Below are positions 1 through 64,000 of a stretch of DNA of 64,000 nucleotides, piece after piece (position 1 is the first letter of the stretch; each line of letters starts with the position of its first letter). The stretch spans positions 1,088,001-1,152,000 of the forward strand of contig CAWIIQ010000001.1 in the NCBI GenBank assembly GCA_963836185.1, in the 5' to 3' direction. Below the pieces are notes generated by a model, which did no database searches, had not been told where the DNA came from, and worked only from the letters and a program-made list of their open reading frames with translations. This DNA is from Candidatus Krumholzibacteriia bacterium. Its GTDB lineage: Bacteria; Krumholzibacteriota; Krumholzibacteriia; Krumholzibacteriales; Krumholzibacteriaceae. A program made the position numbers and the translations under genes.

Positions 1-593
1 CCTCATCTCCGCACGGCCAGGAGTCCGGTCTGATTTCATCGCAGCTTCCCTTCGCGAAAAAATACTGGCCGATGAATCCGACCGATCCGTAAGGCTCGAA
101 CCTGACCTTCATCCCGGGATCTATCATGCCGCTGACCATGAAAGCAGCAGTGACGATCCCCCTGCTGTACCCGGAGCCGCCGAGCCACCCCAGAGAAATG
201 TCGGCTGAGAGGTCGAGCATGTTGGAGGGGGAGTCGCTGATTATGTAGAACTTGTAGTCCGCGCCCAGCCCGTAGTTGTCGATCTCCTCTGCGCGGGCGT
301 ACCCGAACTGCAGTCCGAGATCGCTTCCTCCCGTGATGAGAAAACGCGTCGCGATACCGGTGCTGAACCTCCAGCCCCCGCCCGAGACGAAGACGGCTCC
401 CTCGCCGAGAGGGGAGATTGCCGCTGTAGTGTACTGTCCGAATACCTGTGCAATGAGCAGGGGAAGGGATAAGCGCCGCCGCGATCAGAACGGCAATCAC
501 TACGCAGGCTGCCGTATGTACAGCTGCCCCGGATCCGCTCCTGCTGACCTGTCCCGACCTATCGTTCATCAAATCAATCTTTCCAGGAAACAT
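1..593 (-). CDS. Exported, probable outer-membrane beta-barrel protein (frameshifted near 455; runs off window start)
   Basis: Signal-peptide-like N-terminus, then in the shifted frame alternating Gly/aromatic strands (GLQFGYARAEEIDNYGLGADYKFY...EPYGSVGFIGQYFF). Confidence 0.45.
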
Positions 594-726
594 CTCTCCC
601 ACCTCGTCTCTGTGCTTCAGCCCGGGGCATAGTACCATATATTTCGCCTGCCCGCGACCGCTTTTATGCATCAACTACATTTTTAAATACTGCGTAAGCA
701 CCTGTATAATATTGTTTTAACGACTG

Positions 727-735
727 TTATCCACA
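727..735 (+). promoter_or_regulatory. DnaA box
   Basis: Perfect TTATCCACA upstream of the RNR promoter. Confidence 0.5.
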
Positions 736-770
736 AAAGGAACATAATCAGCGTGACGGGTAAAAAGCAG

Positions 771-823
771 TTGACGCCCAAAATGTAGTATGCGATATTT
801 GCACTTGCCCCAAGATATGGCGT
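771..823 (+). promoter_or_regulatory. Sigma70-type promoter overlapped by tandem NrdR boxes
   Basis: TTGACG(771)-17 nt-GATATT(794); NrdR-like 16-mers GCCCAAAATGTAGTAT (776-791) and CCCCAAGATATGGCGT (808-823), starts 32 bp apart, upstream of an RNR gene. Confidence 0.75.
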
Positions 824-888
824 CAGGGGGGCAAACAGGGTGAAGATGCTTCGACATAGGTAAATTATTACATATACAGGGGGTTAAC

Positions 889-3157
889 ATGTCTTCGGCT
901 CGTCTCGAACCACGGATTTCCAACAACGCTCTCAGAGTGCTCGAGAGAAGGTATCTGCGCAAGGACGTTAACGGAAATCTGACAGAGACGCCGGAAGAAC
1001 TCTTCCAGCGGGTCGCGGCGAATATCGCCTCGGCCGAGAGGCGTTACGGTGACAACAAGAACCGCCTGGGCTGGGAAGATACGTTCTATAACATGATGGC
1101 CACCCTCGATTTTCTGCCCAATTCGCCGACCCTGATGAACGCCGGCGCCGAGCTCCAGCAGCTCTCCGCCTGCTTCGTCCTTCCGATCGAGGACTCGATG
1201 GAGAGCATCTTCGAGACGATCAAGAACACGGCGCTGATCCACAAGAGCGGAGGAGGCACGGGATTCTCCTTCTCGCGCATCCGCCCGAGGAACGACCGGG
1301 TCAAGACGACCAAGGGCATCTCGAGCGGGCCGATCTCGTTCATGACGGTCTTCGACGCCGCCACCGAAACGGTAAAGCAGGGCGGCACGCGCAGGGGCGC
1401 CAACATGGCGATCCTTCGCGTCGACCATCCCGACATCCTCGATTTCATCACGGCGAAGAAGGACAACAGAAAACTCAACAACTTCAACATCTCGGTCGCC
1501 ATCACCGAGGAATTCATGGAGGCGGTCAAGGCTGACCGCGACTATGAGCTGATCAATCCGCACGGCGGCGATGTCGTCGACAAGATATCAGCGAAGAAGG
1601 TCTACCAGATGATCGTCGAGCTCGCGTGGAAGAACGGCGAGCCGGGGATCGTTTTCATAGACAGGCTCAACGAGGATAATCCGACGCCCAACGCGGGGAT
1701 GATAGAGAGCACGAATCCCTGCGGGGAGCAGCCGCTTCTTCCATACGAGTCGTGCAATCTCGGTTCGATAAACCTGTCGCACATGGTCACGGAAGACGGG
1801 CGACAAGTCGAAGATCGATTTCAACAAGCTCGGCGAGACGGTGCGCAGGGCGACGCGGTTTCTCGACAACGTGATCGACGTGAACCGCTACCCGCTCAGC
1901 CAGATCAAGGATCAGACACTTGCCAACCGCAAGATCGGCCTCGGCGTCATGGGATTCGCCGACGCTCTCGTCAGGATGGAGATCCCCTACGACTCGGAGG
2001 AGGCCCTCGAGGTCGCCGAAGAGATCATGGGATTCATCCAGCGCGAGTCGACCGCGACGAGCCTGGAGCTGGCCGAAGAAAGGGGAGCCTTCCCCAACTT
2101 CAAGGGCAGCAGGTTCGATACTGAGGATGCGCCGAAGCGCCGCAACGCGACGACGACGACGATCGCTCCGACCGGCACGCTGAGCATCATCGCCGGGTGC
2201 TCGAGCGGTGTCGAGCCTCTCTTCGCTGTAGCCTTCATCAGGCATGTCATGGACAACGATGAGCTCGTCGAGGTAAACCCGGTCTTCGAGGAGATCGCCC
2301 GCCGCGAGGGATTCTTCAGCGAAGAGCTGATGAAGAAGATCGCCGAGGAGGGGACCGTTCAGGGGATAGAGGAGATACCCGAGCATTGGCGGCGTATCTT
2401 CGTTACCGCGCATGATATCACGCCCGAGTGGCACATCCGGATCCAGGCAGCCTTCCAGAAATACACCGATAATGCCGTATCCAAGACGGTGAACTTTCCG
2501 AAGTCCGCCACTAAGGAAGACGTCGAATCAGTGTACATCAAGGCGTACGAGATGGGCTGCAAGGGCGTGACAATATACCGTGACGGAAGCCGTCAGGAGC
2601 AGGTCCTCAACATAGGCTCTGTCAACCGCGAGACCGAAGACGGCGAACTCGAGCTGGGCGATGATCTGGGCGGACTGCTCAAGCCGAGGCCGCGTCCCGA
2701 GGTGACGACCGGCAAGACCCACAAGATGACGACGGGCTGCGGAAACCTCTACGTGACGATCAACGAGGACGAGCACGGCCCGTTCGAGGTCTTCACGCAG
2801 ATGGGCAAGGCGGGCGGATGCTCCGCCTCGCAGTCGGAGGCGATCAGCCGGCTGATATCTCTTTCGCTGCGCGCCGGAATCGATCCGAAGCAGATCGTCA
2901 AGCAGCTCCGCGGGATCAGGTGCCCCAACCCGGGATGGGAGAAGGGCGGCATGATCCTCTCGTGCAGCGACGCGATCGCCAGGGCGATCGAGCGGTACTT
3001 CCTCGAGGAGAAGACCCCGGTCGGCCACAAGGTCACCAAGATGTCGGCGGGATACCTCGACAAGGTCGCCGGCTTCTGCCCCGACTGCGGCGGCGTGATG
3101 GAGCACGAGGGAGGCTGCGCGGTCTGCCGCGAATGCGGCTTCTCCAAGTGCGGCTAA
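889..3157 (+). CDS. nrdJ: Class II (vitamin B12-dependent) ribonucleotide reductase, split by one frameshift near 1800
   Basis: [44 protein letters not shown]-terminal TGCG/CPDCG/CRECG domain; ORFs 889-2124 and 1841-3157. Confidence 0.9.
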
Positions 3158-3170
3158 AGGAATTCCATGC

Positions 3171-3740
3171 ATGAAAAACAGGAATTGTAGGGGTCATTCA
3201 TAATGGCCCCCGTCCCCGTCGTCCTTGTCGCCTGCGCTCACGAGGAGCTCGGCCGAAACCTCCTGACGATAGCATGGACGCGGAATCGACTGCTCCGATC
3301 CCGCGACCGTCCATGTCTCGATAAGGCCCGAAAGACACTCCTACAGGATGATCTCCGAATCAGGATGTTTCACCGTGAACATTCCGACACTCGATATGAC
3401 TGAGACAGTCGACCTGTGCGGAGTGATATCGGGCAGGGATGTCGCTGATACTGAGGGAGACAAATTCGACAGGGCAGGCCTGACAGCCCTTCCCGCAAAG
3501 ATCATAAAGGCCCCCCTCGTCGCCGAGTGCCCGGTAAACCTCGAGTGCGAGGTAAAGAATGTAATCCCCGTCGGCGTCCACCACATGTTCATAGGCGAGG
3601 TAGTCGCAAAGCACGCCGACAGCGAGGTCCTCACCGACGGCAAACTCGATTTCTCGAAGATCCCCCTTGTAACGTACGTTAACGGCGAGTACTGGTCCCT
3701 CGGAAAGCCAGTCGGAACTTACGGTTTCTCGAAAAAGTAA
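3171..3740 (+). CDS. Flavin reductase family protein (frameshifted)
   Basis: PVPVVLV...NLLTIAW, SGCFTVNIP, APLVAECPVNLEC, HHMFIGEVV. Confidence 0.8.
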
Positions 3741-3817
3741 TGACAGGAGGAAGGACAGGCGATAAAATATAGAAAATAATGCTCCGGTTGCCATGGGTGG
3801 GGAAAGGAAGTGACGAC

Positions 3818-4789
3818 GTGGGCAATCTAAGGGAAGCTATGCGCCGGGAGCTGCGGCTCCGCAACTACAGTCCGGGCACGATCAGGACATATCTTCAGCA
3901 CATGACAGAATTCACCAGGCACTTCGGCCGAAGTCCGTCCGAACTCGGCAGGGAAGAGATAAACTCCTACCTGCTCCACATGACGGAAGTAAGAAAGGTC
4001 TCCGCCACATACAGGGACCAGGCCATAAGCGCGCTGAAATTCTTCTACGGAAGGGTGCTGAAGAAACAGCTCATCATCGAAGAACTCCCACGTCCGAAGA
4101 AAGAATTCAAACTGCCGTCAGTGCTGAGCACAAAAGAAGTAGCTCGGCTCTTCCAGGCAGTCAGAAACCGGAAGCATCTCACCATCCTGATGCTCCTCTA
4201 TTCCGGTGGTATGAGAGTAAGCGAAGTAGTCAGGCTCAAACCTGAGGACATCGATCCAGAAAGACACCTTATCAGGGTGCGAGGGGGAAAGGGACGGAAG
4301 GACAGGTACACAGTCCTCTCGGATACGGCTCTCGATGTCCTCCGTGATTATTACCTGTCATGGAAGCCGGAATATTTTCTTTTTGAGGGAAACAGGAAAG
4401 GTTCTCATCTGTCGACAAGATCGGTCCAGAACGTCGTTTCAGCGGCCAGAAAGCGTGCCGGGCTGAAGAAGAAGTTCAGCACCCATGTTCTCAGGCACAG
4501 CTTCGCGACGCACCTCCTTGAAAGCGGCACCGATTTAAGGTATATTCAAGAACTACTGGGGCACAAAAGTGCCAGGACGACACAGATCTACACACATGTA
4601 ACACGGAGGGATATCGCACGGATCGTTAGCCCGCTGGACAGGATGATGGAGGGGGAAGCAGCGGCGACAGGACCGATCGGAACATCCGAACGGAAGAAAT
4701 CTCCCACCCACCCCACCCATTTTACTGAACGTCCTCGTCGCAAACGAACCAAAAACCGTCAAAACAACGAACCGGACACACACAAATAA
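3818..4789 (+). CDS. Tyrosine recombinase (N-terminal SAM-like domain plus catalytic domain) heading a cassette array; integron-integrase-like but lacking the IntI insertion
   Basis: LRNYSPGTIRTY; LYSGGMRVSE; GKGRKDR; HVLRHSFATHLLESG; LLGH; TTQIYTHV; GTG start at 3818 after AAGGAAG. Confidence 0.9.
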   Translation: MGNLREAMRRELRLRNYSPGTIRTYLQHMTEFTRHFGRSPSELGREEINSYLLHMTEVRKVSATYRDQAISALKFFYGRVLKKQLIIEELPRPKKEFKLPSVLSTKEVARLFQAVRNRKHLTILMLLYSGGMRVSEVVRLKPEDIDPERHLIRVRGGKGRKDRYTVLSDTALDVLRDYYLSWKPEYFLFEGNRKGSHLSTRSVQNVVSAARKRAGLKKKFSTHVLRHSFATHLLESGTDLRYIQELLGHKSARTTQIYTHVTRRDIARIVSPLDRMMEGEAAATGPIGTSERKKSPTHPTHFTERPRRKRTKNRQNNEPDTHK

Positions 4790-4810
4790 ACTGTTATATG
4801 ATAGCCGAGA
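4743..4810 (+). other. Candidate attI-like primary recombination site (G/TT crossover at 4793)
   Basis: GTTATATGATAGCCGAG (4793-4809) matches the reverse complement of the end of cassette 1 at 16/17 positions; AACGAACC direct repeats at 4743 and 4766. Confidence 0.7.
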
Positions 4811-4816
4811 GAGGCT

Positions 4817-5230
4817 ATGAGAAAGAAATACCGTAAACTTTTCACGATACTATTAGTATCAGCGTTATTGGCTTCTTGTGAAGCCAACGATATTGGAAAG
4901 TGCACACATATCCCTGTCGAAGGAGTCGCAACAATTGTCACAGTCTGAAGAGCGTTCTGAATACCAGGATTGTGGTATGGGGGTTTTATTATACATCGAC
5001 CTGGCTCCCGATTGTCCAATTTACGCTGAAAGATTTCAATACAAAATACTCGACTTCTGACTTTGTACCCCAAAAGATGGGTCGAAGCCGTTGGCTTGAT
5101 AGAAGGATCTCAGCATAGGTGTATTTACTTTGCTAAGGGTGGTCCTTGTCCTAACTATATCGTTTGGGAAGATATAGACGTACAAAGCATTGAAGATTCA
5201 TGTACTGTGTGGGCTGCGGAATCACCATGA
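4817..5230 (+). CDS. Cassette 1: Cys-rich lipoprotein, family A (frameshifted)
   Basis: MRKKYRKLFTILLVSALLASC lipobox; rebuilt CTHIPVEGVATIVTV...RWVEAVGLIEGSQHRC...DSCTVW aligns with 17236 and 20940. Confidence 0.7.
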
Positions 5231-5254
5231 TTGGGTTATGGGAGCTCGGCCATC

Positions 5255-5394
5255 ATATAACAGCAGTGTTCGCGGCTGCAGGCCTTCGGCCTTTCGCTCA
5301 GATGGCCTTTGTCACGGCGGCCGCAGGGCGACTGCCGCGCCAACCGGGCCTGGCGGCCCGGACGGCCACCTCGCGAACACGACCAATGTTATGT
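5255..5394 (+). repeat. attC-like repeat 1 (major type)
   Basis: ATATAAC...GTGTTCGCG...CGCGAACACGACCAAT-GTTATGT. Confidence 0.9.
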
Positions 5395-5420
5395 GACATG
5401 ACATTGAGATAGGAGGGGTA

Positions 5421-6016
5421 ATGAAAAGGCTATCTGCGGTCATATTCTTACTATTGCTGATGACGTCCGCTAGCGTACTTGCTGACTCGGTACAATTTAC
5501 CATACGAGTTCATCGAGACGTTGAGGATATCTCTGCGCTAGAGGTGAAAACCTTTGAGATCATTTCGGGGGGACTATTCCCAGAAACTGAACTAGAAACA
5601 GAGATGAAGGAGAAGATTCGAGCACGGATCGAGTCTACTGGATTAGTCTATGATCCTTCAAAGAAGGACCTCTTTGTTGGTGTTATCTTTGTTGGCTTCT
5701 CCGAGCATGGGAACAAGCTACCTGGATTGGAAGATTGGCCAAGTCAAACCCATGGATCTGTTGATTCAGCTTATGCGCTTCTAACTGCAGAATCTGAGAA
5801 TACAGAAGGGCAAGGTGCATGGAGGTCCATCCAAATCCACATTCTTGCACCACCTATCAGGAAGTTCCGGTTCGGATCTGGACGGGCTCGGTTACATACG
5901 ATGGATTAGAGACCGATACTGATAAACTGGCAAATGTGATGTTGGAACAATTACTTCTTGAATATCCCGTGCCATCTGGAAAGCCAGAGTTGCGAGAAGT
6001 GATATTAAGTGAATAG
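5421..6016 (+). CDS. Cassette 2: secreted hypothetical protein (frameshift near 5870)
   Basis: AGGAGG RBS, signal peptide; ORFs 5421-5909 and 5819-6016. Confidence 0.65.
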
Positions 6017-6033
6017 TGGAGGGGTGTCACGTC

Positions 6034-6173
6034 ACATAACAGAGTGTTCGCGGCTGCAGGCCTTCGGCCTTTCGCATAGATGGCCTTTGTCACGGCGGCC
6101 GCAGAAGCGCCCGCCGCGCCAACCGGGCCTGAGGGCCCGGACGGCCACCTCGCGAACACGACCAATGTTATTC
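6034..6173 (+). repeat. attC-like repeat 2
   Basis: ACATAAC...GTTATTC, near-identical core. Confidence 0.9.
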
Positions 6174-6200
6174 GCCACCTAACCTTGCAAAGGAGATAAT

Positions 6201-6368
6201 GTGGATGTATTGAAAATGTTGCTTCCTTTCGGGATTGCCTTTTTAGTGTTCTTAGCTATAAGGGAAGTAATGTGCTGGTACTTCAGAATTAACAATATGC
6301 TCAATATGCTCAATAGTATTGATACCAGTTTAAAAAGAATGTCGGGAAGGACAGACAGTTCTTCTTAA
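6201..6368 (+). CDS. Cassette 3: 55-aa single-TM protein
   Basis: AAGGAG RBS, GTG start, MDVLKMLLPFGIAFLVFLAIREVMCWYFRINN...; fills the cassette. Confidence 0.65.
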   Translation: MDVLKMLLPFGIAFLVFLAIREVMCWYFRINNMLNMLNSIDTSLKRMSGRTDSSS

Positions 6369-6399
6369 GACAATACAATTGATTTTACGGTTAGGCGGC

Positions 6400-6539
6400 G
6401 TATAACAGTGTGTTCGCGGCTGCAGGCCTTCGGCCTTTCGCTAAGATGGCCTTTGTCACGGCGGCCGCTAGAGCGCCCGCCGCGCCAACCGGGCCTGGCG
6501 GCCCGGACGGCCACCTCGCGAACACGACCAATGTTATCT
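6400..6539 (+). repeat. attC-like repeat 3
   Basis: GTATAAC...GTTATCT. Confidence 0.9.
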
Positions 6540-6617
6540 GAAACCACACCTTATCGTGGTATAATTCAGCGTTGCGTGGATTCTGGCCACAAGACACTGT
6601 GCCCCAAGGATGATGAG

Positions 6618-8555
6618 ATGAAGAGCAAGAACCTCACAAGAGTACTGATCGCCTGCCTATTTATCATGATCTCTAACGAAATATCTGCTCAATGGTATGA
6701 CTTGGGGAATCCTGTGTTCATTGACCCGGGGATGTTTCAGGACACACACATTTCTTACGATGGCAATGGAGGCCTGTTCTTTACGTGGTGCGATTGGAGA
6801 AACGGGGGAGCCCCTTATCAGGCGGATGTCTATGCACAATATGTGAATGCTGACGGAATAGCACAATTCGGACTGTCGGGGATGCCAATCGATACGATCA
6901 GCGGCAATCAGTACAAGGCTAATGTTTCATATGTGGGAGGGGATTGCGCGGTGATTGTATGGTCGGACCTGATGGATGGATATAAATTGCGAGCTCAGCG
7001 CATTAATTCCGAAGGAATGGTATTCTGGGGAGACAGAGGTGTGGATGTATCAGAACAGTCAGGAATGGGAGAAGTCGCATCAGTGATTCCAGATATTAAT
7101 GGAGGAGCCATAATATCCTGGAGAAATTTTTATGTTTGGATTCAACGGCTGGATTCACTGGGCAATCGGATGTGGGGGGAGGACGGAATAAGAATTAACA
7201 ATATTGGGGACACTGTTGGCAGTGCTCCTGCAATTGTGAGTGATGGGGCGGGAGGCGCAATAATCGTATGGTCAGACTATCGCTCTGGGAGCATGACGCA
7301 TGACATATATGCTCAACGTGTTAACTCAAACGGGGATGAGTTATGGACAGACGGGGGATTGCCGATTAACAACAATGAAGGAGCTCAAACTCAACCCTCA
7401 ATAGTGTTTGACGGAAATAACTCCTTTATCAGTTGGTTTAACAATACATGGGACATCGGTGTTCAGAAAATAGATCACGATGGTAATCTCTTATGGAATG
7501 TTAATGGAGTATATATTAGTCCAATAGAGCCCAGACCTAAGTATCGAGCCATGGCTGCCGATAATCATGGAGGTGTGATTGCCGCTTGGGAAGATTTTAG
7601 GAATACGAGTTCAACTGAATCTGATATTTACGCTCAGCGGATTCGCTCAGATGGGGAGATTGCATGGGATATAGATGGTATTGCGATTTACATTGGTGGA
7701 GGGGATCATCAACAGCCAGCAATTTCTACCACATCATCAGGCGATGCTATCATTGTTTGGACTAATTATTATGGAATTTACGCACAACGAGTGGATACCA
7801 GCGGAGCAATATATTGGCCAGAATACGGTGAAAACATTTCAAGAGGGCCAGGGTGCCAACACTGGCCACTTATCCAGAACATCGATGACAAAGAATTATT
7901 CGTTGTGTGGAATAAGAATGAGAATGATGCATGTTATGGAAACGACGATTTATATGTTCAAAAGATTGATCTTGAAGGACACATTGTAGGCACATTTCTA
8001 GATCAGGCCGAATGGTATTGTGTCTCTGATGAAATATGTTTGAAATGGTCGATTGTCTTATCCGCAAATAATCTTGAATTCATTATACTGCGCACATTAA
8101 GCGGAGAGCATAAGTACAGAGAAGTTGGCCGGATTATTGGATTCGAACGTCAATCCGAATTTTGCTATATTGATAGCACATGTAAACTTGGGGAAAAGTA
8201 CATATATCGTGTTATCGCTTCCATGGAAGATGATGAGATGTTGCTTTTTGAAACTACAACAATCCTGATGCCAAATCTAAAGTATGTTCTTCATCAGAAT
8301 TATCCGAATCCGTTCAATCCAATAACCAAAATCTCATACAGTCTGCCAAAACAGTGCATCGTCAGCTTAAAGATATACGATATTATGGGAAAAGAGATTG
8401 TATGCCTTGTTAACAATCAATTGCAGCAAGGTGAACAGGTAATACATTGGGATGGTAAAAACCACTTCGGAGATCTTGTTTCTTCCGGAACATATTTTTG
8501 CAAGCTTTTTGCTGGAAAACAGACAAAAGTAATTAAATTGATATGTCTGAGATGA
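6618..8555 (+). CDS. Cassette 4: secreted repeat protein with C-terminal FlgD-Ig/T9SS-type-A-like sorting domain
   Basis: Signal peptide; repeated DGxGGAIIxWxDxR...DIYAQR; C-terminal LHQNYPNPFNPITKISYSLP...WDGKN...VSSGTYF. Confidence 0.8.
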   Translation: MKSKNLTRVLIACLFIMISNEISAQWYDLGNPVFIDPGMFQDTHISYDGNGGLFFTWCDWRNGGAPYQADVYAQYVNADGIAQFGLSGMPIDTISGNQYKANVSYVGGDCAVIVWSDLMDGYKLRAQRINSEGMVFWGDRGVDVSEQSGMGEVASVIPDINGGAIISWRNFYVWIQRLDSLGNRMWGEDGIRINNIGDTVGSAPAIVSDGAGGAIIVWSDYRSGSMTHDIYAQRVNSNGDELWTDGGLPINNNEGAQTQPSIVFDGNNSFISWFNNTWDIGVQKIDHDGNLLWNVNGVYISPIEPRPKYRAMAADNHGGVIAAWEDFRNTSSTESDIYAQRIRSDGEIAWDIDGIAIYIGGGDHQQPAISTTSSGDAIIVWTNYYGIYAQRVDTSGAIYWPEYGENISRGPGCQHWPLIQNIDDKELFVVWNKNENDACYGNDDLYVQKIDLEGHIVGTFLDQAEWYCVSDEICLKWSIVLSANNLEFIILRTLSGEHKYREVGRIIGFERQSEFCYIDSTCKLGEKYIYRVIASMEDDEMLLFETTTILMPNLKYVLHQNYPNPFNPITKISYSLPKQCIVSLKIYDIMGKEIVCLVNNQLQQGEQVIHWDGKNHFGDLVSSGTYFCKLFAGKQTKVIKLICLR

Positions 8556-8602
8556 TTATATACTCAATTTGAGCACTATACTTATAAGTCAGGTGTGGCT
8601 TC

Positions 8603-8742
8603 AGATAACAGAGTGTTCGCGGCTACAGGCCTTCGGCCCTTCGCTCAGATGGCCTTTGTCACGGCGGCCGCTAGAGCGCCCGCCGCGCCAACCGGGCCTG
8701 GCGGCCCGGACGGCCACCTCGCGAACACGACCAATGTTATCC
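8603..8742 (+). repeat. attC-like repeat 4
   Basis: AGATAAC...GTTATCC. Confidence 0.9.
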
Positions 8743-8777
8743 GACATCTTATTGAAGCTTAAAGAGGTGAAATTGCT

Positions 8778-9409
8778 ATGAAAATGATGAAGCCAATTGT
8801 TGTTCTGATAGTACTGATACTCCTGTTCTCGGTCGCAAAGTATGTCAGAGTTCAAGCATTTCATATTAGAAAGTGAGAGCAAGGTTGAGCTTCCTAATTA
8901 TTTTTATGATGACCTAGAGCCATACGTTACAACAATAGATCGCCAGCATTCTGACAAAGAGGATGATTCGCCTTGCTGAATCTGTTTATCCACCAAGAAG
9001 GAAGATGCTTGAGAAGCATCCAGGTTTGCCAGAAGAAATGGTAGCAGATTCACTGTGGGTGGCTGAAGAGCACGGCGATTTAAAAATACCCTACACACTA
9101 ACTGCGAGTGCAGTTCGGTACTATATTGATCTGATGAAGAGGTACGAAAAGAAGGACGAAACGCTCGATAGTATCCCGAAAAATGCAAAGTTAACATATA
9201 AAGCAGACATGCACGGTCCATCAACTTTCATTATTAATGGTGAATTGTATGAAAATGTTAAGGTTGTAACCCTTGAGTTAAGCTGGTCCACCTATACTAA
9301 TGCTTTGAATGCTGGAGGATTCAGTATTGTCAAGTTTGTGATTTTCGACAGGGAGAAGAATATTCTGGGTGTGTTTGGGGATGGATTCCCTGGAGAATGG
9401 GCGTCATGA
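8778..9409 (+). CDS. Cassette 5: exported hypothetical protein (frameshifted)
   Basis: GAGGTG RBS, hydrophobic N-terminus at 8778; body ORF 8963-9409. Confidence 0.55.
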
Positions 9410-9437
9410 ACATTGGGAATATCCAATAGAAGACGTC

Positions 9438-9576
9438 GGATAACAGAGTGTTCGCGGCTGCAGGCCTTCGGCCTTCGCTCAGATGGCCTTTGTCACGGCG
9501 GCCGCTGGAGCGCCCGCCGCGCCAACCGGGCCTGGCGGCCCGGACGGCCACCTCGCGAACACGACCAATGTTATTC
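9438..9576 (+). repeat. attC-like repeat 5
   Basis: GGATAAC...GTTATTC. Confidence 0.9.
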
Positions 9577-9999
9577 GCCATGTGGCAGATGAATAAATTT
9601 AACTTCGATTTCTTCTTATTTTTTAGGACTCTTCTTTCCCCGCAGTACAGCCCCATCCAGCCTCAGGGTGACTTCCGGAGTCTCTAAAGCCTGATCGATC
9701 CAGTACCTCATATTTTCTCCGATGTTAAGGCCTAGACTCGTGCCGTAACGGGCCTGAGGGTGGCTTGCGGCTGAGACTGAGATCCTCGATCCTGAGGTTT
9801 TAAGGGGCCGAGATTGGTAGGGGAGAGCTCGTAAGGAACTTGCTTTCAACGATCGGGGCAATTCAGCGTACGACTTCGGGTCGCGCTGTCGCATCTTTAT
9901 CAGCCAAGGGTTGGCTGAAAGACTATTGAACCGGAGAGATTAAAGGATTAGATTTATAGGTGAGGGGTGATCTAGTATGAATTCCACACGGCGTATAAC
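9570..9999. other. Cassette 6: ORF-less cassette, copy A (candidate ncRNA/regulatory element)
   Basis: No credible ORF; block-wise nucleotide similarity to 13214-13645. Confidence 0.7.
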
Positions 10000-10106
10000 A
10001 GAGGTGTTCGCGGCTGCGCATGTCACCCGGCCTGCAGAGCACGCCGGGCGCCAATGCTTCGCGTACACCGCCTGCGGCGGCGTCGCGAACACTCACAATG
10101 TTATAC
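9993..10106 (+). repeat. attC-like repeat 6 (divergent type)
   Basis: GTATAACAGAGGTGTTCGCG...CGCGAACACTCACAATGTTATAC; different internal hairpins. Confidence 0.85.
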
Positions 10107-10125
10107 GATAAATGCCCTTATTCCT

Positions 10126-10155
10126 TTGACATATTCAATTCTACATAGATAGAAT
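10126..10155 (+). promoter_or_regulatory. Internal promoter of the kinase cassette
   Basis: TTGACA-18 nt-TAGAAT, ATG 8 nt downstream, no SD sequence. Confidence 0.55.
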
Positions 10156-10163
10156 CTCCATAC

Positions 10164-13062
10164 ATGTTAGGGGAAACAATCTCACATTATGAAATTCTCG
10201 AGAAGCTCGGCGAGGGCGGGATGGGCGTAGTCTACCGCGCCCGTGACACGAAGCTCGACCGCGAGGTGGCTATCAAGCTCCTGCCCCCGCACCTGAGCTC
10301 CGATCCCGAGGCGGTAAAGAGGTTCGTCCATGAGGCGAAGACCGCCTCGGCCCTGAACCACTCCGCTATAGGCGTCATCCACGAGATAGACGAGACGGAT
10401 GACGGCCAGACGTTCATCGCAATGGCCCTCTACGAGGGGGGACTCTCAGGGAGAAGCATCGACAGCGGCAGCATGACATCTAGGCGAAGCAGTAACCATA
10501 GCCTCCCAGATAGCCTCGGGTCTCGACCAGGGCCCACGAGAAGGGGATAGTCCACAGGGACATCAAGCCGCAGAACATACTTCTGACCAGAGACGGCGAG
10601 GCGAAGATAATCGACTTCGGCCTAGCGAAGCTCGCCGGAAGGACGAAGCTGACGAGGGACGGGAGTACGCTCGGCACTGCCGCCTACATGTCCCCCGAGC
10701 AGGCGAGGGGAGAAGAGGTCGATCACCGTTCGGACATCTTCTCTCTCGGGACGATCCTGTACGAGATGCTCGCCGGTGAGCCACCATTCAAGGGGGAGCA
10801 CGAGGCGGCGTTGCTCTACGGGATAGTGCACGAGGAGCATGAAGAGATATCGGAGAAGTGCGGGGGCATAGCACCGGAATTGTGCAATGTGGTCGGAAAG
10901 ACGCTGAAGAAGGAAAAGGAAGCAAGGTATCAGAACGCGGCGGACCTGAAAGCTGAATTGAAGAGGTCGAGCACCGGCAGTGTCGATGAGGGCGGACCGA
11001 GGGATACGAAGGACGCTGGAAGAGGTAAAGGGTTCTGGATAGGCATTGCGGCGGTCACCGTGACACTCACAACTGCCGTACTTCTCGTAATGACCGGACG
11101 TGAGCCGGCGCCGCTTACCGCTTCGGAGATGACTCTCGCTGTGGTTGATTTTAATGACCTAGCAACAGAACCGGATCCTATAAAATCCAAGACGATTACA
11201 GAGCTGCTAAATACCTCCCTGGGAGATTTCTGTCCGATACGCGTTCAGAGCCCGGAACGAGTAAGGGAATGTCGAAGACAGCTTTTCGGTTCAACTGAAG
11301 CGCAGATAGAGGAAGGGCAGGAACTGGAGATCGCGCGCAGGAGCGAAGCGACCTATTTGCTTACTGGCAGCATCAGTGTCGTTGGCAACGACGGTTTTAT
11401 CTCTTGGAGGCTCATAGATGTACTAAGTGGGACTATCATCAAGGCCGGAACAGTCGAACCAGGTGAGATGATGGCAGTAGTTGATAAGATCGTGGAGGTC
11501 GTATTGCCGGAGATCGCAGAAGCTTCGGGAGTTGAGCAGACTGCAGAGCAGGTTTCCGTGGCACAATCTCGACATCTTCACAGCAGGCGTTTGAGCATTA
11601 CGTTAGGGGTAAGATAAATCATGACAGCGATCGTCCAGTCGAAGCACTCGATGAATACACGAAAGCTGTCGGATTAGATTCCAGTTTTGCTCTTGCCTGG
11701 TTTGCTATGTCTAGACTCTACTATGGTGCCATGATGATTAGGTATGATCCGGCACTTTATAATAAATACAATGAGCTTGCCTTAAGGTATGAATCCAGGA
11801 TGGGCACCAAGGAGAGGATGCAGCTTCGTGCTATTAATCTTGGAGGAGTCAAAACGATAGAAAAACTCAAGGAAATCCTCGAGCTCTGGCCTGATGACCG
11901 CGAGACGCTGCAGATGCTCGTCCTCAGAACCCACTATAATTGGATGCAAAAAGAATGTATCGAGTACTCTCGAATCGGATTGACGCTATACCCGGAAGAC
12001 CAGGTTTTCGGAGGAAGTATCTATATCACATCTCTTAATAATTTGGGTCTAAGCCAAGAAGCGATGAAGGCGTCCAGAGAATTTATCAGAAAATATCCTG
12101 ACGATTCGGCAGCTTGGCGTTCTCTTGCCGAGACATTTGTGGTCATGGGGCAACCGGACAGTGCCGAGGCGATCTGCAGAATAATTTTGGAGAAATATCC
12201 TGAAGGCAGCCAGAATGCAGAGGCAAGGCGGATGATAGCACGATGTGCATATCTTGCAGGCGATCTAGATGAATCGATTTCAAGGTATGATAGATTATTG
12301 TCAGACGCGAACCTGGATGAATCTACTCGTCAGGAGATTCTTTCTAACTATACTCACATTATAGATCTTACTTATGTATATCGAGAAGCTGGCCGCTACT
12401 ACGACGCCTTGCGGACCTTGAATGAGGCAAGACCGTACTTCGGCAACCGACCTGATCGCTGGGAATTACAAATGGGCTATCTGCTAGTAGATATTGGCAG
12501 GAACAAGAATGCGTTGAAACTCGCTGAAGAGATGCTTGCATCAGATAATATGCCAATGCAGAGGTATGCCAGACGATTCATGGGCAAGGCGCAAGTTAAT
12601 AATGGTGATATCCAAGGTGCTCAGGAAACTGTATCGATACTGGATGGACTTGGCATAGTCAGGGGACCTATCTACAAGTACCATTCATTTTTCACTCAGG
12701 CATATATTGCATTGGCAAGGAATGATGCTTCAGTGTCTCTAAAGCATCTTGATGATGCGGCCCAGATAGTGGGCTTCTCATACTGCATGTTCGGAATCGA
12801 GCTGAAGACATTGCAGGCGGAGGCGAACAGACTGGCAGGGGACCTGGAGGCGGCAGCCTCGATCCATGAAGAACTGCTGAGGATTCATGGCGGACATGCA
12901 TTGTCACACTTCGAACTCGGTAAACTGTATGAGGCAATGAGAAGAACGGACGAGGCAAAACTGCACTATAATAGATTCCTAGAGATGTGGAATAACGCTG
13001 ATGATGGATTACCTCAACCTGCACTCGCGAGGGAGAGACTGACAGCGCTTAAAGGTGTTTAA
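10164..13062 (+). CDS. Cassette 7: Hanks-type Ser/Thr kinase-TM-TPR protein (several frameshifts)
   Basis: [38 protein letters not shown]; TM segment; TPR-like helices. Confidence 0.85.
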
Positions 13063-13081
13063 ATAGAGCAGGGCTTTCATC

Positions 13082-13220
13082 GCATAACAGTGTGTTCGCG
13101 GCTACAGGCCTTCGGCCCTTCGCTCAGATGGCCTTTGTCACGGCAGCCGCAGGGCGACTGCCGCGCCAACCGGGCCTTGAGGCCCGGACGGCCACCTCGC
13201 GAACACGACCAATGTTATCC
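13082..13220 (+). repeat. attC-like repeat 7
   Basis: GCATAAC...GTTATCC. Confidence 0.9.
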
Positions 13221-13645
13221 GCTATGTGGCAGCTGATTGAATTTATCTTCGATCTTTTCTTTTTATTGGGACCCTTCTTCCCGCCCATCCCAACCATTAC
13301 CAGCCGGAGGTCGACTTCCGAGAGTCTCTAGAGCTAGTTCTGCAAGGTGACGAGTCCAACCCCTGTAAGAATAATGCCTCTATAGATGATCCGGCCTGAG
13401 GGTGGCTTGCGAGGCGCGACTGAGATCCTCGGGTCAAGAGGCTTTAAGGGCCGAAATAGGGGTAGGGGAGCGATCGTCAGGGACTTGCTATCATCGGTCT
13501 GAGGCAGGTTCATCTCTCGACTTCGGGAGGCGCAGTCGCAGTTCTATCAACGGGTCAACGCCGAAAGACTATTGAAAGTTCGAGATTAACGGTATAGATT
13601 TAGAGGTGAGGGGTGCCTATATATGAATTCCACACAGCGGATAAC
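13214..13645. other. Cassette 8: ORF-less cassette, copy B
   Basis: Paralog of 9570-9999; no credible ORF. Confidence 0.7.
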
Positions 13646-13767
13646 AGCAGTGTTCGCGGCTACGGGCCTTGAGGCCCTCGCTCAGATGGCCTTTACCGGC
13701 CTTTGGCGCGCCGGCCAACCGGGCCTGAGGCCCGACGACCAACTCGTTAACATGACCACTGTTATGG
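13639..13767 (+). repeat. attC-like repeat 8 (degenerate)
   Basis: GGATAAC...CTCGTTAACATGACCACTGTTATGG; right arm eroded. Confidence 0.75.
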
Positions 13768-14291
13768 AGGGACGTTTTAGAAAATGTAACATACGAATCA
13801 TTCTGGTTGTTCTCGTCTTAACTTCAGCTCTTATATCCTGTGGAGAGGATAGCTGTGAGTGCCCTACACCTAATCCTATTGAATACACCAGCGTTGTGTT
13901 CTACTACAAAGATCATCCATATTGCTATTCAAGTACTGCTGGATTAGAGGTAGAGCTTTATGTCGGTGATGAACTCATAGGGTATTGGCATTATGGCTCT
14001 AATCCAGCAGATCCAAATCTAGATTATCCTAATTCGCAACCTTTTCCGGTTGAGCTCGGAAGTGCCTTGAACCTTGAATTCAGGTATTGGGATAAATCAG
14101 GTCATGAGATGAGAGACACAGCAAATCTCATCATGGATGATGAAGATTGCACTTACGTCAGTTTCTTTGCCGACATAGAAAATCCCTGCCTGGGTGCTGA
14201 GTTATGTGATAGTTGTATTGTTTTTGAGATCGATGAAAACATGAAGTGTGAGGGTGCTGATTCAATCTATGTCGCTGTAGTGACTAATTGA
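13764..14291 (+). CDS. Cassette 9: Cys-rich lipoprotein
   Basis: IILVVLVLTSALISC lipobox; ATG lies within the GTTATG box. Confidence 0.65.
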   Translation: MEGRFRKCNIRIILVVLVLTSALISCGEDSCECPTPNPIEYTSVVFYYKDHPYCYSSTAGLEVELYVGDELIGYWHYGSNPADPNLDYPNSQPFPVELGSALNLEFRYWDKSGHEMRDTANLIMDDEDCTYVSFFADIENPCLGAELCDSCIVFEIDENMKCEGADSIYVAVVTN

Positions 14292-14304
14292 TGGAGACAG
14301 CGGC

Positions 14305-14445
14305 ATATAACAGTGTGTTCGCGGCTACGGGCCTTGCGGCCCTTCGCTCAGATGGCCTTTGTCACGGCGGCCGCAGAAGCGCCCGCCGCGCCAACCGGGC
14401 CTGGCGGCCCGGACGGCCACCTCGCGAACACGACCAATGTTATCC
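14305..14445 (+). repeat. attC-like repeat 9
   Basis: ATATAAC...GTTATCC. Confidence 0.9.
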
Positions 14446-14461
14446 GCAAGCGTATTATGAT

Positions 14462-14857
14462 ATGAACAAGTTCCCAGCAATATTTTTTTTGTCACTCCTT
14501 CTGGCTTCCTGCCGAGATCCTTTCGCGCATGAATGGGAAAACTTATATCAGCTCAGCGCAGATCAGATTATTCTACCCGATACTGCTCAAATATTTCAAC
14601 CGATGCAGGTCAAAGTGCAGGTTACTTTAGATACATCTAATCATAATTACAAAGACCAATATATCGAAACAACACCAGATGGCTATCTGATAGTGCTGAT
14701 TGGTGTAATAGAAGATACGAGATTTCCAGATAATGACCCGGATCCCAGAACAGAATGGCATTCTTTTAACCTTATCCCATTTAAGAAAGGAGAAGTAATC
14801 ATTGAGGGGAAACGAGTCAATTCAGAGAATCTTATTGATTCAGTGTATGTTCAGTAG
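14462..14857 (+). CDS. Cassette 10: lipoprotein, family B
   Basis: LLLASC lipobox; DQIILPDT, EWHSF motifs shared with cassettes 12 and 13. Confidence 0.75.
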   Translation: MNKFPAIFFLSLLLASCRDPFAHEWENLYQLSADQIILPDTAQIFQPMQVKVQVTLDTSNHNYKDQYIETTPDGYLIVLIGVIEDTRFPDNDPDPRTEWHSFNLIPFKKGEVIIEGKRVNSENLIDSVYVQ

Positions 14858-14870
14858 TGGGCACGCCTGC

Positions 14871-15010
14871 GCATAACAGAGTGTTCGCGGCTACGGCCTT
14901 CGGCCTTTCGCTCAGATGGCCTTTGTCACGGCGGCCGCTGGAGCGCCCGCCGCGCCAACCGGACTTGGCGGCCCCGGACGGCCACCTCGAAAACACGACC
15001 AACGTTATAC
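14871..15010 (+). repeat. attC-like repeat 10
   Basis: GCATAAC...GTTATAC. Confidence 0.9.
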
Positions 15011-15039
15011 GAAAGGCCGGGAAGCGATAAAAAAGAACC

Positions 15040-15075
15040 TTGACAGATATGCATATATGATGCATACTGATGCAT
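15040..15075 (+). promoter_or_regulatory. TA promoter with three ATGCAT palindromes
   Basis: TTGACA(15040)-17 nt-CATACT(15063); ATGCAT at 15049, 15060, 15070. Confidence 0.6.
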
Positions 15076-15271
15076 ATGAGAACTACACTGAATATTGACG
15101 ATGATCTGATTCGCAAGGCAGCGAAGATGACAGGGATCAGCGAGAAGACTTCCCTGGTACGCCTCGGGCTTGAAGCATTGATCGCTCTTGAGAGCGCGAG
15201 AAGGCTAGCAGCTCTTGGCGGCACAGAGAAAGATCTTGGCCCTGATTCCTCGCAAACGAACGAGTTCGTGA
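15076..15271 (+). CDS. vapB: Cassette 11: VapB-type antitoxin (stop codon bypassed by a probable 1-nt indel)
   Basis: MRTTLNIDDDLIRKAAKMTGISEKTSLVRLGLEALIALESARRLAALGG. Confidence 0.8.
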
Positions 15272-15273
15272 GT

Positions 15274-15630
15274 ATGATCCTGGCTGATACATCTGTATGG
15301 ATCGATCATCTTCGCAATGGAAACAAGCGGATGGCTCTTTTTCTGAACGAAGGTGTCGTTTTGTGTCATCCTTTCATACTCGGGGAATTGGCCTGTGGGA
15401 ACCTCAAAAACAGAGCTAAAATACTCGATATGCTTGCTTCCCTTCCGACAATGCCAGTTGCAGAGCACAGTGAAGTGCTTGATTTCATTTCCCGATACAA
15501 ATTCCAAGGGAAGGGTATAGGGTGGATCGATGCCCATCTGTTGGCATCAACATTTCTGGCGAAAAGCCGAATCTGGACTCTCGACAAATCTTTACTAAAG
15601 ATAGCAAAAGACCTGAAGGTCTCAATATAG
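15274..15630 (+). CDS. vapC: Cassette 11: VapC PIN-domain toxin
   Basis: MILADTSVWIDHLR, HPFILGELACG, GIGWIDAHLL, WTLDK. Confidence 0.88.
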   Translation: MILADTSVWIDHLRNGNKRMALFLNEGVVLCHPFILGELACGNLKNRAKILDMLASLPTMPVAEHSEVLDFISRYKFQGKGIGWIDAHLLASTFLAKSRIWTLDKSLLKIAKDLKVSI

Positions 15631-15662
15631 GGCAATCAAAAGGTTTAGTAGCCGGCCACTTC

Positions 15663-15803
15663 GTATAACAGAGTGTTCGCGGCTGCGGGCCTTGCGGCCC
15701 TTCGCTCAGATGGCCTTTGTCACGGCGGCCGCAGGAGCACCCGCCGCGCCAACCGGGCCTGGCGGCCCGGACGGCCACCTCGCGAACACGACCAATGTTA
15801 TCC
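15663..15803 (+). repeat. attC-like repeat 11
   Basis: GTATAAC...GTTATCC. Confidence 0.9.
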
Positions 15804-15820
15804 GAAAGCGCGGGATATGT

Positions 15821-16202
15821 ATGAATAAAAAAATCGCATTATCGATCCCATTACTTCTTGTAGTTGCATGTAATCTATTCAAGCCACCTGAAAAGATACA
15901 AACATGGGCTGATGTCGAACAGATTGTTGTTCCTGATACTGTTGACTATTTCGAAGCTTTCGAGATCAGCGCTGAAATTTCAATGGACCATACATGTAAG
16001 TATGTAGGTCCTGTGCTGGAAGAAACTTCTGAGGGCTGCTCCATTACCATTATCGTTGAATCTGTGGAAGTGAGCTTTCATGAAAAGGATATTTCTGAGT
16101 GGCATACCTTTACTCTGAGACCTCTCGAATTGGGATCTTACATCATCAGGGTGAAAAGTAAGAATGTGGAAGATTCTTGTTGATTCAACTTACGTTCGTT
16201 AG
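15821..16202 (+). CDS. Cassette 12: lipoprotein, family B (3' frameshift)
   Basis: LLLVVAC lipobox; EQIVVPDT, EWHTF; shifted tail LVDSTYVR. Confidence 0.72.
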
Positions 16203-16212
16203 ATGCGCCATC

Positions 16213-16353
16213 GGATAACAGTGTGTTCGCGGCTACAGGCCTTGCGGCCTTTCGCTCAGATGGCCTTTGTCACGGCGGCCGCAGGAGCGCCCGCCGCGCC
16301 AACCGGGCCTGGGGGCCCGGACGGCCACCTCGCGAACACGACCAATGTTATGC
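16213..16353 (+). repeat. attC-like repeat 12
   Basis: GGATAAC...GTTATGC. Confidence 0.9.
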
Positions 16354-16369
16354 GAAGGCGAGGGGAACA

Positions 16370-16759
16370 ATGAAATTAGCGGTTGGAATAATTGCAATTA
16401 TCGTTATTTGCTCTTCCTGCGAAGATCCACCAGTAAAAGTATGTGACCGACCAGTAATGTTGGAAGTAGAACAGTTGATGGCTCCGGATTCTTGCAGGTT
16501 AGGTGAGCAGGCACAATTACAAGTCGAAGTAATTCTTAACGGTTCAAGTTATAGTTATTTCGGCCCCGACATTAACGACACAGATTCGGGTTGTAGAATA
16601 AGGATTATGGGAGAAAAAGATGAATGTGCACTTAACACTCCTTGCATTTGCTACGAGTGGCATTCGTTTGTTATTTCCCCCTCACAAACGGGAATATACA
16701 TAATAGAGATAATTAATTCTCAAGCTGATGATTTAGCGGATACAATAACAGTGTATTAG
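16370..16759 (+). CDS. Cassette 13: lipoprotein, family B
   Basis: GAGGGG RBS; ICSSC lipobox; EQLMAPDS, EWHSF. Confidence 0.75.
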   Translation: MKLAVGIIAIIVICSSCEDPPVKVCDRPVMLEVEQLMAPDSCRLGEQAQLQVEVILNGSSYSYFGPDINDTDSGCRIRIMGEKDECALNTPCICYEWHSFVISPSQTGIYIIEIINSQADDLADTITVY

Positions 16760-16769
16760 CTGTGCCATC

Positions 16770-16908
16770 GGATAACAGAGTGTTCGCGGCTGCAGGCCTT
16801 CGGCCTTTCGCTCAGATGGCCTTTGTCACGACAGCCGCAGGGCGACTGCCGCGCTAACCGGGCCTGGCGGCCCGGACGGCCACCTCGCGAACACGACCAA
16901 TGTTATGT
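16770..16908 (+). repeat. attC-like repeat 13
   Basis: GGATAAC...GTTATGT. Confidence 0.9.
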
Positions 16909-16935
16909 GCAATGCTGTGCATTAATTTAAAGGGG

Positions 16936-17100
16936 ATGAAGTTGAAGAAACTATCTCTGATCATCGGAATTCTCGCATTAGCCGTTGCAATAATCATCTT
17001 CATATATGCTTCTGGTGCTAGGCGAATTTATAGCGGCCTCTTATTTATATTGATAGCTATCATCCAATTCACTTTTGCTCTTCGAAAAGGTGATAAATGA
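16936..17100 (+). CDS. Cassette 14: 54-aa two-TM protein
   Basis: Two hydrophobic segments; fills the cassette. Confidence 0.65.
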   Translation: MKLKKLSLIIGILALAVAIIIFIYASGARRIYSGLLFILIAIIQFTFALRKGDK

Positions 17101-17116
17101 TCAATAAGGGCACTGC

Positions 17117-17189
17117 ACATAACAGAGTGTTCGCGGCTGCGGGCCTTGCGGCCCGGACGGCCATCTCGCGAACACGACCAACGTTATGC
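17117..17189 (+). repeat. attC-like repeat 14 (73 bp, internally deleted)
   Basis: Both ends intact; central ~65 nt missing. Confidence 0.85.
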
Positions 17190-17235
17190 GAAAAGCCGCA
17201 GACGTTAAAACCTACCCCTGGGAGGAGATGATGTG

Positions 17236-17692
17236 ATGTTGAAATCAGGAATGTTCATCATTGCCGCTGTTTTTTTTATTCTCGCTCCTTATTTCTTGTG
17301 AGGATGAAGAAGGCATCATTTGTGGGGGAGAGTGCCTTTATCATGAGATACCAGGCACAGCATCTATTATTTCTGTTACTGATATTGATGGATCTACCTA
17401 TTGTGGAGATCCTGTCGAGGTGATTTACAACTTTACTCCAGATGATCCAAGCGATATTGATCCAGACTATTTGACGATTTGGCCACTCGATAATATTTAC
17501 TACAAGATAGGTCAAAACAATCCGCCACGAAGATGGGTTGAAACGCATGGACTTCTGGCAGGAACAGACCATCCATGTACAAGATTTAGGATTTACAAGG
17601 GATCTTGTGTGCCTGTTGGATACAATTTTGATGGCATAGATGATTACAGTGTCTCTGATTCATGTGATGTATGGGAGCAAGAGATACCATAA
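17236..17692 (+). CDS. Cassette 15: Cys-rich lipoprotein, family A (frameshift in poly-T run)
   Basis: SLLISC lipobox; GTASIISV, FTPDDPS, PPRRWV, DSCDVWE. Confidence 0.75.
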
Positions 17693-17716
17693 GTAAACTT
17701 GATTACTGCGACCACC

Positions 17717-17847
17717 GCATAACAGAGGCATTTGCGTACTCGCCTGGCTTCGCCAGAACTAGGCTGTCACGGCCGTTGCAATTTGAGTGCATGATGATAG
17801 ATAAATAGGGGATTGCGGCTGCGCCGCGAATGCTCACAATGTTATAC
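17717..17847 (+). repeat. attC-like repeat 15 (divergent type)
   Basis: GCATAACAGAGGCATTTGCG...CGCGAATGCTCACAATGTTATAC; compensated stem. Confidence 0.8.
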
Positions 17848-17875
17848 GGCATGCAGTTCATGGCAGGGGAATAAA

Positions 17876-18418
17876 TTGATCCATATAGTATTTGATCTCG
17901 AAGCTACCTGCTGGGAACAGGGCACAACGCCGAGTCGAATGGAAATTATTGAAATTGGGGCCACAAGGCTGCACCCTGATACATACGAAATCGATAGTGT
18001 GTTCTCTACCTTTGTGCGACCTGTCGAGGAACCTGAGCTAAGCGACTTCTGCAAGAACCTAACATCCATCCAACAAACTGACGTCGATCTTGCGCCTGTT
18101 TTTCCCGAGGCGATGGATATGTTCTTTGCCTGGATTGATGCTAGTGAAGTTACCTTTTATTCCTGGGGCTACTATGATATCAAGCAGATCCGAATGGATT
18201 ACCAGCGTCATGGAAATTCTGAGCCGGCGGCATTCAGTAGCCACGTTAATTTGAAGAAGCTATTTTCTGAGATCTATGGCAGGAAGCCTTGTGGAATGCG
18301 GAAGGCTCTAAATATACTTGGGTTGGGGCATGAAGGGACGCATCATAGGGGTGTGGATGATGCAAAGAACATTTCCAGGATCGCTAAAGTAATTCTTCCG
18401 GAATATTATGGCTCCTGA
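17876..18418 (+). CDS. Cassette 16: DEDDh 3'-5' exonuclease (ERI-1/KapD-like)
   Basis: VFDLEATCW, EIIEIGA, WGYYD, HHRGVDDA. Confidence 0.85.
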   Translation: MIHIVFDLEATCWEQGTTPSRMEIIEIGATRLHPDTYEIDSVFSTFVRPVEEPELSDFCKNLTSIQQTDVDLAPVFPEAMDMFFAWIDASEVTFYSWGYYDIKQIRMDYQRHGNSEPAAFSSHVNLKKLFSEIYGRKPCGMRKALNILGLGHEGTHHRGVDDAKNISRIAKVILPEYYGS

Positions 18419-18465
18419 AGACCTGAGTATTGGGGAACTGGACTTTGAATAGGTGGCTGCACGCC

Positions 18466-18525
18466 GGATAACAGTGTGTTCGCGGCTGCAGGCTCAGGCG
18501 GCCACCTCGCGAGCATAAGCAATTG
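18466..18525 (+). repeat. attC-like repeat 16 (terminal, truncated, GTT box lost)
   Basis: GGATAACAGTGTGTTCGCGGCTGCAGGC...GGCCACCTCGCGAGCAT. Confidence 0.7.
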
Positions 18526-18639
18526 AAGCCTTGTATTTCAATTGCTGTACGATATACTTTGCCGGGCGAAGTACTCTATTACAGGTATCCAGTCAGATAT
18601 GCATATCAATGGCAGCGCTATACAGGAGTTGAAATATAG

Positions 18640-20859
<2,220 letters not shown>

Positions 20860-20939
20860 AAGGAAAGATTAAGGTATCGATTAGTTTAATAGATGCTCAT
20901 GAGGTCAGGAAAATCCTAAATCTCTTTCAGGAGAGGGGT

Positions 20940-21362
20940 ATGAAAGAATTCTATGTAATTGTCTTTTGTGGCTTAATCCTGCCATTTATACCTTCCTGTG
21001 GTTGTGATTCCATGCAGGTCGAAGGAACAGCCAAGATTCTTTCTGTTACAGTGATAGATACCCTGACAGAATGTGGTGGTCTGGCTGAAGTGCGTTTTGA
21101 TTTTATTCCAGATGATCCGTCGATGACTCAGGAAACCAGATTGAGCATGTACCAGACGACAGATGTAAAGTGGAGAGTGCTGTATTACGAGTATCCCCCG
21201 AAGAAATGGTTGGATTTAGTCGGTGTAACTGAGGGATCTGAGCAAAGATGCAGTTTTGAGTGCTATTGGGGTGGAGGTTGTGGAGGATGGAACTGGGATT
21301 TCCTCGATGTCTCTGAGGAGTCAGCGATCGATTCATGTGAGGTATGGGAGGGAGAGGAGTAG
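20940..21362 (+). CDS. Cys-rich lipoprotein, family A, outside the repeat array
   Basis: EGTAKILSV, FIPDDPS, PPKKWL, DSCEVWE. Confidence 0.75.
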   Translation: MKEFYVIVFCGLILPFIPSCGCDSMQVEGTAKILSVTVIDTLTECGGLAEVRFDFIPDDPSMTQETRLSMYQTTDVKWRVLYYEYPPKKWLDLVGVTEGSEQRCSFECYWGGGCGGWNWDFLDVSEESAIDSCEVWEGEE

Positions 21363-21365
21363 GGC

Positions 21366-21782
21366 TTGTTTAAAATCGTAGTAGTTTTCATCTTATTCGT
21401 TACTCTTTTTCCCGGATGTTCTGAGGAGAGTGTAGCTCCTGAACCAGGGGGCGCTATTGACGATCCTTGCAGAGGGAACAATCCTCCTGCAATTGAAGCT
21501 CTGCCTGACACATTCGTAGCACTCGGTGATACGATCTGGCTGTACGCCGTCGGGCACGATCCTGATCATGACGAGATTCATTTCCTCAGCAGCTGCAACA
21601 ATATAACATGGGCACAATTGCAGTCTGGAGATCTGCCGATATTTGGAGTAAACGCTAAAACAGGAGTGTTCAGATTTGTGCCGCGATCTTACGATGATCC
21701 CTACAGGGTATTCGAGGTCTGGGCCGCGGATTCCTGTGACGCTATTAATTCCTCGGAATTCACTATTCAAGTTACGCAATAG
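21366..21782 (+). CDS. Lipoprotein with Ig-like domain
   Basis: LFPGC lipobox; NNPPAI...DPDHD. Confidence 0.65.
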   Translation: MFKIVVVFILFVTLFPGCSEESVAPEPGGAIDDPCRGNNPPAIEALPDTFVALGDTIWLYAVGHDPDHDEIHFLSSCNNITWAQLQSGDLPIFGVNAKTGVFRFVPRSYDDPYRVFEVWAADSCDAINSSEFTIQVTQ

Positions 21783-21861
21783 AATATATAGACTCACAAA
21801 ATCTGTAGGACAATGCGGAAATACCACTTGTCAGAATCTGTGATGACGGTATTTTCAAGGT

Positions 21862-22476
21862 ATGAAGAGAAACATTGCTATATTGCTTTTTCTCCTCGCG
21901 ATCACATCCCCACTCAGAATCAATGCTGAAGTCCTGGGCACGGCGCAATACACCATGTCCTTTGCTAATTTTGGATATATTGATTCGATGCCGTTGCTGC
22001 TCGAACTTCATATAAAGATGTTTAATTTGACTCCTCTTGATGGAGAATCAACTGGTGAGATATGTACGATACCTTTCGAGGCACATCTGGATTCGACCGA
22101 TGTCGATACGGTTCTTGTGGCGAATGAGGGAGTCTGGTGGACGGAACGTGCTAAAGAACTTTTAACCAATGATCATTCGGAGGGTATTGGAATAGGGTGC
22201 TACCTGGTATGGCCAAGCGGTGGAATCGGCGGCTTCTGGTTCTATGATCCTGAGCAAGAAGCCTTTCTGCTCAATAGTGCGGACTTTCACGGAGCGACGA
22301 TCACTGGTATTTCCCTCAGAGTCGATGAAATATCATTTGATATCATCGATGGGCATATTGGAGAACTGGTTGATGTGTACTGCCGTGCGACATTGATCGT
22401 TGAGGGCAGTTGGAACAATAATGTCGCGACCGAAGAATCCTCATGGGGATATATCAAAACGATCCCTTCTCAATAG
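21862..22476 (+). CDS. Secreted protein with C-terminal VATEESSWG motif
   Basis: Signal peptide; terminal NNVATEESSWGYIK. Confidence 0.7.
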   Translation: MKRNIAILLFLLAITSPLRINAEVLGTAQYTMSFANFGYIDSMPLLLELHIKMFNLTPLDGESTGEICTIPFEAHLDSTDVDTVLVANEGVWWTERAKELLTNDHSEGIGIGCYLVWPSGGIGGFWFYDPEQEAFLLNSADFHGATITGISLRVDEISFDIIDGHIGELVDVYCRATLIVEGSWNNNVATEESSWGYIKTIPSQ

Positions 22477-22530
22477 ACACCAGTCATATTCAATGCTTAT
22501 AATGCTGTCCGTTATACTAGCGGAGGTTAT

Positions 22531-23013
22531 ATGAAGCGAATCCTGGTTATTCTTGCGGTCGTAGTAGTTGTTGTTGTTTCGTGTTCCGATGATGATTCCA
22601 TTACTGCGCCGGAACCATGCACTCCATTCTTTTCTGCAGAGTCTCTTCAAGTCGTGGTGGAGTATATATATTTACCGCTTCTTGACGTATGGGTGTGGGG
22701 CGCTAAAGCAACATACAAATATGAACTTTATGGATGCAGCGGGAAGATTCACACGCATGAGTTTGTCTTTAGTGAGCCGGGCGAGACACTTACTGTTCAT
22801 GACAATACTATCGCCGATTGTTTTGAGCCGATAGATATACAACTCGACAAGACTGCAAGAGTGTCGACTACGGACGATCTGTTTGCTGGATTTGACAGTG
22901 TGACGGTATTTTTCACCCTGAGAGGACTTCACCAGCAATGTTATAGCGGCGCTGTGGACAGCATCGCACCTATAATATGGAGCAATACAGTTCGCGCGGA
23001 AGTATTAGATTAG
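22531..23013 (+). CDS. Lipoprotein, hypothetical
   Basis: GGAGG RBS; VVVSC lipobox. Confidence 0.7.
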   Translation: MKRILVILAVVVVVVVSCSDDDSITAPEPCTPFFSAESLQVVVEYIYLPLLDVWVWGAKATYKYELYGCSGKIHTHEFVFSEPGETLTVHDNTIADCFEPIDIQLDKTARVSTTDDLFAGFDSVTVFFTLRGLHQQCYSGAVDSIAPIIWSNTVRAEVLD

Positions 23014-23061
23014 AGTCGAACCGGACGATTATCCATGACCAGGAGTAGAGAGAAGAGAGTG

Positions 23062-23277
23062 ATGTACAGGATCTTAATCGCTATAGTAGTTTTAGTCTCG
23101 ATTGCTTCATGTACGGGAACTGCCGGGGACAGCTCGAAGGAGAAGCTGACTCAGCGTGAGAGGGACAGTATCCTCGCTGAGACCGATCTTCCGGGAGCGG
23201 GCGTCGTCGGAAAAGCTATCGAAGCGTCAGATTCCTCAGCCGCGAGAGCCAGGAGGCTTGATGAGCAGTCTGACTAG
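23062..23277 (+). CDS. Small lipoprotein
   Basis: IASC lipobox. Confidence 0.65.
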   Translation: MYRILIAIVVLVSIASCTGTAGDSSKEKLTQRERDSILAETDLPGAGVVGKAIEASDSSAARARRLDEQSD

Positions 23278-23307
23278 TCATGGCCGGGCTCAGGGGCATA
23301 CCCAACT

Positions 23308-23907
23308 ATGAAAAATGCCGCTATTTCTTTCATCCTGATGGTCAGCCTCGTTTTCGGCTGTTCCAGGCCCTATTCGGAACTGGACCTTCCGTATGAAGAC
23401 GAGACGGAAAAGGAAGATTACGCTGTATATTCGGAAAGTATCGAGTATGTCTACCTGCGCAATCTGGTATCGCACAATAAACGAGATGTCAAATCTATCG
23501 TAGTCATCTCGCAGACTGATGAACTCAACGAGTACTGGAAGAACAAGTTTATCAGCGAGCTCGAGGACGAAGGCATACAGGAAGAAGTGATCGAAGCCTG
23601 GAGGACGGAAAACAATTCTGTAATTCTTCTCCAGAGGAAATTTGATTTTGATTACGAATACTTCATCGTTAACAGAGATGAGCTCGATGAATACGGATCC
23701 GAACATTTCTTCAGTGAGTTTTACAAGCGATATCCTGATTCGAACGGGCTGATCTCGGTCTCCAGGATCGGATATGACGAAACGAGGACTACAGCGCTGA
23801 TCCACGTGATACACAGCTTCGGTACGCTCGGAGCGAGATACTACTTTCTTGTGCTGCAAAAGAGTGCTGGTGGATGGGATGTGGTTCGGAGGATCTCTAC
23901 CGGGTAA
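23308..23907 (+). CDS. Lipoprotein, hypothetical
   Basis: VFGC lipobox. Confidence 0.7.
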   Translation: MKNAAISFILMVSLVFGCSRPYSELDLPYEDETEKEDYAVYSESIEYVYLRNLVSHNKRDVKSIVVISQTDELNEYWKNKFISELEDEGIQEEVIEAWRTENNSVILLQRKFDFDYEYFIVNRDELDEYGSEHFFSEFYKRYPDSNGLISVSRIGYDETRTTALIHVIHSFGTLGARYYFLVLQKSAGGWDVVRRISTG

Positions 23908-23962
23908 TCAGGTATCAGTCTCGATACTGCCACACAGTCTGCGTGAACAGAAAGTTCATATC

Positions 23963-24008
23963 AAAAAAAAGTGAGGGAATATAAGGGTTGCGGGCTCATA
24001 TCCCCTCA
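23963..24008 (-). terminator. Intrinsic terminator-like hairpin (minus strand)
   Basis: TGAGGGAATAT...ATATCCCCTCA stem preceded by A8 on the + strand. Confidence 0.5.
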
Positions 24009-24355
24009 GTGCCGATTCGGATTGCAATCAAGGTTGACAGCAGAGCAACCATGCTTATCAAGGATACGTTTCCTGCCATATTTAATGACTTATTTACCGT
24101 ATCCTGAAGTCCCGTTAAGGGCTCTTCTCATTAATAATAAATATGTGTAGCTGCTGCCTCCTCGGTTGAGAGCCTGTCGACATTCAAAGTATAACCGGAT
24201 ATCTGAATCTGTCCAGACCGGTACTGGATATCGGCTGGATTGACAAACGTTCCGGCAGTGATATACTGATAGCGTCTGGTTGACCGGGGGAACTGCCTGT
24301 CAGGCTCTGATGGCATCGCTTCCATTTATCATACCGAACGAACGAGTAACGTATT

Positions 24356-24913
24356 ATGCATATACTTTCCATCTTCATGTTTTTCATGTTCCTGTACTGG
24401 TTGAGCAACAGGCTCAGCCGGCCTGCTCCAAAGCCGTTCATGGAGCCATGGCACAGAGGTGTTTCCACGGAGGAACTGGTAAGGCTGTACGATTCCTGTG
24501 ACATCCTGGTCTTCGGGCGAATCGAAAATCTCGAGAACATGGACGTCGAAAGGTATGTCATGGGAGCAAGACATAGATTCGTCGAGGTCCATCTCGAAGT
24601 CAGGGTGGCGCTGCCACAGGATTTGAAGGATTCTGACGCAGTGATCAATTCGTGTTATTTCACACGGCAGGGAGACTTGAGCGGAGGGAGTAAAGGAGTC
24701 GGAGTCTATCCAGGGCTGAATGATAAGATCTGCCTCGGGTTGTTTATGAATTCGGTTAAAAACGGTGTTCATTATCTCGGGTCGAACAATCCCTTTTACC
24801 TGATCAGCGATGATAAATGGATGCCGTACGCAAGAAGGCAATGGATAGACCTTATCCCCGCGGACAGACCTCTCACGTGCGATTTTACTGATTCAGGCTC
24901 CAGCATCAACTAG
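24356..24913 (+). CDS. Hypothetical protein with N-terminal TM
   Basis: 185-aa ORF. Confidence 0.45.
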   Translation: MHILSIFMFFMFLYWLSNRLSRPAPKPFMEPWHRGVSTEELVRLYDSCDILVFGRIENLENMDVERYVMGARHRFVEVHLEVRVALPQDLKDSDAVINSCYFTRQGDLSGGSKGVGVYPGLNDKICLGLFMNSVKNGVHYLGSNNPFYLISDDKWMPYARRQWIDLIPADRPLTCDFTDSGSSIN

Positions 24914-25051
24914 AGATAACCATTCATTTTTCAACCAGGCACAACTTTCAGTAGTAATTCCAGCCGGAATATCGTACAAATTCCCAAGATATTGAAACTA
25001 ATGAATATCCGTTCTGATTGCGTTACGGAATCATCGACGAAAGGAGCCTTG

Positions 25052-25495
25052 ATGGCCTGCCCGGAATGTTACAGCAACGACCCGCGAGTGACACCTATTC
25101 TCGACCCGGAAAGTTGCCTGATGACTCACGCACAGTATGTCTGCTCGACTTGTGGGAGATGTATCTGCGCGGAAGCTGATGCCCAGAACAAGTACAGGAT
25201 CAAATATCCGTTCAATTCGCTGGAGATCGCCAAATTGTACCTCAGAGCCGCTGAAGCGATCTATGGCGGACCGTGCGAGATCTACGAGATCGAATACTCG
25301 AATGGCAGGCTCCTGTACAAGATATTCCACACAAAAGAGGATTTGGAATCATACCTGAAGAAAAATACGATGCAGAGCTGTCCGACAGGTAAACCTCTTT
25401 TTACTACTCCCTCGTATAAACCACATGACAAGAGCCAGGTAAGAAACCTCCGTACCGGTGAGATAGCAAAATATCTCGAGGAAAAGAAAGGATAG
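25052..25495 (+). CDS. Cys-rich (zinc-finger-like) hypothetical protein
   Basis: AAGGAG RBS; CPEC, CSTCGRCIC. Confidence 0.65.
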   Translation: MACPECYSNDPRVTPILDPESCLMTHAQYVCSTCGRCICAEADAQNKYRIKYPFNSLEIAKLYLRAAEAIYGGPCEIYEIEYSNGRLLYKIFHTKEDLESYLKKNTMQSCPTGKPLFTTPSYKPHDKSQVRNLRTGEIAKYLEEKKG

Positions 25496-25607
25496 CGCGG
25501 AAAGGTCCAGAAGAATCACGAGATCAATCTCAATGATTTCAGAAATACAGCTTCAAGATAAGTTAAAAACTGTTTTACGACAGCCGTAATTCATTTAGAT
25601 TATAGAT

Positions 25608-26076
25608 ATGAAGCGGCTTATTCCGATAATCCCGATTATTCTGATCCATATAGGCCTGTATGGCGGGTCCCTGTCTCGCCGAACAGGATTCGAATAATAT
25701 CTTCGGGAGCATTGTAATCACTGTAGCGAATATAAACAGCGCTGAAGGCGGCAATATCGTCGTCTCTCTCTATGACGGAAAAGAGAGCTGGCTGAAAACA
25801 GAAAAAGCGCGGAAAACGAAGACCCTTTCCGTCAAAGGTGATTCACTGGTGGTAGAGTTCGCCACTCTGCCCTATGATTCGATATACGCAGTTGCCGTGA
25901 TCCATGACAAGAATATGAACGGCAAGCTGGATATGCGCAAATTTCCATGGCCCAAGCCGAAAGAAGGCGCCGGTGTGTCTAACAACAGGTTCGGATTCGG
26001 ACCTCCCGAATACAGAGACGCGATACTTCGTCTCACTGAGCCGGTTCTGGACATACTGATAGAGATGAGATACTGA
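25608..26076 (+). CDS. DUF2141 family protein (frameshift in signal peptide)
   Basis: YAVAVIHDKNMNGKLD...PKEGAGVSNN. Confidence 0.75.
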
Positions 26077-26138
26077 GGCAGGTATGATATATGGGTGCGG
26101 ATAAGACGGTTCTAACTCATGAGGGGGAGTTAACAGTT

Positions 26139-26705
26139 ATGACCGAAAGAACCAGGTCGGTCGCAGGTTCGACGATCATTCTTGTGACGACGCTAATAAT
26201 GAGTCTTTTAGTTGCGGTACTGCGCAGGGGCCCGAGTGTGATCGCCACTCTCAGCCTTCCCTATATGTTCGTTATCTTCTGTTTTGCCGGAGCTGTACTC
26301 TATTCTATCCTTAAATATCGTGGACCCCGGAATATGGTCTTTTCGGTTTTCATTGTGACACTTGTCCATCTTTTACTTTTCAAGATCACCGAGCCAAGGT
26401 ATTTCATCGAGCTCTTCCTGTATTACGCTGCACTCGGCGCTTCAGTGCTGATCTATCATGAAGCGGTCATGCCGCGTATGGCCAGGATCAGGATAGGCAA
26501 ATTCATCGTACTGGCTGCGCTCATCGTGGTCATATATTCTGTTGTGACATTGATCGTGTCATTGTTCTCCAGTGGCCGCAGCCTGTTGCCGAGCCTTGCC
26601 GTTATCGCCTCGGTCCATACGTTCACCGGTATCGCGCTCGGTCTCGGGATCGAGATCGGGGAACTGTTGATCGACAGATTCCTGCCTCCTCCCCTGGAAA
26701 GGTGA
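26139..26705 (+). CDS. Integral membrane protein
   Basis: About 6 hydrophobic segments. Confidence 0.6.
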   Translation: MTERTRSVAGSTIILVTTLIMSLLVAVLRRGPSVIATLSLPYMFVIFCFAGAVLYSILKYRGPRNMVFSVFIVTLVHLLLFKITEPRYFIELFLYYAALGASVLIYHEAVMPRMARIRIGKFIVLAALIVVIYSVVTLIVSLFSSGRSLLPSLAVIASVHTFTGIALGLGIEIGELLIDRFLPPPLER

Positions 26706-26711
26706 CTGGAT

Positions 26712-27357
26712 ATGTACGGAGTGCATTTTTCTGTATTTTCCAGACTTGTATCTCTGCTGATCCTGCTCGCAGTCGTCTTGACTAGCTGCCTCGCCGCAGT
26801 GCGAAGCCGCCAATCTGTTCAGCCTCGGAGCCGGATATGCCAGATTCAAGGAATCGCAGGCACTGGTCTGGGATCCATCATGGTCCCTGACAGGAGCATA
26901 CTTTTTTGACCTCAGGCCGAACCTGCAACTGGGCCTGTCCGCCACTTACAGCTTTTTGCAGGCCAGGTCGGCCATCGATATGTTCGGTGTGGGAGTGTAC
27001 TGGGAAGAAGCGGATGGTGACGGGTGGATGTTTTCCCTTCTGCCGGCAGTCAGGGTCCTTTTCCCGCTTGGAGAAGATGGATCCACACTGGTATATCTTC
27101 AGGGTGGCGCTGGATGGTATCATCTCGATATGGACGTGATCTACTCGGGGAGGGTGCCGGGACCTGACGGTTGGGATGTTGAAAAGAGGGTTACAGCCAA
27201 ATGGGACAAGCCGGGGATAGACGGCAGGTTCGGCGTCATAACGAGGCTCGACAAGGCACTTTTCCTGGAGATATCACCTGGTATCAGCGTAATATTCACG
27301 GACGAAGAATCTACGTGGTGCATGAGCGGATCTATGGCATTGGCCTTGATGCATTGA
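26712..27357 (+). CDS. Outer-membrane beta-barrel-like protein (frameshifted)
   Basis: VYLQGGAGWYHL, FLEISPG strands. Confidence 0.5.
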
Positions 27358-27394
27358 CCTTGATGAGATTCGATATTTCTACGGAGGAACTCGC

Positions 27395-27913
27395 ATGTTC
27401 GAAATAAGGCCCGAACGTCCAGGTGACGAGGAAGCGATCGCAGATGTGAACAGGCGCGCGTTCGGTGGTGAAGATGAAGTGGGGATAATAGCCGGGATCA
27501 GAGGCTCAGAGTATTTTATCCCCGAGCTCTCACTGGTCGCGGAGGAGGAAGGGCGTATCGTCGGACATATCATGTTAAGTGTCATCACCCTGGTCCGGTT
27601 TGACAGGCCGGCTGACAAGATACTGAGCCTCGCGCCTATGGCTGTCGAGCCGGAAGCACAGAACAGGGGCATCGGATCAGCCCTGGTCGAGGCCGGTATG
27701 GAAAAAGCAAGGGAGCTCGGTCATACGTTTATAATCGTTGTGGGCCATCCCGGGTATTATCCGCGGTTCGGATTCAGGCAGGCGAGGTCACTCGGATTCG
27801 ACGTCGGTATGGAGGTCCCCGACGATGCTTTCATGGTGGCCGTGCTGCAACCAGATGCTTTGCATGGACTTGGCGGCATGGTACAATTCTCTCCGCCTTT
27901 CGGTATATCATGA
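27395..27913 (+). CDS. GNAT N-acetyltransferase (YhbS-like)
   Basis: LAPMAVEPEAQNRGIGSALV, VVGHPGYYPRFGF. Confidence 0.85.
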   Translation: MFEIRPERPGDEEAIADVNRRAFGGEDEVGIIAGIRGSEYFIPELSLVAEEEGRIVGHIMLSVITLVRFDRPADKILSLAPMAVEPEAQNRGIGSALVEAGMEKARELGHTFIIVVGHPGYYPRFGFRQARSLGFDVGMEVPDDAFMVAVLQPDALHGLGGMVQFSPPFGIS

Positions 27914-27968
27914 GGATGTTTTCGTCACTCGAGCACCGGGACCTGAAATGAAAAGATCGTGAGGCATT

Positions 27969-28475
27969 ATGAAAAGTATTGCGGCTATAGCCGTTCTGGT
28001 TCTGCTCATTTCAGGGTGCAGCGCCGAGTATGCTGAGGATGAAGCGCAGCCACTCAATACGATCAGCGACGCTGACAGCCCTGAGCTTGCTATGGGAAGG
28101 GACATGCTGGCCGCCGCGCTGAGGTACGATATAGACAGGTTTGTCGAGAGAAACCGGCCCATTGTCAAGGTATGCTTTCTGAGTATTCTTGACGCCGATC
28201 CGGCTGATGAACTTATCACCCGCCTGGAAGGGACAAAGCTGGAGGTGCACAAGTTTTCCGAATGGAGCACGTATTTCAAGAATGAAGACGGGCAGCCTGT
28301 CCTGCCCGATCGCTTCTTCAGGATATCGGTCAGGGATATACGCCTTATAGATCCGACACATGCCGAAGTAGATACGAGCTGGAGCGCTTCCGGTATAGCT
28401 ATTCCGGGGGAGACCTTCACGCTGGAGAATATCGAAGGGACGTGGCGGGTAATAGATGTGAAGTTGACCTCTTGA
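27969..28475 (+). CDS. Lipoprotein
   Basis: LISGC lipobox. Confidence 0.65.
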   Translation: MKSIAAIAVLVLLISGCSAEYAEDEAQPLNTISDADSPELAMGRDMLAAALRYDIDRFVERNRPIVKVCFLSILDADPADELITRLEGTKLEVHKFSEWSTYFKNEDGQPVLPDRFFRISVRDIRLIDPTHAEVDTSWSASGIAIPGETFTLENIEGTWRVIDVKLTS

Positions 28476-28507
28476 GCCGACAGATTCTCTAAACGACCGG
28501 GTGACTT

Positions 28508-29086
28508 GTGGAACAACCTGTACTCGAGACAGAAAGACTGATCCTCCGGCCATTCGTCGATCTTGACGCTCCCCGTGTAGCGGAACTTGCCGGTGACAAG
28601 GCGATTTCCGACACGACGCTGAGGATTCCCCATCCATACACCGAGGCGATGGTCCTGGCGTGGATCGGTAGGCACCAATCGATTCGCGACAATGGACTGG
28701 CCATATTCTACGCGATCGATCTGAAGGAGAGCTCTGAACTGATAGGAAGCATCGGGATCGACGCCGATCATATTCACAGCAGGGCGACCCTGGGATACTG
28801 GATCGGCAGGGAATACTGGAACCGGGGCTACGCTACAGAAGCTTCATCAATAATGCTCGAGTATGTCTTCAATGTCATGAAATTTCACAAGGTCGATTCT
28901 CATCTTTTCTCGCGAAACGAGGCATCGGGGCGCGTGCTGGAGAAGCTGGGCATGAAGCGAGAGGGGCTTCTGAGGGAACATATATTGAAGTCCGGCTCAT
29001 GGGAGGATATCATCGAATACGGAATTCTGAATAGTGAGTATGAACAGATCACGACAGGTATAGAAGGAGAGGACGATGTACTGTAG
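28508..29086 (+). CDS. RimJ/RimL-family GNAT acetyltransferase
   Basis: LETERLILRPF, GYWIGREYWNRGYATEA, SGRVLEKLGM. Confidence 0.88.
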   Translation: MEQPVLETERLILRPFVDLDAPRVAELAGDKAISDTTLRIPHPYTEAMVLAWIGRHQSIRDNGLAIFYAIDLKESSELIGSIGIDADHIHSRATLGYWIGREYWNRGYATEASSIMLEYVFNVMKFHKVDSHLFSRNEASGRVLEKLGMKREGLLREHILKSGSWEDIIEYGILNSEYEQITTGIEGEDDVL

Positions 29087-29715
29087 GAAATGCGGCGCAT
29101 TGAATCCTGACGACAGCAGATTCTGTGGAGGCTGCGGAAGCTCGCTGAGTGATTCTGCCGGAAGAACCCTGCCGACGGCATAGTGATATCGACAAAGAGC
29201 CCCGGAGAGTCAAGCCGCCACCACGCCCTGCCGTACCGCCAGGCCATACCAGATTGACTCCACCGCAGGCGGTCAGGCCCTATTACGCCGGATTCTGGAA
29301 GAGATTCGCCGCCTATTTCATCGACGAGATCATACTATCATTTATCGGAATAATGATGATGCTGGTCGTTGCCGGAATCGTGGGGGTACCGTTGGGACTT
29401 TCAGGCGCCGACGAGGATTTCATCGTTCCGCTTGTCGTGATATATTTCGGAATAATCGACTTCCTTCTCAACTGGCTCTACCACACGGTGCTCGAAAGTT
29501 CAGGCCGGCAGGCCACCCTCGGCAAGATGGCCATGGGTATAGTTGTAACGGACATGGACGGTAAGCGTATTTCGTTCGCAAGAGCCAACGCCAGATTCTG
29601 GTCGAAGATAATTTCCGGTCTTTTCTTCTCGATCGGATACATCATCGCCGGATTTACCGAGAGGAAGCAGGCGCTTCACGACCTGATCGCAGCTACCCTC
29701 GTAAGCAACAGATAA
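29076..29715 (+). CDS. RDD family protein with N-terminal zinc ribbon (frameshift)
   Basis: MYCRKCG...FCGGCG; YAGFWKRFAAYFID, QATLGK, QALHD. Confidence 0.85.
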
Positions 29716-29730
29716 GTCTTAAACGAGTGG

Positions 29731-30513
29731 GTGACAATGAATCGTTCAATGCCTCGTCCAGGTACCGGAGGCGCGGTATCCGTGTTCTATATCCCGCTGA
29801 TGGCGCTGTTTCTCATGCTGGCGGGGTGCGTTCCTCCTCAGTCATATGATACTGATGAATACGATGAGATCTCTGTCTTTGACGAAATAGCCGAGGCAGA
29901 GCAGATCGCACTATATCTGGACTCCGACGTTCTTCTGGACAGGTTTCTGCTGAAGAGGGTCTTCTATGACATGACCCTGATAAGGGGCGCGTTCGCCAGA
30001 GAGATCGCGGCTGTGGAGAGTATCAGGTTCAAAGCTCCATGCAAGGACGGCAGGGTCATGATAGTCTTCGACAAGGAGATATACGATACCGTAACAGCCG
30101 GAAAATACCAGGATTGGACCGAGCTCAACGACCGATACCTCCCGTACGACGTCAGGACTGTCGACAAGTTGAGGAAGGTCTATCTTTATTTCGACGGACT
30201 GCTTGATTATCGTTCCCTGGCCGGAAAATACGCTGGCCTGCCGCACGTGATCTCCGCCGAATGTGTCGGGCACGTGGGCGATTCAGCAAACATATACCCG
30301 CGCAGGACAGATACAGGAATAGATTATCTCTTCAGGGACGCCTGGGGGACATGCTCGACAGGGTGCTCGAGCAACGAGTTCTACTACTTCGTATGCGAGA
30401 AGGACGATGCCGTCTATGTGGGCCACTGGAATCCGGAGGAACGCTCCAAGCCGCCTGAGTGGTGGCCCGTGGCGAGGAAATGTCTCCCCGAAGAGCTGAG
30501 GGAGCGATTCTGA
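29731..30513 (+). CDS. Lipoprotein
   Basis: LAGC lipobox. Confidence 0.6.
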   Translation: MTMNRSMPRPGTGGAVSVFYIPLMALFLMLAGCVPPQSYDTDEYDEISVFDEIAEAEQIALYLDSDVLLDRFLLKRVFYDMTLIRGAFAREIAAVESIRFKAPCKDGRVMIVFDKEIYDTVTAGKYQDWTELNDRYLPYDVRTVDKLRKVYLYFDGLLDYRSLAGKYAGLPHVISAECVGHVGDSANIYPRRTDTGIDYLFRDAWGTCSTGCSSNEFYYFVCEKDDAVYVGHWNPEERSKPPEWWPVARKCLPEELRERF

Positions 30514-31350
30514 AGACCGGATATTTAATACTGGCTTCGTTGATCTTCCTTCAGGCCTGCGCCGGGGACGGGGACGGCGGTACGGCGAGCGAGGGATCTC
30601 CCGGCCGTGCCGTATCGACCGTAGATACGATAGCAGCAGAGGGCAAGAGAGGGACATACCTGGCACGTGGTTCTTTTACCGGCGGTGAGGTGACCGACGG
30701 CAGGGACGTTCATGATATCGAGTGGTCAGCACATGAAGGGTTTGAGCGTATCGAGATACGGATCCATGAGGCGAAATGGGGCGACAGTCAAAACGCTAGC
30801 CCTGTCGCAGTGCCGTGCCGCTTCAGCGTCACCAGGGAGGATTTTCCCGCGCGGCTGCTGGTCGTGGTAAGCGGCACAAGGATGTTCAGCGCTCAACCGC
30901 CTCATCTGCCTGCCGCGGCCCTGGTTGCGGGATTCTACAGGATCGTCTATCTCGACGATTCCGGAGCGATGTTCGCGTTCGACGTCAAACCCGACACGGA
31001 ATTCGAAGTCTTCGAGAAGCACGACCCGGCAGTCATCGTCATCGATATCCGGGAGGCCCCCGGGGGGAAGCCGGGGTGGACCCGAGAAGGTATTCTCACT
31101 CCGGTCCTCATCCTGGCCACATGGAGAACGTCTGGGCCATTTCCAGGAAGAATTGATCAGAGCCGGGGCATCAGGCTCCCGGATAATCCGGGACGCCGAA
31201 GGAGAGTACTTCGTCGAAGAGGGATTGTATCCCGCCAAGAAAGAGGCGGCGGAGCGGCAGAGATTCCTGGCCGAGAAGGGTTGGGTCCTGTACATCGAAC
31301 AGCGGGGAGAAGGCGATAAACCGCGATATATCGAGCCTGAACAGAAATAG
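30510..31350 (+). CDS. Lipoprotein with AMIN-like and possible SPOR-like domains (frameshift)
   Basis: LQAC lipobox; FEVFEKHDPAVIVIDI. Confidence 0.5.
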
Positions 31351-31380
31351 CTGCAGGCAATTTCCATATGAAAGGCAGTC

Positions 31381-31887
31381 ATGATAAAGAGATCGATTTT
31401 GTTTGTCGTACTGACCGGGATCGTTCTAGCGTGCTGCGGTACAGGCTGCAGGGAACAGCTCCAGGCAGAGCCGCCCGCTTTGGCCGGTAATGATCTCATC
31501 ATAGCCGTCGCGCTCCGAAAGTTTATGGCCATTGATAACGATAAGTACGGATACGACTACACATATATCTTTCTGACCGTGCTCGGAGAGGATCCCAGCA
31601 GGGATTTCATGGACTATTTCAATGATCTGTTTGCGCAGGTTCTGCCTGGATCGAAGATGGAGGAATCGAGGTATGGTTACGAGGGACTCCCTCAGACAAA
31701 GGGCATATGGGTACGCTTCGAGGCGGTCGATTTCAAAACTGTCTCGGAAGAGGAGGCAAATGTGACCTGCCAGAGATTCGGGTACAACATGGAGAGTCCA
31801 ATGGTGAGCCTCAGGGTACAGCTTGTCGATGGACGGTGGACAGTCACCAGCGTCACCGGCGTCGGCAGCGAGAAGCTCCTTCAGTGA
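31381..31887 (+). CDS. Lipoprotein
   Basis: Signal peptide with Cys. Confidence 0.55.
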   Translation: MIKRSILFVVLTGIVLACCGTGCREQLQAEPPALAGNDLIIAVALRKFMAIDNDKYGYDYTYIFLTVLGEDPSRDFMDYFNDLFAQVLPGSKMEESRYGYEGLPQTKGIWVRFEAVDFKTVSEEEANVTCQRFGYNMESPMVSLRVQLVDGRWTVTSVTGVGSEKLLQ

Positions 31888-31909
31888 CGGCGAGCGAAGG
31901 AGGATCGTT

Positions 31910-32329
31910 ATGAGTAAGGACAGATACGAGAGAGGACTCGATAAATTCAGGGAAGTCGACGGAAAGGGCGGCCAGAAGGCTGTCGATGACCTGGAAGAGC
32001 TTGTCCCCGAGATCGGCCGTTACCTGATAGAATATCCTTTCGGCGACATATATTCCCGTCCGGGACTCGATCTGAAAACAAGGGAACTGGCTGCTATCGC
32101 GGCGCTTGCGGCCATGGGGGATTGTGAGCCGCAGCTGCGCGTGCATATACACGCGGCACTCAATCTTGGATGTTCCAGGCAGGAAGTCGTGGAGGTGATC
32201 CTGCAGATGAGCGTGTACGCGGGATTTCCCAGGTCGATCAACGCGATGTACGCGGCTAAGGATGTTTTCGCGAAAAGAAAGTCCAGCGGCAAAGATAGAG
32301 CATCTACTCCTGAAGATCCCACCTCTTGA
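31910..32329 (+). CDS. Carboxymuconolactone decarboxylase family protein
   Basis: FGDIYSRPGLDLKTREL, HIHAALNLG, YAGFP. Confidence 0.88.
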   Translation: MSKDRYERGLDKFREVDGKGGQKAVDDLEELVPEIGRYLIEYPFGDIYSRPGLDLKTRELAAIAALAAMGDCEPQLRVHIHAALNLGCSRQEVVEVILQMSVYAGFPRSINAMYAAKDVFAKRKSSGKDRASTPEDPTS

Positions 32330-32402
32330 ATAAACCTGAAACCTGTAAGCCAGTAGAACGTAGAAATAGAAGAGCGTACGGGTGTCATTCGAGAGGTGAG
32401 AG

Positions 32403-33054
32403 ATGAAAAATGTCTTACGATATGTCCGAAGCAGGGATTTTGTCTTCTACGTGGCTTTCCTGCTCGTTCTCGTCTGTGTCAGGTCCTCGGTTTTCGCGAG
32501 CTATCACGTGCCGACCGGATCGATGAATCCTACGATCCTCGAGGGTGACTTCTTCTTTACCAACAAACTGGCCTACAGGCTGAAGGTCCCGTTTACGAAG
32601 ACCAGCGTGATCGAATGGGGCATCTCCGTCAAGGGGCGAGATGGTCATCTTCAAGTTCCCCGAGAACGAAAGGGAGCTTTATACGAAGAGAGTCATCGGG
32701 ATCCCGGGCGACATCATCGAGATGCGCGGCGGCAGGCTGTTCGTGAACGGCCAGGCAGCGACCGGGGAACAGACCGGAACGAAAAACGGTATAGAATTCT
32801 ACAGGGAGACTCTCGGCGGCAGGGAATATACCGTTCAGCACATACCGGGCAGGAGTTACATGGCCGATGTTCCGCCGGTCGTGGTGCCGAAGGGACATAT
32901 CTTCGTGATGGGCGACAACAGGGACAACAGCTACGACAGCAGGGCATGGGGATGCCTGCCTCTCGTCAACGTGGAGGGTGAACTTTTCGCCAGATGGTTC
33001 TCGTTCGATATCAAAGGTCTGCGTCCAAGGTTCGAAAGGATCGGGCCTGTCTGA
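32403..33054 (+). CDS. lepB: Signal peptidase I (frameshift)
   Basis: VPTGSMNPTILEGD, KRVIGIPGD, MGDNRDNSYDSR. Confidence 0.85.
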
Positions 33055-33202
33055 CGGGTTCATAGATATATTCTGTTCAGCCCGCGGTACAGCCGGGAGC
33101 CGAAAGGCCCCGGCTGTTGCGTATTCGGGCGAATCGCATTGATGAAGTGCGGTCGCGGGTGTAATATCCGCGGGAAGGCATCAACAAAAGAGAGGACCCG
33201 AT

Positions 33203-33959
33203 ATGAAGATAGATCTGACCGGAGTAAAGGCGCTTGTAACGGGAGGGAGCAGCGGAATAGGCGAGGCGATATCGGTAACACTGGCCGAATGCGGAGCCGT
33301 GGTGGGAGTGCATTACAACACCGGAGGCGAGAAGGCCCGGCAGATGGCCGAACGGTTCGCAAACGGATCCGCGGCATTCGAAGCCGACCTCTTCGATCCT
33401 GAGGCCGCCGGAAGATTGTTCGTGACCGCGTCGGAGAGCCTTGGAGGAATCGATCTGCTCGTCAACAACGCCGGTATTTTCATCCCGGCGCATCCAGCCG
33501 GCGGGTACGAAGACTGGATGAAGGTCTGGGAGAGCACGATCGCGGTCAACCTGACCTCGACCGGCGTTCTCTGCAGGGCGGCGATAGAACATTTCAGCGG
33601 ACGCGGGGGAAGGATAGTCAATATCGCTTCGAGGGCTGCGTTCAGGGGTGAGACGGCCGACTATCTCGCGTACGCCGCGTCAAAAGGCGGCATGATATCC
33701 CTGAGCCGATCGATCGCCAGGTCGTTCGGCAAGGAAGGGATCAAGTCGTTTACGATCGCTCCCGGATATGTCCGTACACCGATGACCGAAAAGTACCTCG
33801 AGAAACATGGCGACGAGATGGTGGCGAACGAACTTGCGCTCGACGAGATGACAGGATCCTGATGATATCGCTCCGCTCGTGGCCTTTATCGCGGCGGGAA
33901 GACTCGATCACGCGACAGGATGTTCGATAGATATCAACGGGGGAAGTTATATCCACTGA
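33203..33959 (+). CDS. SDR family oxidoreductase (3' frameshift)
   Basis: TGGSSGIG, NNAG, YAASK. Confidence 0.88.
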
Positions 33960-33976
33960 TGCTTCCGCGCGGGGTC

Positions 33977-35311
33977 CTAGATATCCCTGAGAAGGACATT
34001 CTCCGGAGAATTCTCCATCGCTTCGCCGAACGAATCCATTATGGCGGTCAGCCTGGCGAACTGCGGCGAGTCGTTCGCGGGAGCAGTATCGCTGCCGAGT
34101 TTCTCCAGCGTGTCGACTACGCATTTCACGGTGAAGTGATTGATGTCGCATGCCGGTTGAAAAGCCGGATCCTGTCCCTTGGACCCTCTCAGTCTTTGAC
34201 AGCATCCCTTCATCGGCAAGTTCCGAGAGGATCTGTCTGACAAGGCGGACGGGCATTCCCAGTTCTTCCCCGATCTCCACAGCGGTCATAGGTGCGAGGC
34301 CGTCGGCGAAGTTTCTGATCACCTTCCAGGCAACGAGAAGGCCGAGACGTTTCTTGCTCCGCCAGCTGATGTGAAGTGAGTCGATCTCGGACTGGTACAT
34401 GCCGACGTTCTGTATGGCGAACGATATCTCCGCCCCGACGAGCACCAGCAGCCAGCTCATCTGGATCCATATCAGGAAAAGAGGGAGGGCGGCGAGGCTT
34501 CCATATATAGCGTTGTTTTTCGATACCCCGATCTGGAAGGCGATATAGATCCACTGGACGAGACGGTAGAGGTTCCCGCCACGACCGCCGCGTAGAAGGC
34601 TGACTTGAAGCTGACCTTCGTGTTGGGAAGAACGATATAGATGAATGTCAGCAGCCCCCATATCAGGAAGAACGGGAGGATATTGAAGATCAGCCATGAG
34701 ACAGGGCCCCGGGCATCGCGCAGTACCGTCGAATCGAGAAGCGAGATAAGCCGGGTCGAGATGAACCCCGAGAGACTCGTGTAGATGATCAGGCCGACGA
34801 CAGTCACTATCAGAATGGCCGTGTAGTCGCTGAACTTGCGAACGATGCTGCGGTCCTTGTGGATGTTCCAGATATCGTTGAAGGCGGCCTCGAAGTTCCC
34901 CAGGACCTTTATCAGTGTATAAAGCAGGACGACGATACCGACTCCCGCTACGATCCCGCCCTGAGTAGTTTCCAGCAGCGAATTTGCGTACTCGACTATC
35001 TTCGCTATCACTGTCTCGTACCCGGGATAGTTCTTGTAGAGAGTGTCCTCGATCATCTTGTCGAATCCGAATCCCTTCGCTATCCCGAAAACGATAGCTA
35101 CGACGGGCACGATGGACAGCAGCGAGTAGTAGGTCAGGGCCGACGCCCTGACGTTCAGCTTGTCTTCCTGGAATCCCTTCAGCGAGAGGACGAGGATCCT
35201 GAGCTGGCTTACCAGCAGCGCCCGGACTTTCGAAAGGTCCTCGAGACGAAGCTTCCAGATATCGACGGTGAGGAAGGTTATCACTCTCCTGATACCGTTT
35301 ATCGGATTCAT
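33977..35311 (-). CDS. YihY/BrkB family membrane protein with C-terminal HTH (frameshifts)
   Basis: RASALTYYSLLSIVP, AIYGSLAALPLFLIW. Confidence 0.85.
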
Positions 35312-35478
35312 AGTTCTCCCCTGACAGAACCGCGACAGCCGTTACGGCCCGAATCATAGGATGGTAAAAGCCCCCGTGACAAGTCGAATGTGCCGCGCCC
35401 AATATTGATATTAATTCTGGAAGAGCGGCGCCGGCCGCCTGTATAATCCAGATACTGACAACAGAAAGGAGCCGGGAC

Positions 35479-36090
35479 ATGTTTGAATCACAGCGAGCCT
35501 TCGCCATCTTCTCGATCATCGCCGGAATTATCGTATGCTTCTGGGGCTACCGTCTTTTCAAGGTCGTTCTGGGCATTGCGGGCTTTATCGCCGGCGCCGT
35601 GCTTTTCTACCATTTCGGAGCGCAATATACGGCTAACATGATAGTCCTCGTGATTCTGGCTGTATTCGGCGGGCTCATCGGCGCTTCTCTCTCTCTGGCG
35701 TTCTATTATATCGGGCTCTTCCTGCTCGGCGCCCTCGCGGGCTGGCAGCTCGGATTTCTTATAGCGACCGCTATCAACATCGAATTTGTCATCATCATCC
35801 CGATCATCGCGGCGATCTTCGTAGGATTCCTGGCCTGTTTCTTCCAGAAACCGGTGATCATAATCGCAACAGCGCTGATCGGCGCGTGGAGCGTGGTGAC
35901 TGGCGGCTTCTACTTCTTCGGCACAGGGATAATCCCGACCGACCTCTTCCGCGATCCGTTCATGCTGGTCGAAAGCCTCCGCGAGACGAATCCGGTAGTC
36001 ATCCTCGCATGGATCGTACTGAGCATCGCCGGGATGATATTCCAGTTCAGCTGCCGTGTGCCGGGAACGGCCGGAGAGAAGGGGAAATAA
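35479..36090 (+). CDS. DUF4203/TMEM198-like membrane protein
   Basis: CFWGYRLFK...GFIAG. Confidence 0.75.
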   Translation: MFESQRAFAIFSIIAGIIVCFWGYRLFKVVLGIAGFIAGAVLFYHFGAQYTANMIVLVILAVFGGLIGASLSLAFYYIGLFLLGALAGWQLGFLIATAINIEFVIIIPIIAAIFVGFLACFFQKPVIIIATALIGAWSVVTGGFYFFGTGIIPTDLFRDPFMLVESLRETNPVVILAWIVLSIAGMIFQFSCRVPGTAGEKGK

Positions 36091-36093
36091 GGG

Positions 36094-37550
36094 ATGGAGC
36101 ACCAGGGACAGATCCTGGCGGTAATGATCGCCTATCTCTCTCTTGTCATCCTGTGGGGACTGTATCAGGGTAGAAAGGTCAAGTCAGAGGCCGACTACTC
36201 GATCGCTGGAAGGAACCTTCCCGGCTGGGCGGCCGCTCTTTCCGAAAGGGCGACGGGTGAATCTTCCTGGGCCCTGCTCGGCCTGCCCGGAGCTGCGTAT
36301 GCGACAGGCCTTCTCGAGACATGGACGGCGATCGGTTGCGTCGCCGGCATAATCACCGCCTGGGCAGGGATCGCCTGGCGGCTGCGCGACGAGGCCGAGA
36401 AGTACGAGATCAACACGTTCACGCAATATATAGCCCGGCGGCACGGCGAGTTCGAGAAGTGGATAAGGATCGCAGGCAGTTTCACGATAGTCTTCTTTTT
36501 CTTCTTCTATGTCGGGGCGCAGTTCCTCGGCGGCGGGAAGACCCTCTTTACAATATTCGGGCTCGATCCGAGGCTCGGGATGCTGATCACCGCCGTGATC
36601 ATAGTCCCTTACACGATATACGGTGGATTCAGGAGCGTCGTATATACAGATGTCGTTCAGGCGATCGTGATGATCGTCGCGCTGGTAGTCGGCCCGATAG
36701 CAGGGTTCATATACCTGATGAAGGCGCCCGACGTGTTCGCACGCTCGGTCCCCGAGGCTCTCAGGCTCTCCGGGCCGGCGAGATGTTCGATGACCGGCGC
36801 CTTTTCAGGATTCGCGGCGGGGGCGGGGATAATGGGAGGCCTATCGTGGTTCTTCGGGTACCTCGGAGGCCAGCCCCAGCTCAGCACGAGGTTCATGGCG
36901 ATCAGGGATACGCGGAACGCGCGGCTCGGCAGAAACATCGGGATAGCCTGGACAGTTCTCGCGTATGCGGCGCGCTCGCGATCGGCTGGATCGGCCTCGC
37001 GATATTCGGCCCCGACGGTCTGAAGGACTGCGAGTTCGTGATGCCGATGGTGATGTTCAGGATCTTCCCCGATATCATCGCGGCGATCCTCGTGACAGGC
37101 GCTATAGCGGCGATGATATCGACTGCCGATTCCCTGCTGATCCTCTCTTCGACCGAACTTTCAGAGAATCTCATCGGCGCGATCGGGGAGAAAAAGGCGC
37201 ACAGGCTGAGCGATCTTTCACGATCGAGGGTCACGACTGCGATCCTGGCCGCTATCGCCCTCTGCGTCGCCTACATATTCCCGTCGAGGCTGATATATAC
37301 GCTTGTGGGATTCGTATGGGCCGGGATCGGATCGACATTCTCGGTCGTGATCCTGCTGACGCTCTTCTGGAAGAGGTATCACGGAAAGGCGGTAGTCATC
37401 ACGATCATCGCGGGAATGCTGTTTACAATCGTCTGGAACGTCACGGGGATGGAGAAGGTGCTTACAGCACGCTTTACGACATTCGTCTTTGCCGCCGCTG
37501 TAGCGGTTATCTCGACATACGTGATTCCATCGGGGAGGGCAGATCGATGA
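36094..37550 (+). CDS. Sodium/proline (SSS family) symporter (frameshift)
   Basis: ALSERATGESSWALLGLPG, GGFRSVVYTD, AAMISTADS. Confidence 0.85.
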
Positions 37551-38056
37551 TCGAACTGAGGCCGGCGACGAAAGGCGACATACCGGCGATCACCGAGATA
37601 TACAACGACGCGATCCTCAATACGGTTGCGACATTCGACCTGGAGATAAAGAGCGTCGAGGAGATGCTGCGCTGGTTCGAAAAGCACGGCGAGGACTATC
37701 CCGTGGTCGTATGCCTGTCAGAGGGACGGATCGTGGGGTACGCTTCGCTCAACGAGTATTCGCCCAAGAAGGCATACGCCGCGACGGCGGAGGTATCGGT
37801 CTATATCGACAGCGAAAAGAGGGGAGAGGGATTCGGGCGCACTTTGCTCGGTGCTGTTATCGAGGCCGGGATGAGGAAGGGTATCCACGCCATGATCGCC
37901 AGGATCACGGAAGGAAACGATATCAGCGTGCACCTCTTCGAGGAATTCGATTTTTCACATGTCGGAAAGCTCAGGGAAGTCGGCACGAAATTCGGGCGCC
38001 TGCTTGACGTCGACATCTACCAGAGGACACTGGATGATTCCGGGAGGGAAAGATGA
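37547..38056 (+). CDS. Phosphinothricin-type GNAT acetyltransferase
   Basis: IYNDAILNTVATFD, EVSVYI, VGTKFGRLLDV. Confidence 0.85.
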   Translation: MIELRPATKGDIPAITEIYNDAILNTVATFDLEIKSVEEMLRWFEKHGEDYPVVVCLSEGRIVGYASLNEYSPKKAYAATAEVSVYIDSEKRGEGFGRTLLGAVIEAGMRKGIHAMIARITEGNDISVHLFEEFDFSHVGKLREVGTKFGRLLDVDIYQRTLDDSGRER

Positions 38057-39087
38057 AGAAGAGATCAGCCGCGTGGATATGCCTGACTTTGATCGTGGTC
38101 GTATTGTCGGGGGGCTGCGCCCGGCATGAGGAAGAAGGGCCGGTACTCTGGCCGGAGCTGGAACCTTACGAGACGGGATATCTCAAGGTGTCGGATACGC
38201 ACGAGATATATTACGAGTTCTGCGGCAATCCCGGGGGCAAACCGGTCTTTGTCCTGCACGGGGGGCCCGGGGCGGCATCGGTCTCGTACTACAGGCGATT
38301 CTTCGATCCGGAGAAGTTCCACATCGTTCTGCACGATCAGCGCGGCTGCGGGAACTCAAAGCCGTTTCTCGAGCTCGAGGGCAACACAACATGGGACCTC
38401 GTAGAGGATATCGAGAAGCTCAGGGAGCATGCCGGGGCCGGGAAGATCATCCTCTTCGGCGGATCGTGGGGGTCGACCCTGGGGCTCGCGTACGGGGTGA
38501 CTTATCCGGATAAAGTCGAGGGTATGATCCTCAGGGGGATATTCACCGCGACCGCCGAGGAATTCGAGCATTATTACTGCGGTGGTGCAGAGTACTTTTT
38601 CCCCGACGTGTACAGGTCCCTTCAGGCGGTCATGCCTGAGAAATCCCCGTGCATATCGCCCGAGTACATCTACAAAAGTATCCTCGAGGGAAGCGATGAG
38701 GAAAAGAAGAGGTTGAGCATCGCGTGGGTCGAGTACGAGGGGGGGATAGCGACGCTAGAGCCCCGGTTCATCGATGGTGAGAAATGGTGGAGCACCGAAA
38801 GTGGCAGGAAGATACTTCTCGGACTGGCCGTGATCGAGAACTACTACATGGCAAACAGTTGCTTTCTCGAAGAGGGCGAGCTTCTTGACAGGGCGCCGGT
38901 GCTCGCCGGAGTGCCCATCACACTGATAAACGGCCGCTACGATGTCATCTGCCCCCCTCTTTTCGCTCTCAGGGTCCATGAGAGGCTCCCCGGATCGAAG
39001 CTCATCATCACGGAGAGGTCGGGGCACTCGATGGGAGAGCCGGAGACCGAGAAGGCCATGCTCGAAGCTGTACGTGATTTCGAATAA
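38053..39087 (+). CDS. pip: Proline iminopeptidase with lipoprotein signal
   Basis: LHGGPG, DQRGCG, FGGSWGSTL, GRYDVICP. Confidence 0.88.
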   Translation: MKKRSAAWICLTLIVVVLSGGCARHEEEGPVLWPELEPYETGYLKVSDTHEIYYEFCGNPGGKPVFVLHGGPGAASVSYYRRFFDPEKFHIVLHDQRGCGNSKPFLELEGNTTWDLVEDIEKLREHAGAGKIILFGGSWGSTLGLAYGVTYPDKVEGMILRGIFTATAEEFEHYYCGGAEYFFPDVYRSLQAVMPEKSPCISPEYIYKSILEGSDEEKKRLSIAWVEYEGGIATLEPRFIDGEKWWSTESGRKILLGLAVIENYYMANSCFLEEGELLDRAPVLAGVPITLINGRYDVICPPLFALRVHERLPGSKLIITERSGHSMGEPETEKAMLEAVRDFE

Positions 39088-39100
39088 AGGAGGTTGATCG

Positions 39101-39652
39101 ATGAATGGAAAATCAGTTCTCGCGATAGTCCTCGCCACACTGGCGATCTTCGTCTGGGGAGCGGCATTCTGGATGAATCCTCTGCCGAACAGGATGTTGA
39201 AGGATACGGGAGCCGACGAAGCCTTACAGGACCTGATGAAAGAGAATATGACTGAAAGCGGCCTGTACATGCTCCCCTCGTCTCACCTCGAGAAGGCCGA
39301 GATGCAACGGCTATACTCGCGCGGCCCGATAGCGATGATATTCTATCACCGCGAGGGTATGGTGGAGATGAACAAGACCTCGCTGTTTTACAGCCTGATA
39401 CACAACCTGTTCTCAGTCGTGCTGCTCGCGCTTCTGATGCATATGGTACGAGGCAGTCTCGTCACGTACGGGTCGAGGATCATTTTCGCCGGGCTGGCCG
39501 GACTTGGTATGGCCTTCTTCTCGAATCTGACGAACGCGATCTGGTTCTTCTATCCATGGGACTACGCCCTTACCGGGCTGATCTATGACGTTACGATCTG
39601 GATCGTCGCCGGACTCGTGCTTGGAAGGTTCATCAGGCCCTCTGCGGCATAG
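39101..39652 (+). CDS. Membrane protein
   Basis: AGGAGG RBS; 4 TM segments. Confidence 0.65.
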   Translation: MNGKSVLAIVLATLAIFVWGAAFWMNPLPNRMLKDTGADEALQDLMKENMTESGLYMLPSSHLEKAEMQRLYSRGPIAMIFYHREGMVEMNKTSLFYSLIHNLFSVVLLALLMHMVRGSLVTYGSRIIFAGLAGLGMAFFSNLTNAIWFFYPWDYALTGLIYDVTIWIVAGLVLGRFIRPSAA

Positions 39653-39778
39653 GGCATGAGAGCGAAAAAAGGCGATCATCGCTGCCCGGAGAGCTGAATA
39701 ACGACCAGGCAGGGACCACGCCCCAATGTATAACCACCTCTTATTAAATAAGATGTGAAAAATCTGCGTTTTTTCAAG

Positions 39779-39848
39779 GTGTATTACTTGACATATACAC
39801 TGTTCGTGGATATATTGTCGATATGAGTGTATTACTATACTAATTCAC
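39779..39848 (+). promoter_or_regulatory. Promoter with two YtrA-type GntR operators
   Basis: TTGACA(39788)-17 nt-TATATT; GTGTAT-N10-ATACAC (39779-39800) and GTGTATTA...TAATTCAC (39827-39848). Confidence 0.65.
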
Positions 39849-39885
39849 TATTGCGCCATGGAGGCGAACCCGAAAGGACAGCGAG

Positions 39886-40311
39886 ATGCTCATAGTAGTG
39901 GATCCGCACAGCGGGGTACCCGTCTACAGGCAGCTGATGGACCAGATCAGGTTCCATATATCGAGCGGTATGCTCAAACCGGGTGATGAGCTTCCTTCGA
40001 CCAGGGTGCTTTCCCAGCAGCTGGGGGTCAACCCTATGACGATCAGCAAGGCCTACAGCTTTCTCGAAAGAGACGGTGAGATCGAAAGACGCCCTGGCCG
40101 GCCGCTGATCGTCAGTGAGATGGGTCAGCAGGGGAGCATGGAACGCAGAACCGAGCAACTCCGGGAAAGTCTCGCGTCATCAGTGACAGTAGCGAGACAG
40201 CTCGGAATCGGTCCCACCGAGGCGGTAGGGATATTCATCGATATGTTCGGGAGGTCCATCGACGGCCAGCCGGAAAAGAAAGAATCGGATAAAGAGGAGG
40301 AGCAGTCATGA
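39886..40311 (+). CDS. GntR (YtrA subfamily) regulator
   Basis: PVYRQLMDQI, LPSTRVLSQQLGVNPMTISKAY. Confidence 0.88.
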   Translation: MLIVVDPHSGVPVYRQLMDQIRFHISSGMLKPGDELPSTRVLSQQLGVNPMTISKAYSFLERDGEIERRPGRPLIVSEMGQQGSMERRTEQLRESLASSVTVARQLGIGPTEAVGIFIDMFGRSIDGQPEKKESDKEEEQS

Positions 40312-41202
40312 CAGTCATAGAATTCAGCGGGATCCACAGATCCTTCGTCAGTGGAAAAGACGTTCTCGACGGGGTGACGATGTCGGTGAAAAAAGGTGAT
40401 GTCGTCGGTCTGCTCGGGCGCAACGGTGCCGGCAAGACCACACTGCTCAGGATTGCGATGGGGATGCTCGAAGCGCAGAAAGGGAGCGTCAGTGTTTTCG
40501 GTATGGATCCGCGAAAGAGGCCAGAGGATGTAAAGAGAAGGATCGGGTACGTCTCAGAGGACCAGGTCCTGCCCGAGTATCTGAGGGTGAGGGAGATCAT
40601 CGGGCTGTACAAGAGCCTCTATCCGGGCTGGGATGAGGACCTCGAGACCGGGCTCGTCAGGCAGGTTCGACCTGCCCCTTGACTCGAAGATCCGTTCGCT
40701 CAGCAAGGGGCAGGCGAGGCAGGTAGCCCTGGTCTGCGCTATCAGTCACCGTCCCGAGCTGCTCATCCTCGATGAGCCTGCCGGCGGGCTCGATCCGATG
40801 GCGAGGAGAGAGTTCCTCGAGACATCGATACAGATGCTCAACGAGACAGGCTCCACGATCCTTTTCTCGTCTCACTATATGACCGACGTCGAGAGGCTCG
40901 CGAGGCGCGTCGTCCTCATCCATGAGGGGAGGATCATGATCGACAGCGATCTCGATTCGATGAGGGAGAACTATTCGCTCTGCCTGCTTCCGCTTACCGA
41001 AGGGATCGATTCTGACAGAGTCAGGCAGCTGGCCGGCTGCATGGCGGTGAGGGAACGGGCCGAAATCATGCACGCCGTATTCAGTTCGAGGCCGGAGGAA
41101 TCAGGTTCGATCATCGAGAGGGAGCTCGGAGTAAAGGATGTGAATTGCCGAAGGGCGGACCTCGAGGAGATGTTCATAGAACTCGTGGGAGGTCAGCTGT
41201 GA
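40308..41202 (+). CDS. ABC transporter ATP-binding protein (frameshift)
   Basis: GRNGAGKT, LSKGQ, LILDEP. Confidence 0.88.
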
Positions 41203-43064
41203 ATACTTACGCGGACGGAAACGTTTCGATTTTCAGGCTGATCAGGTACGACAGGGCTGTAGACCAGTGGTACATCGCCCAACTGGTAGCCTTCGTCCTG
41301 GCGCTGTTTCTCCACGTCTTTCAGGTACCCGGCTCGCTGATGACATGGGGGGAGTTTGGAGGCAGGCCGATTACGTTCGACCTGCTCTACCTTACGGCCC
41401 TCGCCTATTTCGTGTTCATCGTCATCATGACCGGGGTCAGGACGAAGAGCTCTATGATGTGCATGACGTTGCCGCTCTCTACCAGGAGGGTCTGGCTCTC
41501 CCGGATCCTGTCGATGCTGTTCGTATCCCAGCTGCCGATAATCCTTGTCACGATCGTCACCGCCTTCAGGGCGCCCGGCGGGGGAGAGCCGTTCTACCTC
41601 GACAGTTTCACTCTAAGACTGGGATTTCACACATGCTCGGCGATGGCGATGCTTACGATGCTTCTCCAGCTGCCGATGCTGGAACTGGGGCGTATCACCA
41701 GGCTCGGCTCTTACGCAGCCTACACAGGTTTCATCGCTGCTGTCGTGGTCTTCGCCGCGATGGTCACAGTCGGGGTCACATGGGCCTCGTGGCTGTTCCT
41801 CCTGGCGCGGCCTGGTCATCGTGATGTGGATACAGATGAACCTGCCTCCTTCCTTTTCCACCATGCCGGCTGAACCGGAGAGGGACGGCGCTGTCGAGAC
41901 GGGTACGCTGCCGGCCGCCGAGGCTTCGGAAAAAGGCAGCCCCGCTTCTGTTGTCACAGTCTCCCCGGCGCTGACAAAGACGCGGCTCTATCTGACACTT
42001 GCCCGCGTGGTGGTGAACAGGTGGAACTACTGGATAGACTGCCTGCTTCTTGTCTTCTACGCGATGATGGCGGTGATGTCGTATCTACAACGGCGCGAGG
42101 GAAAATCCATGGTGGCTCTTCGGGTTCATCTGGATATACGCGGCGCTGATGCAGAGTATCCAGGTGCTGAAAAAGGTCGATTTCCTTCCTGTCTCGAGGA
42201 ACCTGCTCTTCGGGATGACGATGACCCCGATCATCTTCGCGATCATCCTCGGGATGGGATTCGGTTATCTGAGCATAGCTGTGCAGCCGCAGGAGCAGAG
42301 GCTTATCAGCTTTTCCGGCGGCAGGCTGCGATATCCCGAAGGAGTTCTACGAGATGACGGAGGACGGTCCGCCGCCGGTTCTCACGTCGTTATGGGGTGA
42401 GTTTCACATGCCGGAGGCTCATCCTCTCTTCGCTGGATCGCGAAGATATGTATACAAGCCTTTTGACACGGGACCTGAAAGTTCCCCGAGATTCATCGCC
42501 CTTCAGATAGACAGGGCCGTTGAAGCGATACATGGCATAGAGCGGGACCCGCTCGAGAAATACGAGGATCTCGATGAGGAATTCATCGCCGGTGCCGGGG
42601 AAGGCTGTTGCAGTGTGAAGGAGTCGGTCGGCAGGGCTTCAGATACGAGGAGCAGGGTGTTCGCTCTCGCGGGGATCATCTCCGCCGCATTCTACTCTGT
42701 GATAATTGCGTTTCAGATCGGATACGGCGGAAAACATGGAGGAAAGCATCCAGGTAATCTCATCTTGCCCGGAGCCGTGATCATGATATTTCTCGTGATC
42801 ATGTCGGTCGTTCTTGCCGGTAAGGCGGGATTGTGCGAACCGTCGTTCGTGGAGGCGGTCCCGTCTATCTATATGCGAAGGCTTGCAGACGTGATCCCGC
42901 TCTCGACTCGCGACGCTCTGGATCGTTTTCTCCGCCGTCTGCGTGGCAGGGTACTTCATGCTGCAGTCGGCCTACAGACATTTCGAGGCTCCGATGGCAC
43001 AAGGTGCCCGGAAGAAGGCCCTGTAAACGCATCGCTGGATCAGGCGCCCGGCAGTCACTTATGA
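41199..43064 (+). CDS. Large membrane protein, probable ABC permease (multiple frameshifts)
   Basis: Consecutive hydrophobic ORF fragments following the ABC ATPase. Confidence 0.55.
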
Positions 43065-43084
43065 TTGGCCGGGCGCCTTTTTTT
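43042..43084 (+). terminator. Intrinsic terminator
   Basis: AGGCGCCCGGC...GCCGGGCGCCT + T run. Confidence 0.75.
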
Positions 43085-43131
43085 ATGATATACGGAAAAG
43101 GACAGACGGTTTTATCAAAGCGAGGACCTTA

Positions 43132-43797
43132 TTGATGAGCGGTGAATATACAGTCGGAGTGCCGGGATGGTTCACCTGCGCCTGGCATATCCTGAAGACG
43201 CGTCCGAACATCGTCATGAGAGGGCTCGTCATCATGCTTCTCTTCTCACTTGTCGGCGTCTTCCTCGGGATGCTGCCGGGGGGGTACTACATCGCTCTCG
43301 CGGTCCAGCTTACGATCGGTCTCGTGCTGCAGGGAGGGTGGAACCTCTTCTGCCTGAAGCTCGTTCGCGAGGAGGATGTCTCGCCGGCTATAATTTTCGA
43401 GCCCTTCAACCGATTCGGCCAGACCTGGATGGTATCGATACTCCTGTCTCTGATGACTGCAGCGGGGCTGTTTTTCTTCATAATCCCCGGGCTGTACGTA
43501 CTGGCGAGGTTCGGGATGGGGGTATTCGCTCTTGTGGACAGGAAGCTCGATGTGTCCGAAGCGCTCGACTTCAGCTCGATGATAACCGAGGGCAGCAGGC
43601 TGCAGGTACTGCTGCTCCATCTCATAATCGGGGGACTGGGCATGATCTTCCTGTTGCCGGGCCTGCTCGAGCCTGAGGGAAACATCGGCATGGTCATGCT
43701 CCTGATCTACCAGTTTATCATGATACCGCTTGCCGGAACGGCCTATGCCGCCGCTTACGACAGCCTCGTAGAGACTAGGGCGGGAGAGCAGGAATGA
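43132..43797 (+). CDS. Membrane protein (DUF975-like)
   Basis: GLFFFIIPGLY, EALDFS. Confidence 0.6.
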   Translation: MMSGEYTVGVPGWFTCAWHILKTRPNIVMRGLVIMLLFSLVGVFLGMLPGGYYIALAVQLTIGLVLQGGWNLFCLKLVREEDVSPAIIFEPFNRFGQTWMVSILLSLMTAAGLFFFIIPGLYVLARFGMGVFALVDRKLDVSEALDFSSMITEGSRLQVLLLHLIIGGLGMIFLLPGLLEPEGNIGMVMLLIYQFIMIPLAGTAYAAAYDSLVETRAGEQE

Positions 43798-44600
43798 ACG
43801 ACGGTGTCGTATTCGCCCTTATCCTTACCGCTCTTGCCGGCCTGTCCACCGGCGTCGGGAGCGCGATAGCTTTTCTAGCCAGGCATACGAATAAGAAGCT
43901 TCTCTGCCTCTCACTCGGGTTTTCCGCCGGGGTCATGATCTACGTATCGATGATAGAACTCCTCGGAGCGGCGCGGGATTCCCTGACCGCCGAGCTTGGG
44001 AACCCGACGGGGGGATGGATAGTGCTTCTCTCGTTTTTCGGCGGGATGCTTGTCGTCGCGATGATCGACAGGCTCGTTCCCTCGTTCGAGAATCCTCACG
44101 AGCTGCACATGCTCGAAGAGATGTCGGATGAGGCGAGGGAGAGGGATCCGAGGCTCCTGAGGATGGGGGTGCTGTCCGCGATCGCGATCGCGGTGCATAA
44201 CTTCCCCGAGGGGATGGCGACATTCGCGGCGGCGCTGAAGGACCCGGCGCTCGGCGTCTCGATCGCCGTGGCGATCGCGATACACAACATACCTGAAGGA
44301 ATCGCCGTATCGGTGCCTATCTTCTACGCGACAGGAAACAGGAAGAAGGCCTTCTCGTGGTCGTTCCTGTCCGGGCTCGCAGAACCGGTCGGGGCGGTCA
44401 TCGGCTACCTGATCCTGATGCCTTATCTCGATGATACTGTCTTCGGCGTGCTTTTCGCTTCAGTCGCGGGGATAATGGTCTTCATCTCGTTCGACGAGCT
44501 TCTCCCCGCCGCGGAGGAGTACGGCGAGCACCACATCGCGCTATACGGCCTTCTTGCCGGCATGGCGATAATGGCTGTAAGTCTCGTCATCCTGCAGTGA
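43794..44600 (+). CDS. zupT: ZIP family zinc transporter
   Basis: GFSAGVMIYVS, HNFPEG, HNIPEG. Confidence 0.92.
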   Translation: MNDGVVFALILTALAGLSTGVGSAIAFLARHTNKKLLCLSLGFSAGVMIYVSMIELLGAARDSLTAELGNPTGGWIVLLSFFGGMLVVAMIDRLVPSFENPHELHMLEEMSDEARERDPRLLRMGVLSAIAIAVHNFPEGMATFAAALKDPALGVSIAVAIAIHNIPEGIAVSVPIFYATGNRKKAFSWSFLSGLAEPVGAVIGYLILMPYLDDTVFGVLFASVAGIMVFISFDELLPAAEEYGEHHIALYGLLAGMAIMAVSLVILQ

Positions 44601-44611
44601 GATCCGTTCCG

Positions 44612-45631
44612 TCAGCGCTCCACACCCGTCAGCTCGTTGTAGACCGCCTCGACACCGGCGTCGAGCATGTAGGCCCACGGCAGCCCGGAATACTTCTCCA
44701 TCTTCACCGATTCCTTCGCCTGATCGAGCGACTGTCCCGACTTTACTGCTTCACCTACTTCGGCTCGCAGATCGCTCAGGTACTCCACCTTCCAGGCGAG
44801 CCCGCTCTTGTCGGTCAATTCGCCGTGCCCTGGGATGACTACCTCGACATCCCAGCCTGATACTCTCTCGAGAGAGGCGATCCAGTTCTCCGTGTCGCTG
44901 CCGGCCTTCCAGTCGATATAAGGATGACGCATGTAGAAGAGCATGTCGCCCATATGAACGGCCTTGAGATCGACGAAATGGACGAGGGTGTTTCCGCTCG
45001 TGTGAGAGGCGCCCGGGTAGATAAGCCTTATTTCATGGCTTCCCAGGGTTATCGACATCGCGTCGGAGTAAGTCTTGTCGGGGTAGACGAGCACGATCTC
45101 ACTTACCTCGGCGAGGTCGCTCTTCGCCTTCTCTACGGCCTTCGCGGCCTCGGCGAGTTCCTCCTCGCCGGCGCCATCGAGAGATGCGAGCTTTTCCTCA
45201 GCCTCTTCGATGCGCGCGGGATACGCTTCTTCGACCATCTTTTTGAGGTTCGGCTCGTTGAATGTCTTCTGGTTAACAGGGAGGTTCTCGTGAGATATTA
45301 CAGTCACATCCTCGGGGAAACTCTGGGCCCCAAGCACATGATCCATGTGATAGTGGGTCAATATGAGATACTTGACCGGACTGTCGGTCAGTTTCGCGAT
45401 CTCAGCGAGTATCGCGTCACCGTGCGCCGGTTTTGTCCCCGAATCGACTACGAGGACCCCTTCATCCGTGACAAGAAAGGCTACGTTTCCGACGACACCT
45501 GTGAGGAAGTAGAGGCCGTCAGCCGCCTCCGTTACAACGATCTCCGTCTGGCTCCTTGACGGGGAGATCGGAGCGGCGAGGATCATGAAAACGCAGGCCA
45601 GTACAATCGCGGAACGGACCGGGTATCTCAT
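44612..45631 (-). CDS. Exported MBL-fold metallo-hydrolase
   Basis: THYHMDH, SHTSG, MGD, PGHG. Confidence 0.85.
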   Translation of the reverse strand: MRYPVRSAIVLACVFMILAAPISPSRSQTEIVVTEAADGLYFLTGVVGNVAFLVTDEGVLVVDSGTKPAHGDAILAEIAKLTDSPVKYLILTHYHMDHVLGAQSFPEDVTVISHENLPVNQKTFNEPNLKKMVEEAYPARIEEAEEKLASLDGAGEEELAEAAKAVEKAKSDLAEVSEIVLVYPDKTYSDAMSITLGSHEIRLIYPGASHTSGNTLVHFVDLKAVHMGDMLFYMRHPYIDWKAGSDTENWIASLERVSGWDVEVVIPGHGELTDKSGLAWKVEYLSDLRAEVGEAVKSGQSLDQAKESVKMEKYSGLPWAYMLDAGVEAVYNELTGVER

Positions 45632-45733
45632 CTGAATCTCCTTCGTTATGGTGTAAACGATTGAAATACGGACGAGGCGATTGTAACATCGACCGGTATC
45701 GAAATCCAGGGTTCTCGAAAGAGGAGCAATCTC

Positions 45734-46078
45734 ATGGACGGTGAAAAGAAAGGCCTCGATCCCGGTATAGCCCGTCAGGCGGCGGCGCTGGCCGAGTACC
45801 AGGAAGGCTCGGTAGTCAGCAGGACAGTCATCGACAAGAAGATCGGGACCGTCTCCGTATTCGCCTTCGACGCGGGTGAGGGTCTCAGCGAGCACACCGC
45901 GCCGTTCGATGCCCTCGTGCACGTCATCGATGGAAAGGCCGAGATAACAATATCCGGAGAGGCGATAGACGTCTGTGCCGGGGAGATGATCATCATGCCC
46001 GCCGGCAGGCCGCACTCGCTGAGGGCCGCCGAGAGGTTCAAGATGGTGCTGATAATGATAAGGCAGAAGGTCGAATAG
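45734..46078 (+). CDS. Cupin domain protein
   Basis: FAFDAGEGLSEHTAPFDA, PAGRPH. Confidence 0.85.
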   Translation: MDGEKKGLDPGIARQAAALAEYQEGSVVSRTVIDKKIGTVSVFAFDAGEGLSEHTAPFDALVHVIDGKAEITISGEAIDVCAGEMIIMPAGRPHSLRAAERFKMVLIMIRQKVE

Positions 46079-46117
46079 AGCAGCCAGGCAGAGAATTGAA
46101 CGTCGAAAGGAGCACCG

Positions 46118-46848
46118 ATGACTCATGACCCCTCTGAATTTCTCAGGATAGCCGGGATAGAGCTACCGTCTGATCGGGATGTACGATGCTCCCGACAGAT
46201 CCCCCTTCGAGCCTATCGTCGAGCCGAAGCCGGGAAAGCAGACCTGCGTCTTCGCCTTCTATCGCGAGCTGGCTCAAGGGGAAGACCGCCGCTTTTTCGA
46301 AGGAATCGATCGGCTGCGGCGGATTCGGGAGTCATATATTCGGCGTAAGGACGATGCCGAAGGAGGCGTTCATTGATTTTCTCTATGGACAGGAGGGTCT
46401 TAAGGCCTCGCGCGAGCTGATGGAGGAGTGGATCGACGCGATGAACTGCTACGAGCCGGAGAACGAGTTCATACTCGTCGGTCCTCTCAATGAGAGCCAG
46501 TACGACTGTCTGAAGACTGTGACGTTCCTCGTCAATCCCGACCAGCTGTCCCTGATGGTCTACGCGGTGCACTACCATGCGGCTCCGGGCGATCCTCTTC
46601 CGATGAAGGCGCCTTTCGACTCGGGGTGCGGCCAGCTTCTCCCGGGATTCGACGACCTTACAGTCGCGCAGGCGATGCTCGGCGCCACGGATATCGCGAT
46701 GAGGAAGTTCATGCCGCCCGATATACTCGCGCTGACCGTGACAAAGCCGATGTTCGAGAGGATATGCTCGCTCGGTGAGGACAGTTTCCTGCACAAGCCT
46801 TTCTGGAAGGACCTCATCAAGGCGAGGGGAAGGCAGGCCGTGGACTGA
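46118..46848 (+). CDS. DUF169 family protein (frameshifts)
   Basis: GCGG, VTFLVNPDQLS, APFDSGC. Confidence 0.7.
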
Positions 46849-47065
46849 TCATTCCTTCAGGCGGCGGCCTGCGATCACATATTTGCTGAACTTGTCGGCG
46901 ATGAAATGTTTCCGGACGCCGTCGACCGCCTCGACCCACTGGGCCTCGATCTCTCCCGAAGGCCCTTTATCTGGACAAGAAGGATTATTGTTGAGATACT
47001 CAAAGCCGGCCGCGGGAGCGGGAGGGATACGAAGATGGTCTCGATATTTAAAGGGAGGTAACACC

Positions 47066-47488
47066 GTGGAAGAGATAAGGGACAAGATCATGAGCATCAT
47101 CGGGAAGCCGTTTCTCGCCGGCTTCGCGACGCTGACCGGGGATGGAAAGCCCTGGGTGCGCTACGTATTCGCGGTCGGTTCCGATGATATGACGATCCGT
47201 TTTTCCACTTTCGTCAACGCGAGGAAGGCCGCGCATATCGCGGAGAATCCAGAGATCCACATGACGGGCGGGGTGCTCGATCCGATGAACTGGACCAACT
47301 ACCTCCAGATACAGGGAAAGGCCGAGCTGTCGACCGATCAGGCTGAGAAGGACGCATTCTGGAACGATGAGATCGCGCAGATATTCAAGGGCCCTGACGA
47401 TCCTGATTACGCCGTCGTCATAGTCAGGCCGTACAGGATAGAGGTCAACTCTCACGGCAGTTTCATCCCCGAGATATGGGAGCCCTGA
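47066..47488 (+). CDS. Pyridoxamine 5'-phosphate oxidase-like (general stress) protein
   Basis: ATLTGDGKPWVR, FKGPDDPDY. Confidence 0.8.
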   Translation: MEEIRDKIMSIIGKPFLAGFATLTGDGKPWVRYVFAVGSDDMTIRFSTFVNARKAAHIAENPEIHMTGGVLDPMNWTNYLQIQGKAELSTDQAEKDAFWNDEIAQIFKGPDDPDYAVVIVRPYRIEVNSHGSFIPEIWEP

Positions 47489-47510
47489 ACGTGCCGTTGC
47501 CGGAGGAGAG

Positions 47511-48629
47511 ATGAACAGGTTCGCTGCAGCTGTCTGCGCCGTTATCATGATGGGCGCTTCGGCGGCATCGGCCGGTGAAGTCCCGGTCGACTGCCTCGAA
47601 GAGTTCACCCTGACCGAAGAGACCGCGTCAGGATTCGCCCGAATCGCGCTCCACTGTGTCCACAGGGAATTCCCGAACAAGCCGGGCCACGTGATGAACG
47701 ACAGCAGTGAGGTCGCGCCGCCCGCTGTGCTTCACCCGGCATTTTACGGATGCTTTGACTGGCACTCGTCGGTGCACGGTCACTGGATGCTCGTACGGCT
47801 CCTGTCTCTTTTTCCGGGGATTCCGGAAGCACAGGAGATAAGGAAGGCTCTCGATGAGAACCTCTCTGCGGAGAACATACTCGTCGAGGCCGATTATTTC
47901 AGGCAGAAGAGCAGGTCCTCGTTCGAACGGACCTACGGATGGGCCTGGCTGCTCAAGCTCGCCGAGGAGACGGGCCGCTGCCCCGACCCGGCTGCGAAGC
48001 AGTGGAAGAGGAATCTCCAGCCCCTCGTAGATGTGATCGTCGAGAACTACTTCGAGTTCCTGCCGAAGCAGACCTACCCGATAAAGAGAGGGGTCCACCC
48101 CAATACCGCCTTCGGGCTCTCGTTCGCCCTGGACTATGCCTGGTCGACCGGGAACGCGGATCTGGCGCGGCTGATAAACGATACGGGAAGGGAATATTTT
48201 TACGGAAGTATCCCGGAGTGCCCGGCCGCGTGGGAACCTGACGGGGATGATTTCTTTTCCCCATGCCTGATGATCGCCGACCTGATGAGACGGATCCTGC
48301 CGCAGGAAGACTATATTAAATGGCTCACGGGGTTTCTGCCGGAGCTTCGTTACGGCCAGCCCGGATCACTTCTCGAACCGGCTGTGGTATCTGACAGGAG
48401 CGATCCGAAGATCGTGCACCTCGACGGTCTCAACCTGAGCAGGGCGTGGTGCATGAAAGGTATCGCGATGGCTCTTCCCGGTGACGATCCGCGCCGGGAG
48501 ATCCTCGAAAGGTCGGCATGTCTTCACGCCGGTGCGACACTGCCCCATATCTCGAGCGGCAATTACGAGGGTGAGCACTGGCTCGCCTCATTCGCAGTAT
48601 TCCTTCTGGCGGGAGGTGAGGGAAAGTGA
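47511..48629 (+). CDS. DUF2891 family protein
   Basis: FYGCFDWHSSVHGHW, FERTYGWAW, HLDGLNLSRAW. Confidence 0.85.
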   Translation: MNRFAAAVCAVIMMGASAASAGEVPVDCLEEFTLTEETASGFARIALHCVHREFPNKPGHVMNDSSEVAPPAVLHPAFYGCFDWHSSVHGHWMLVRLLSLFPGIPEAQEIRKALDENLSAENILVEADYFRQKSRSSFERTYGWAWLLKLAEETGRCPDPAAKQWKRNLQPLVDVIVENYFEFLPKQTYPIKRGVHPNTAFGLSFALDYAWSTGNADLARLINDTGREYFYGSIPECPAAWEPDGDDFFSPCLMIADLMRRILPQEDYIKWLTGFLPELRYGQPGSLLEPAVVSDRSDPKIVHLDGLNLSRAWCMKGIAMALPGDDPRREILERSACLHAGATLPHISSGNYEGEHWLASFAVFLLAGGEGK

Positions 48630-49207
48630 GCTGGAAACAGCCCGTGGATCATTTCGTATGCACCAAGGATGAAGCGAAGGAGATCGCCGGCGCTCTTGAA
48701 AGATTCTGGGTGTCGATCTGCTGGTGCAGGGAAGAGAAGGGCAAGTGCCTGCGCTCCCCTATGGAGGTCTGCCTCAGCTTTCGTGAGGATGCGCCCGTAA
48801 ATCCGGCGGGAAAAAAGGAGATCTCGAAGGATGAAGCGCTGGACCTGATAGAGAATGCCCGCAGATGGGGGCTCGTTTCCCGGGCATATGCGAAAAGGGG
48901 TAGTGCCGGTCAACTCGACGGGATCTGTCTCTGCTGCGACGACTGCTGCTCATTCTTTACGGAACGCACGGAGGATAAACCGGCGCGTGGCCAGTTTATC
49001 GAGAGGACGATCGAAGGATGCTGCTCGTCGTGCGGTATGTGCGAGAGAGCGTGCAGGTTCGAGGCGCGCCAGATGGACGAGGGAGTGCTCGTCGTAATGA
49101 GGCACCGCTGCTACGGCTGCGGCGTCTGCGCCGATACCTGCCCTACAAACTGCATCGAGATGGTGCCGAGGATGCCCGGGCCCTCGATCGTGCCTCAGGA
49201 CGAGTAG
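48626..49207 (+). CDS. 4Fe-4S dicluster domain protein
   Basis: CSSCGMCERAC, CYGCGVCADTCP. Confidence 0.8.
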   Translation: MSWKQPVDHFVCTKDEAKEIAGALERFWVSICWCREEKGKCLRSPMEVCLSFREDAPVNPAGKKEISKDEALDLIENARRWGLVSRAYAKRGSAGQLDGICLCCDDCCSFFTERTEDKPARGQFIERTIEGCCSSCGMCERACRFEARQMDEGVLVVMRHRCYGCGVCADTCPTNCIEMVPRMPGPSIVPQDE

Positions 49208-50338
49208 ATAACCGGCTTTTCCGTGTATATTACGCCGCGTTCCCTCAATCCGGCGAACAGGTATTCCACGCATTCCGCTTTTTCACCGATGAACTCCGGA
49301 GCGATGATCCCTTTCCTGTCATAAATTCCTCCGGCGAGCATCCTCAGCGCCACAGTCGCCGTGTACCCGGTTGTCCGGGCCATGGAATGCACGCCGGAGG
49401 TTTCGTCATGCCTGTCAAAGAGATCGTATTCGTATCCGGCAGCTGCCCCTTCCTTAGTTCCCTCCACGATCACCTTCATCACGGTCAGGTCCCGGTCGTC
49501 CTCCGCGAGTTCCCAGAGAGGGAAGAGGAGCCTGGCAGTAAAGTCGAGGGGCCTTATCTTCGTTCCGTTTATCTCTATCTCGCCGGTCGAGAAGAATCCC
49601 GATTCTCTCAGCACGGCGATCTTCTCGATGTGGCCGGGATACCGGAGGGTCTTTTCCTTCATGTCAGGGATCTTCATCGTGTCGGCCAGCGATCTCAGCC
49701 CGTCGCTGTTAAACGATTCGAGAGTCCCGATACCGGGGAAATCGAGGTACTCAGGATCGGAAAGGGCCGGGCGAGTGACGAGCCGGCCGTTCTCTACATA
49801 CCTCGCCGGTCTCGTGTATTCCTCAACGACATCGATGGGGGAGAAGCCGGCCTTGTATTCCCAGGGCCAGGTCCTTCTTATGGGAAGCCCTCCTACATAT
49901 ATCAGCGCGCTTGAAGCCTCATCGAGCATGCCGGCGGCGTACGATACGAGAACGTTGCTCATCCCCGGCGCTACCCCGCAGTCTACGATCGCGGTAACGC
50001 CGCGCTCGAGGGCGAGCTCGTCGAGGTCGAAGGGGTCCTCGGGGAAGAAGGCGATATCGACTGACGTCGATGCCGGCCTCTATGACCGATCTGAGGACCG
50101 AATGGCCCATGAACCCGGGAGTTGCGTTTATCACGTAGTCCGCCCCGGCGACGATGCTTTTCACCTTTTCGCAGTCGGAGAGGTCGGCCCGTACCTTGAT
50201 TATCTCCGGGGCATCGTCGAGCTTCGCCAGATTTCTGCTGCTGATGTCGGCGACCGCGACCTCGAATTCTCCGTCCCTGGCCAGGTCCCTCGCCATCGGG
50301 CCTCCGACGAGCCCCGCTCCGAGTATGATCACCTTCAT
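49195..50338 (-). CDS. Saccharopine dehydrogenase family protein (frameshift)
   Basis: ILGAGLVG, EKTLRYPGH, SMARTTGY. Confidence 0.85.
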
Positions 50339-50695
50339 AATGCTCTCCCGTATGATGCATTGCCGGCCGGCAAGAGCCGACAGGTATAAGTAAATGCAAT
50401 GATGTCAGTTAAGAATATTCGGGCAGATACGGATCAAAGGCCGCTGAAGCGGTTCAGATAGCCGAGCAGGAAGCGCCAGGTATCCGATATCGAACCGTGA
50501 GGTATGCGTGAGTCATATTCCATACATTGATATTAGCACTGAAACTCTCCGTGTCAACCTGATTTGGTAAGTGGTATTCACGCAGGGCGTTAAAAAAATA
50601 TATTGAACCGAATCAGGATTGTAATTATTATTGCGCTTCGTCTTTATCAAGAGTACAGAAGATTTTGACACCCTGAACCTCCATGGAGGAGTGAA

Positions 50696-51511
50696 ATGGA
50701 GAACTGGACCGAGTTTCTGATGGATTTCGGCAGGAATTACGGCATCAAGGTCATCGCCGCGATAGCGATACTGATCATCGGCCGTATCGTCGCCGGTATA
50801 CTCAAACGCGTAGTGATGAATATGCTGAAGAAGGGTAAGACCGACGCGGCTATCATCTCTTTCGTAGGCAGTCTCGTCTACGCAGGCATCATGATCTTCA
50901 CGATCCTGGCCGCCCTGTCGAAGTTCGGGATCCAGACGGCCTCGTTCGTCGCGATACTCGGCGCCGCCGGATTCGCGATCGGCTTCGCGATGCAGGGCTC
51001 GCTTTCGAGCTTCGCCGCGGGCGTACTGCTTCTCGTATTCCGTCCGATCAAGGTCGGGGATTTCGTAGAGGTAGCGGGAGTCGCGGGCTCCATCAAGGAG
51101 ATCAAGCTCTTCAATACGATCGTCGCCACACCCGACAATGTGAAGATCTACGTTCCCAACAGCAAGATCAACGGCGACATCATCAAGAACTACGCCGGAT
51201 TCGATGAGAGAAGGATAGACATGGTCGTCGGGATCGGCTACGGCGCGCCTATCGACAAGGCTTACGAGATCATGAAGCAGATCGTCGCGGCCGACAGCCG
51301 GATCCTCGCCGAGCCCGCCGTCCAGATCGCGGTCGCGGAGCTGGCCGATTCGAGCGTCAATTTCGTGCTTCGTCCCTGGGTAAAGAAAGAGGATTACTGG
51401 GGCGTCAAATTCGACGTGACCGAGAAGATCAAGAAGGAGTTCGACGCGGCGGGTATAGAGATACCGTTCCCGCAGACGGACGTCCATCTTTACAGGGAAG
51501 AGACGGCCTGA
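50696..51511 (+). CDS. mscS: Small-conductance mechanosensitive channel
   Basis: GAAGFAIGFAMQGSLS, RPIKVGD, GIEIPFPQ. Confidence 0.9.
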   Translation: MENWTEFLMDFGRNYGIKVIAAIAILIIGRIVAGILKRVVMNMLKKGKTDAAIISFVGSLVYAGIMIFTILAALSKFGIQTASFVAILGAAGFAIGFAMQGSLSSFAAGVLLLVFRPIKVGDFVEVAGVAGSIKEIKLFNTIVATPDNVKIYVPNSKINGDIIKNYAGFDERRIDMVVGIGYGAPIDKAYEIMKQIVAADSRILAEPAVQIAVAELADSSVNFVLRPWVKKEDYWGVKFDVTEKIKKEFDAAGIEIPFPQTDVHLYREETA

Positions 51512-51532
51512 GCCCCGTCTGAAAGGAAAGAA

Positions 51533-52445
51533 ATGAGATTGAGGACTCTGGCGGTCCTGACCGCCCTTTTGATCGGCCTGCCCGCGATAATTAACGCGGC
51601 CGAGCCCTGGAAATATCATCTCGACTCCGACCTTACCCTGACCCAGTCGTACTACACCAGATAACTGGGCAGGCGGAGAGGTCGGGAACATAACCTGGGT
51701 GGGGAACATCAATTTCCTCGCGTCGAAACAGTTCGCCGAGCACTGGAACAACAGGAACACTGTTGAGGCTCAAGTACGGGATGACGCACAGCCAGGACTC
51801 GGAGACAGGCGACTGGCGCCATCCCGAGAAGTCGGATGACCAGATCGATCTCGAGACGATATTCCGATACACGAAATGGAATTCGGTCGATCCTTACGGC
51901 TCGGTCACGTTTCGAGAGCCAGTTCCAGGACAAGAGCGATCCGGTACAGTACACTGTACGTCAATCCGATGAGGTTCACAGAATCGCTCGGTATCTCGAA
52001 GGAACTGTTCAAGACCGAGGAGAGTCACTGGCTCATCCGGTTCGGCCTCGCCGCCAGGCAGGTCGTCGACAGGAACGTACTCGATATCGATACAGGGGAG
52101 CGGGGCACGGAGACCCAGCATGACGAGGGCCTGATGCTCGATACGGACTACCGGGTCCCCTTCGCGGGAGGCAAACTCGTTTACACCGGCAAGCTCAACG
52201 TCTACCAGGCCCTGGCCAACTCCGAATCGGAGAACCTCGCGGGCACGGCGAACGCCGACTACTGGAAGACCCCCGATATCAGGTGGGAGCAGAATCTGGC
52301 GGTCGGTATAACCGGCTACCTCGCGATGAACCTCTACCTCGACTGGCGTTACGACAAGGATGTCGACCTCGCCGGGCGCCTCAAGCAGACGCTCGGACTG
52401 GCCCTTGTCTACAAGTTCGGGAATATCAAGGAAGAAGAAGGCTAG
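51533..52445 (+). CDS. Outer-membrane protein, DUF3078-like (frameshifts)
   Basis: Signal peptide; NWAGGE, KSDDQID, KQTLGLAL. Confidence 0.6.
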
Positions 52446-52471
52446 TAGAGGCGGCAGCTTATTGTGATCAT

Positions 52472-52503
52472 GGGCGCGGATCTCAGTTCCGCGCCCTTTT
52501 TTT
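52472..52503 (+). terminator. Intrinsic terminator
   Basis: GGGCGCGGA-loop-TCCGCGCCC + T7. Confidence 0.8.
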
Positions 52504-52514
52504 ATGCCTGCCCC

Positions 52515-52575
52515 TTGACAGAAAAGAACGGCATGGTTATTATATAGATGTTCGATATATAGAGCTGCGATACAT
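52515..52575 (+). promoter_or_regulatory. Promoter with tandem imperfect palindromes (candidate PadR operators)
   Basis: TTGACA-17 nt-TATTAT; ATATAG-N5-CGATA twice. Confidence 0.5.
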
Positions 52576-52588
52576 CGAGGGACACCCG

Positions 52589-52939
52589 ATGAAGAAGCGG
52601 AAAAGGATAGAGACACAGAACCTGGCGAAGCACTGCAACGAGGACCTGATACTGGCGATCCTCAGCGGCGGCACGAAGCACGGGTATCAGCTCGCTCTCG
52701 AACTCGAGGAAAGAAGCGGCAGCTATTTCCGCCTCAATCACGGGACCCTCTACCCGATACTGCACAAGCTGGAAAAAGATGGGATGATCAAGGGGTCGTG
52801 GAGCGACGAGGGGCCGAAGAGGAGACGGAGGCAGTACGCCCTGACTTCGAAGGGAAAGAAATACGCTTCCGGGCAGGTAGAGGCCTGGAAGGAGTTTTAC
52901 GATAATCTCACCGCGATCATGAAGGACGTGGAAAGATGA
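52589..52939 (+). CDS. PadR family regulator
   Basis: HGYQL, GTLYPILHKLE, RRQYALT. Confidence 0.88.
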   Translation: MKKRKRIETQNLAKHCNEDLILAILSGGTKHGYQLALELEERSGSYFRLNHGTLYPILHKLEKDGMIKGSWSDEGPKRRRRQYALTSKGKKYASGQVEAWKEFYDNLTAIMKDVER

Positions 52940-53676
52940 ACGGATTCAGGGAGATCCTGCAGAAGACAAGCGACAGGCTCGATCTGCCCCAGCCGGTAAA
53001 GGCCCGGATACTCCTCGAGATATCGGCCGATCTCGGCGATGTCTACGATGAATGCGTCGAGCGGGGGATGAGCCCGGAGGAAGCGAGGCTCCGCGCGATC
53101 GAGATGTGCGATCTTTCGGACGAGGCCCTCGAGGATCTCGTGCGCGTACATGAAACGCCGCTGAGGCGGTTCCTCGGATCCCTGTCCGACCAGGCGAGGA
53201 CGAGATGGGAGAAGGCTCTGCTCGTCACCCTGGTACTCTTTATCGCCGCATATTCGGGCAGGGAGGCCGTAACGGCGAAACTGTTCAGCACGGCCTCGAT
53301 ATTCGTTTGGCCCATCGCGGCGGTATCATTCTACGCCCTGATCATGACACTGATAAATATCTACAGGCTCTATATAAAGAAGCAGCACGATCCCCGGAGG
53401 ATCCGCAGCGGACCGGCCGCGATCCTGGCGGCGGGTGTCGTCTGCCTGCTGACCGGTTTTGCCGGACTGGCCTTCGAGATGTACAGTGCGGCAAGGTCGA
53501 TCATGGCGGACTCCACGGGCGCTCTCGGTCATATCGTCGAATGGGGACTCTCCTCATCGGCGATGATGATGGCCGCCCTGCTCGCCGCTATCGCAGCGGG
53601 TATCGCCTGGTTCATCCTCGACAACAGGGCGAGGAAGCTCGAGGCGGCAGAGATGTCATGGCTTTTTGAGAATTAG
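52936..53676 (+). CDS. Membrane protein co-transcribed with PadR
   Basis: N-terminal helical domain plus 4 TM. Confidence 0.65.
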   Translation: MNGFREILQKTSDRLDLPQPVKARILLEISADLGDVYDECVERGMSPEEARLRAIEMCDLSDEALEDLVRVHETPLRRFLGSLSDQARTRWEKALLVTLVLFIAAYSGREAVTAKLFSTASIFVWPIAAVSFYALIMTLINIYRLYIKKQHDPRRIRSGPAAILAAGVVCLLTGFAGLAFEMYSAARSIMADSTGALGHIVEWGLSSSAMMMAALLAAIAAGIAWFILDNRARKLEAAEMSWLFEN

Positions 53677-53704
53677 AGACTGACTTAAAGAAGGAGAAAA
53701 TAAA

Positions 53705-54085
53705 ATGGGTTACTTTTTCGCAAGCATGGGACCGTTCGCGATACCGATGATCATCATCACCCTGGCGATCGCAATACTGACAGTTATAAAGGTTATCGAT
53801 CTCTGGGGGAAGAAGGGTCTCTCCCCGCAGAAGCTCGAGAGAGGCCTGCACGCGATACTCTTCTGGGGAGTGGTCAGTGCGGTGTTCGGCTTCCTCGGTC
53901 AGATCAGCGGGATATACCGTGCTCTTAACGTGATCATCAGTGCGACTGAGATCTCGCCAAATGTCGTAGCGCAGGGATTCGCCGAGTCATTCACCACGAC
54001 GATCTTCGGCCTGGAGATACTTCTTGTCTCGGCCATAATCTGGTTCGTCCTCTTCGGCAGGTACAGGAAACTGACCGCCTCCTGA
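53705..54085 (+). CDS. MotA/TolQ/ExbB-like membrane protein
   Basis: GFLGQISG, VAQGFAESFTTTIFGL. Confidence 0.7.
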   Translation: MGYFFASMGPFAIPMIIITLAIAILTVIKVIDLWGKKGLSPQKLERGLHAILFWGVVSAVFGFLGQISGIYRALNVIISATEISPNVVAQGFAESFTTTIFGLEILLVSAIIWFVLFGRYRKLTAS

Positions 54086-54115
54086 GCCGAAGGGACCGTT
54101 AAAACGTTACAATAT

Positions 54116-54144
54116 GCCCGCCGCTTCGATGCGGCGGGTTTTTT
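54116..54144 (+). terminator. Intrinsic terminator
   Basis: GCCCGCCGC-loop-GCGGCGGGT + T run. Confidence 0.8.
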
Positions 54145-54288
54145 ATATGCCTGCAAAAGAATGAGATAGCCGAAATGTGCACGGCTGCCATGCGGTAACA
54201 CAAATTTTATATTGATAACATCATGCGTCCAGTATATTATTCCGTGGTACTGAGCAGGAGCGTTTGGCTGAACCAGGGAAGGAACCGG

Positions 54289-55002
54289 ATGTCAGAAGAG
54301 ATCAGGATACTCGCGATAACTGCAGCATCGATAGGCTTCTTCCATACCCTTCTCGGTCCGGACCATTACCTGCCGTTCATCATGATGGCGCGGGCGGGGA
54401 AATGGTCATACTCAAAGACTGCCGTCGTGACCGTTCTCTGCGGCATAGGGCATGTGGCAAGTTCCATAGCTCTCGGTTTTGCCGGAATCTTCCTCGGTAC
54501 ACAGCTGTCAAAGCTCGAGGCGTTCGAATCGTTCCGCGGCGAGATCGCGGCCTGGCTCCTGATCGTATTCGGGCTGATATACTTCGTCTGGGGAGTTCGC
54601 CGAGCGGTCCTCAACAGGCCGCACAGGCACGTGCACGACCATAACGGAGGAGTCAGCCACGAGCATACTCACGACCATCACGACGAGCACGCGCACGCAC
54701 ATCTCGAGAAGAGCAGCCCGAACTACACACCCTGGGTCCTCTTCGTGATATTCGTCCTCGGCCCATGCGAGCCTCTCATCCCTATACTGATGTATCCCGC
54801 CGCCAGGCATGACATGGGGAGCGTTATCCTGATCGGCTCGATCTTCTCCGTCGTCACCGTGGCCACGATGCTTTCCGTTGTGATGCTTTCTCTGGCGGGA
54901 GTGAAGATGGTCAGGCTGGGATGGATGGAGAGGTATTCACACGCACTGGCAGGCGCGATCATCATGCTGAGCGGCCTGGGAATCCGCTTTCTCGGGCTCT
55001 GA
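54289..55002 (+). CDS. His-rich Ni/Co transporter (UreH/RcnA-like)
   Basis: HTLLGPDHYLP, His-rich loop, GPCEPLIP. Confidence 0.75.
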   Translation: MSEEIRILAITAASIGFFHTLLGPDHYLPFIMMARAGKWSYSKTAVVTVLCGIGHVASSIALGFAGIFLGTQLSKLEAFESFRGEIAAWLLIVFGLIYFVWGVRRAVLNRPHRHVHDHNGGVSHEHTHDHHDEHAHAHLEKSSPNYTPWVLFVIFVLGPCEPLIPILMYPAARHDMGSVILIGSIFSVVTVATMLSVVMLSLAGVKMVRLGWMERYSHALAGAIIMLSGLGIRFLGL

Positions 55003-55880
55003 GCGTGCCGACCTGTGAGACGATGATCCCCAGCAGCATCAGCGCGCAGCCGGCCAGTCCCCTGGCCGGGATCACTTCACCAAGAAAGATCCATCCTCCG
55101 AGAGCGGCGAAGACCGTCTCGAGGCTCAGGATGATCGCCGCGTGAGCGGGAGGGGTCCTGCGCTGGGCAATGACCTGAAGCGTGTACGCTATTCCGACCG
55201 ACATCAGTCCGCCGTAGAGGATCGGGACGGCCGCGCTGATGATCCCGGCGATCTCGATAGTCTCGAATACCAGGGCTGCCGCGAAGCTGAGAAGTGAACA
55301 GGCGGCGAACTGGATCATCGAGAGGAGGACCCCGTCGGTCCTGTGGATCAGTACGCTTATCAGAAGCACGTGTATCGCCCAGAAAAGAGTTCCCCCGAGA
55401 ACGATCAGGTCGCCCTTCGATATAGAGAATACTCCGGTGAAGCTCAGAAGATAGAGCCCGATGGCGGCGAGAAGCACCCCGATCCAGGTCCCTGCCGAGG
55501 TCTTTCTGCCTATCGCCAGGCCGAGGATCGGAACAAGGACGACATACAGGCCTGTGATGAATCCTGACTTGCCGGCCGTTGTAAACTGGATGCCGATCTG
55601 CTGGAAAGAGACGCCGATGAAGATCACTGCTCCAGCGATGAGGCCGCCGAGAAGAGCTGTACTTTCTGGAGGTTCCATCATCCGTTTTCATAGACGCCCG
55701 CCGCCGCATGGCGGCTACGGCGAAAGGTATCAGGACAATGCTGCCGAGCGCGAATCTCACCGCATTGAAGGTGAACGGCCCCACATAACGCATTCCGACG
55801 CGCTGAGCGACAAACGAGAATCCCCAGATCACCGCCGAGAGGAGCAGGAGGCCTTCTGATCCAAGCTGGACCTTTTTCAT
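54962..55880 (-). CDS. DMT/EamA transporter (frameshift)
   Basis: IWGFSFVAQ, GFITGLYVV, AAIILSLETVF. Confidence 0.85.
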
Positions 55881-55905
55881 CGATCCTCCCGGCTGGCGTG
55901 GACAA

Positions 55906-57048
55906 CTAGTGGTTGAAGGTGTATTTGTAATTACTGAACAGTGACCTCGTCTTGTGAAGATAGAAGTCGTGCGTTCCCGGCTGATAGTCGAGGTATTCGA
56001 ATCCTTCTGTCGACATCGGCTCGGCAGACTCTATCTGCGTTCCCTCGTGCCACTCGTTGAACGATGTGATGCCGATGAACGGGGGCTGGATCTTGATGGT
56101 CTCGACGAACATCGCGTAATAGTACTCTCCACGGTCGCGGTCGCGCCGGTTAACGGAATTCCACGGCCTGATGCGGGTGTCGTCATAGCCGGGGCCGATG
56201 CAGGGGATGAACAGGATCTCGTTATCGAGCGCCCATTCGGAAATCTTTTTCCAGTTCAAAGTAGTCGAGCCCCATGTAAATCCATCGATCGCGAAATAGT
56301 TGTAGCAGCCGTCGAAGCCTCCATCGAGGATAAAGTCGAGGTGCTGTTCTTCGACCAGCAGACCTATCACTATGGCATCGTGCGCCGTTCCCCTTATCGT
56401 GTTGTCGCCGCCGGGCGTCAGTACACTCTTCCACTCATCCTCATCGATCAGGTACGAATCGTAGATGAAGAACATCGGCTTTTTGCCGAACCGGTCGGTC
56501 CTGTAGAAGGCGGGGTGATCGCCGTATTCGTCGACTATATAAGCGATCGCGTCTCTGGTCGTTGCCGCCGTGCGGCCCTCGAAAGGCTCGATGTGGAAGT
56601 CGACCCTGAGCCCGTACTGCCATGCCGCGTCGAGGATGCCTGGGACCGCTTTATCAGAGAAACTGCCGGCTCCCCACCACGAGACGCAGATCACGCCGGC
56701 TCCCGCCAGCCGGATCTCGAAGCAGTGCCTCGCGACCGTCTCCGGATCGTTGGAACTGTAGCATCCGTTTCTCGGGAAGAAGTTCGAGCCGATATCGTTC
56801 CCGCCGGGGAACGATGAGTCCGTCTCGCTTCCGTCCCGCGCGAGGACGGCGTGGTTCCAGTGCCTGTACTCGCCGTCGAATTCGGGGGTTCCGTACCAGG
56901 CATAATAGAAGATATGGAAATCCATGCTTCTGGGCAGATATTCGGGGAGGCCCGAGATAGGCTCATCCAGTTTCTTGTCATTTCCGCCGCCGCAGCCGGC
57001 GGACAGGATTAGGAGCAGCGAAAGAAGTATGATTATCGAACCGCGCAT
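55906..57048 (-). CDS. Glycoside hydrolase family 99 (endo-alpha-mannosidase-like) lipoprotein
   Basis: HIFYYAWYG, YSSND, FHIEPF, TSFNEWHEGTQIE. Confidence 0.88.
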   Translation of the reverse strand: MRGSIIILLSLLLILSAGCGGGNDKKLDEPISGLPEYLPRSMDFHIFYYAWYGTPEFDGEYRHWNHAVLARDGSETDSSFPGGNDIGSNFFPRNGCYSSNDPETVARHCFEIRLAGAGVICVSWWGAGSFSDKAVPGILDAAWQYGLRVDFHIEPFEGRTAATTRDAIAYIVDEYGDHPAFYRTDRFGKKPMFFIYDSYLIDEDEWKSVLTPGGDNTIRGTAHDAIVIGLLVEEQHLDFILDGGFDGCYNYFAIDGFTWGSTTLNWKKISEWALDNEILFIPCIGPGYDDTRIRPWNSVNRRDRDRGEYYYAMFVETIKIQPPFIGITSFNEWHEGTQIESAEPMSTEGFEYLDYQPGTHDFYLHKTRSLFSNYKYTFNH

Positions 57049-57237
57049 GTCATCTTCTCCATGGAAACGGGTACTTGCCGCCTCAACCGGCCGGCCAATT
57101 ATACGTTACTGCACAATAATCAAGAAGTTCCCGCCCGTCAAGTGGATGAAAAGAGTCTTGATGGCTGGCGTGTATGGCATTTAGAATGGGGCCGGAGATA
57201 TAGTCCTCATACTGACTGTAACCATTCAGGAGAGATC

Positions 57238-58230
57238 GTGAAAGGATCGTTCAGAAGGACATTCGTCGAGTACTTCTTCATCACTGTCGGGGCGGTCATC
57301 ATGTCCCTTGGTGTCGGAGTATTTCTCATCGACGCGAAGGTCGTGCCCGGGGGGGTCACCGGCCTGTCTATGGCCGTTCACTACATGACGGGGAACACGA
57401 TCCCCGTCGGGATCCTCATGTGGGTGCTGAATATTCCCCTTTTCATATGGGGTATCATCGAACTGGGCAAGTCGTTCGGCTTCAGGACATTCTGGGGATT
57501 TACCGTGAACGCCTTTTTTGTCGATTTCTTCCGCGGCGACATAGTCAAGTCGATCCGCCTGCAGGACAGCGAGGCTGTCCGTTACCTTCTGGAGAACGAT
57601 TTCTTCTTTCTTGTCCTCATCGGGGCAGTATTCCTCGGCGTCGGCCTCGGGATAATCTTCAAGTTCAAGGGCACGACGGCGGGGAGCGATATCATCGCGG
57701 CGATCGCGAGGAAGCGCTGGAAATTCAAGCCGGGGATCACGATCATCGTCACCGATTTCTTCGTCATATGCTTCGCCGGACTGGCGATACATATAAAGGA
57801 CCTTTCTCCCGACACGCCAGTCATCGTCCTGATGCTATACTCGTTCCTGCTGCTGCTCATCTCCTCGCAGCTGATCGATGTGATCATTTTCGGATTCGAC
57901 TACGCGAAGTCGGCCTACATCATCTCCGACAAGCACGAAGAGATAGCGAGAGAGATCACGCTCGGGCTCGGAAGAGGGGCGACCGCCTTCCACGGGAAGG
58001 GGCTTTACAGGGGGGTAGAGAGAGACATCATATTCACGGTGGTCAGCCGCCGCGAGATATTCAGGCTCGTAGAAAGGGTCAGGAAGATCGATCCGGACGC
58101 CTTCATGATAATCAGCCGCGTACATGAAGTCCTCGGCGAAGGATTCATGCCGAGAGGCGAGGTCGACCTCGACAAACTGACGATGCTGAAAAAAGAAAAG
58201 CTGCAGCTGGAAGGGAAGAAAGACGCATGA
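57238..58230 (+). CDS. YitT family membrane protein
   Basis: PGGVTG, LNIPLF, GTTAGSDI, IDPDAF, EVLGEGF. Confidence 0.88.
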   Translation: MKGSFRRTFVEYFFITVGAVIMSLGVGVFLIDAKVVPGGVTGLSMAVHYMTGNTIPVGILMWVLNIPLFIWGIIELGKSFGFRTFWGFTVNAFFVDFFRGDIVKSIRLQDSEAVRYLLENDFFFLVLIGAVFLGVGLGIIFKFKGTTAGSDIIAAIARKRWKFKPGITIIVTDFFVICFAGLAIHIKDLSPDTPVIVLMLYSFLLLLISSQLIDVIIFGFDYAKSAYIISDKHEEIAREITLGLGRGATAFHGKGLYRGVERDIIFTVVSRREIFRLVERVRKIDPDAFMIISRVHEVLGEGFMPRGEVDLDKLTMLKKEKLQLEGKKDA

Positions 58231-58710
58231 AAAGCTATCACCTCAGGCGCAGGGAGAAGGAGATCACGGATATCGATGAAATGCGGGCGATCGTATCGTC
58301 GGCACGATTCGCCGCCGTGGCCCTCTGCCGTGAAGGGGAACCGTATATCGTGACGATGAATCACGGCTGGGATGCCGGCAGCGATACGCTTTACTTTCAT
58401 TGCGCCCATGAAGGCAAGAAGATAGATTTCATCAATGCCAACCAGCGTGCCTGCGCGACAGTGGTCGAGGATCACGGCTACAAGCACGGTGAATGCGATC
58501 ATGCCTATCGCTCGGTCGTGATGAACGGCAGGATCGAAGTCGTTGAGCGACCTCGAAGAGAAAAAACACGGGCTCAAGGTGCTGCTCGAGCACCAGGAAA
58601 AGGAGCCAGATCCGATAAGAAAACGAACACTTCCCGATGACGCGGCCTATGACAGGGTCGGTGTCCTGAAGATGCGCATCGATGGGATGACGGGAAAACA
58701 GGGACTTTGA
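58227..58710 (+). CDS. Pyridoxamine 5'-phosphate oxidase family (NimA-like) (frameshift)
   Basis: LRRREKEI, PYIVTMN, YFHCAHEGKK, YRSVV. Confidence 0.8.
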
Positions 58711-58733
58711 CGCGACAGGAGTAACCCGTGAAT

Positions 58734-59874
58734 ATGAAGAGGATCATTTTGGTGACAGTCGTCCTTTCGATAGTCTCCGGACTTTCGTGTCAGCCGACCG
58801 AAGACGCGGGAAAAGTGCCCAGGGCACTCTCCGATGAGGAGTTCGCCCGGCCCGAAGACGGGATCGATCCGTAACATCTATGACTGCGAAAGGCTTCCGG
58901 GCACCCCGGTCATCGACGGCAGGATCAGCGAGGAGGAGTGGAAAGGGTCGGACTGGACCGAGGATTTCGTCGATATCACGGGAAGCGGAGAGTACCCCTC
59001 GCTGCGAACGCAGGCAAGGATGGCGTGGGATGACGATTATCTCTACGTCGCGGCCAGGATGGAGGAGCCGCATGTGCAGGCGACGCTTACAGAGCACGAT
59101 GCTGTTATATGGCACGACAACGATTTCGAGATCTTTATCGATCCTGACGGCGACACGCATGAATACTACGAGATAGAGATCAACGCGGCGGGGACCGTCT
59201 TCGACCTGTTCCTCGTAAAACCGTACCGCGACGGCGGGCCGGCTCTCCATCACTGGGATGTAGCCGGGCTGAAGAAGGCCGTGGGCATCGAGGGTACCCT
59301 CAATGACCCGTCGGACAGCGACACGGGGTGGGAGGTCGAGATGGCGATACCGTGGGAGGTCCTGGCCGAGTGCGCCAACCGCGCCGCTCCTCCTTCTGAA
59401 GGCGATATCTGGAAGATCAATTTCTCCCGGGTCGAGTGGAAGACGGTCGTAGAGGGAGGGCGCTACGTCAAGGCTACCGATTCGGATACTGGAAAACCGT
59501 ACGCGGAGAGAAACTGGGTCTGGTCGCCACAGGGTATCGTGAACATGCACTATCCCGAGATGTGGGGATATGTCCGCTTCACAAATGCCGTCAGGGCATA
59601 TGGAGGAGGGGTCTACGTGCCCGGTCCGGACGAGGAAGCGTGGGACGCTCTTCGTGAACTCTACTACGCGGAGAAGACGTGGCAGCTCCGGTACGGGGAA
59701 TATACAGCAGACATCGGGGCACTGGGACTGGGCAACAGGGAGATATTCGATCACCGGTGGCCCCCGGTGCTCGAGGCTACCAGGAACAGGTTCGAGGCAA
59801 GACTGTATTCGGATGACGGCTCGGTCGCCAAGCAGATCGTAGAGGACGGCAGGACGAGAGTCCTGGAGGACTGA
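58734..59874 (+). CDS. Carbohydrate-binding family 9-like lipoprotein (5' frameshift)
   Basis: DNDFEIFIDPDGD, WEVEMAIPW, INFSRVEW, NWVWSPQG. Confidence 0.8.
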
Positions 59875-59879
59875 TATCA

Positions 59880-60557
59880 ATGAATGAAGCGGTAGAGGCA
59901 TTTACCGTAGTGATCATAGTCGCGAACGGGATATTCTCCTTCCGGGGCTTCAAGAACAGGATCTTTCTCGAGAAGTACCTCTTTTACGTACGGGGCATCC
60001 TCGAGCGGAACGAATACTACAGGCTATTTACATCGGGCTTTCTTCACGCAAATATTCCTCACCTCGCCTTCAACATGCTCGCTCTTTATTCGTTCAGCCA
60101 GGGGATAGGCAGGGTAATAGGAATACTCGACTTCGTGATGGTTTATTTCGGGAGTCTCCTCGCCGGCAATATCCTCGCTCTACAGATCAACAGGAACAAT
60201 CCCGAATACAGGGCGCTCGGGGCATCGGGCGCCGTAAGCGGCGTGATATTCTCGAGTATCCTGATGTATCCCCACGGTTCGATCTCGTTTCTCTTCTTCC
60301 CGATAGCGATCCCGTCGTGGCTCTTCGGGATAGGATTTATTCTCGTGTCGATCTACGGGATAAGGACCGGGCTGGGGAACCTCGGTCACGAGGCGCATCT
60401 CGGCGGCGCGATAGCGGGCGTACTCATCTCAACGATGATCGAGCCGCGTCTTCTCTCGACGAGACTGTGGCTCGTAGCGGCGCTGGTCCTCCCGGCAGCC
60501 GCTTACCTCTATCTGCTGATAAAGAGGCCTGACATCGCGGGCAGAAGGAGGCGTTGA
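59880..60557 (+). CDS. Rhomboid intramembrane protease
   Basis: HLAFNM, GASGAVSG, HEAHLGG. Confidence 0.9.
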   Translation: MNEAVEAFTVVIIVANGIFSFRGFKNRIFLEKYLFYVRGILERNEYYRLFTSGFLHANIPHLAFNMLALYSFSQGIGRVIGILDFVMVYFGSLLAGNILALQINRNNPEYRALGASGAVSGVIFSSILMYPHGSISFLFFPIAIPSWLFGIGFILVSIYGIRTGLGNLGHEAHLGGAIAGVLISTMIEPRLLSTRLWLVAALVLPAAAYLYLLIKRPDIAGRRRR

Positions 60558-61486
60558 GCATCATGAAAAAAGTAGGGCTGGCGCTCGGGTCGGGAGCGGC
60601 AAGGGGACTGAGCCAGATCGGCATACTGCTCTGGCTCAAGGAGAACGGGATCGAGGTGAGCTGCATATCCGGCACATCGATAGGATCGGTAATAGGAGCG
60701 GCCATATCTTACGGTTACACACCGGAGTACCTGAGAGACCTCGTCCTCGGTATCAAGTGGATAGATATGCTGAAATACCTCAGGCCCTCGCTCAAGGGGG
60801 CGAGTTTTCTCGAGTGGAAGAAGATAGATGAATTCATGCAGGAAATCTTCGAGGAGAAAAAGATCGAGGAACTTAAGCTCCCGTTCGGGTGCATCGCGAC
60901 CGATATCGATACGGGCAACGAGTATGCCTTCAGGACAGGGCTGGTCACTGAGGCGCTGAGGGCGTCGGCCTGCATCCCGGCGGTCTTTCCCCCCGTCGAG
61001 ATGAACGGTATCCACCTCGTCGACGGCGCGGTGGTAAATCCCGTTCCGATCAACCTCGCCTTCGAGCTCGGCGCCGATGTAGTCATCGGCGTCAATGTCA
61101 ACCCCTCCATATTCACAGAGAGGATGACGTTTGGGGAGGAGTTGCCCGCTTCGAGAATGGACAGGGTCGACAACAGGCTGAAGGATATGCTGGACAGGAA
61201 CCCGCTCGTCAAGAGGGGGCTCATCGATACGAGGCGTCTCGAGGAGAAATACGAGCAGCACCGCAGAAAGCGGAGGATCATGGATGTAGTCACCGATACG
61301 GCTGCCATCACCGCGTCGAAGATGCTTTCGCTCGAACTGCTCGATACGGCCGGGCCGGTCTACCTGCTCAAGCCGGAAGTCGGCGGATACCAGGATTTCG
61401 ATTTCGACATGGCCGAAGATATTGTCAGACATGGCTACAGGGAAGCGGCGGAATCGGGCGATGAACTGCTCGAGTTCTGCGGATAA
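60554..61486 (+). CDS. Patatin-like phospholipase
   Basis: LGSGAARG, GTSIG, DGA. Confidence 0.88.
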   Translation: MSIMKKVGLALGSGAARGLSQIGILLWLKENGIEVSCISGTSIGSVIGAAISYGYTPEYLRDLVLGIKWIDMLKYLRPSLKGASFLEWKKIDEFMQEIFEEKKIEELKLPFGCIATDIDTGNEYAFRTGLVTEALRASACIPAVFPPVEMNGIHLVDGAVVNPVPINLAFELGADVVIGVNVNPSIFTERMTFGEELPASRMDRVDNRLKDMLDRNPLVKRGLIDTRRLEEKYEQHRRKRRIMDVVTDTAAITASKMLSLELLDTAGPVYLLKPEVGGYQDFDFDMAEDIVRHGYREAAESGDELLEFCG

Positions 61487-61501
61487 CGGCCCGGGGGATC
61501 G

Positions 61502-63334
61502 ATGAAGCTTAAAAAGGAACTCGGACTTCTCGAAGTCTTCTGCCTCGCGAGCGGAGCGATGATAAGCTCGGGACTGTTCATCCTTCCCGGCATGGCCCAC
61601 GCACGCGCGGGCCCGGCTGTCATTGCGAGCTATTTCCTCGCCGCCCTTTTCGCCCTGACCGGCCTGCTCAGCCTGGCTGAGCTCGTATCGGCGATGCCCA
61701 AGGCGGGAGGGGACTATTTCTACGTCAAGCGCACGATGGGGCCAGCGATGGGGACGGTCGGCGGGCTGGTAACCTGGTTCTCACTGACCCTTAAGAGCGC
61801 ATTCGCCCTCGTTGGGATGGCCGCGTTTACAGCTTATATCGTCGACCTCGACGTGAGGATCATCGCGTTGTCACTGTGTGCCATATTCGTCATCCTGAAC
61901 CTCGTCGGGATCAAGGAAGCGGCCAGGGTGCAGGTCTTTCTCGTGGTCGGCCTGCTCGCCGCGCTCGTGGTATATGTCGTCAGGGGAGTACCCTCGGTCA
62001 CAGTAGAGAACCTCGCACCGTTCAGTCCTTACGGGCTTGGAGCGGTCCTCTCTACGGCCGGATTCGTATTCGTCTCATACGGCGGACTTCTCAAGGTCGC
62101 CAGCATCGCCGAAGAGGTAAGGGACCCTGGGCGCGTCGTGCCTCTCGGCATGATACTGTCGCTTCTGGTCGTCGGACTTCTCTACGTCGCGGTCGTTTTC
62201 GTCACCGCCGGTGTGATGGACGACGCGAAGCTGGATATCTCGATCACACCGATATCGGACGGCGCGGCCGTATTCCTCGGAAACAAGGGGCGGATCCTTC
62301 TGGGAATAGCGGCGATTTTCGCTTTCATCTCTACGGCCAACGCGGGGATCATGGCAGCATCGAGGTACCCGCTGGCGCTGAGCCGGGACGGGCTCATGCC
62401 GCGGTTGCTGAGCAGGGTCAACGCCCGGTTCAAGACCCCGCATTTCTCGATCCTCGTGACAGGGATCATGATGTCTGTATTCCTTTTCATGAAGCTCGAT
62501 ATGCTGGTAAAGGCCGCATCTGCCGTGATGATCCTTACGTATTCCTTTTCCTGTGTGTCGATTATCATACTGAGGGAGAGCAGAATACAGAACTATCAGC
62601 CGGTATTCAGATCTCCGCTCTATCCGTGGGTTCAGATCGCGGGCCTCGCCGGATCGGCGTTTCTTCTTATAGGAATGGGGAGGGCGGTATTGTTAACTGC
62701 CGCTGCTGCAATCATCTTCGGGTTCGTCGTCTACTGGGTATACGGGAGGATAAGGTCGGTAAGGGAGTTCGCTCTGCTCCATATCATCGAGAGGATTACG
62801 GCCAAGGAACTGACGACACGCTCCCTCGAATCGGAGCTCAAGGAGATAATCCGCGAGCGCGACGATATCGTTAAGGACCGTTTCGATAATCTCATCGAGA
62901 ATGCGATCGTCATGGATGTGCCCGGCCCGCTGAAGGCGGCTGAGTTCTTCGCCATGGTCGCAGACGAGATGGCCGACAGGCTCGGCATCGAAAAGGCGAT
63001 AATGATGAAGCTTCTCCACGACAGGGAGAAAGACAGCAGCACGGTCCTTACTCCATGCCTTGCCATACCGCATATAGTGGTCGGTGGAGAGAAGAGGTTC
63101 GAGATACTTCTCGCCAGATGTGCAGATGGCGTCGAGTTCTCGGAAGCGGCGCCGAACATCAGGGCGATCTTCGTGCTCGCCGGCTCGCGAGACGAAAGGA
63201 ACTTCCACCTGCGTGCCTTGGCGGGGCTCGCGCAGATCGTACAGGACGTGCATTTCGAGGAAAAATGGCTGAAGGCGAAGGGCAGGGAGGACCTCAGGGA
63301 CCTGATACTGCTCGGAAAGAGAAGAAGGCAATGA
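61502..63334 (+). CDS. APC amino-acid permease fused to a PTS EIIA-like domain
   Basis: GAMISSGLFILPG, AEEVRDP; C-terminal REKDSSTVL...AIPH...HLRALA. Confidence 0.85.
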   Translation: MKLKKELGLLEVFCLASGAMISSGLFILPGMAHARAGPAVIASYFLAALFALTGLLSLAELVSAMPKAGGDYFYVKRTMGPAMGTVGGLVTWFSLTLKSAFALVGMAAFTAYIVDLDVRIIALSLCAIFVILNLVGIKEAARVQVFLVVGLLAALVVYVVRGVPSVTVENLAPFSPYGLGAVLSTAGFVFVSYGGLLKVASIAEEVRDPGRVVPLGMILSLLVVGLLYVAVVFVTAGVMDDAKLDISITPISDGAAVFLGNKGRILLGIAAIFAFISTANAGIMAASRYPLALSRDGLMPRLLSRVNARFKTPHFSILVTGIMMSVFLFMKLDMLVKAASAVMILTYSFSCVSIIILRESRIQNYQPVFRSPLYPWVQIAGLAGSAFLLIGMGRAVLLTAAAAIIFGFVVYWVYGRIRSVREFALLHIIERITAKELTTRSLESELKEIIRERDDIVKDRFDNLIENAIVMDVPGPLKAAEFFAMVADEMADRLGIEKAIMMKLLHDREKDSSTVLTPCLAIPHIVVGGEKRFEILLARCADGVEFSEAAPNIRAIFVLAGSRDERNFHLRALAGLAQIVQDVHFEEKWLKAKGREDLRDLILLGKRRRQ

Positions 63335-63924
63335 TCGGAAAAGAGGCCCTGGAAAGACTTCTGGAAGGGAACAGGAGATACCTCGCAGGCGAGTGCGCCG
63401 GAGAGGAACGTCACCGGGAGAGAAGGGCTGAGACGGTCTGCGGCCAGGACCCATACGCGATAATCCTCGGCTGTTCGGATTCGCGGGTACCTCCCGAGAT
63501 CATCTTCGACAGCGGTATCGGCGATCTATTTGTCGTGCGTGTTGCCGGTGAGGTAGCGGGGGACCAGGTCCTCGGTTCGATCGAGTACGCAGCTTCCCAT
63601 CTTCACACCCCACTGCTGCTCGTGCTCGGGCATACGAACTGCGGCGCCGTGACGGCAGCCGTCGCCGGCGCCGAGGAGGAGGGGCACATCGGCTCCGTCC
63701 TCTGCGAGCTGTGCGAGGCAGTCGAGGCATCGGAGAACGCCTGCACTGAGGACACGGACGAAGACGGGCGCGTACTGGCGGCGGTTATCGAGAACGCGCT
63801 GATGATAGCGCGCAGGCTGCGCGCATCCGAACCTGTCCTGAAGAAACTCGTAGATGACGGCTCGCTGCTCGTGGAAGCGGCACTCTATGACATAAAGACG
63901 GGGGTCGTCTCGATAATCACCTGA
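63331..63924 (+). CDS. Beta-class carbonic anhydrase
   Basis: CSDSR, FVVRVAG, GHTNCGA. Confidence 0.9.
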   Translation: MIGKEALERLLEGNRRYLAGECAGEERHRERRAETVCGQDPYAIILGCSDSRVPPEIIFDSGIGDLFVVRVAGEVAGDQVLGSIEYAASHLHTPLLLVLGHTNCGAVTAAVAGAEEEGHIGSVLCELCEAVEASENACTEDTDEDGRVLAAVIENALMIARRLRASEPVLKKLVDDGSLLVEAALYDIKTGVVSIIT

Positions 63925-64000
63925 GAAGCACGAGACGCGAAGTGGCGGTGTATATCCCTGTTTTCAGCCTGCAGAAGTAGACGCCGCTCGATACCTGCCT

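Follow-up and report, generated by a model that had tools for sequence, protein, structure and literature searches.

The window, a stretch of 64,000 nucleotides from a Candidatus Krumholzibacteriia bacterium, carries on its forward strand a gene for a tyrosine recombinase without the IntI insertion (hereafter YR; 3779–4789), directly followed by 16 cassettes on the same strand. The YR reading frame, examined through profiles, alignment, tree and dN/dS, spans 336 residues counted from the first ATG; an in-frame GTG at 3818 has a purine-rich stretch upstream, and translation likely starts at this GTG or at the ATG at 3839, from which residues are numbered here. All six catalytic residues of tyrosine recombinases (R-K-H-R-H-Y) are present, with R126, K151, H216, R219, H242 and Y251 aligning to R146, K171, H277, R280, H303 and Y312 of IntI1. 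The IntI insertion of 41 residues close to patch III (the I2 region) is missing from YR: the segment from GKG to HxxR spans 66 residues versus 107 in 15 of 15 IntI rows and 72–85 in five Xer-type rows. The ALERKYP stretch of IntI1 falls inside the missing part, and alignment to VchIntIA (2a3v) leaves a gap at the insertion. Of eight IntI1 residues contacting extrahelical bases (PMC3053210), four are deleted, two changed and two kept in YR; the positions of K219, Y220, W229 and P242 have no counterpart. A sequence-only reading of this DNA had described a complete R-K-HxxR-H-Y recombinase without the IntI insertion, which the alignment bears out; it had also called the segment as short as in XerC/D, but the Xer proteins of this genome have a longer one, and IS91-linked YRs one of equal length. 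The reading frame is intact, and dN/dS values of 0.11–0.15 in four ortholog pairs (a fifth, L017, was left out because ungapped pairing lost the frame) point to purifying selection on the gene.

The cassettes are separated by structured ATAAC...GTTAT repeats, as the same reading had noted: 15 sites are complete hairpins of 69–137 bp, and that of cassette 16 (18468–18525) has lost its right end and decayed. Lipoprotein-like genes occupy cassette 1 (4794–5388; site 5257–5392), where the frame is broken as assembled, its paralogue cassette 15 (17184–17841; divergent site 17719–17845), cassette 9 (13762–14439; 175 residues; site 14307–14443), and cassette 10 (14440–15004; site 14873–15008) with its paralogues 12 (15798–16347; site 16215–16351) and 13 (16348–16902; site 16772–16906). 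Cassettes 2 (5389–6167; site 6036–6171) and 5 (8737–9570; site 9440–9574) hold open reading frames of 162 and 148 residues without a Pfam match, cassette 3 (6168–6533; site 6402–6537) one of about 55 residues, and cassette 14 (16903–17183; short 69-bp site 17119–17187) a hydrophobic one of 54. Cassette 6 (9571–10100; site 9995–10104, a shorter variant) has no long open reading frame, and cassette 8 (13215–13761; site 13641–13765, L stem mismatched) is a second, diverged copy of the ORF-poor cassette. The remainder encode a 645-residue repeat protein with a Por_Secre_tail sorting domain and many chromosomal paralogues (cassette 4; 6534–8736; site 8605–8740), a Ser/Thr kinase-TPR protein in three frames as assembled (cassette 7; 10101–13214; site 13084–13218), a VapBC toxin-antitoxin pair (cassette 11; 15005–15797; site 15665–15801) and a 3'-5' exonuclease (cassette 16; 17842–18525; PF00929). 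Consensus matches for a putative cassette promoter (Pc) were limited to 4518–4546 and 4773–4802, and a TTGACA-N18-TAGAAT stretch lies at the 5' end of cassette 7.

Class of the recombinase

The IntI profile TIGR02249 gives YR 230.9 bits, below its cut-off of 265, and the XerC and XerD profiles give 200 of 335 and 196 of 330 bits, again below cut-off. The profile NF040815 (recomb_XerA_Arch) is matched above cut-off (244.8 bits against 220); its label, 'site-specific tyrosine recombinase/integron integrase', is no proof of a Xer role, because two other genes of Xer type are present in this genome and YR is placed apart from both in the tree. In this tree (40 rows, insertion columns removed), the IntI clade is supported at 100/100 with YR outside it, YR falls in the sister group of IntI (96/93), YR and IntI together split from the Xer rows (98/98), and IS91-linked YRs nest among the insertion-less enzymes. 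The SPLD motif at the YR C-terminus is IntI-like, and the tail beyond it is variable. By profile and tree, YR is placed not among the Xer proteins but in the IntI sister group, together with the IS91-linked YRs. A platform headed by a recombinase outside IntI, as proposed earlier, is upheld by the profile score and the tree, whereas the accompanying assignment to a Xer-like clade conflicts with the grouping against Xer and with the SPLD motif. An IS91 transposase is absent directly downstream of YR; the attI-like site and cassette 1 come after the stop codon.

The attI-like site and the geometry of the cassette sites

The attI-like site (CACAAAT-AAACT-G↓TTATAT, the arrow marking the crossover; 4781–4799, forward strand) overlaps the YR stop codon, with the crossover after G4793. 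Its 17-base core is identical in all five genus relatives carrying the gene, where it lies at or directly after it, and in each of these five the first cassette differs from that of the window. Of the contigs from related strains, one departs from the window at 4801, just beyond the crossover, and another places cassette 11 after a different site copy. A joint from 15802 back to 15010 was considered as an excised circle, but the contig carries other flanks, and the joint was read as reflecting other neighbours. Homologues of cassettes 6, 10 and 11 occupy other array positions in relatives (cassette 6 is first in G021, G019 and G023, cassette 10 is first in G020, and cassette 11 also occurs in the arrays of G018 and G077); the cassettes are thus reordered among relatives. 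When the 5' end of each cassette is set against its own 3' flank, as in the circular form, 128 of 176 bases at positions 6–16 pair (permutation mean 65.7, s.d. 6.8; the observed value was reached in 0 of 100,000), compared with 64 of 165 in the array form; cassette ends of relatives behave alike (90 of 143 versus 59 of 143). Because the ends pair in the circular form and not in the array form, the crossover is placed at G↓TT.

Bottom-strand folding of three sites gave z-scores of −8.5, −6.7 and −3.2, and full-length matches of the repeat profile are confined to this array in the 3.5-Mb genome, which together argue that the hairpins are not due to chance. The bottom strand is the more stable fold in 34 of 36 sites; outer-stem position 11 is unpaired on the top strand in 14 of 16 cassettes, and 12 of these 14 are A/C, that is, T-G on the bottom strand. 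The window sites share with classical attC the inverted AAC and GTT cores and the stable bottom-strand hairpin. An extrahelical L-box base with balanced arms, another classical trait, is absent from the 14 window sites that passed our scan. We call type A the classical attC geometry, with its extrahelical base, and type B an unbulged L stem with 3–4 extra bases on the cleaved arm: these 14 sites score at most 4.5 of 9 for type A and 7.5–9 for type B, and site 8 passed neither scan. The first pair inside AAC and GTT is A-T or A/C in 27 of 27 type B sites, versus 4 of 18 type A sites pairing at this position, and outer complementarity extends over about 16 bp in type B and decays after position 9 in type A. 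The L stems vary in sequence while pairing is preserved, and the register holds too (+3/+4 in 35 of 36, a partly circular count since sites were selected on pairing); stem covariation (129 of 144 cells paired), in sites selected in the same way, adds weak support only.

The inner hairpin is common to both site families in this genome, and it is through this hairpin that a surrogate covariance model (14 classical sites, poor consensus structure) gave the window sites 15–27 bits; classical arrays kept out of its training almost escaped the same model, so its scores carry no information on whether IntegronFinder would detect the window sites. Some known sites went unfound by strict finders based on folding, and an Rfam scan of 3000–27000 at E ≤ 1 returned no match.

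Site geometry follows enzyme type, both in the family and in distant loci. Within the family, 27 B and no A sites lie behind 16 insertion-less loci, no B and 18 A sites lie behind 19 intI loci, and 90.8 kb of background contains neither; these counts hold partly by construction, because the sites used to set up the A and B rules came from the window and from L001/L031, and the loci are related rather than independent. The out-of-sample set comprised 160 distant loci (32–54% identity), none of them used in defining the geometry. Here, at least two B sites were found in 13 of 62 insertion-less loci not linked to IS91, and two weak A sites in one; the other 49 showed no B array in the scan, 15 of them having less than 3 kb on both sides. 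Type A arrays accompany 18 of 38 IntI loci, one of which (L238) also has two B-scoring sites beside two A, and none of 39 short IS91-coupled loci has A or B sites. The 33 array-bearing loci form 31 clusters at 90%. B-type sites also lie behind a relative on a Chryseobacterium plasmid.

Which enzyme serves the array, and how

A classical intI (418 bits) lies about 1 Mb from the window array and heads an array of its own, whose sites are built differently; site types are unmixed between the two. The sequence-only reading had named, as what would refute it, a true intI elsewhere in the genome that handles these repeats while YR is inactive on them; a true intI does exist, but it heads its own, differently built array. 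The frameshift in this intI was set aside as a sign of a dead gene: the assembly has indel errors, as seen in the window's ribonucleotide reductase gene, which is also frameshifted relative to an ortholog of 95–97% identity. Taken together, the window holds a cassette array with an attI-like site behind an intact recombinase from the insertion-less sister group of IntI, and YR probably inserts and excises the cassettes itself, with the folded bottom strand of its own type of site as the predicted substrate. That YR rather than the distant IntI serves this array appears very probable. Given cassette sites built unlike those of the classical integron, this genome likely has a second gene-capture system, of a kind that has been overlooked.

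Service in trans by the classical IntI, with the adjacent YR a bystander or otherwise employed, seems improbable. It would draw on the intI being a true one, on the presence of both genes in the majority of relatives represented by long contigs (G009 and G077, the two near-complete ones that were checked, also have an IntI or IntI-like gene) and on the inner hairpin common to both site families. IntI1 has recombined some attC sites without any extrahelical bases efficiently (PMC5027507), and Cury et al. (PMC4889954, published in 2016) ruled that YRs found near attC are not IntI when the IntI domain is missing. Against it stand an attI core that overlaps or follows YR in relatives while the cassettes change, the unmixed site types that track the enzyme in distant loci, IS91-coupled kin without arrays, and a 94%-complete relative (G004) with the YR gene, two B sites and zero IntI matches above cut-off.

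We consider it about equally improbable that YR is an integrase acting on double-stranded sites by an ordinary two-step exchange, the hairpins being incidental or serving, for example, transcription control. The left end of the repeat, AAC-N5-GTT, is indeed a regular double-stranded core, and YR is missing the region by which IntI is adapted to single strands; however, the crossover maps to the right end, where a double-stranded spacer would have 9 bases, versus 5 in attI, and be non-homologous, and both the kept register of the L stems, circular in part, and the wobble pairs favouring the bottom strand tell against this reading. Slightly less probable still is a YR that depends on a partner (host Xer, repair factor or IntI) for blocking or resolving the second exchange, in which case the platform would not be self-sufficient: endonuclease III aids CTX integration (PMC4246890), and close kin of YR are paired with IS91 transposases, but the interval from YR to the array contains no partner gene, and arrays are found in widely differing hosts and genetic surroundings and in both orientations.

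For the exchange itself, we lean towards a CTX-like single-exchange mechanism on the asymmetric type B fold, taking all its steps jointly. The predicted fold of the bottom strand combines an R stem with an asymmetric loop (6 × 2–3 bases) and an unbulged L stem of 8–9 bp; YR would cut this strand once, at AA↓C, and the swapped strands would need two paired bases rather than one. What blocks a second exchange would be a mismatched, over-long spacer instead of an extrahelical base gripped by I2, and the junction would be resolved by replication, as in XerC/CTX phage. The 16-bp outer stem would be present in the excised circle only and would favour insertion over excision. In CTX integration at dif (PMC4246890, PMC4792948), XerC, without I2, performs one exchange on a folded single strand without extrahelical bases, in a manner dependent on pairing beside the cut and resolved by replication. 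The window platform resembles this in having an enzyme without I2 and in its predicted fold; by contrast, CTX borrows the host XerC/XerD and is irreversible, whereas here one dedicated YR would act with an attI and many reordered cassettes.

Sedentary chromosomal integrons of the 'inverted integrase' type (Treponema; PMC4889954) likewise have a recombinase adjoining attI, co-oriented cassettes, the G↓TT crossover, bottom-strand hairpin sites, and toxin-antitoxin and ORF-less cassettes. They differ in that the window YR lacks the IntI insertion and falls outside the IntI clade, and in that its sites lack the L-stem extrahelical base, have arms offset by 3–4 bases and show about 16 bp of outer complementarity. 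YR belongs to the same protein group as the 'integron-like subgroup' of Smyshlyaev et al. (10.1101/542381, PMC8138268), which includes IS91/IS3-linked enzymes, is sister to IntI and lacks the insertion; in excerpts of that work the insertion-less members are tied to insertion sequences rather than cassette arrays, whereas the window YR stands at the head of an array and is free of an IS91 transposase. No description of cassette arrays run by insertion-less enzymes was found in the open-access papers searched; the supplements of Cury 2016 and Smyshlyaev 2021 may list such cases.

Since YR groups with IntI against Xer and the array shares with classical integrons an attI, the crossover at G↓TT and hairpins on the bottom strand, common descent fits better than the parallel invention raised in the sequence-only reading. 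As a tentative scheme, there may be two deep, insulated integron types, both run by this genome, of which the insertion-less one would be older, with B arrays lying behind enzymes from two or more deep branches near IntI and in both gene orientations; IntI would then have gained I2 and bulged attC sites, with the IS91-linked YRs an offshoot. According to PMC4792948 and PMC7790495, cassette capture requires the I2 region, and how this region arose is a chicken-and-egg problem because intermediates are lacking; with a natural platform that has neither I2 nor bulged sites, one enzyme and two substrates would suffice to test that question. Surveys requiring the IntI domain would leave insertion-less enzymes uncounted, so the true extent of gene capture may exceed present counts. 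YR may also offer an orthogonal single-strand recombinase for engineering, and the two systems in one genome provide a ready test of cross-specificity.

Recombinase and cassettes of the window

On sequence grounds, the platform in the window is integron-like in its working but lies outside IntI and classical attC by their defining tests. Its tyrosine recombinase (3779–4789), with PF13495, PF00589 and all six catalytic residues, is complete and lacks the IntI insertion (the I2 region), as the sequence-only reading had claimed. Alignment with VchIntIA (2a3v) falls into two blocks (query residues 21–190 and 208–289 against 9–179 and 239–320), and the GKG-to-HxxR segment measures 66 aa versus 107 in 15 of 15 IntI proteins; it had been called as short as in XerC/D, but five Xer-type rows are longer (72–85). 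Eight IntI1 residues are reported to touch extrahelical bases (PMC3053210); of these, the window enzyme has four deleted, two changed and two kept. Profile scores fall below the IntI, XerC and XerD cut-offs and above that of NF040815, in keeping with the claim of a non-IntI enzyme. dN/dS is 0.11–0.15 in four of five ortholog pairs, the fifth being left out.

The 16 same-strand cassettes read behind this gene are present (4794–18525; 281–3114 bp), with 15 repeats complete and one decayed. Each cassette's first 16 bases (from the G of GTT) were compared with its own 3′-end 16 bases ending AAC, counting variable positions 6–16: circular-form pairing reached 128/176, against 65.7 (s.d. 6.8) in 100,000 permutations and 64/165 for the array form of the site. 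This pairing places the crossover at G|TT. Cassette 1 fits it too, its left edge being an attI-like site (CACAAAT-AAACT-GTTAT, 4781–4799) over the recombinase stop. Judged by their ends, the window cassettes are real recombination units.

An ORF-poor cassette of ~420 bases is present twice (9571–9995 and 13215–13641) and stands first in the array of three relatives (L012, L013 and L014). Homology between cassette 7 (10101–10300) and a chromosomal kinase paralogue on contig C3 of the same genome (G000:C3:211559, minus strand) starts exactly at the crossover, with 87% identity over 203 bases and a promoter-like stretch within; no site was found on C3, and the homology is possibly the trace of a cassette that arose from a chromosomal gene or reverted to one. 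At 18655–24000, a catalase-peroxidase-like gene after the decayed 16th site is followed by AT-rich lipoprotein-like genes without sites, possibly old cassettes; among them are a paralogue of cassette 15 and another gene with a homologue past the array of a relative, G018.

Two site geometries and a proposed mechanism

The sequence-only reading had considered that a true intI elsewhere might handle these repeats. Such a gene exists (418 bits; contig C1:2072034–2072864, L001:14031–15041), but it is co-oriented with an array of its own, whose sites are differently built. Its frameshift near the start, as assembled, may be an assembly error, because the window's ribonucleotide reductase gene is broken in the same way; window frameshifts at 889–3157, 4818–5240 and 10164–13062, that conserved gene included, point to indel errors of assembly.

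Sites of the C1 intI are classical (type A), with balanced arms and an L box that carries an extra base. Window sites (type B) run TAAC, 3–4 bases, an unbulged 8–9 bp stem, 7 bases and GTT, so that, of the two arms, the one cleaved on the bottom strand is longer by 3–4 bases. Scoring rules, one per geometry and derived from these sites themselves, gave 27 B and 0 A downstream of the enzyme at 16 insertion-less family loci and 18 A and 0 B at 19 intI family loci, in a count where many intI contigs stop soon past the gene and kin are non-independent. In a scan of the whole genome, B turned up only in the window array and A only at intI, with two isolated places besides; neither occurs in 90.8 kb of background sequence. 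Type B and classical sites of the family (window, L001:12459–12555, L031, L035, L045) have an inner hairpin (GTCAC...GCGCCA) in common, which suggests a common source for their variable part.

The better fold lies on the bottom strand in 34 of 36 sites. The register is +3/+4 in 35 of 36, with the range −2 to +6 free, and pairing is maintained in stems of differing sequence, both among sites selected on pairing. A pair beside AAC/GTT is present in 27/27 B versus 4/18 A sites, bottom-strand T–G wobble counted. XerC is reported to integrate folded CTX DNA, which has no extrahelical bases, by a single exchange set by homology beside the cut, the second being halted by missing homology on the other side (PMC4246890, PMC4792948). 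By analogy, we infer that the window enzyme recombines likewise: it would make one such exchange on its folded site, differing in having a dedicated attI, and the offset loop of the type B site would replace the bulge-and-I2 brake. Counting against certainty, some bulge-less attC sites are reported to be still recombined by IntI1 (PMC5027507), and the mechanism is also less certain because both near-complete relatives carry intI-like genes as well.

Kinship with IntI

In a 40-row tree (LG+G4, insertion columns dropped), IntI, IntI1 and IntI3 included, forms a single clade (100/100) that excludes the window enzyme; its sister comprises the insertion-less enzymes and IS91-linked tyrosine recombinases (96/93), and Xer and RIT rows stand apart from both (98/98), which does not support the earlier assignment to an Xer-like clade. 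In a FastTree of 134 rows, enzymes with B arrays fall on two or more deep branches of an unresolved fork with IntI, and IS91-linked enzymes are nested. Of the two origins initially offered, a parallel invention of the integron is disfavored by this placement beside IntI, whereas an insertion-less ancestral state is compatible with the trees but not established by them.

Smyshlyaev et al. (10.1101/542381, PMC8138268) already assign IS91/IS3-linked recombinases that lack the insertion to an ‘integron-like subgroup’. Cury et al. (PMC4889954) describe 21 recombinases without intI_Cterm near attC, in replicons without IntI, four of them intermediate between IntI and Xer, each with fewer than three sites, and conclude that such enzymes are not IntI. 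Searches of open-access papers gave no description of cassette arrays behind insertion-less enzymes; subscription papers or supplements may contain one. The window locus contributes the coexistence of two systems in a single genome, a measurable criterion for type B sites and, out of sample, agreement between the type of site and the type of enzyme.

Relatives and distant loci

An ortholog is present in 15 of 42 family genomes. The 17-base attI core is identical in all five genus members with the gene and is followed by a different first cassette, a cassette 6 homologue in three and a cassette 10 homologue in one. Complete sites occur at seven of the 15 loci and a site truncated where the contig ends at two; four break off at attI or within the first cassette, one stops before attI, and G015 has no sites in 1.7 kb. 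The VapBC cassette (cassette 11) is also present in G018 and G077. Related-strain contigs (~91% identical over the gene), compared by small word shares and as contigs only, diverge from the window at 4801 or carry cassette 11 among other neighbors.

The unchanged rules were applied to 160 loci on contigs of metagenomic and viral origin (32–54% identity; the best 80 of 597 and best 80 of 358), sorted by segment length and adjacent IS91 transposase. The 62 insertion-less, non-IS91 loci gave 28 B and 6 A downstream; upstream, where the opposite strand was scored, they gave 24 B and 4 A. At least two B sites occurred in 13 (eight co-oriented, five divergent) and two weak A in one; the scan found no B array in the other 49, and in 15 of the 62 both flanks are shorter than 3 kb. 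The 38 IntI loci gave 98 A and 2 B upstream, with A arrays in 18, one having two B besides. No array was found in the 39 scanned loci of the short IS91-coupled class, and the other 21 gave four weak A in one. These tallies indicate that the rules recover classical integrons unaided and assign type B geometry to the insertion-less group.

Type B arrays at L111, L147, L169, L187 and L192 lie upstream, on the opposite strand of an insertion-less enzyme, as in the classical integron layout. Scores are mixed at L238 (IntI; 2 A, 2 B) and L163 (insertion-less; 3 B, 1 A), possibly through noise in the scan or cassettes passing from one system to the other. At L072–L075, L077 and at least 39 distant loci, close relatives of the enzyme are fused into operons with IS91-type transposases and lack arrays. 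On two Bacteroidota plasmids (L076:8800–16804 and L078:8000–10000), an insertion-less relative precedes small co-oriented genes; the same scan finds three B-like sites in L076 and none in L078, and both carry a group II intron gene on the opposite strand.

Follow-up and report, generated by a model that had tools for sequence, protein, structure and literature searches.

In most cassettes (13/16), the head is complementary to its own tail over 13–21 bp, around a fixed mismatch at position 11, in an array of 16 cassettes and 15 complete repeats that lies directly 3′ of a co-oriented tyrosine recombinase gene (4793..18472, + strand of the window, the 64,000-nucleotide stretch of DNA analysed as a whole). 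G8 and the A11/G11 pair of this outer arm recur in the inner stem of the repeats. We propose, with a little better than even confidence, that head and tail form the outer half-site of a folded single strand, which a recombinase lacking the IntI I2 insertion would join to a double-stranded attI, and that a G·T wobble at position 11 would mark the bottom strand. The wobble is likely a strand mark that replaces extrahelical bases. All heads begin with GTTAT at the cassette starts, and all 16 tails end in ATAAC at the cassette ends (Table 1). Cassette G+C is 0.37–0.51 against ~0.57 for the genome. The cassette ORFs scanned contained no immunity Pfam domains, and an Rfam search of the window gave no match.

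Table 1 Coordinates of the recombinase gene, candidate attI, cassettes and repeats in the window.
Feature	Position	Strand	Remarks
Tyrosine recombinase	3779..4789	+	Co-oriented with array; without IntI I2 insertion; catalytic R146, K171, H236, R239, H262, Y271 present
Candidate attI	4778..4803	+	Left arm, C at 4781 = G8 on bottom strand; 4-nt spacer 4789–4792
Candidate attI, crossover	G↓TT, 4793/4794	+	Right arm supplied by first head
Cassette 1	4793..5261	+	17-bp end stem, A11/C11; frameshifted paralogue of cassette-15 gene
Cassette 2	5388..6040	+	16-bp stem; 162-aa protein, no Pfam match
Cassette 3	6167..6406	+	18-bp stem; 55-aa ORF
Cassette 4	6533..8609	+	21-bp stem, one additional mismatch; encodes a Por_Secre_tail-domain protein
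Cassette 5	8736..9444	+	17-bp stem
Cassette 6	9570..9999	+	16-bp stem; 430-bp element poor in ORFs; homologue of cassette 8 and of the first cassette of L002
Cassette 7	10100..13088	+	13-bp stem, longer if more mismatches allowed; Ser/Thr kinase-TPR gene in pieces
Cassette 8	13214..13645	+	18-bp stem; ORF-poor element; then degenerate repeat 13646–13760
Cassette 9	13761..14311	+	Head and own tail pair over 5 bp only (A8, G11)
Cassette 10	14439..14877	+	15-bp stem; paralogous to cassettes 12 and 13
Cassette 11	15004..15669	+	13-bp stem; toxin-antitoxin pair (VapB-PIN) in a single reading frame
Cassette 12	15797..16219	+	15-bp stem
Cassette 13	16347..16776	+	9-bp stem, head G11; tail almost the same as cassette 12 tail
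Cassette 14	16902..17123	+	14-bp stem; then shortened 59-nt repeat
Cassette 15	17183..17723	+	8-bp stem (decayed)
Cassette 16	17841..18472	+	16-bp stem; RNase_T-family exonuclease
Type example repeat	6041..6166	+	Spacer 6041–6044; inner box 1–8 at 6045–6052; looped-out hairpin 6053–6077
Type example repeat, second part		+	Inner box 9–16 at 6078–6085 (A11 at 6080); terminal loop
Type example repeat, far side		+	Right inner arm 6143–6158 (C11 at 6148); 8-nt spacer 6159–6166
Complete repeats 1–8	5262–5387, 6041–6166, 6407–6532, 8610–8735, 9445–9569, 10000–10099, 13089–13213, 13646–13760	+	
Complete repeats 9–15	14312–14438, 14878–15003, 15670–15796, 16220–16346, 16777–16901, 17124–17182, 17724–17840	+	
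Span of 15 complete repeats	5262..17840	+	Bottom strand would be the folded substrate
Last repeat	18473..18525	+	Truncated, without GTT; array end

Positions were numbered from the G of GTT, and each head was compared with its own reverse-complemented tail and with those of shuffled or permuted cassettes. All 16 heads and 16 tails lie where an earlier note on this DNA had placed them, its four example pairs are exact, and the fixed bases it listed are present: C at tail positions 8 and 11 (16/16 each), G at head position 8 (15/16), and A at head position 11 (14/16). Own pairing beyond position 7, which the note had described, exceeds that of shuffled cassettes, with 121/192 identities at positions 8–19 versus a shuffled mean of 63 (16 cassettes). 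Identity reaches 26/32 at positions 9–10 (permuted mean 11.4) and 61/80 at positions 12–16 (permuted mean 23.8, maximum 46 in 100,000 permutations), is 20/64 versus 16.1 at positions 17–20 (p = 0.13), and stands at background level at positions 20–30. The private signal is confined to positions 6–7, 9–10, and 12 to ~18, with positions 1–5, 8, and 11 fixed. Permutation, both in the window and within Bacteroidota arrays, ruled out a chance origin of the match. In the array form, a tail and the next head are identical at 25/75 of positions 12–16. Stems of 13–19 bp had been claimed for each cassette; they are found in 13/16 (13–21 bp, one extra mismatch allowed) but not in cassettes 9, 13, and 15 (5, 9, and 8 bp). 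The cassette 9 head is likely damaged.

A 7-bp R box had served as the baseline for these stems; the proper baseline is 9 bp, since canonical cassettes pair privately to that position. Across 103 canonical pairs, head and tail pair privately to position 9 only, the signal is flat beyond, and there is no fixed mismatch; positions 12–15 are paired in 1/67 canonical cassettes. This control ruled out the long stem as general to all integrons beyond position 9. Stem length instead tracks the type of recombinase, 9 bp with IntI and ~15 bp without I2. The earlier note had overlooked both the inner-arm copy of the mismatch and the generality of 9-bp private pairing among integrons.

The pattern recurs in homologous arrays of Krumholzibacteriota relatives and of Bacteroidota, which ruled out end pairing unique to this array. 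Among 24 further cassettes from 10 Krumholzibacteriota relatives, for which cassettes and repeats were matched up by hand and unpaired heads excluded, position 11 is A/G in 16/24, the head has A in 21/24, and A/A occurs in some well-paired cassettes (3/24). Bacteroidota arrays behind I2-less homologues show the pattern in 23/30 pairs, with A11 in 30/30 heads. In 37 unselected consecutive Bacteroidota pairs, head and tail match in 31–35/37 at positions 4–9, in 3/37 at position 11, and in 32, 30, and 25/37 at positions 12, 13, and 14; permutation within Bacteroidota arrays gave 104/148 at positions 12–15 versus a mean of 78 and a maximum of 103 in 20,000. A Clostridium homologue beside an IS91 transposase, with no array seen, was excluded from the pair counts. 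That the boundaries are correct and cassettes move intact, as first suggested from the end pairing, is borne out by homologues of cassettes 6 and 8, which stand first in the array of three relatives, and by heads and tails that change together in homologous cassettes. Compensatory double changes separate cassette 6 from its L002 homologue (position 9), cassette 6 from cassette 8 (position 10), and G056 from G077 (position 7).

Within the repeats, inner positions 1–8 pair without a gap (13–15/15 repeats per position in the window), and no single extrahelical base is present in inner box 1–8. Krumholzibacteriota repeats loop out a 24–56-nt hairpin between inner positions 8 and 9, and the spacers between the arms are unequal, here 4–5 nt and 8 nt. 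Positions 9–16 of the Krumholzibacteriota inner arm find a partner at ≥6/7 in 31/38 repeats, in at least seven co-varying sequence types; position 11 in these 31 arms is A/G in 24, A/A in 5, A/T in 1, and G/G in 1. The Bacteroidota inner arm has A11 on the left in 35/40 and G11 on the right in 29/40, matching in 6/40 at position 11 versus 27–40/40 at the other positions from 1 to 16. Bacteroidota inner stems are ungapped, but the repeat detectors were blind to that trait, since they demanded an inner stem that was ungapped (I2-less) or bulged (canonical). A11 is better kept than G11 in four of five arm sets, the window heads and tails being the exception.

The recombinase was characterized by profile, structure, and phylogeny. 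It scores 244.8 bits with NF040815 (cut-off 220) and, in two stretches, 230.9 with TIGR02249 (cut-off 265), and aligns to VchIntIA (2A3V) as two pieces, 21–190 and 208–289. The GKGRKDR-to-HxxRH distance is 59 residues versus 100 in 15/17 canonical IntI, so that the protein is ~41 residues shorter between conserved motifs where the canonical integrase has I2. An AlphaFold model (pLDDT 86) with 2A3V as best Foldseek match confirmed the fold; no residue reading position 11 was identified from the model and this comparison. IntI is the nearest recombinase family, joined to it against XerC/D at 100/100. An 81-row quick tree nests IntI inside the I2-less proteins (98), and a 49-row careful tree with XerC/D outgroups weakly supports a sister relationship of the two (80/89; bootstrap unsettled). 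Homologues were scored in 21/208 Krumholzibacteriota genomes and in 48/301 sampled genomes of the Bacteroidota-side phylum, the Bacteroidota proteins being 41–54% identical to that of the window. In 17 Krumholzibacteriota and 17 Bacteroidota loci, the I2-less gene is immediately followed by a conserved attI-like arm and the first head. The attI left arms have G8 in 16/17 at a 4-nt spacer (Krumholzibacteriota; 8/17 heads assigned by position only). Their position 11 is poorly conserved, with G in 8/17 in Krumholzibacteriota and A in 11/18 Bacteroidota rows, of which one (L045) represents the head that follows an empty cassette, not an attI.

These features suggest a single-strand by double-strand recombination with replicative resolution. 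Each monomer would cover a 13–15-bp Xer-like arm, which would have to pair over that length with near-any sequence allowed. Outer and inner arms share A11/G11, so once folded the bottom strand would present a symmetric pair of half-sites with one G·T wobble apiece. At position 11 the recombinase would read the T of the strand that bears AAC; this T is present in the right arm of attI and in each arm of the hairpin formed by the bottom strand, and its G partner in the hairpin would keep it wobble-paired. With G rather than A as that partner, C occupies position 11 of the top-strand hairpin and of the double-stranded tail; both would be ignored, and cassettes would thereby be oriented with no need of extrahelical bases. 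The second strand exchange may be blocked by the unequal, unpaired spacer, leaving the junction to be resolved by replication, as published for CTX attP(+). Reading of a strand mark fits a recombinase without I2, an inner box without a single bulged base, and an inner half-site with the same mismatch. The full outer arm would form only in the excised circle, or in a looped-out cassette whose ends pair between two near-identical repeats, and integration should for that reason outrun ordinary excision. The weak array-form outer arm, which leaves the excision route unexplained, and the poorly conserved position 11 of the attI left arm speak against this model.

Sequence and folding both support the earlier proposal that a long stem requires the circle or a looped-out cassette: in 14/15 sites the bottom strand is more stable in circle form than in array form, and the outer arm of the array form is weak (mean −6.5 kcal/mol). 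The circle-form bottom strand also folds more stably than the top in 14/15 whole sites, by 2–14 kcal/mol. The wobble contributes ~1 kcal/mol of duplex energy (mean −13.3 bottom vs −12.3 top), too little to set strand choice through stability alone, so any effect would need reading by the protein. These energies leave room for an unlikely alternative, in which the folded substrate is the same and the wobble is structural, bending or loosening the arms or keeping the hairpin imperfect, with strand choice arising from spacers and overall folding. The bottom-strand lead goes far beyond the wobble's share, A/A variants occur at position 11, and spacer and terminal structure were shown to affect the choice of strand in canonical attC (Nivina 2016, PMC5027507). 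However, a purely structural defect would not demand the observed polarity: in two phyla and both half-sites, A belongs to the head or left arm and G to the tail or right arm, and G-head/A-tail occurs at position 11 in 0/16 pairs of the window, 0/24 of the Krumholzibacteriota relatives, and 0/30 of Bacteroidota. The strand-mark reading itself calls for a further contribution: A/A stands at position 11 in 3/24 cassettes and 5/31 inner arms without any inverted cassette having been noticed among the arrays read, which means that additional features must favour the bottom strand as well.

The extended match might also be a by-product of cassette making or repair, supplied as a ready-made hairpin frame or by arm copying and dispensable for recombination, although we regard this as improbable. 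In its favour, one and the same 18-nt head stands before genes lacking detected similarity (G032, G077, and G048) and before a fragment of 103 nt (G030); an empty cassette of 38 bp, in which the head is joined to the tail, recurs in L045; and the kinase-TPR gene of cassette 7 belongs to a family with many chromosomal paralogues. Arm copying would nevertheless erase the position-11 mismatch, which persists amid paired neighbours and recurs in the inner arm, which is no cassette end; on its own, the footprint of cassette creation suggested earlier does not account for a mismatch that both half-sites retain. The dependence of stem length on recombinase type also speaks against a by-product.

Ordinary double-stranded Xer-type recombination between polar sites, with C at −11 in left arms and A at +11 in right arms, is a slim prospect. 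All top-strand junctions (tail/inner-left and inner-right/head) show this polarity, the recombinase scores above the cut-off of the XerA-like model, and one arm of a dif-like site at C1:1695651 of the host genome shows G8 and A11 (a single site). Such a reaction gives no need for a head to co-vary with a tail 0.2–3 kb away, and it is at odds with unequal spacers and with a left inner arm that the looped-out hairpin splits and that is whole only when folded. Two group II introns also lie at a hairpin position, inserted in reverse orientation at TTGT↓T and TGT↓T on the bottom strand of a tail, the type of position given as the target of IIC-attC introns (PMC7923331); in seven Bacteroidota loci, only group II intron models of Rfam matched. 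Slimmer still is processing in trans by host XerC/D, as for CTX phage, or by the second IntI of the genome, a canonical one, with the adjacent recombinase incidental: heads resemble one arm of the dif-like site, and a canonical IntI array at C1:2.07 Mb has attC terminal loops resembling those of the window repeats, but the attI-like arm and first head adjoin the I2-less gene throughout the 17 + 17 loci in two phyla, no cassette body of the window array matched one of the canonical array of the same genome, and only 1/67 canonical cassettes has a long stem.

Integrons are defined in the field by the I2 domain and extrahelical bases. Together with rAID-1 and CTX attP(+) they are the nearest published systems; no description of long stems or a position-11 wobble was found in the openly accessible literature searched. 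Like canonical integrons, including those with a co-oriented integrase, the array runs from recombinase to attI to tandem cassettes, with a GTT/AAC crossover, palindromic repeats, heads complementary to their own tails in the circle (here ~15 bp vs 9 bp), and group II introns at a tail. Canonical integrons have an IntI with I2 and a folded attC bottom strand of the form R″-L″...L′-R′, whereas the window recombinase lacks I2, the extrahelical single bases of the L box are absent, spacers are 4–5/8 nt, the outer arm has a fixed G8, a G·T wobble would occupy position 11 of both half-sites, and Krumholzibacteriota loop out a whole hairpin between inner positions 8 and 9.

The rAID-1 arrays of Bacteroidales have an XerD-like tyrosine recombinase at their 5′ end, co-directional genes, and integron-reminiscent intergenic repeats, and were delimited by >44% identity to BF9343_RS08045, cargo G+C ≤41%, immunity genes, and a Bacteroidales host (Ross et al., bioRxiv 10.1101/471110). 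Compared by description, the window array shares at least two co-directional downstream genes with repetitive intergenic sequences and a cargo G+C below that of the host, and differs in its lack of immunity genes, its cassette G+C, and a host outside Bacteroidales; the portion of the rAID-1 text compared does not give site structure, head/tail pairing, or a wobble. In CTX phage, attP(+) is a folded single strand that mimics double-stranded DNA for XerC/D without extrahelical bases, and its unpaired overlap blocks the second exchange, so that replication resolves the junction and integration is favoured over excision (PMC3442271, PMC5357621, PMC4792948). CTX as described there depends on the XerC/D of its host and on a dif site of fixed sequence, unlike the dedicated single recombinase, many private arm sequences, and own attI found here; as regards IMEX and CTX-type elements, the recombinase adjoins its array and the dif-like site lies elsewhere. 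The DUF1874 motif, a multistem structure in consecutive intergenic regions, was proposed as a possible complex single-stranded attC-like site (PMC5737381); no integrase was seen beside it in that account and the window repeats have no Rfam match, so a relationship is not indicated.

More tentatively, and with clearly less than even confidence, the arrays may represent a second, widespread integron class without I2 or extrahelical bases, in which an Xer-like sister of IntI would choose the strand by reading twofold-symmetric G·T wobbles, which would preserve a pre-canonical state, and which would have supplied tet(X3) as a first-position cassette. Strand choice without I2 was posed as an open paradox, a chicken-and-egg problem of I2 versus attC (Escudero 2016, PMC4792948), and a preserved pre-canonical state, if true, would answer it. 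I2-less arrays would be missed by IntegronFinder because it needs an IntI-specific profile (PMC4889954); paired arms of ~15 bp with G8 and A11/G11 in both half-sites would serve as a detector rule. The same rule opens a bench test of how a tyrosine recombinase picks one folded strand without I2, and offers a mechanism for rAID-like arrays. The sequencing runs listed for this DNA included no RNA run and had only small shares of it; contigs of four runs (88% likeness) gave head-like/tail-like joints with unknown middles and no interpretable circle. The tet(X3) gene behind tpnF bears ends of the same kind, and the rule hints at where the tet(X3) unit of Acinetobacter plasmids may have originated.

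Across the window's 16 cassettes, the start of each (head) matches its own reverse-complemented end (tail) at 121/192 bases over positions 8–19, counted from the G of GTT, against a permuted mean of 63 and a maximum of 97 in 100,000 permutations. Identity reaches 61/80 at positions 12–16 (permuted, 24) and vanishes at positions 17–20. Position 11 agrees in just 2/16 cassettes, with A in 14/16 heads and C on 16/16 tails; at position 8, 15/16 heads have G and 16/16 tails have C. The matched cassette ends around a fixed position-11 mismatch described in the earlier note are thus borne out. Its repeats of 13–19 bp in every cassette hold for 13/16, with stems of 13–21 bp if one extra mismatch is allowed, and fail for cassettes 9, 13, and 15 (5, 9, and 8 bp). 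The observation is confirmed with these small corrections, and its interpretation is partly supported. When a tail is joined to the next cassette's head, as in the array form, pairing falls to background (25/75 at positions 12–16). The inter-cassette repeats measure 59–127 nt.

In 24 cassettes from 10 relatives of the same phylum, paired by hand, 16–21/24 match at positions 12–16 and 4/24 at position 11, where A/G occurs in 16/24. A Bacteroidota-side sample of 44 loci (40 genome and 4 plasmid regions, a Clostridium one dropped), scanned with a repeat detector that used only the inner stem and GTT/AAC, yielded 65 repeats as well as 37 consecutive head-tail pairs, which match in 31–35/37 at positions 4–9, in 3/37 at position 11, and in 32, 30, 25, and 17 at positions 12–15, with background further in. 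The control, canonical IntI arrays of the window's phylum including the second integron of its own genome, comprised 120 repeats and 103 pairs, with 98, 92, 81, 88, 78, and 72 matches at positions 4–9 and 24, 37, 22, 24, and 23 at positions 10–14. Under a common selection rule (at least 5/6 matched at positions 4–9), positions 12–15 are paired at 3/4 or better in 23/30 Bacteroidota pairs (14 loci) versus 1/67 unique canonical pairs (12 genomes), the genomes within each group being related and the pair counts non-independent. The selected Bacteroidota pairs have head A11 in 30/30 and tail G11 in 23/30; A/G occupies position 11 in 2/67 canonical pairs. Because canonical pairing is flat past position 9, private head/tail pairing of 9 bp is an integron-wide trait, and the stem extension and fixed mismatch accompany a recombinase that lacks I2.

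The window recombinase passes NF040815 and fails TIGR02249, whose match is split into two stretches, and its alignment to VchIntIA (2A3V) falls in two pieces. Two conserved motifs lie 59 residues apart, versus 100 in 15/17 canonical IntI (motif undetected in 2). By the two-piece matches and the short gap, the enzyme therefore lacks I2, described as the domain reading extrahelical bases (Escudero 2016, PMC4792948). Catalytic residues are invariant or near-invariant across 84 homologues. Homologues occur in 21/208 genomes of the window's phylum (E ≤ 1e-70) and in 48/301 sampled genomes of the Bacteroidota-side phylum, to which a Chitinophaga genome belongs (E ≤ 1e-66). A careful 49-row tree unites IntI and I2-less proteins against XerC/D (support 100/100) and places the I2-less set as sister of IntI with weak support (80/89); a quick tree with poorer outgroups nests IntI inside the I2-less proteins. 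IS91-linked integrases group with the I2-less proteins, so some homologues head no array.

Coordinates of features in the window, elsewhere in its genome (G000; contig C1), and at other loci (L numbers)
Feature	Location	Description
Recombinase gene	window 3779–4789	followed by 16 cassettes with 15 repeats between them, then a further, truncated repeat
ORF-poor cassettes	window 9570–9999; 13214–13645	~430 bp, 72–77% alike over aligned parts
Kinase-TPR cassette	window 10100–13088	gene reads in pieces
Shifted or fused reading frames	window 889–3157; 4817–5230; 10164–13062; 15070–15630	latter three are cassettes 1, 7, and 11
Secreted-protein genes	window 20940–23277	run of short cassette-like genes after a peroxidase gene, without repeats; first resembles cassettes 1 and 15
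dif-like site	G000 C1:1695651	two Xer-like genes lie ~36–50 kb away; G8 and A11 in one arm, as in cassette heads
Second array, canonical	G000 C1:2072864 downward (L001, L041)	co-oriented IntI; intI 5' end looks frameshifted
tet(X3)	L119:7880–9150, plasmid pHH1107	directly behind tpnF; head A11, tail G11, then half a repeat
Empty cassette, 38 bp	L045:10891–10928; 12986–13023	head joined directly to tail as hairpin; Chryseobacterium plasmid array
Group II introns, reverse-oriented	L043:8628–10463; L045:16464–18318	at TA|AC of cassette tails, two plasmid arrays
Integrases paired with IS91-family transposase	L044:9953–11990; L042 (two copies)	in or beside the I2-less family in the tree; no array beside the L044 integrase, IS91-type elements within the L042 array

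The stem inside the inter-cassette repeat carries the same signature. In 40 Bacteroidota repeats, with numbering begun four bases inward of the tail's AAC, positions 1–16 of this inner stem each match in 27–40/40, except for position 11, which matches in 6/40 (A on the left in 35, G on the right in 29); their right spacer measures 6–8 nt. The inner stem of the window and its phylum appears just 8 bp long, with G8, and right-arm positions 9–16 find their partner further along the left side, 24–56 nt from box 1–8. Ignoring position 11, this partner scores at least 6/7 in 31/38 repeats and reaches p<0.05 in 26/38 (300 shuffles each). Position 11 in the 31 is A/G in 24, A/A in 5, A/T in 1, and G/G in 1. 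At least seven co-varying sequence types occur, twelve window repeats being near copies of one. When the bottom strand of the common repeat is folded to minimum energy, this branched junction appears. With the wobble in both inner and outer (head/tail) arms, folding would leave the bottom strand with an unpaired 4–5/8-nt spacer between two inverted half-sites that share G8 and a position-11 G·T wobble. A conserved arm with G8 also lies upstream of the first head, at a 4-nt spacer in 16/17 loci of the window's phylum and at a 5-nt spacer in 13/18 Bacteroidota rows, consistent with a double-stranded attI whose overlap spans 6–7 bp; dif is described with 11-bp arms and a 6-bp centre (PMC5357621).

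Among homologous cassettes, head and tail carry double changes that point to maintained pairing. They separate cassette 6 from its counterpart in a relative, L002, at position 9 (C/C to A/A), cassette 6 from cassette 8 at position 10 (C/C to T/T), and the cassettes of genomes G056 and G077 at position 7 (T/T to A/A); those of G032 and G077 differ on one side alone. Heads like those of cassettes 6 and 8 occupy the first array place in three relatives, so units change place. The bottom strand of the circle form, with own head beside own tail, folds better than the top strand in 14/15, and the circle form folds better than the array form in 14/15. For the outer duplex alone, bottom and top differ by just 1 kcal/mol, and own and next head by ~7 kcal/mol. 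The bottom-strand targets of the two group II introns are TTGT|T and TGT|T, the consensus and position reported for IIC-attC introns (PMC7923331), a likeness judged by target sequence and position.

From sequence and folds, we infer that the recombinase likely acts on the bottom strand in folded form and joins it to the double-stranded attI, with a single exchange at G|TT. The unequal spacer would stop a second exchange, and replication would resolve the junction; a blocked second exchange with replicative resolution has been described for CTX attP(+) (PMC3442271). The arms would need pairing across a monomer's footprint, with their sequence free to vary. If the base that the protein reads is the position-11 T on the strand bearing AAC, activity would be expected of both arms of the bottom hairpin and of the attI right arm, and the G partner would put C at position 11 of the top hairpin and of the double-stranded tail. 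Such reading is our proposed reason for the fixed polarity and for A11 being better kept than G11, as it is in four of five arm sets. The model leaves unaccounted for the A/A exceptions, the attI left arm's weak conservation, and excision from poorly paired array-form sites, which might proceed by looping out a cassette flanked by near-identical repeats. Copying of one arm onto the other, with selection retaining position 11, could generate the private sequences.

The window array has integron-like workings, yet two defining integron tests, for I2 and for extrahelical bases, came out negative, so it is not classed as a canonical integron; recombinases of this kind are left out in the account of Cury 2016 (PMC4889954). 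Its layout is already published as rAID-1 (bioRxiv 10.1101/471110), compared here by text description; the motifs reported for rAID-1 may bear on novelty. In the portions covered of the literature searched, which include PMC5027507, PMC9024848, PMC8618304, PMC3053210, PMC5737381, and bioRxiv 2024.07.02.601686, neither the long stems nor the wobble is described. The attC terminal loops of the canonical array in the same genome resemble that of the window repeats (blastn matches at C1:2070522 and 2071347), which suggests loop exchange between the two systems.

A shortened homologue of the window recombinase, tpnF (49% identity), is matched on 24 Acinetobacter plasmid records. The tet(X3) head and tail pair at positions 8–10 and 12–15 and are unpaired at 5–7, suggesting, in this one case, that the unit carries cassette ends of the I2-less family. 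Cassette frames appear to be reused, since a single 18-nt head fronts a short fragment in one genome and, in three others, genes among which no similarity was detected, and the 38-bp empty cassette, a candidate frame for new cassettes, recurs. The kinase-TPR cassette has at least 16 paralogous matches elsewhere in the genome (65–84% identity) and is possibly a host gene lately framed as a cassette. The two ORF-poor cassettes have no Rfam match. The shifted or fused frames, the first in a gene that is ribonucleotide-reductase-like judged from its translation, may be assembly indels.
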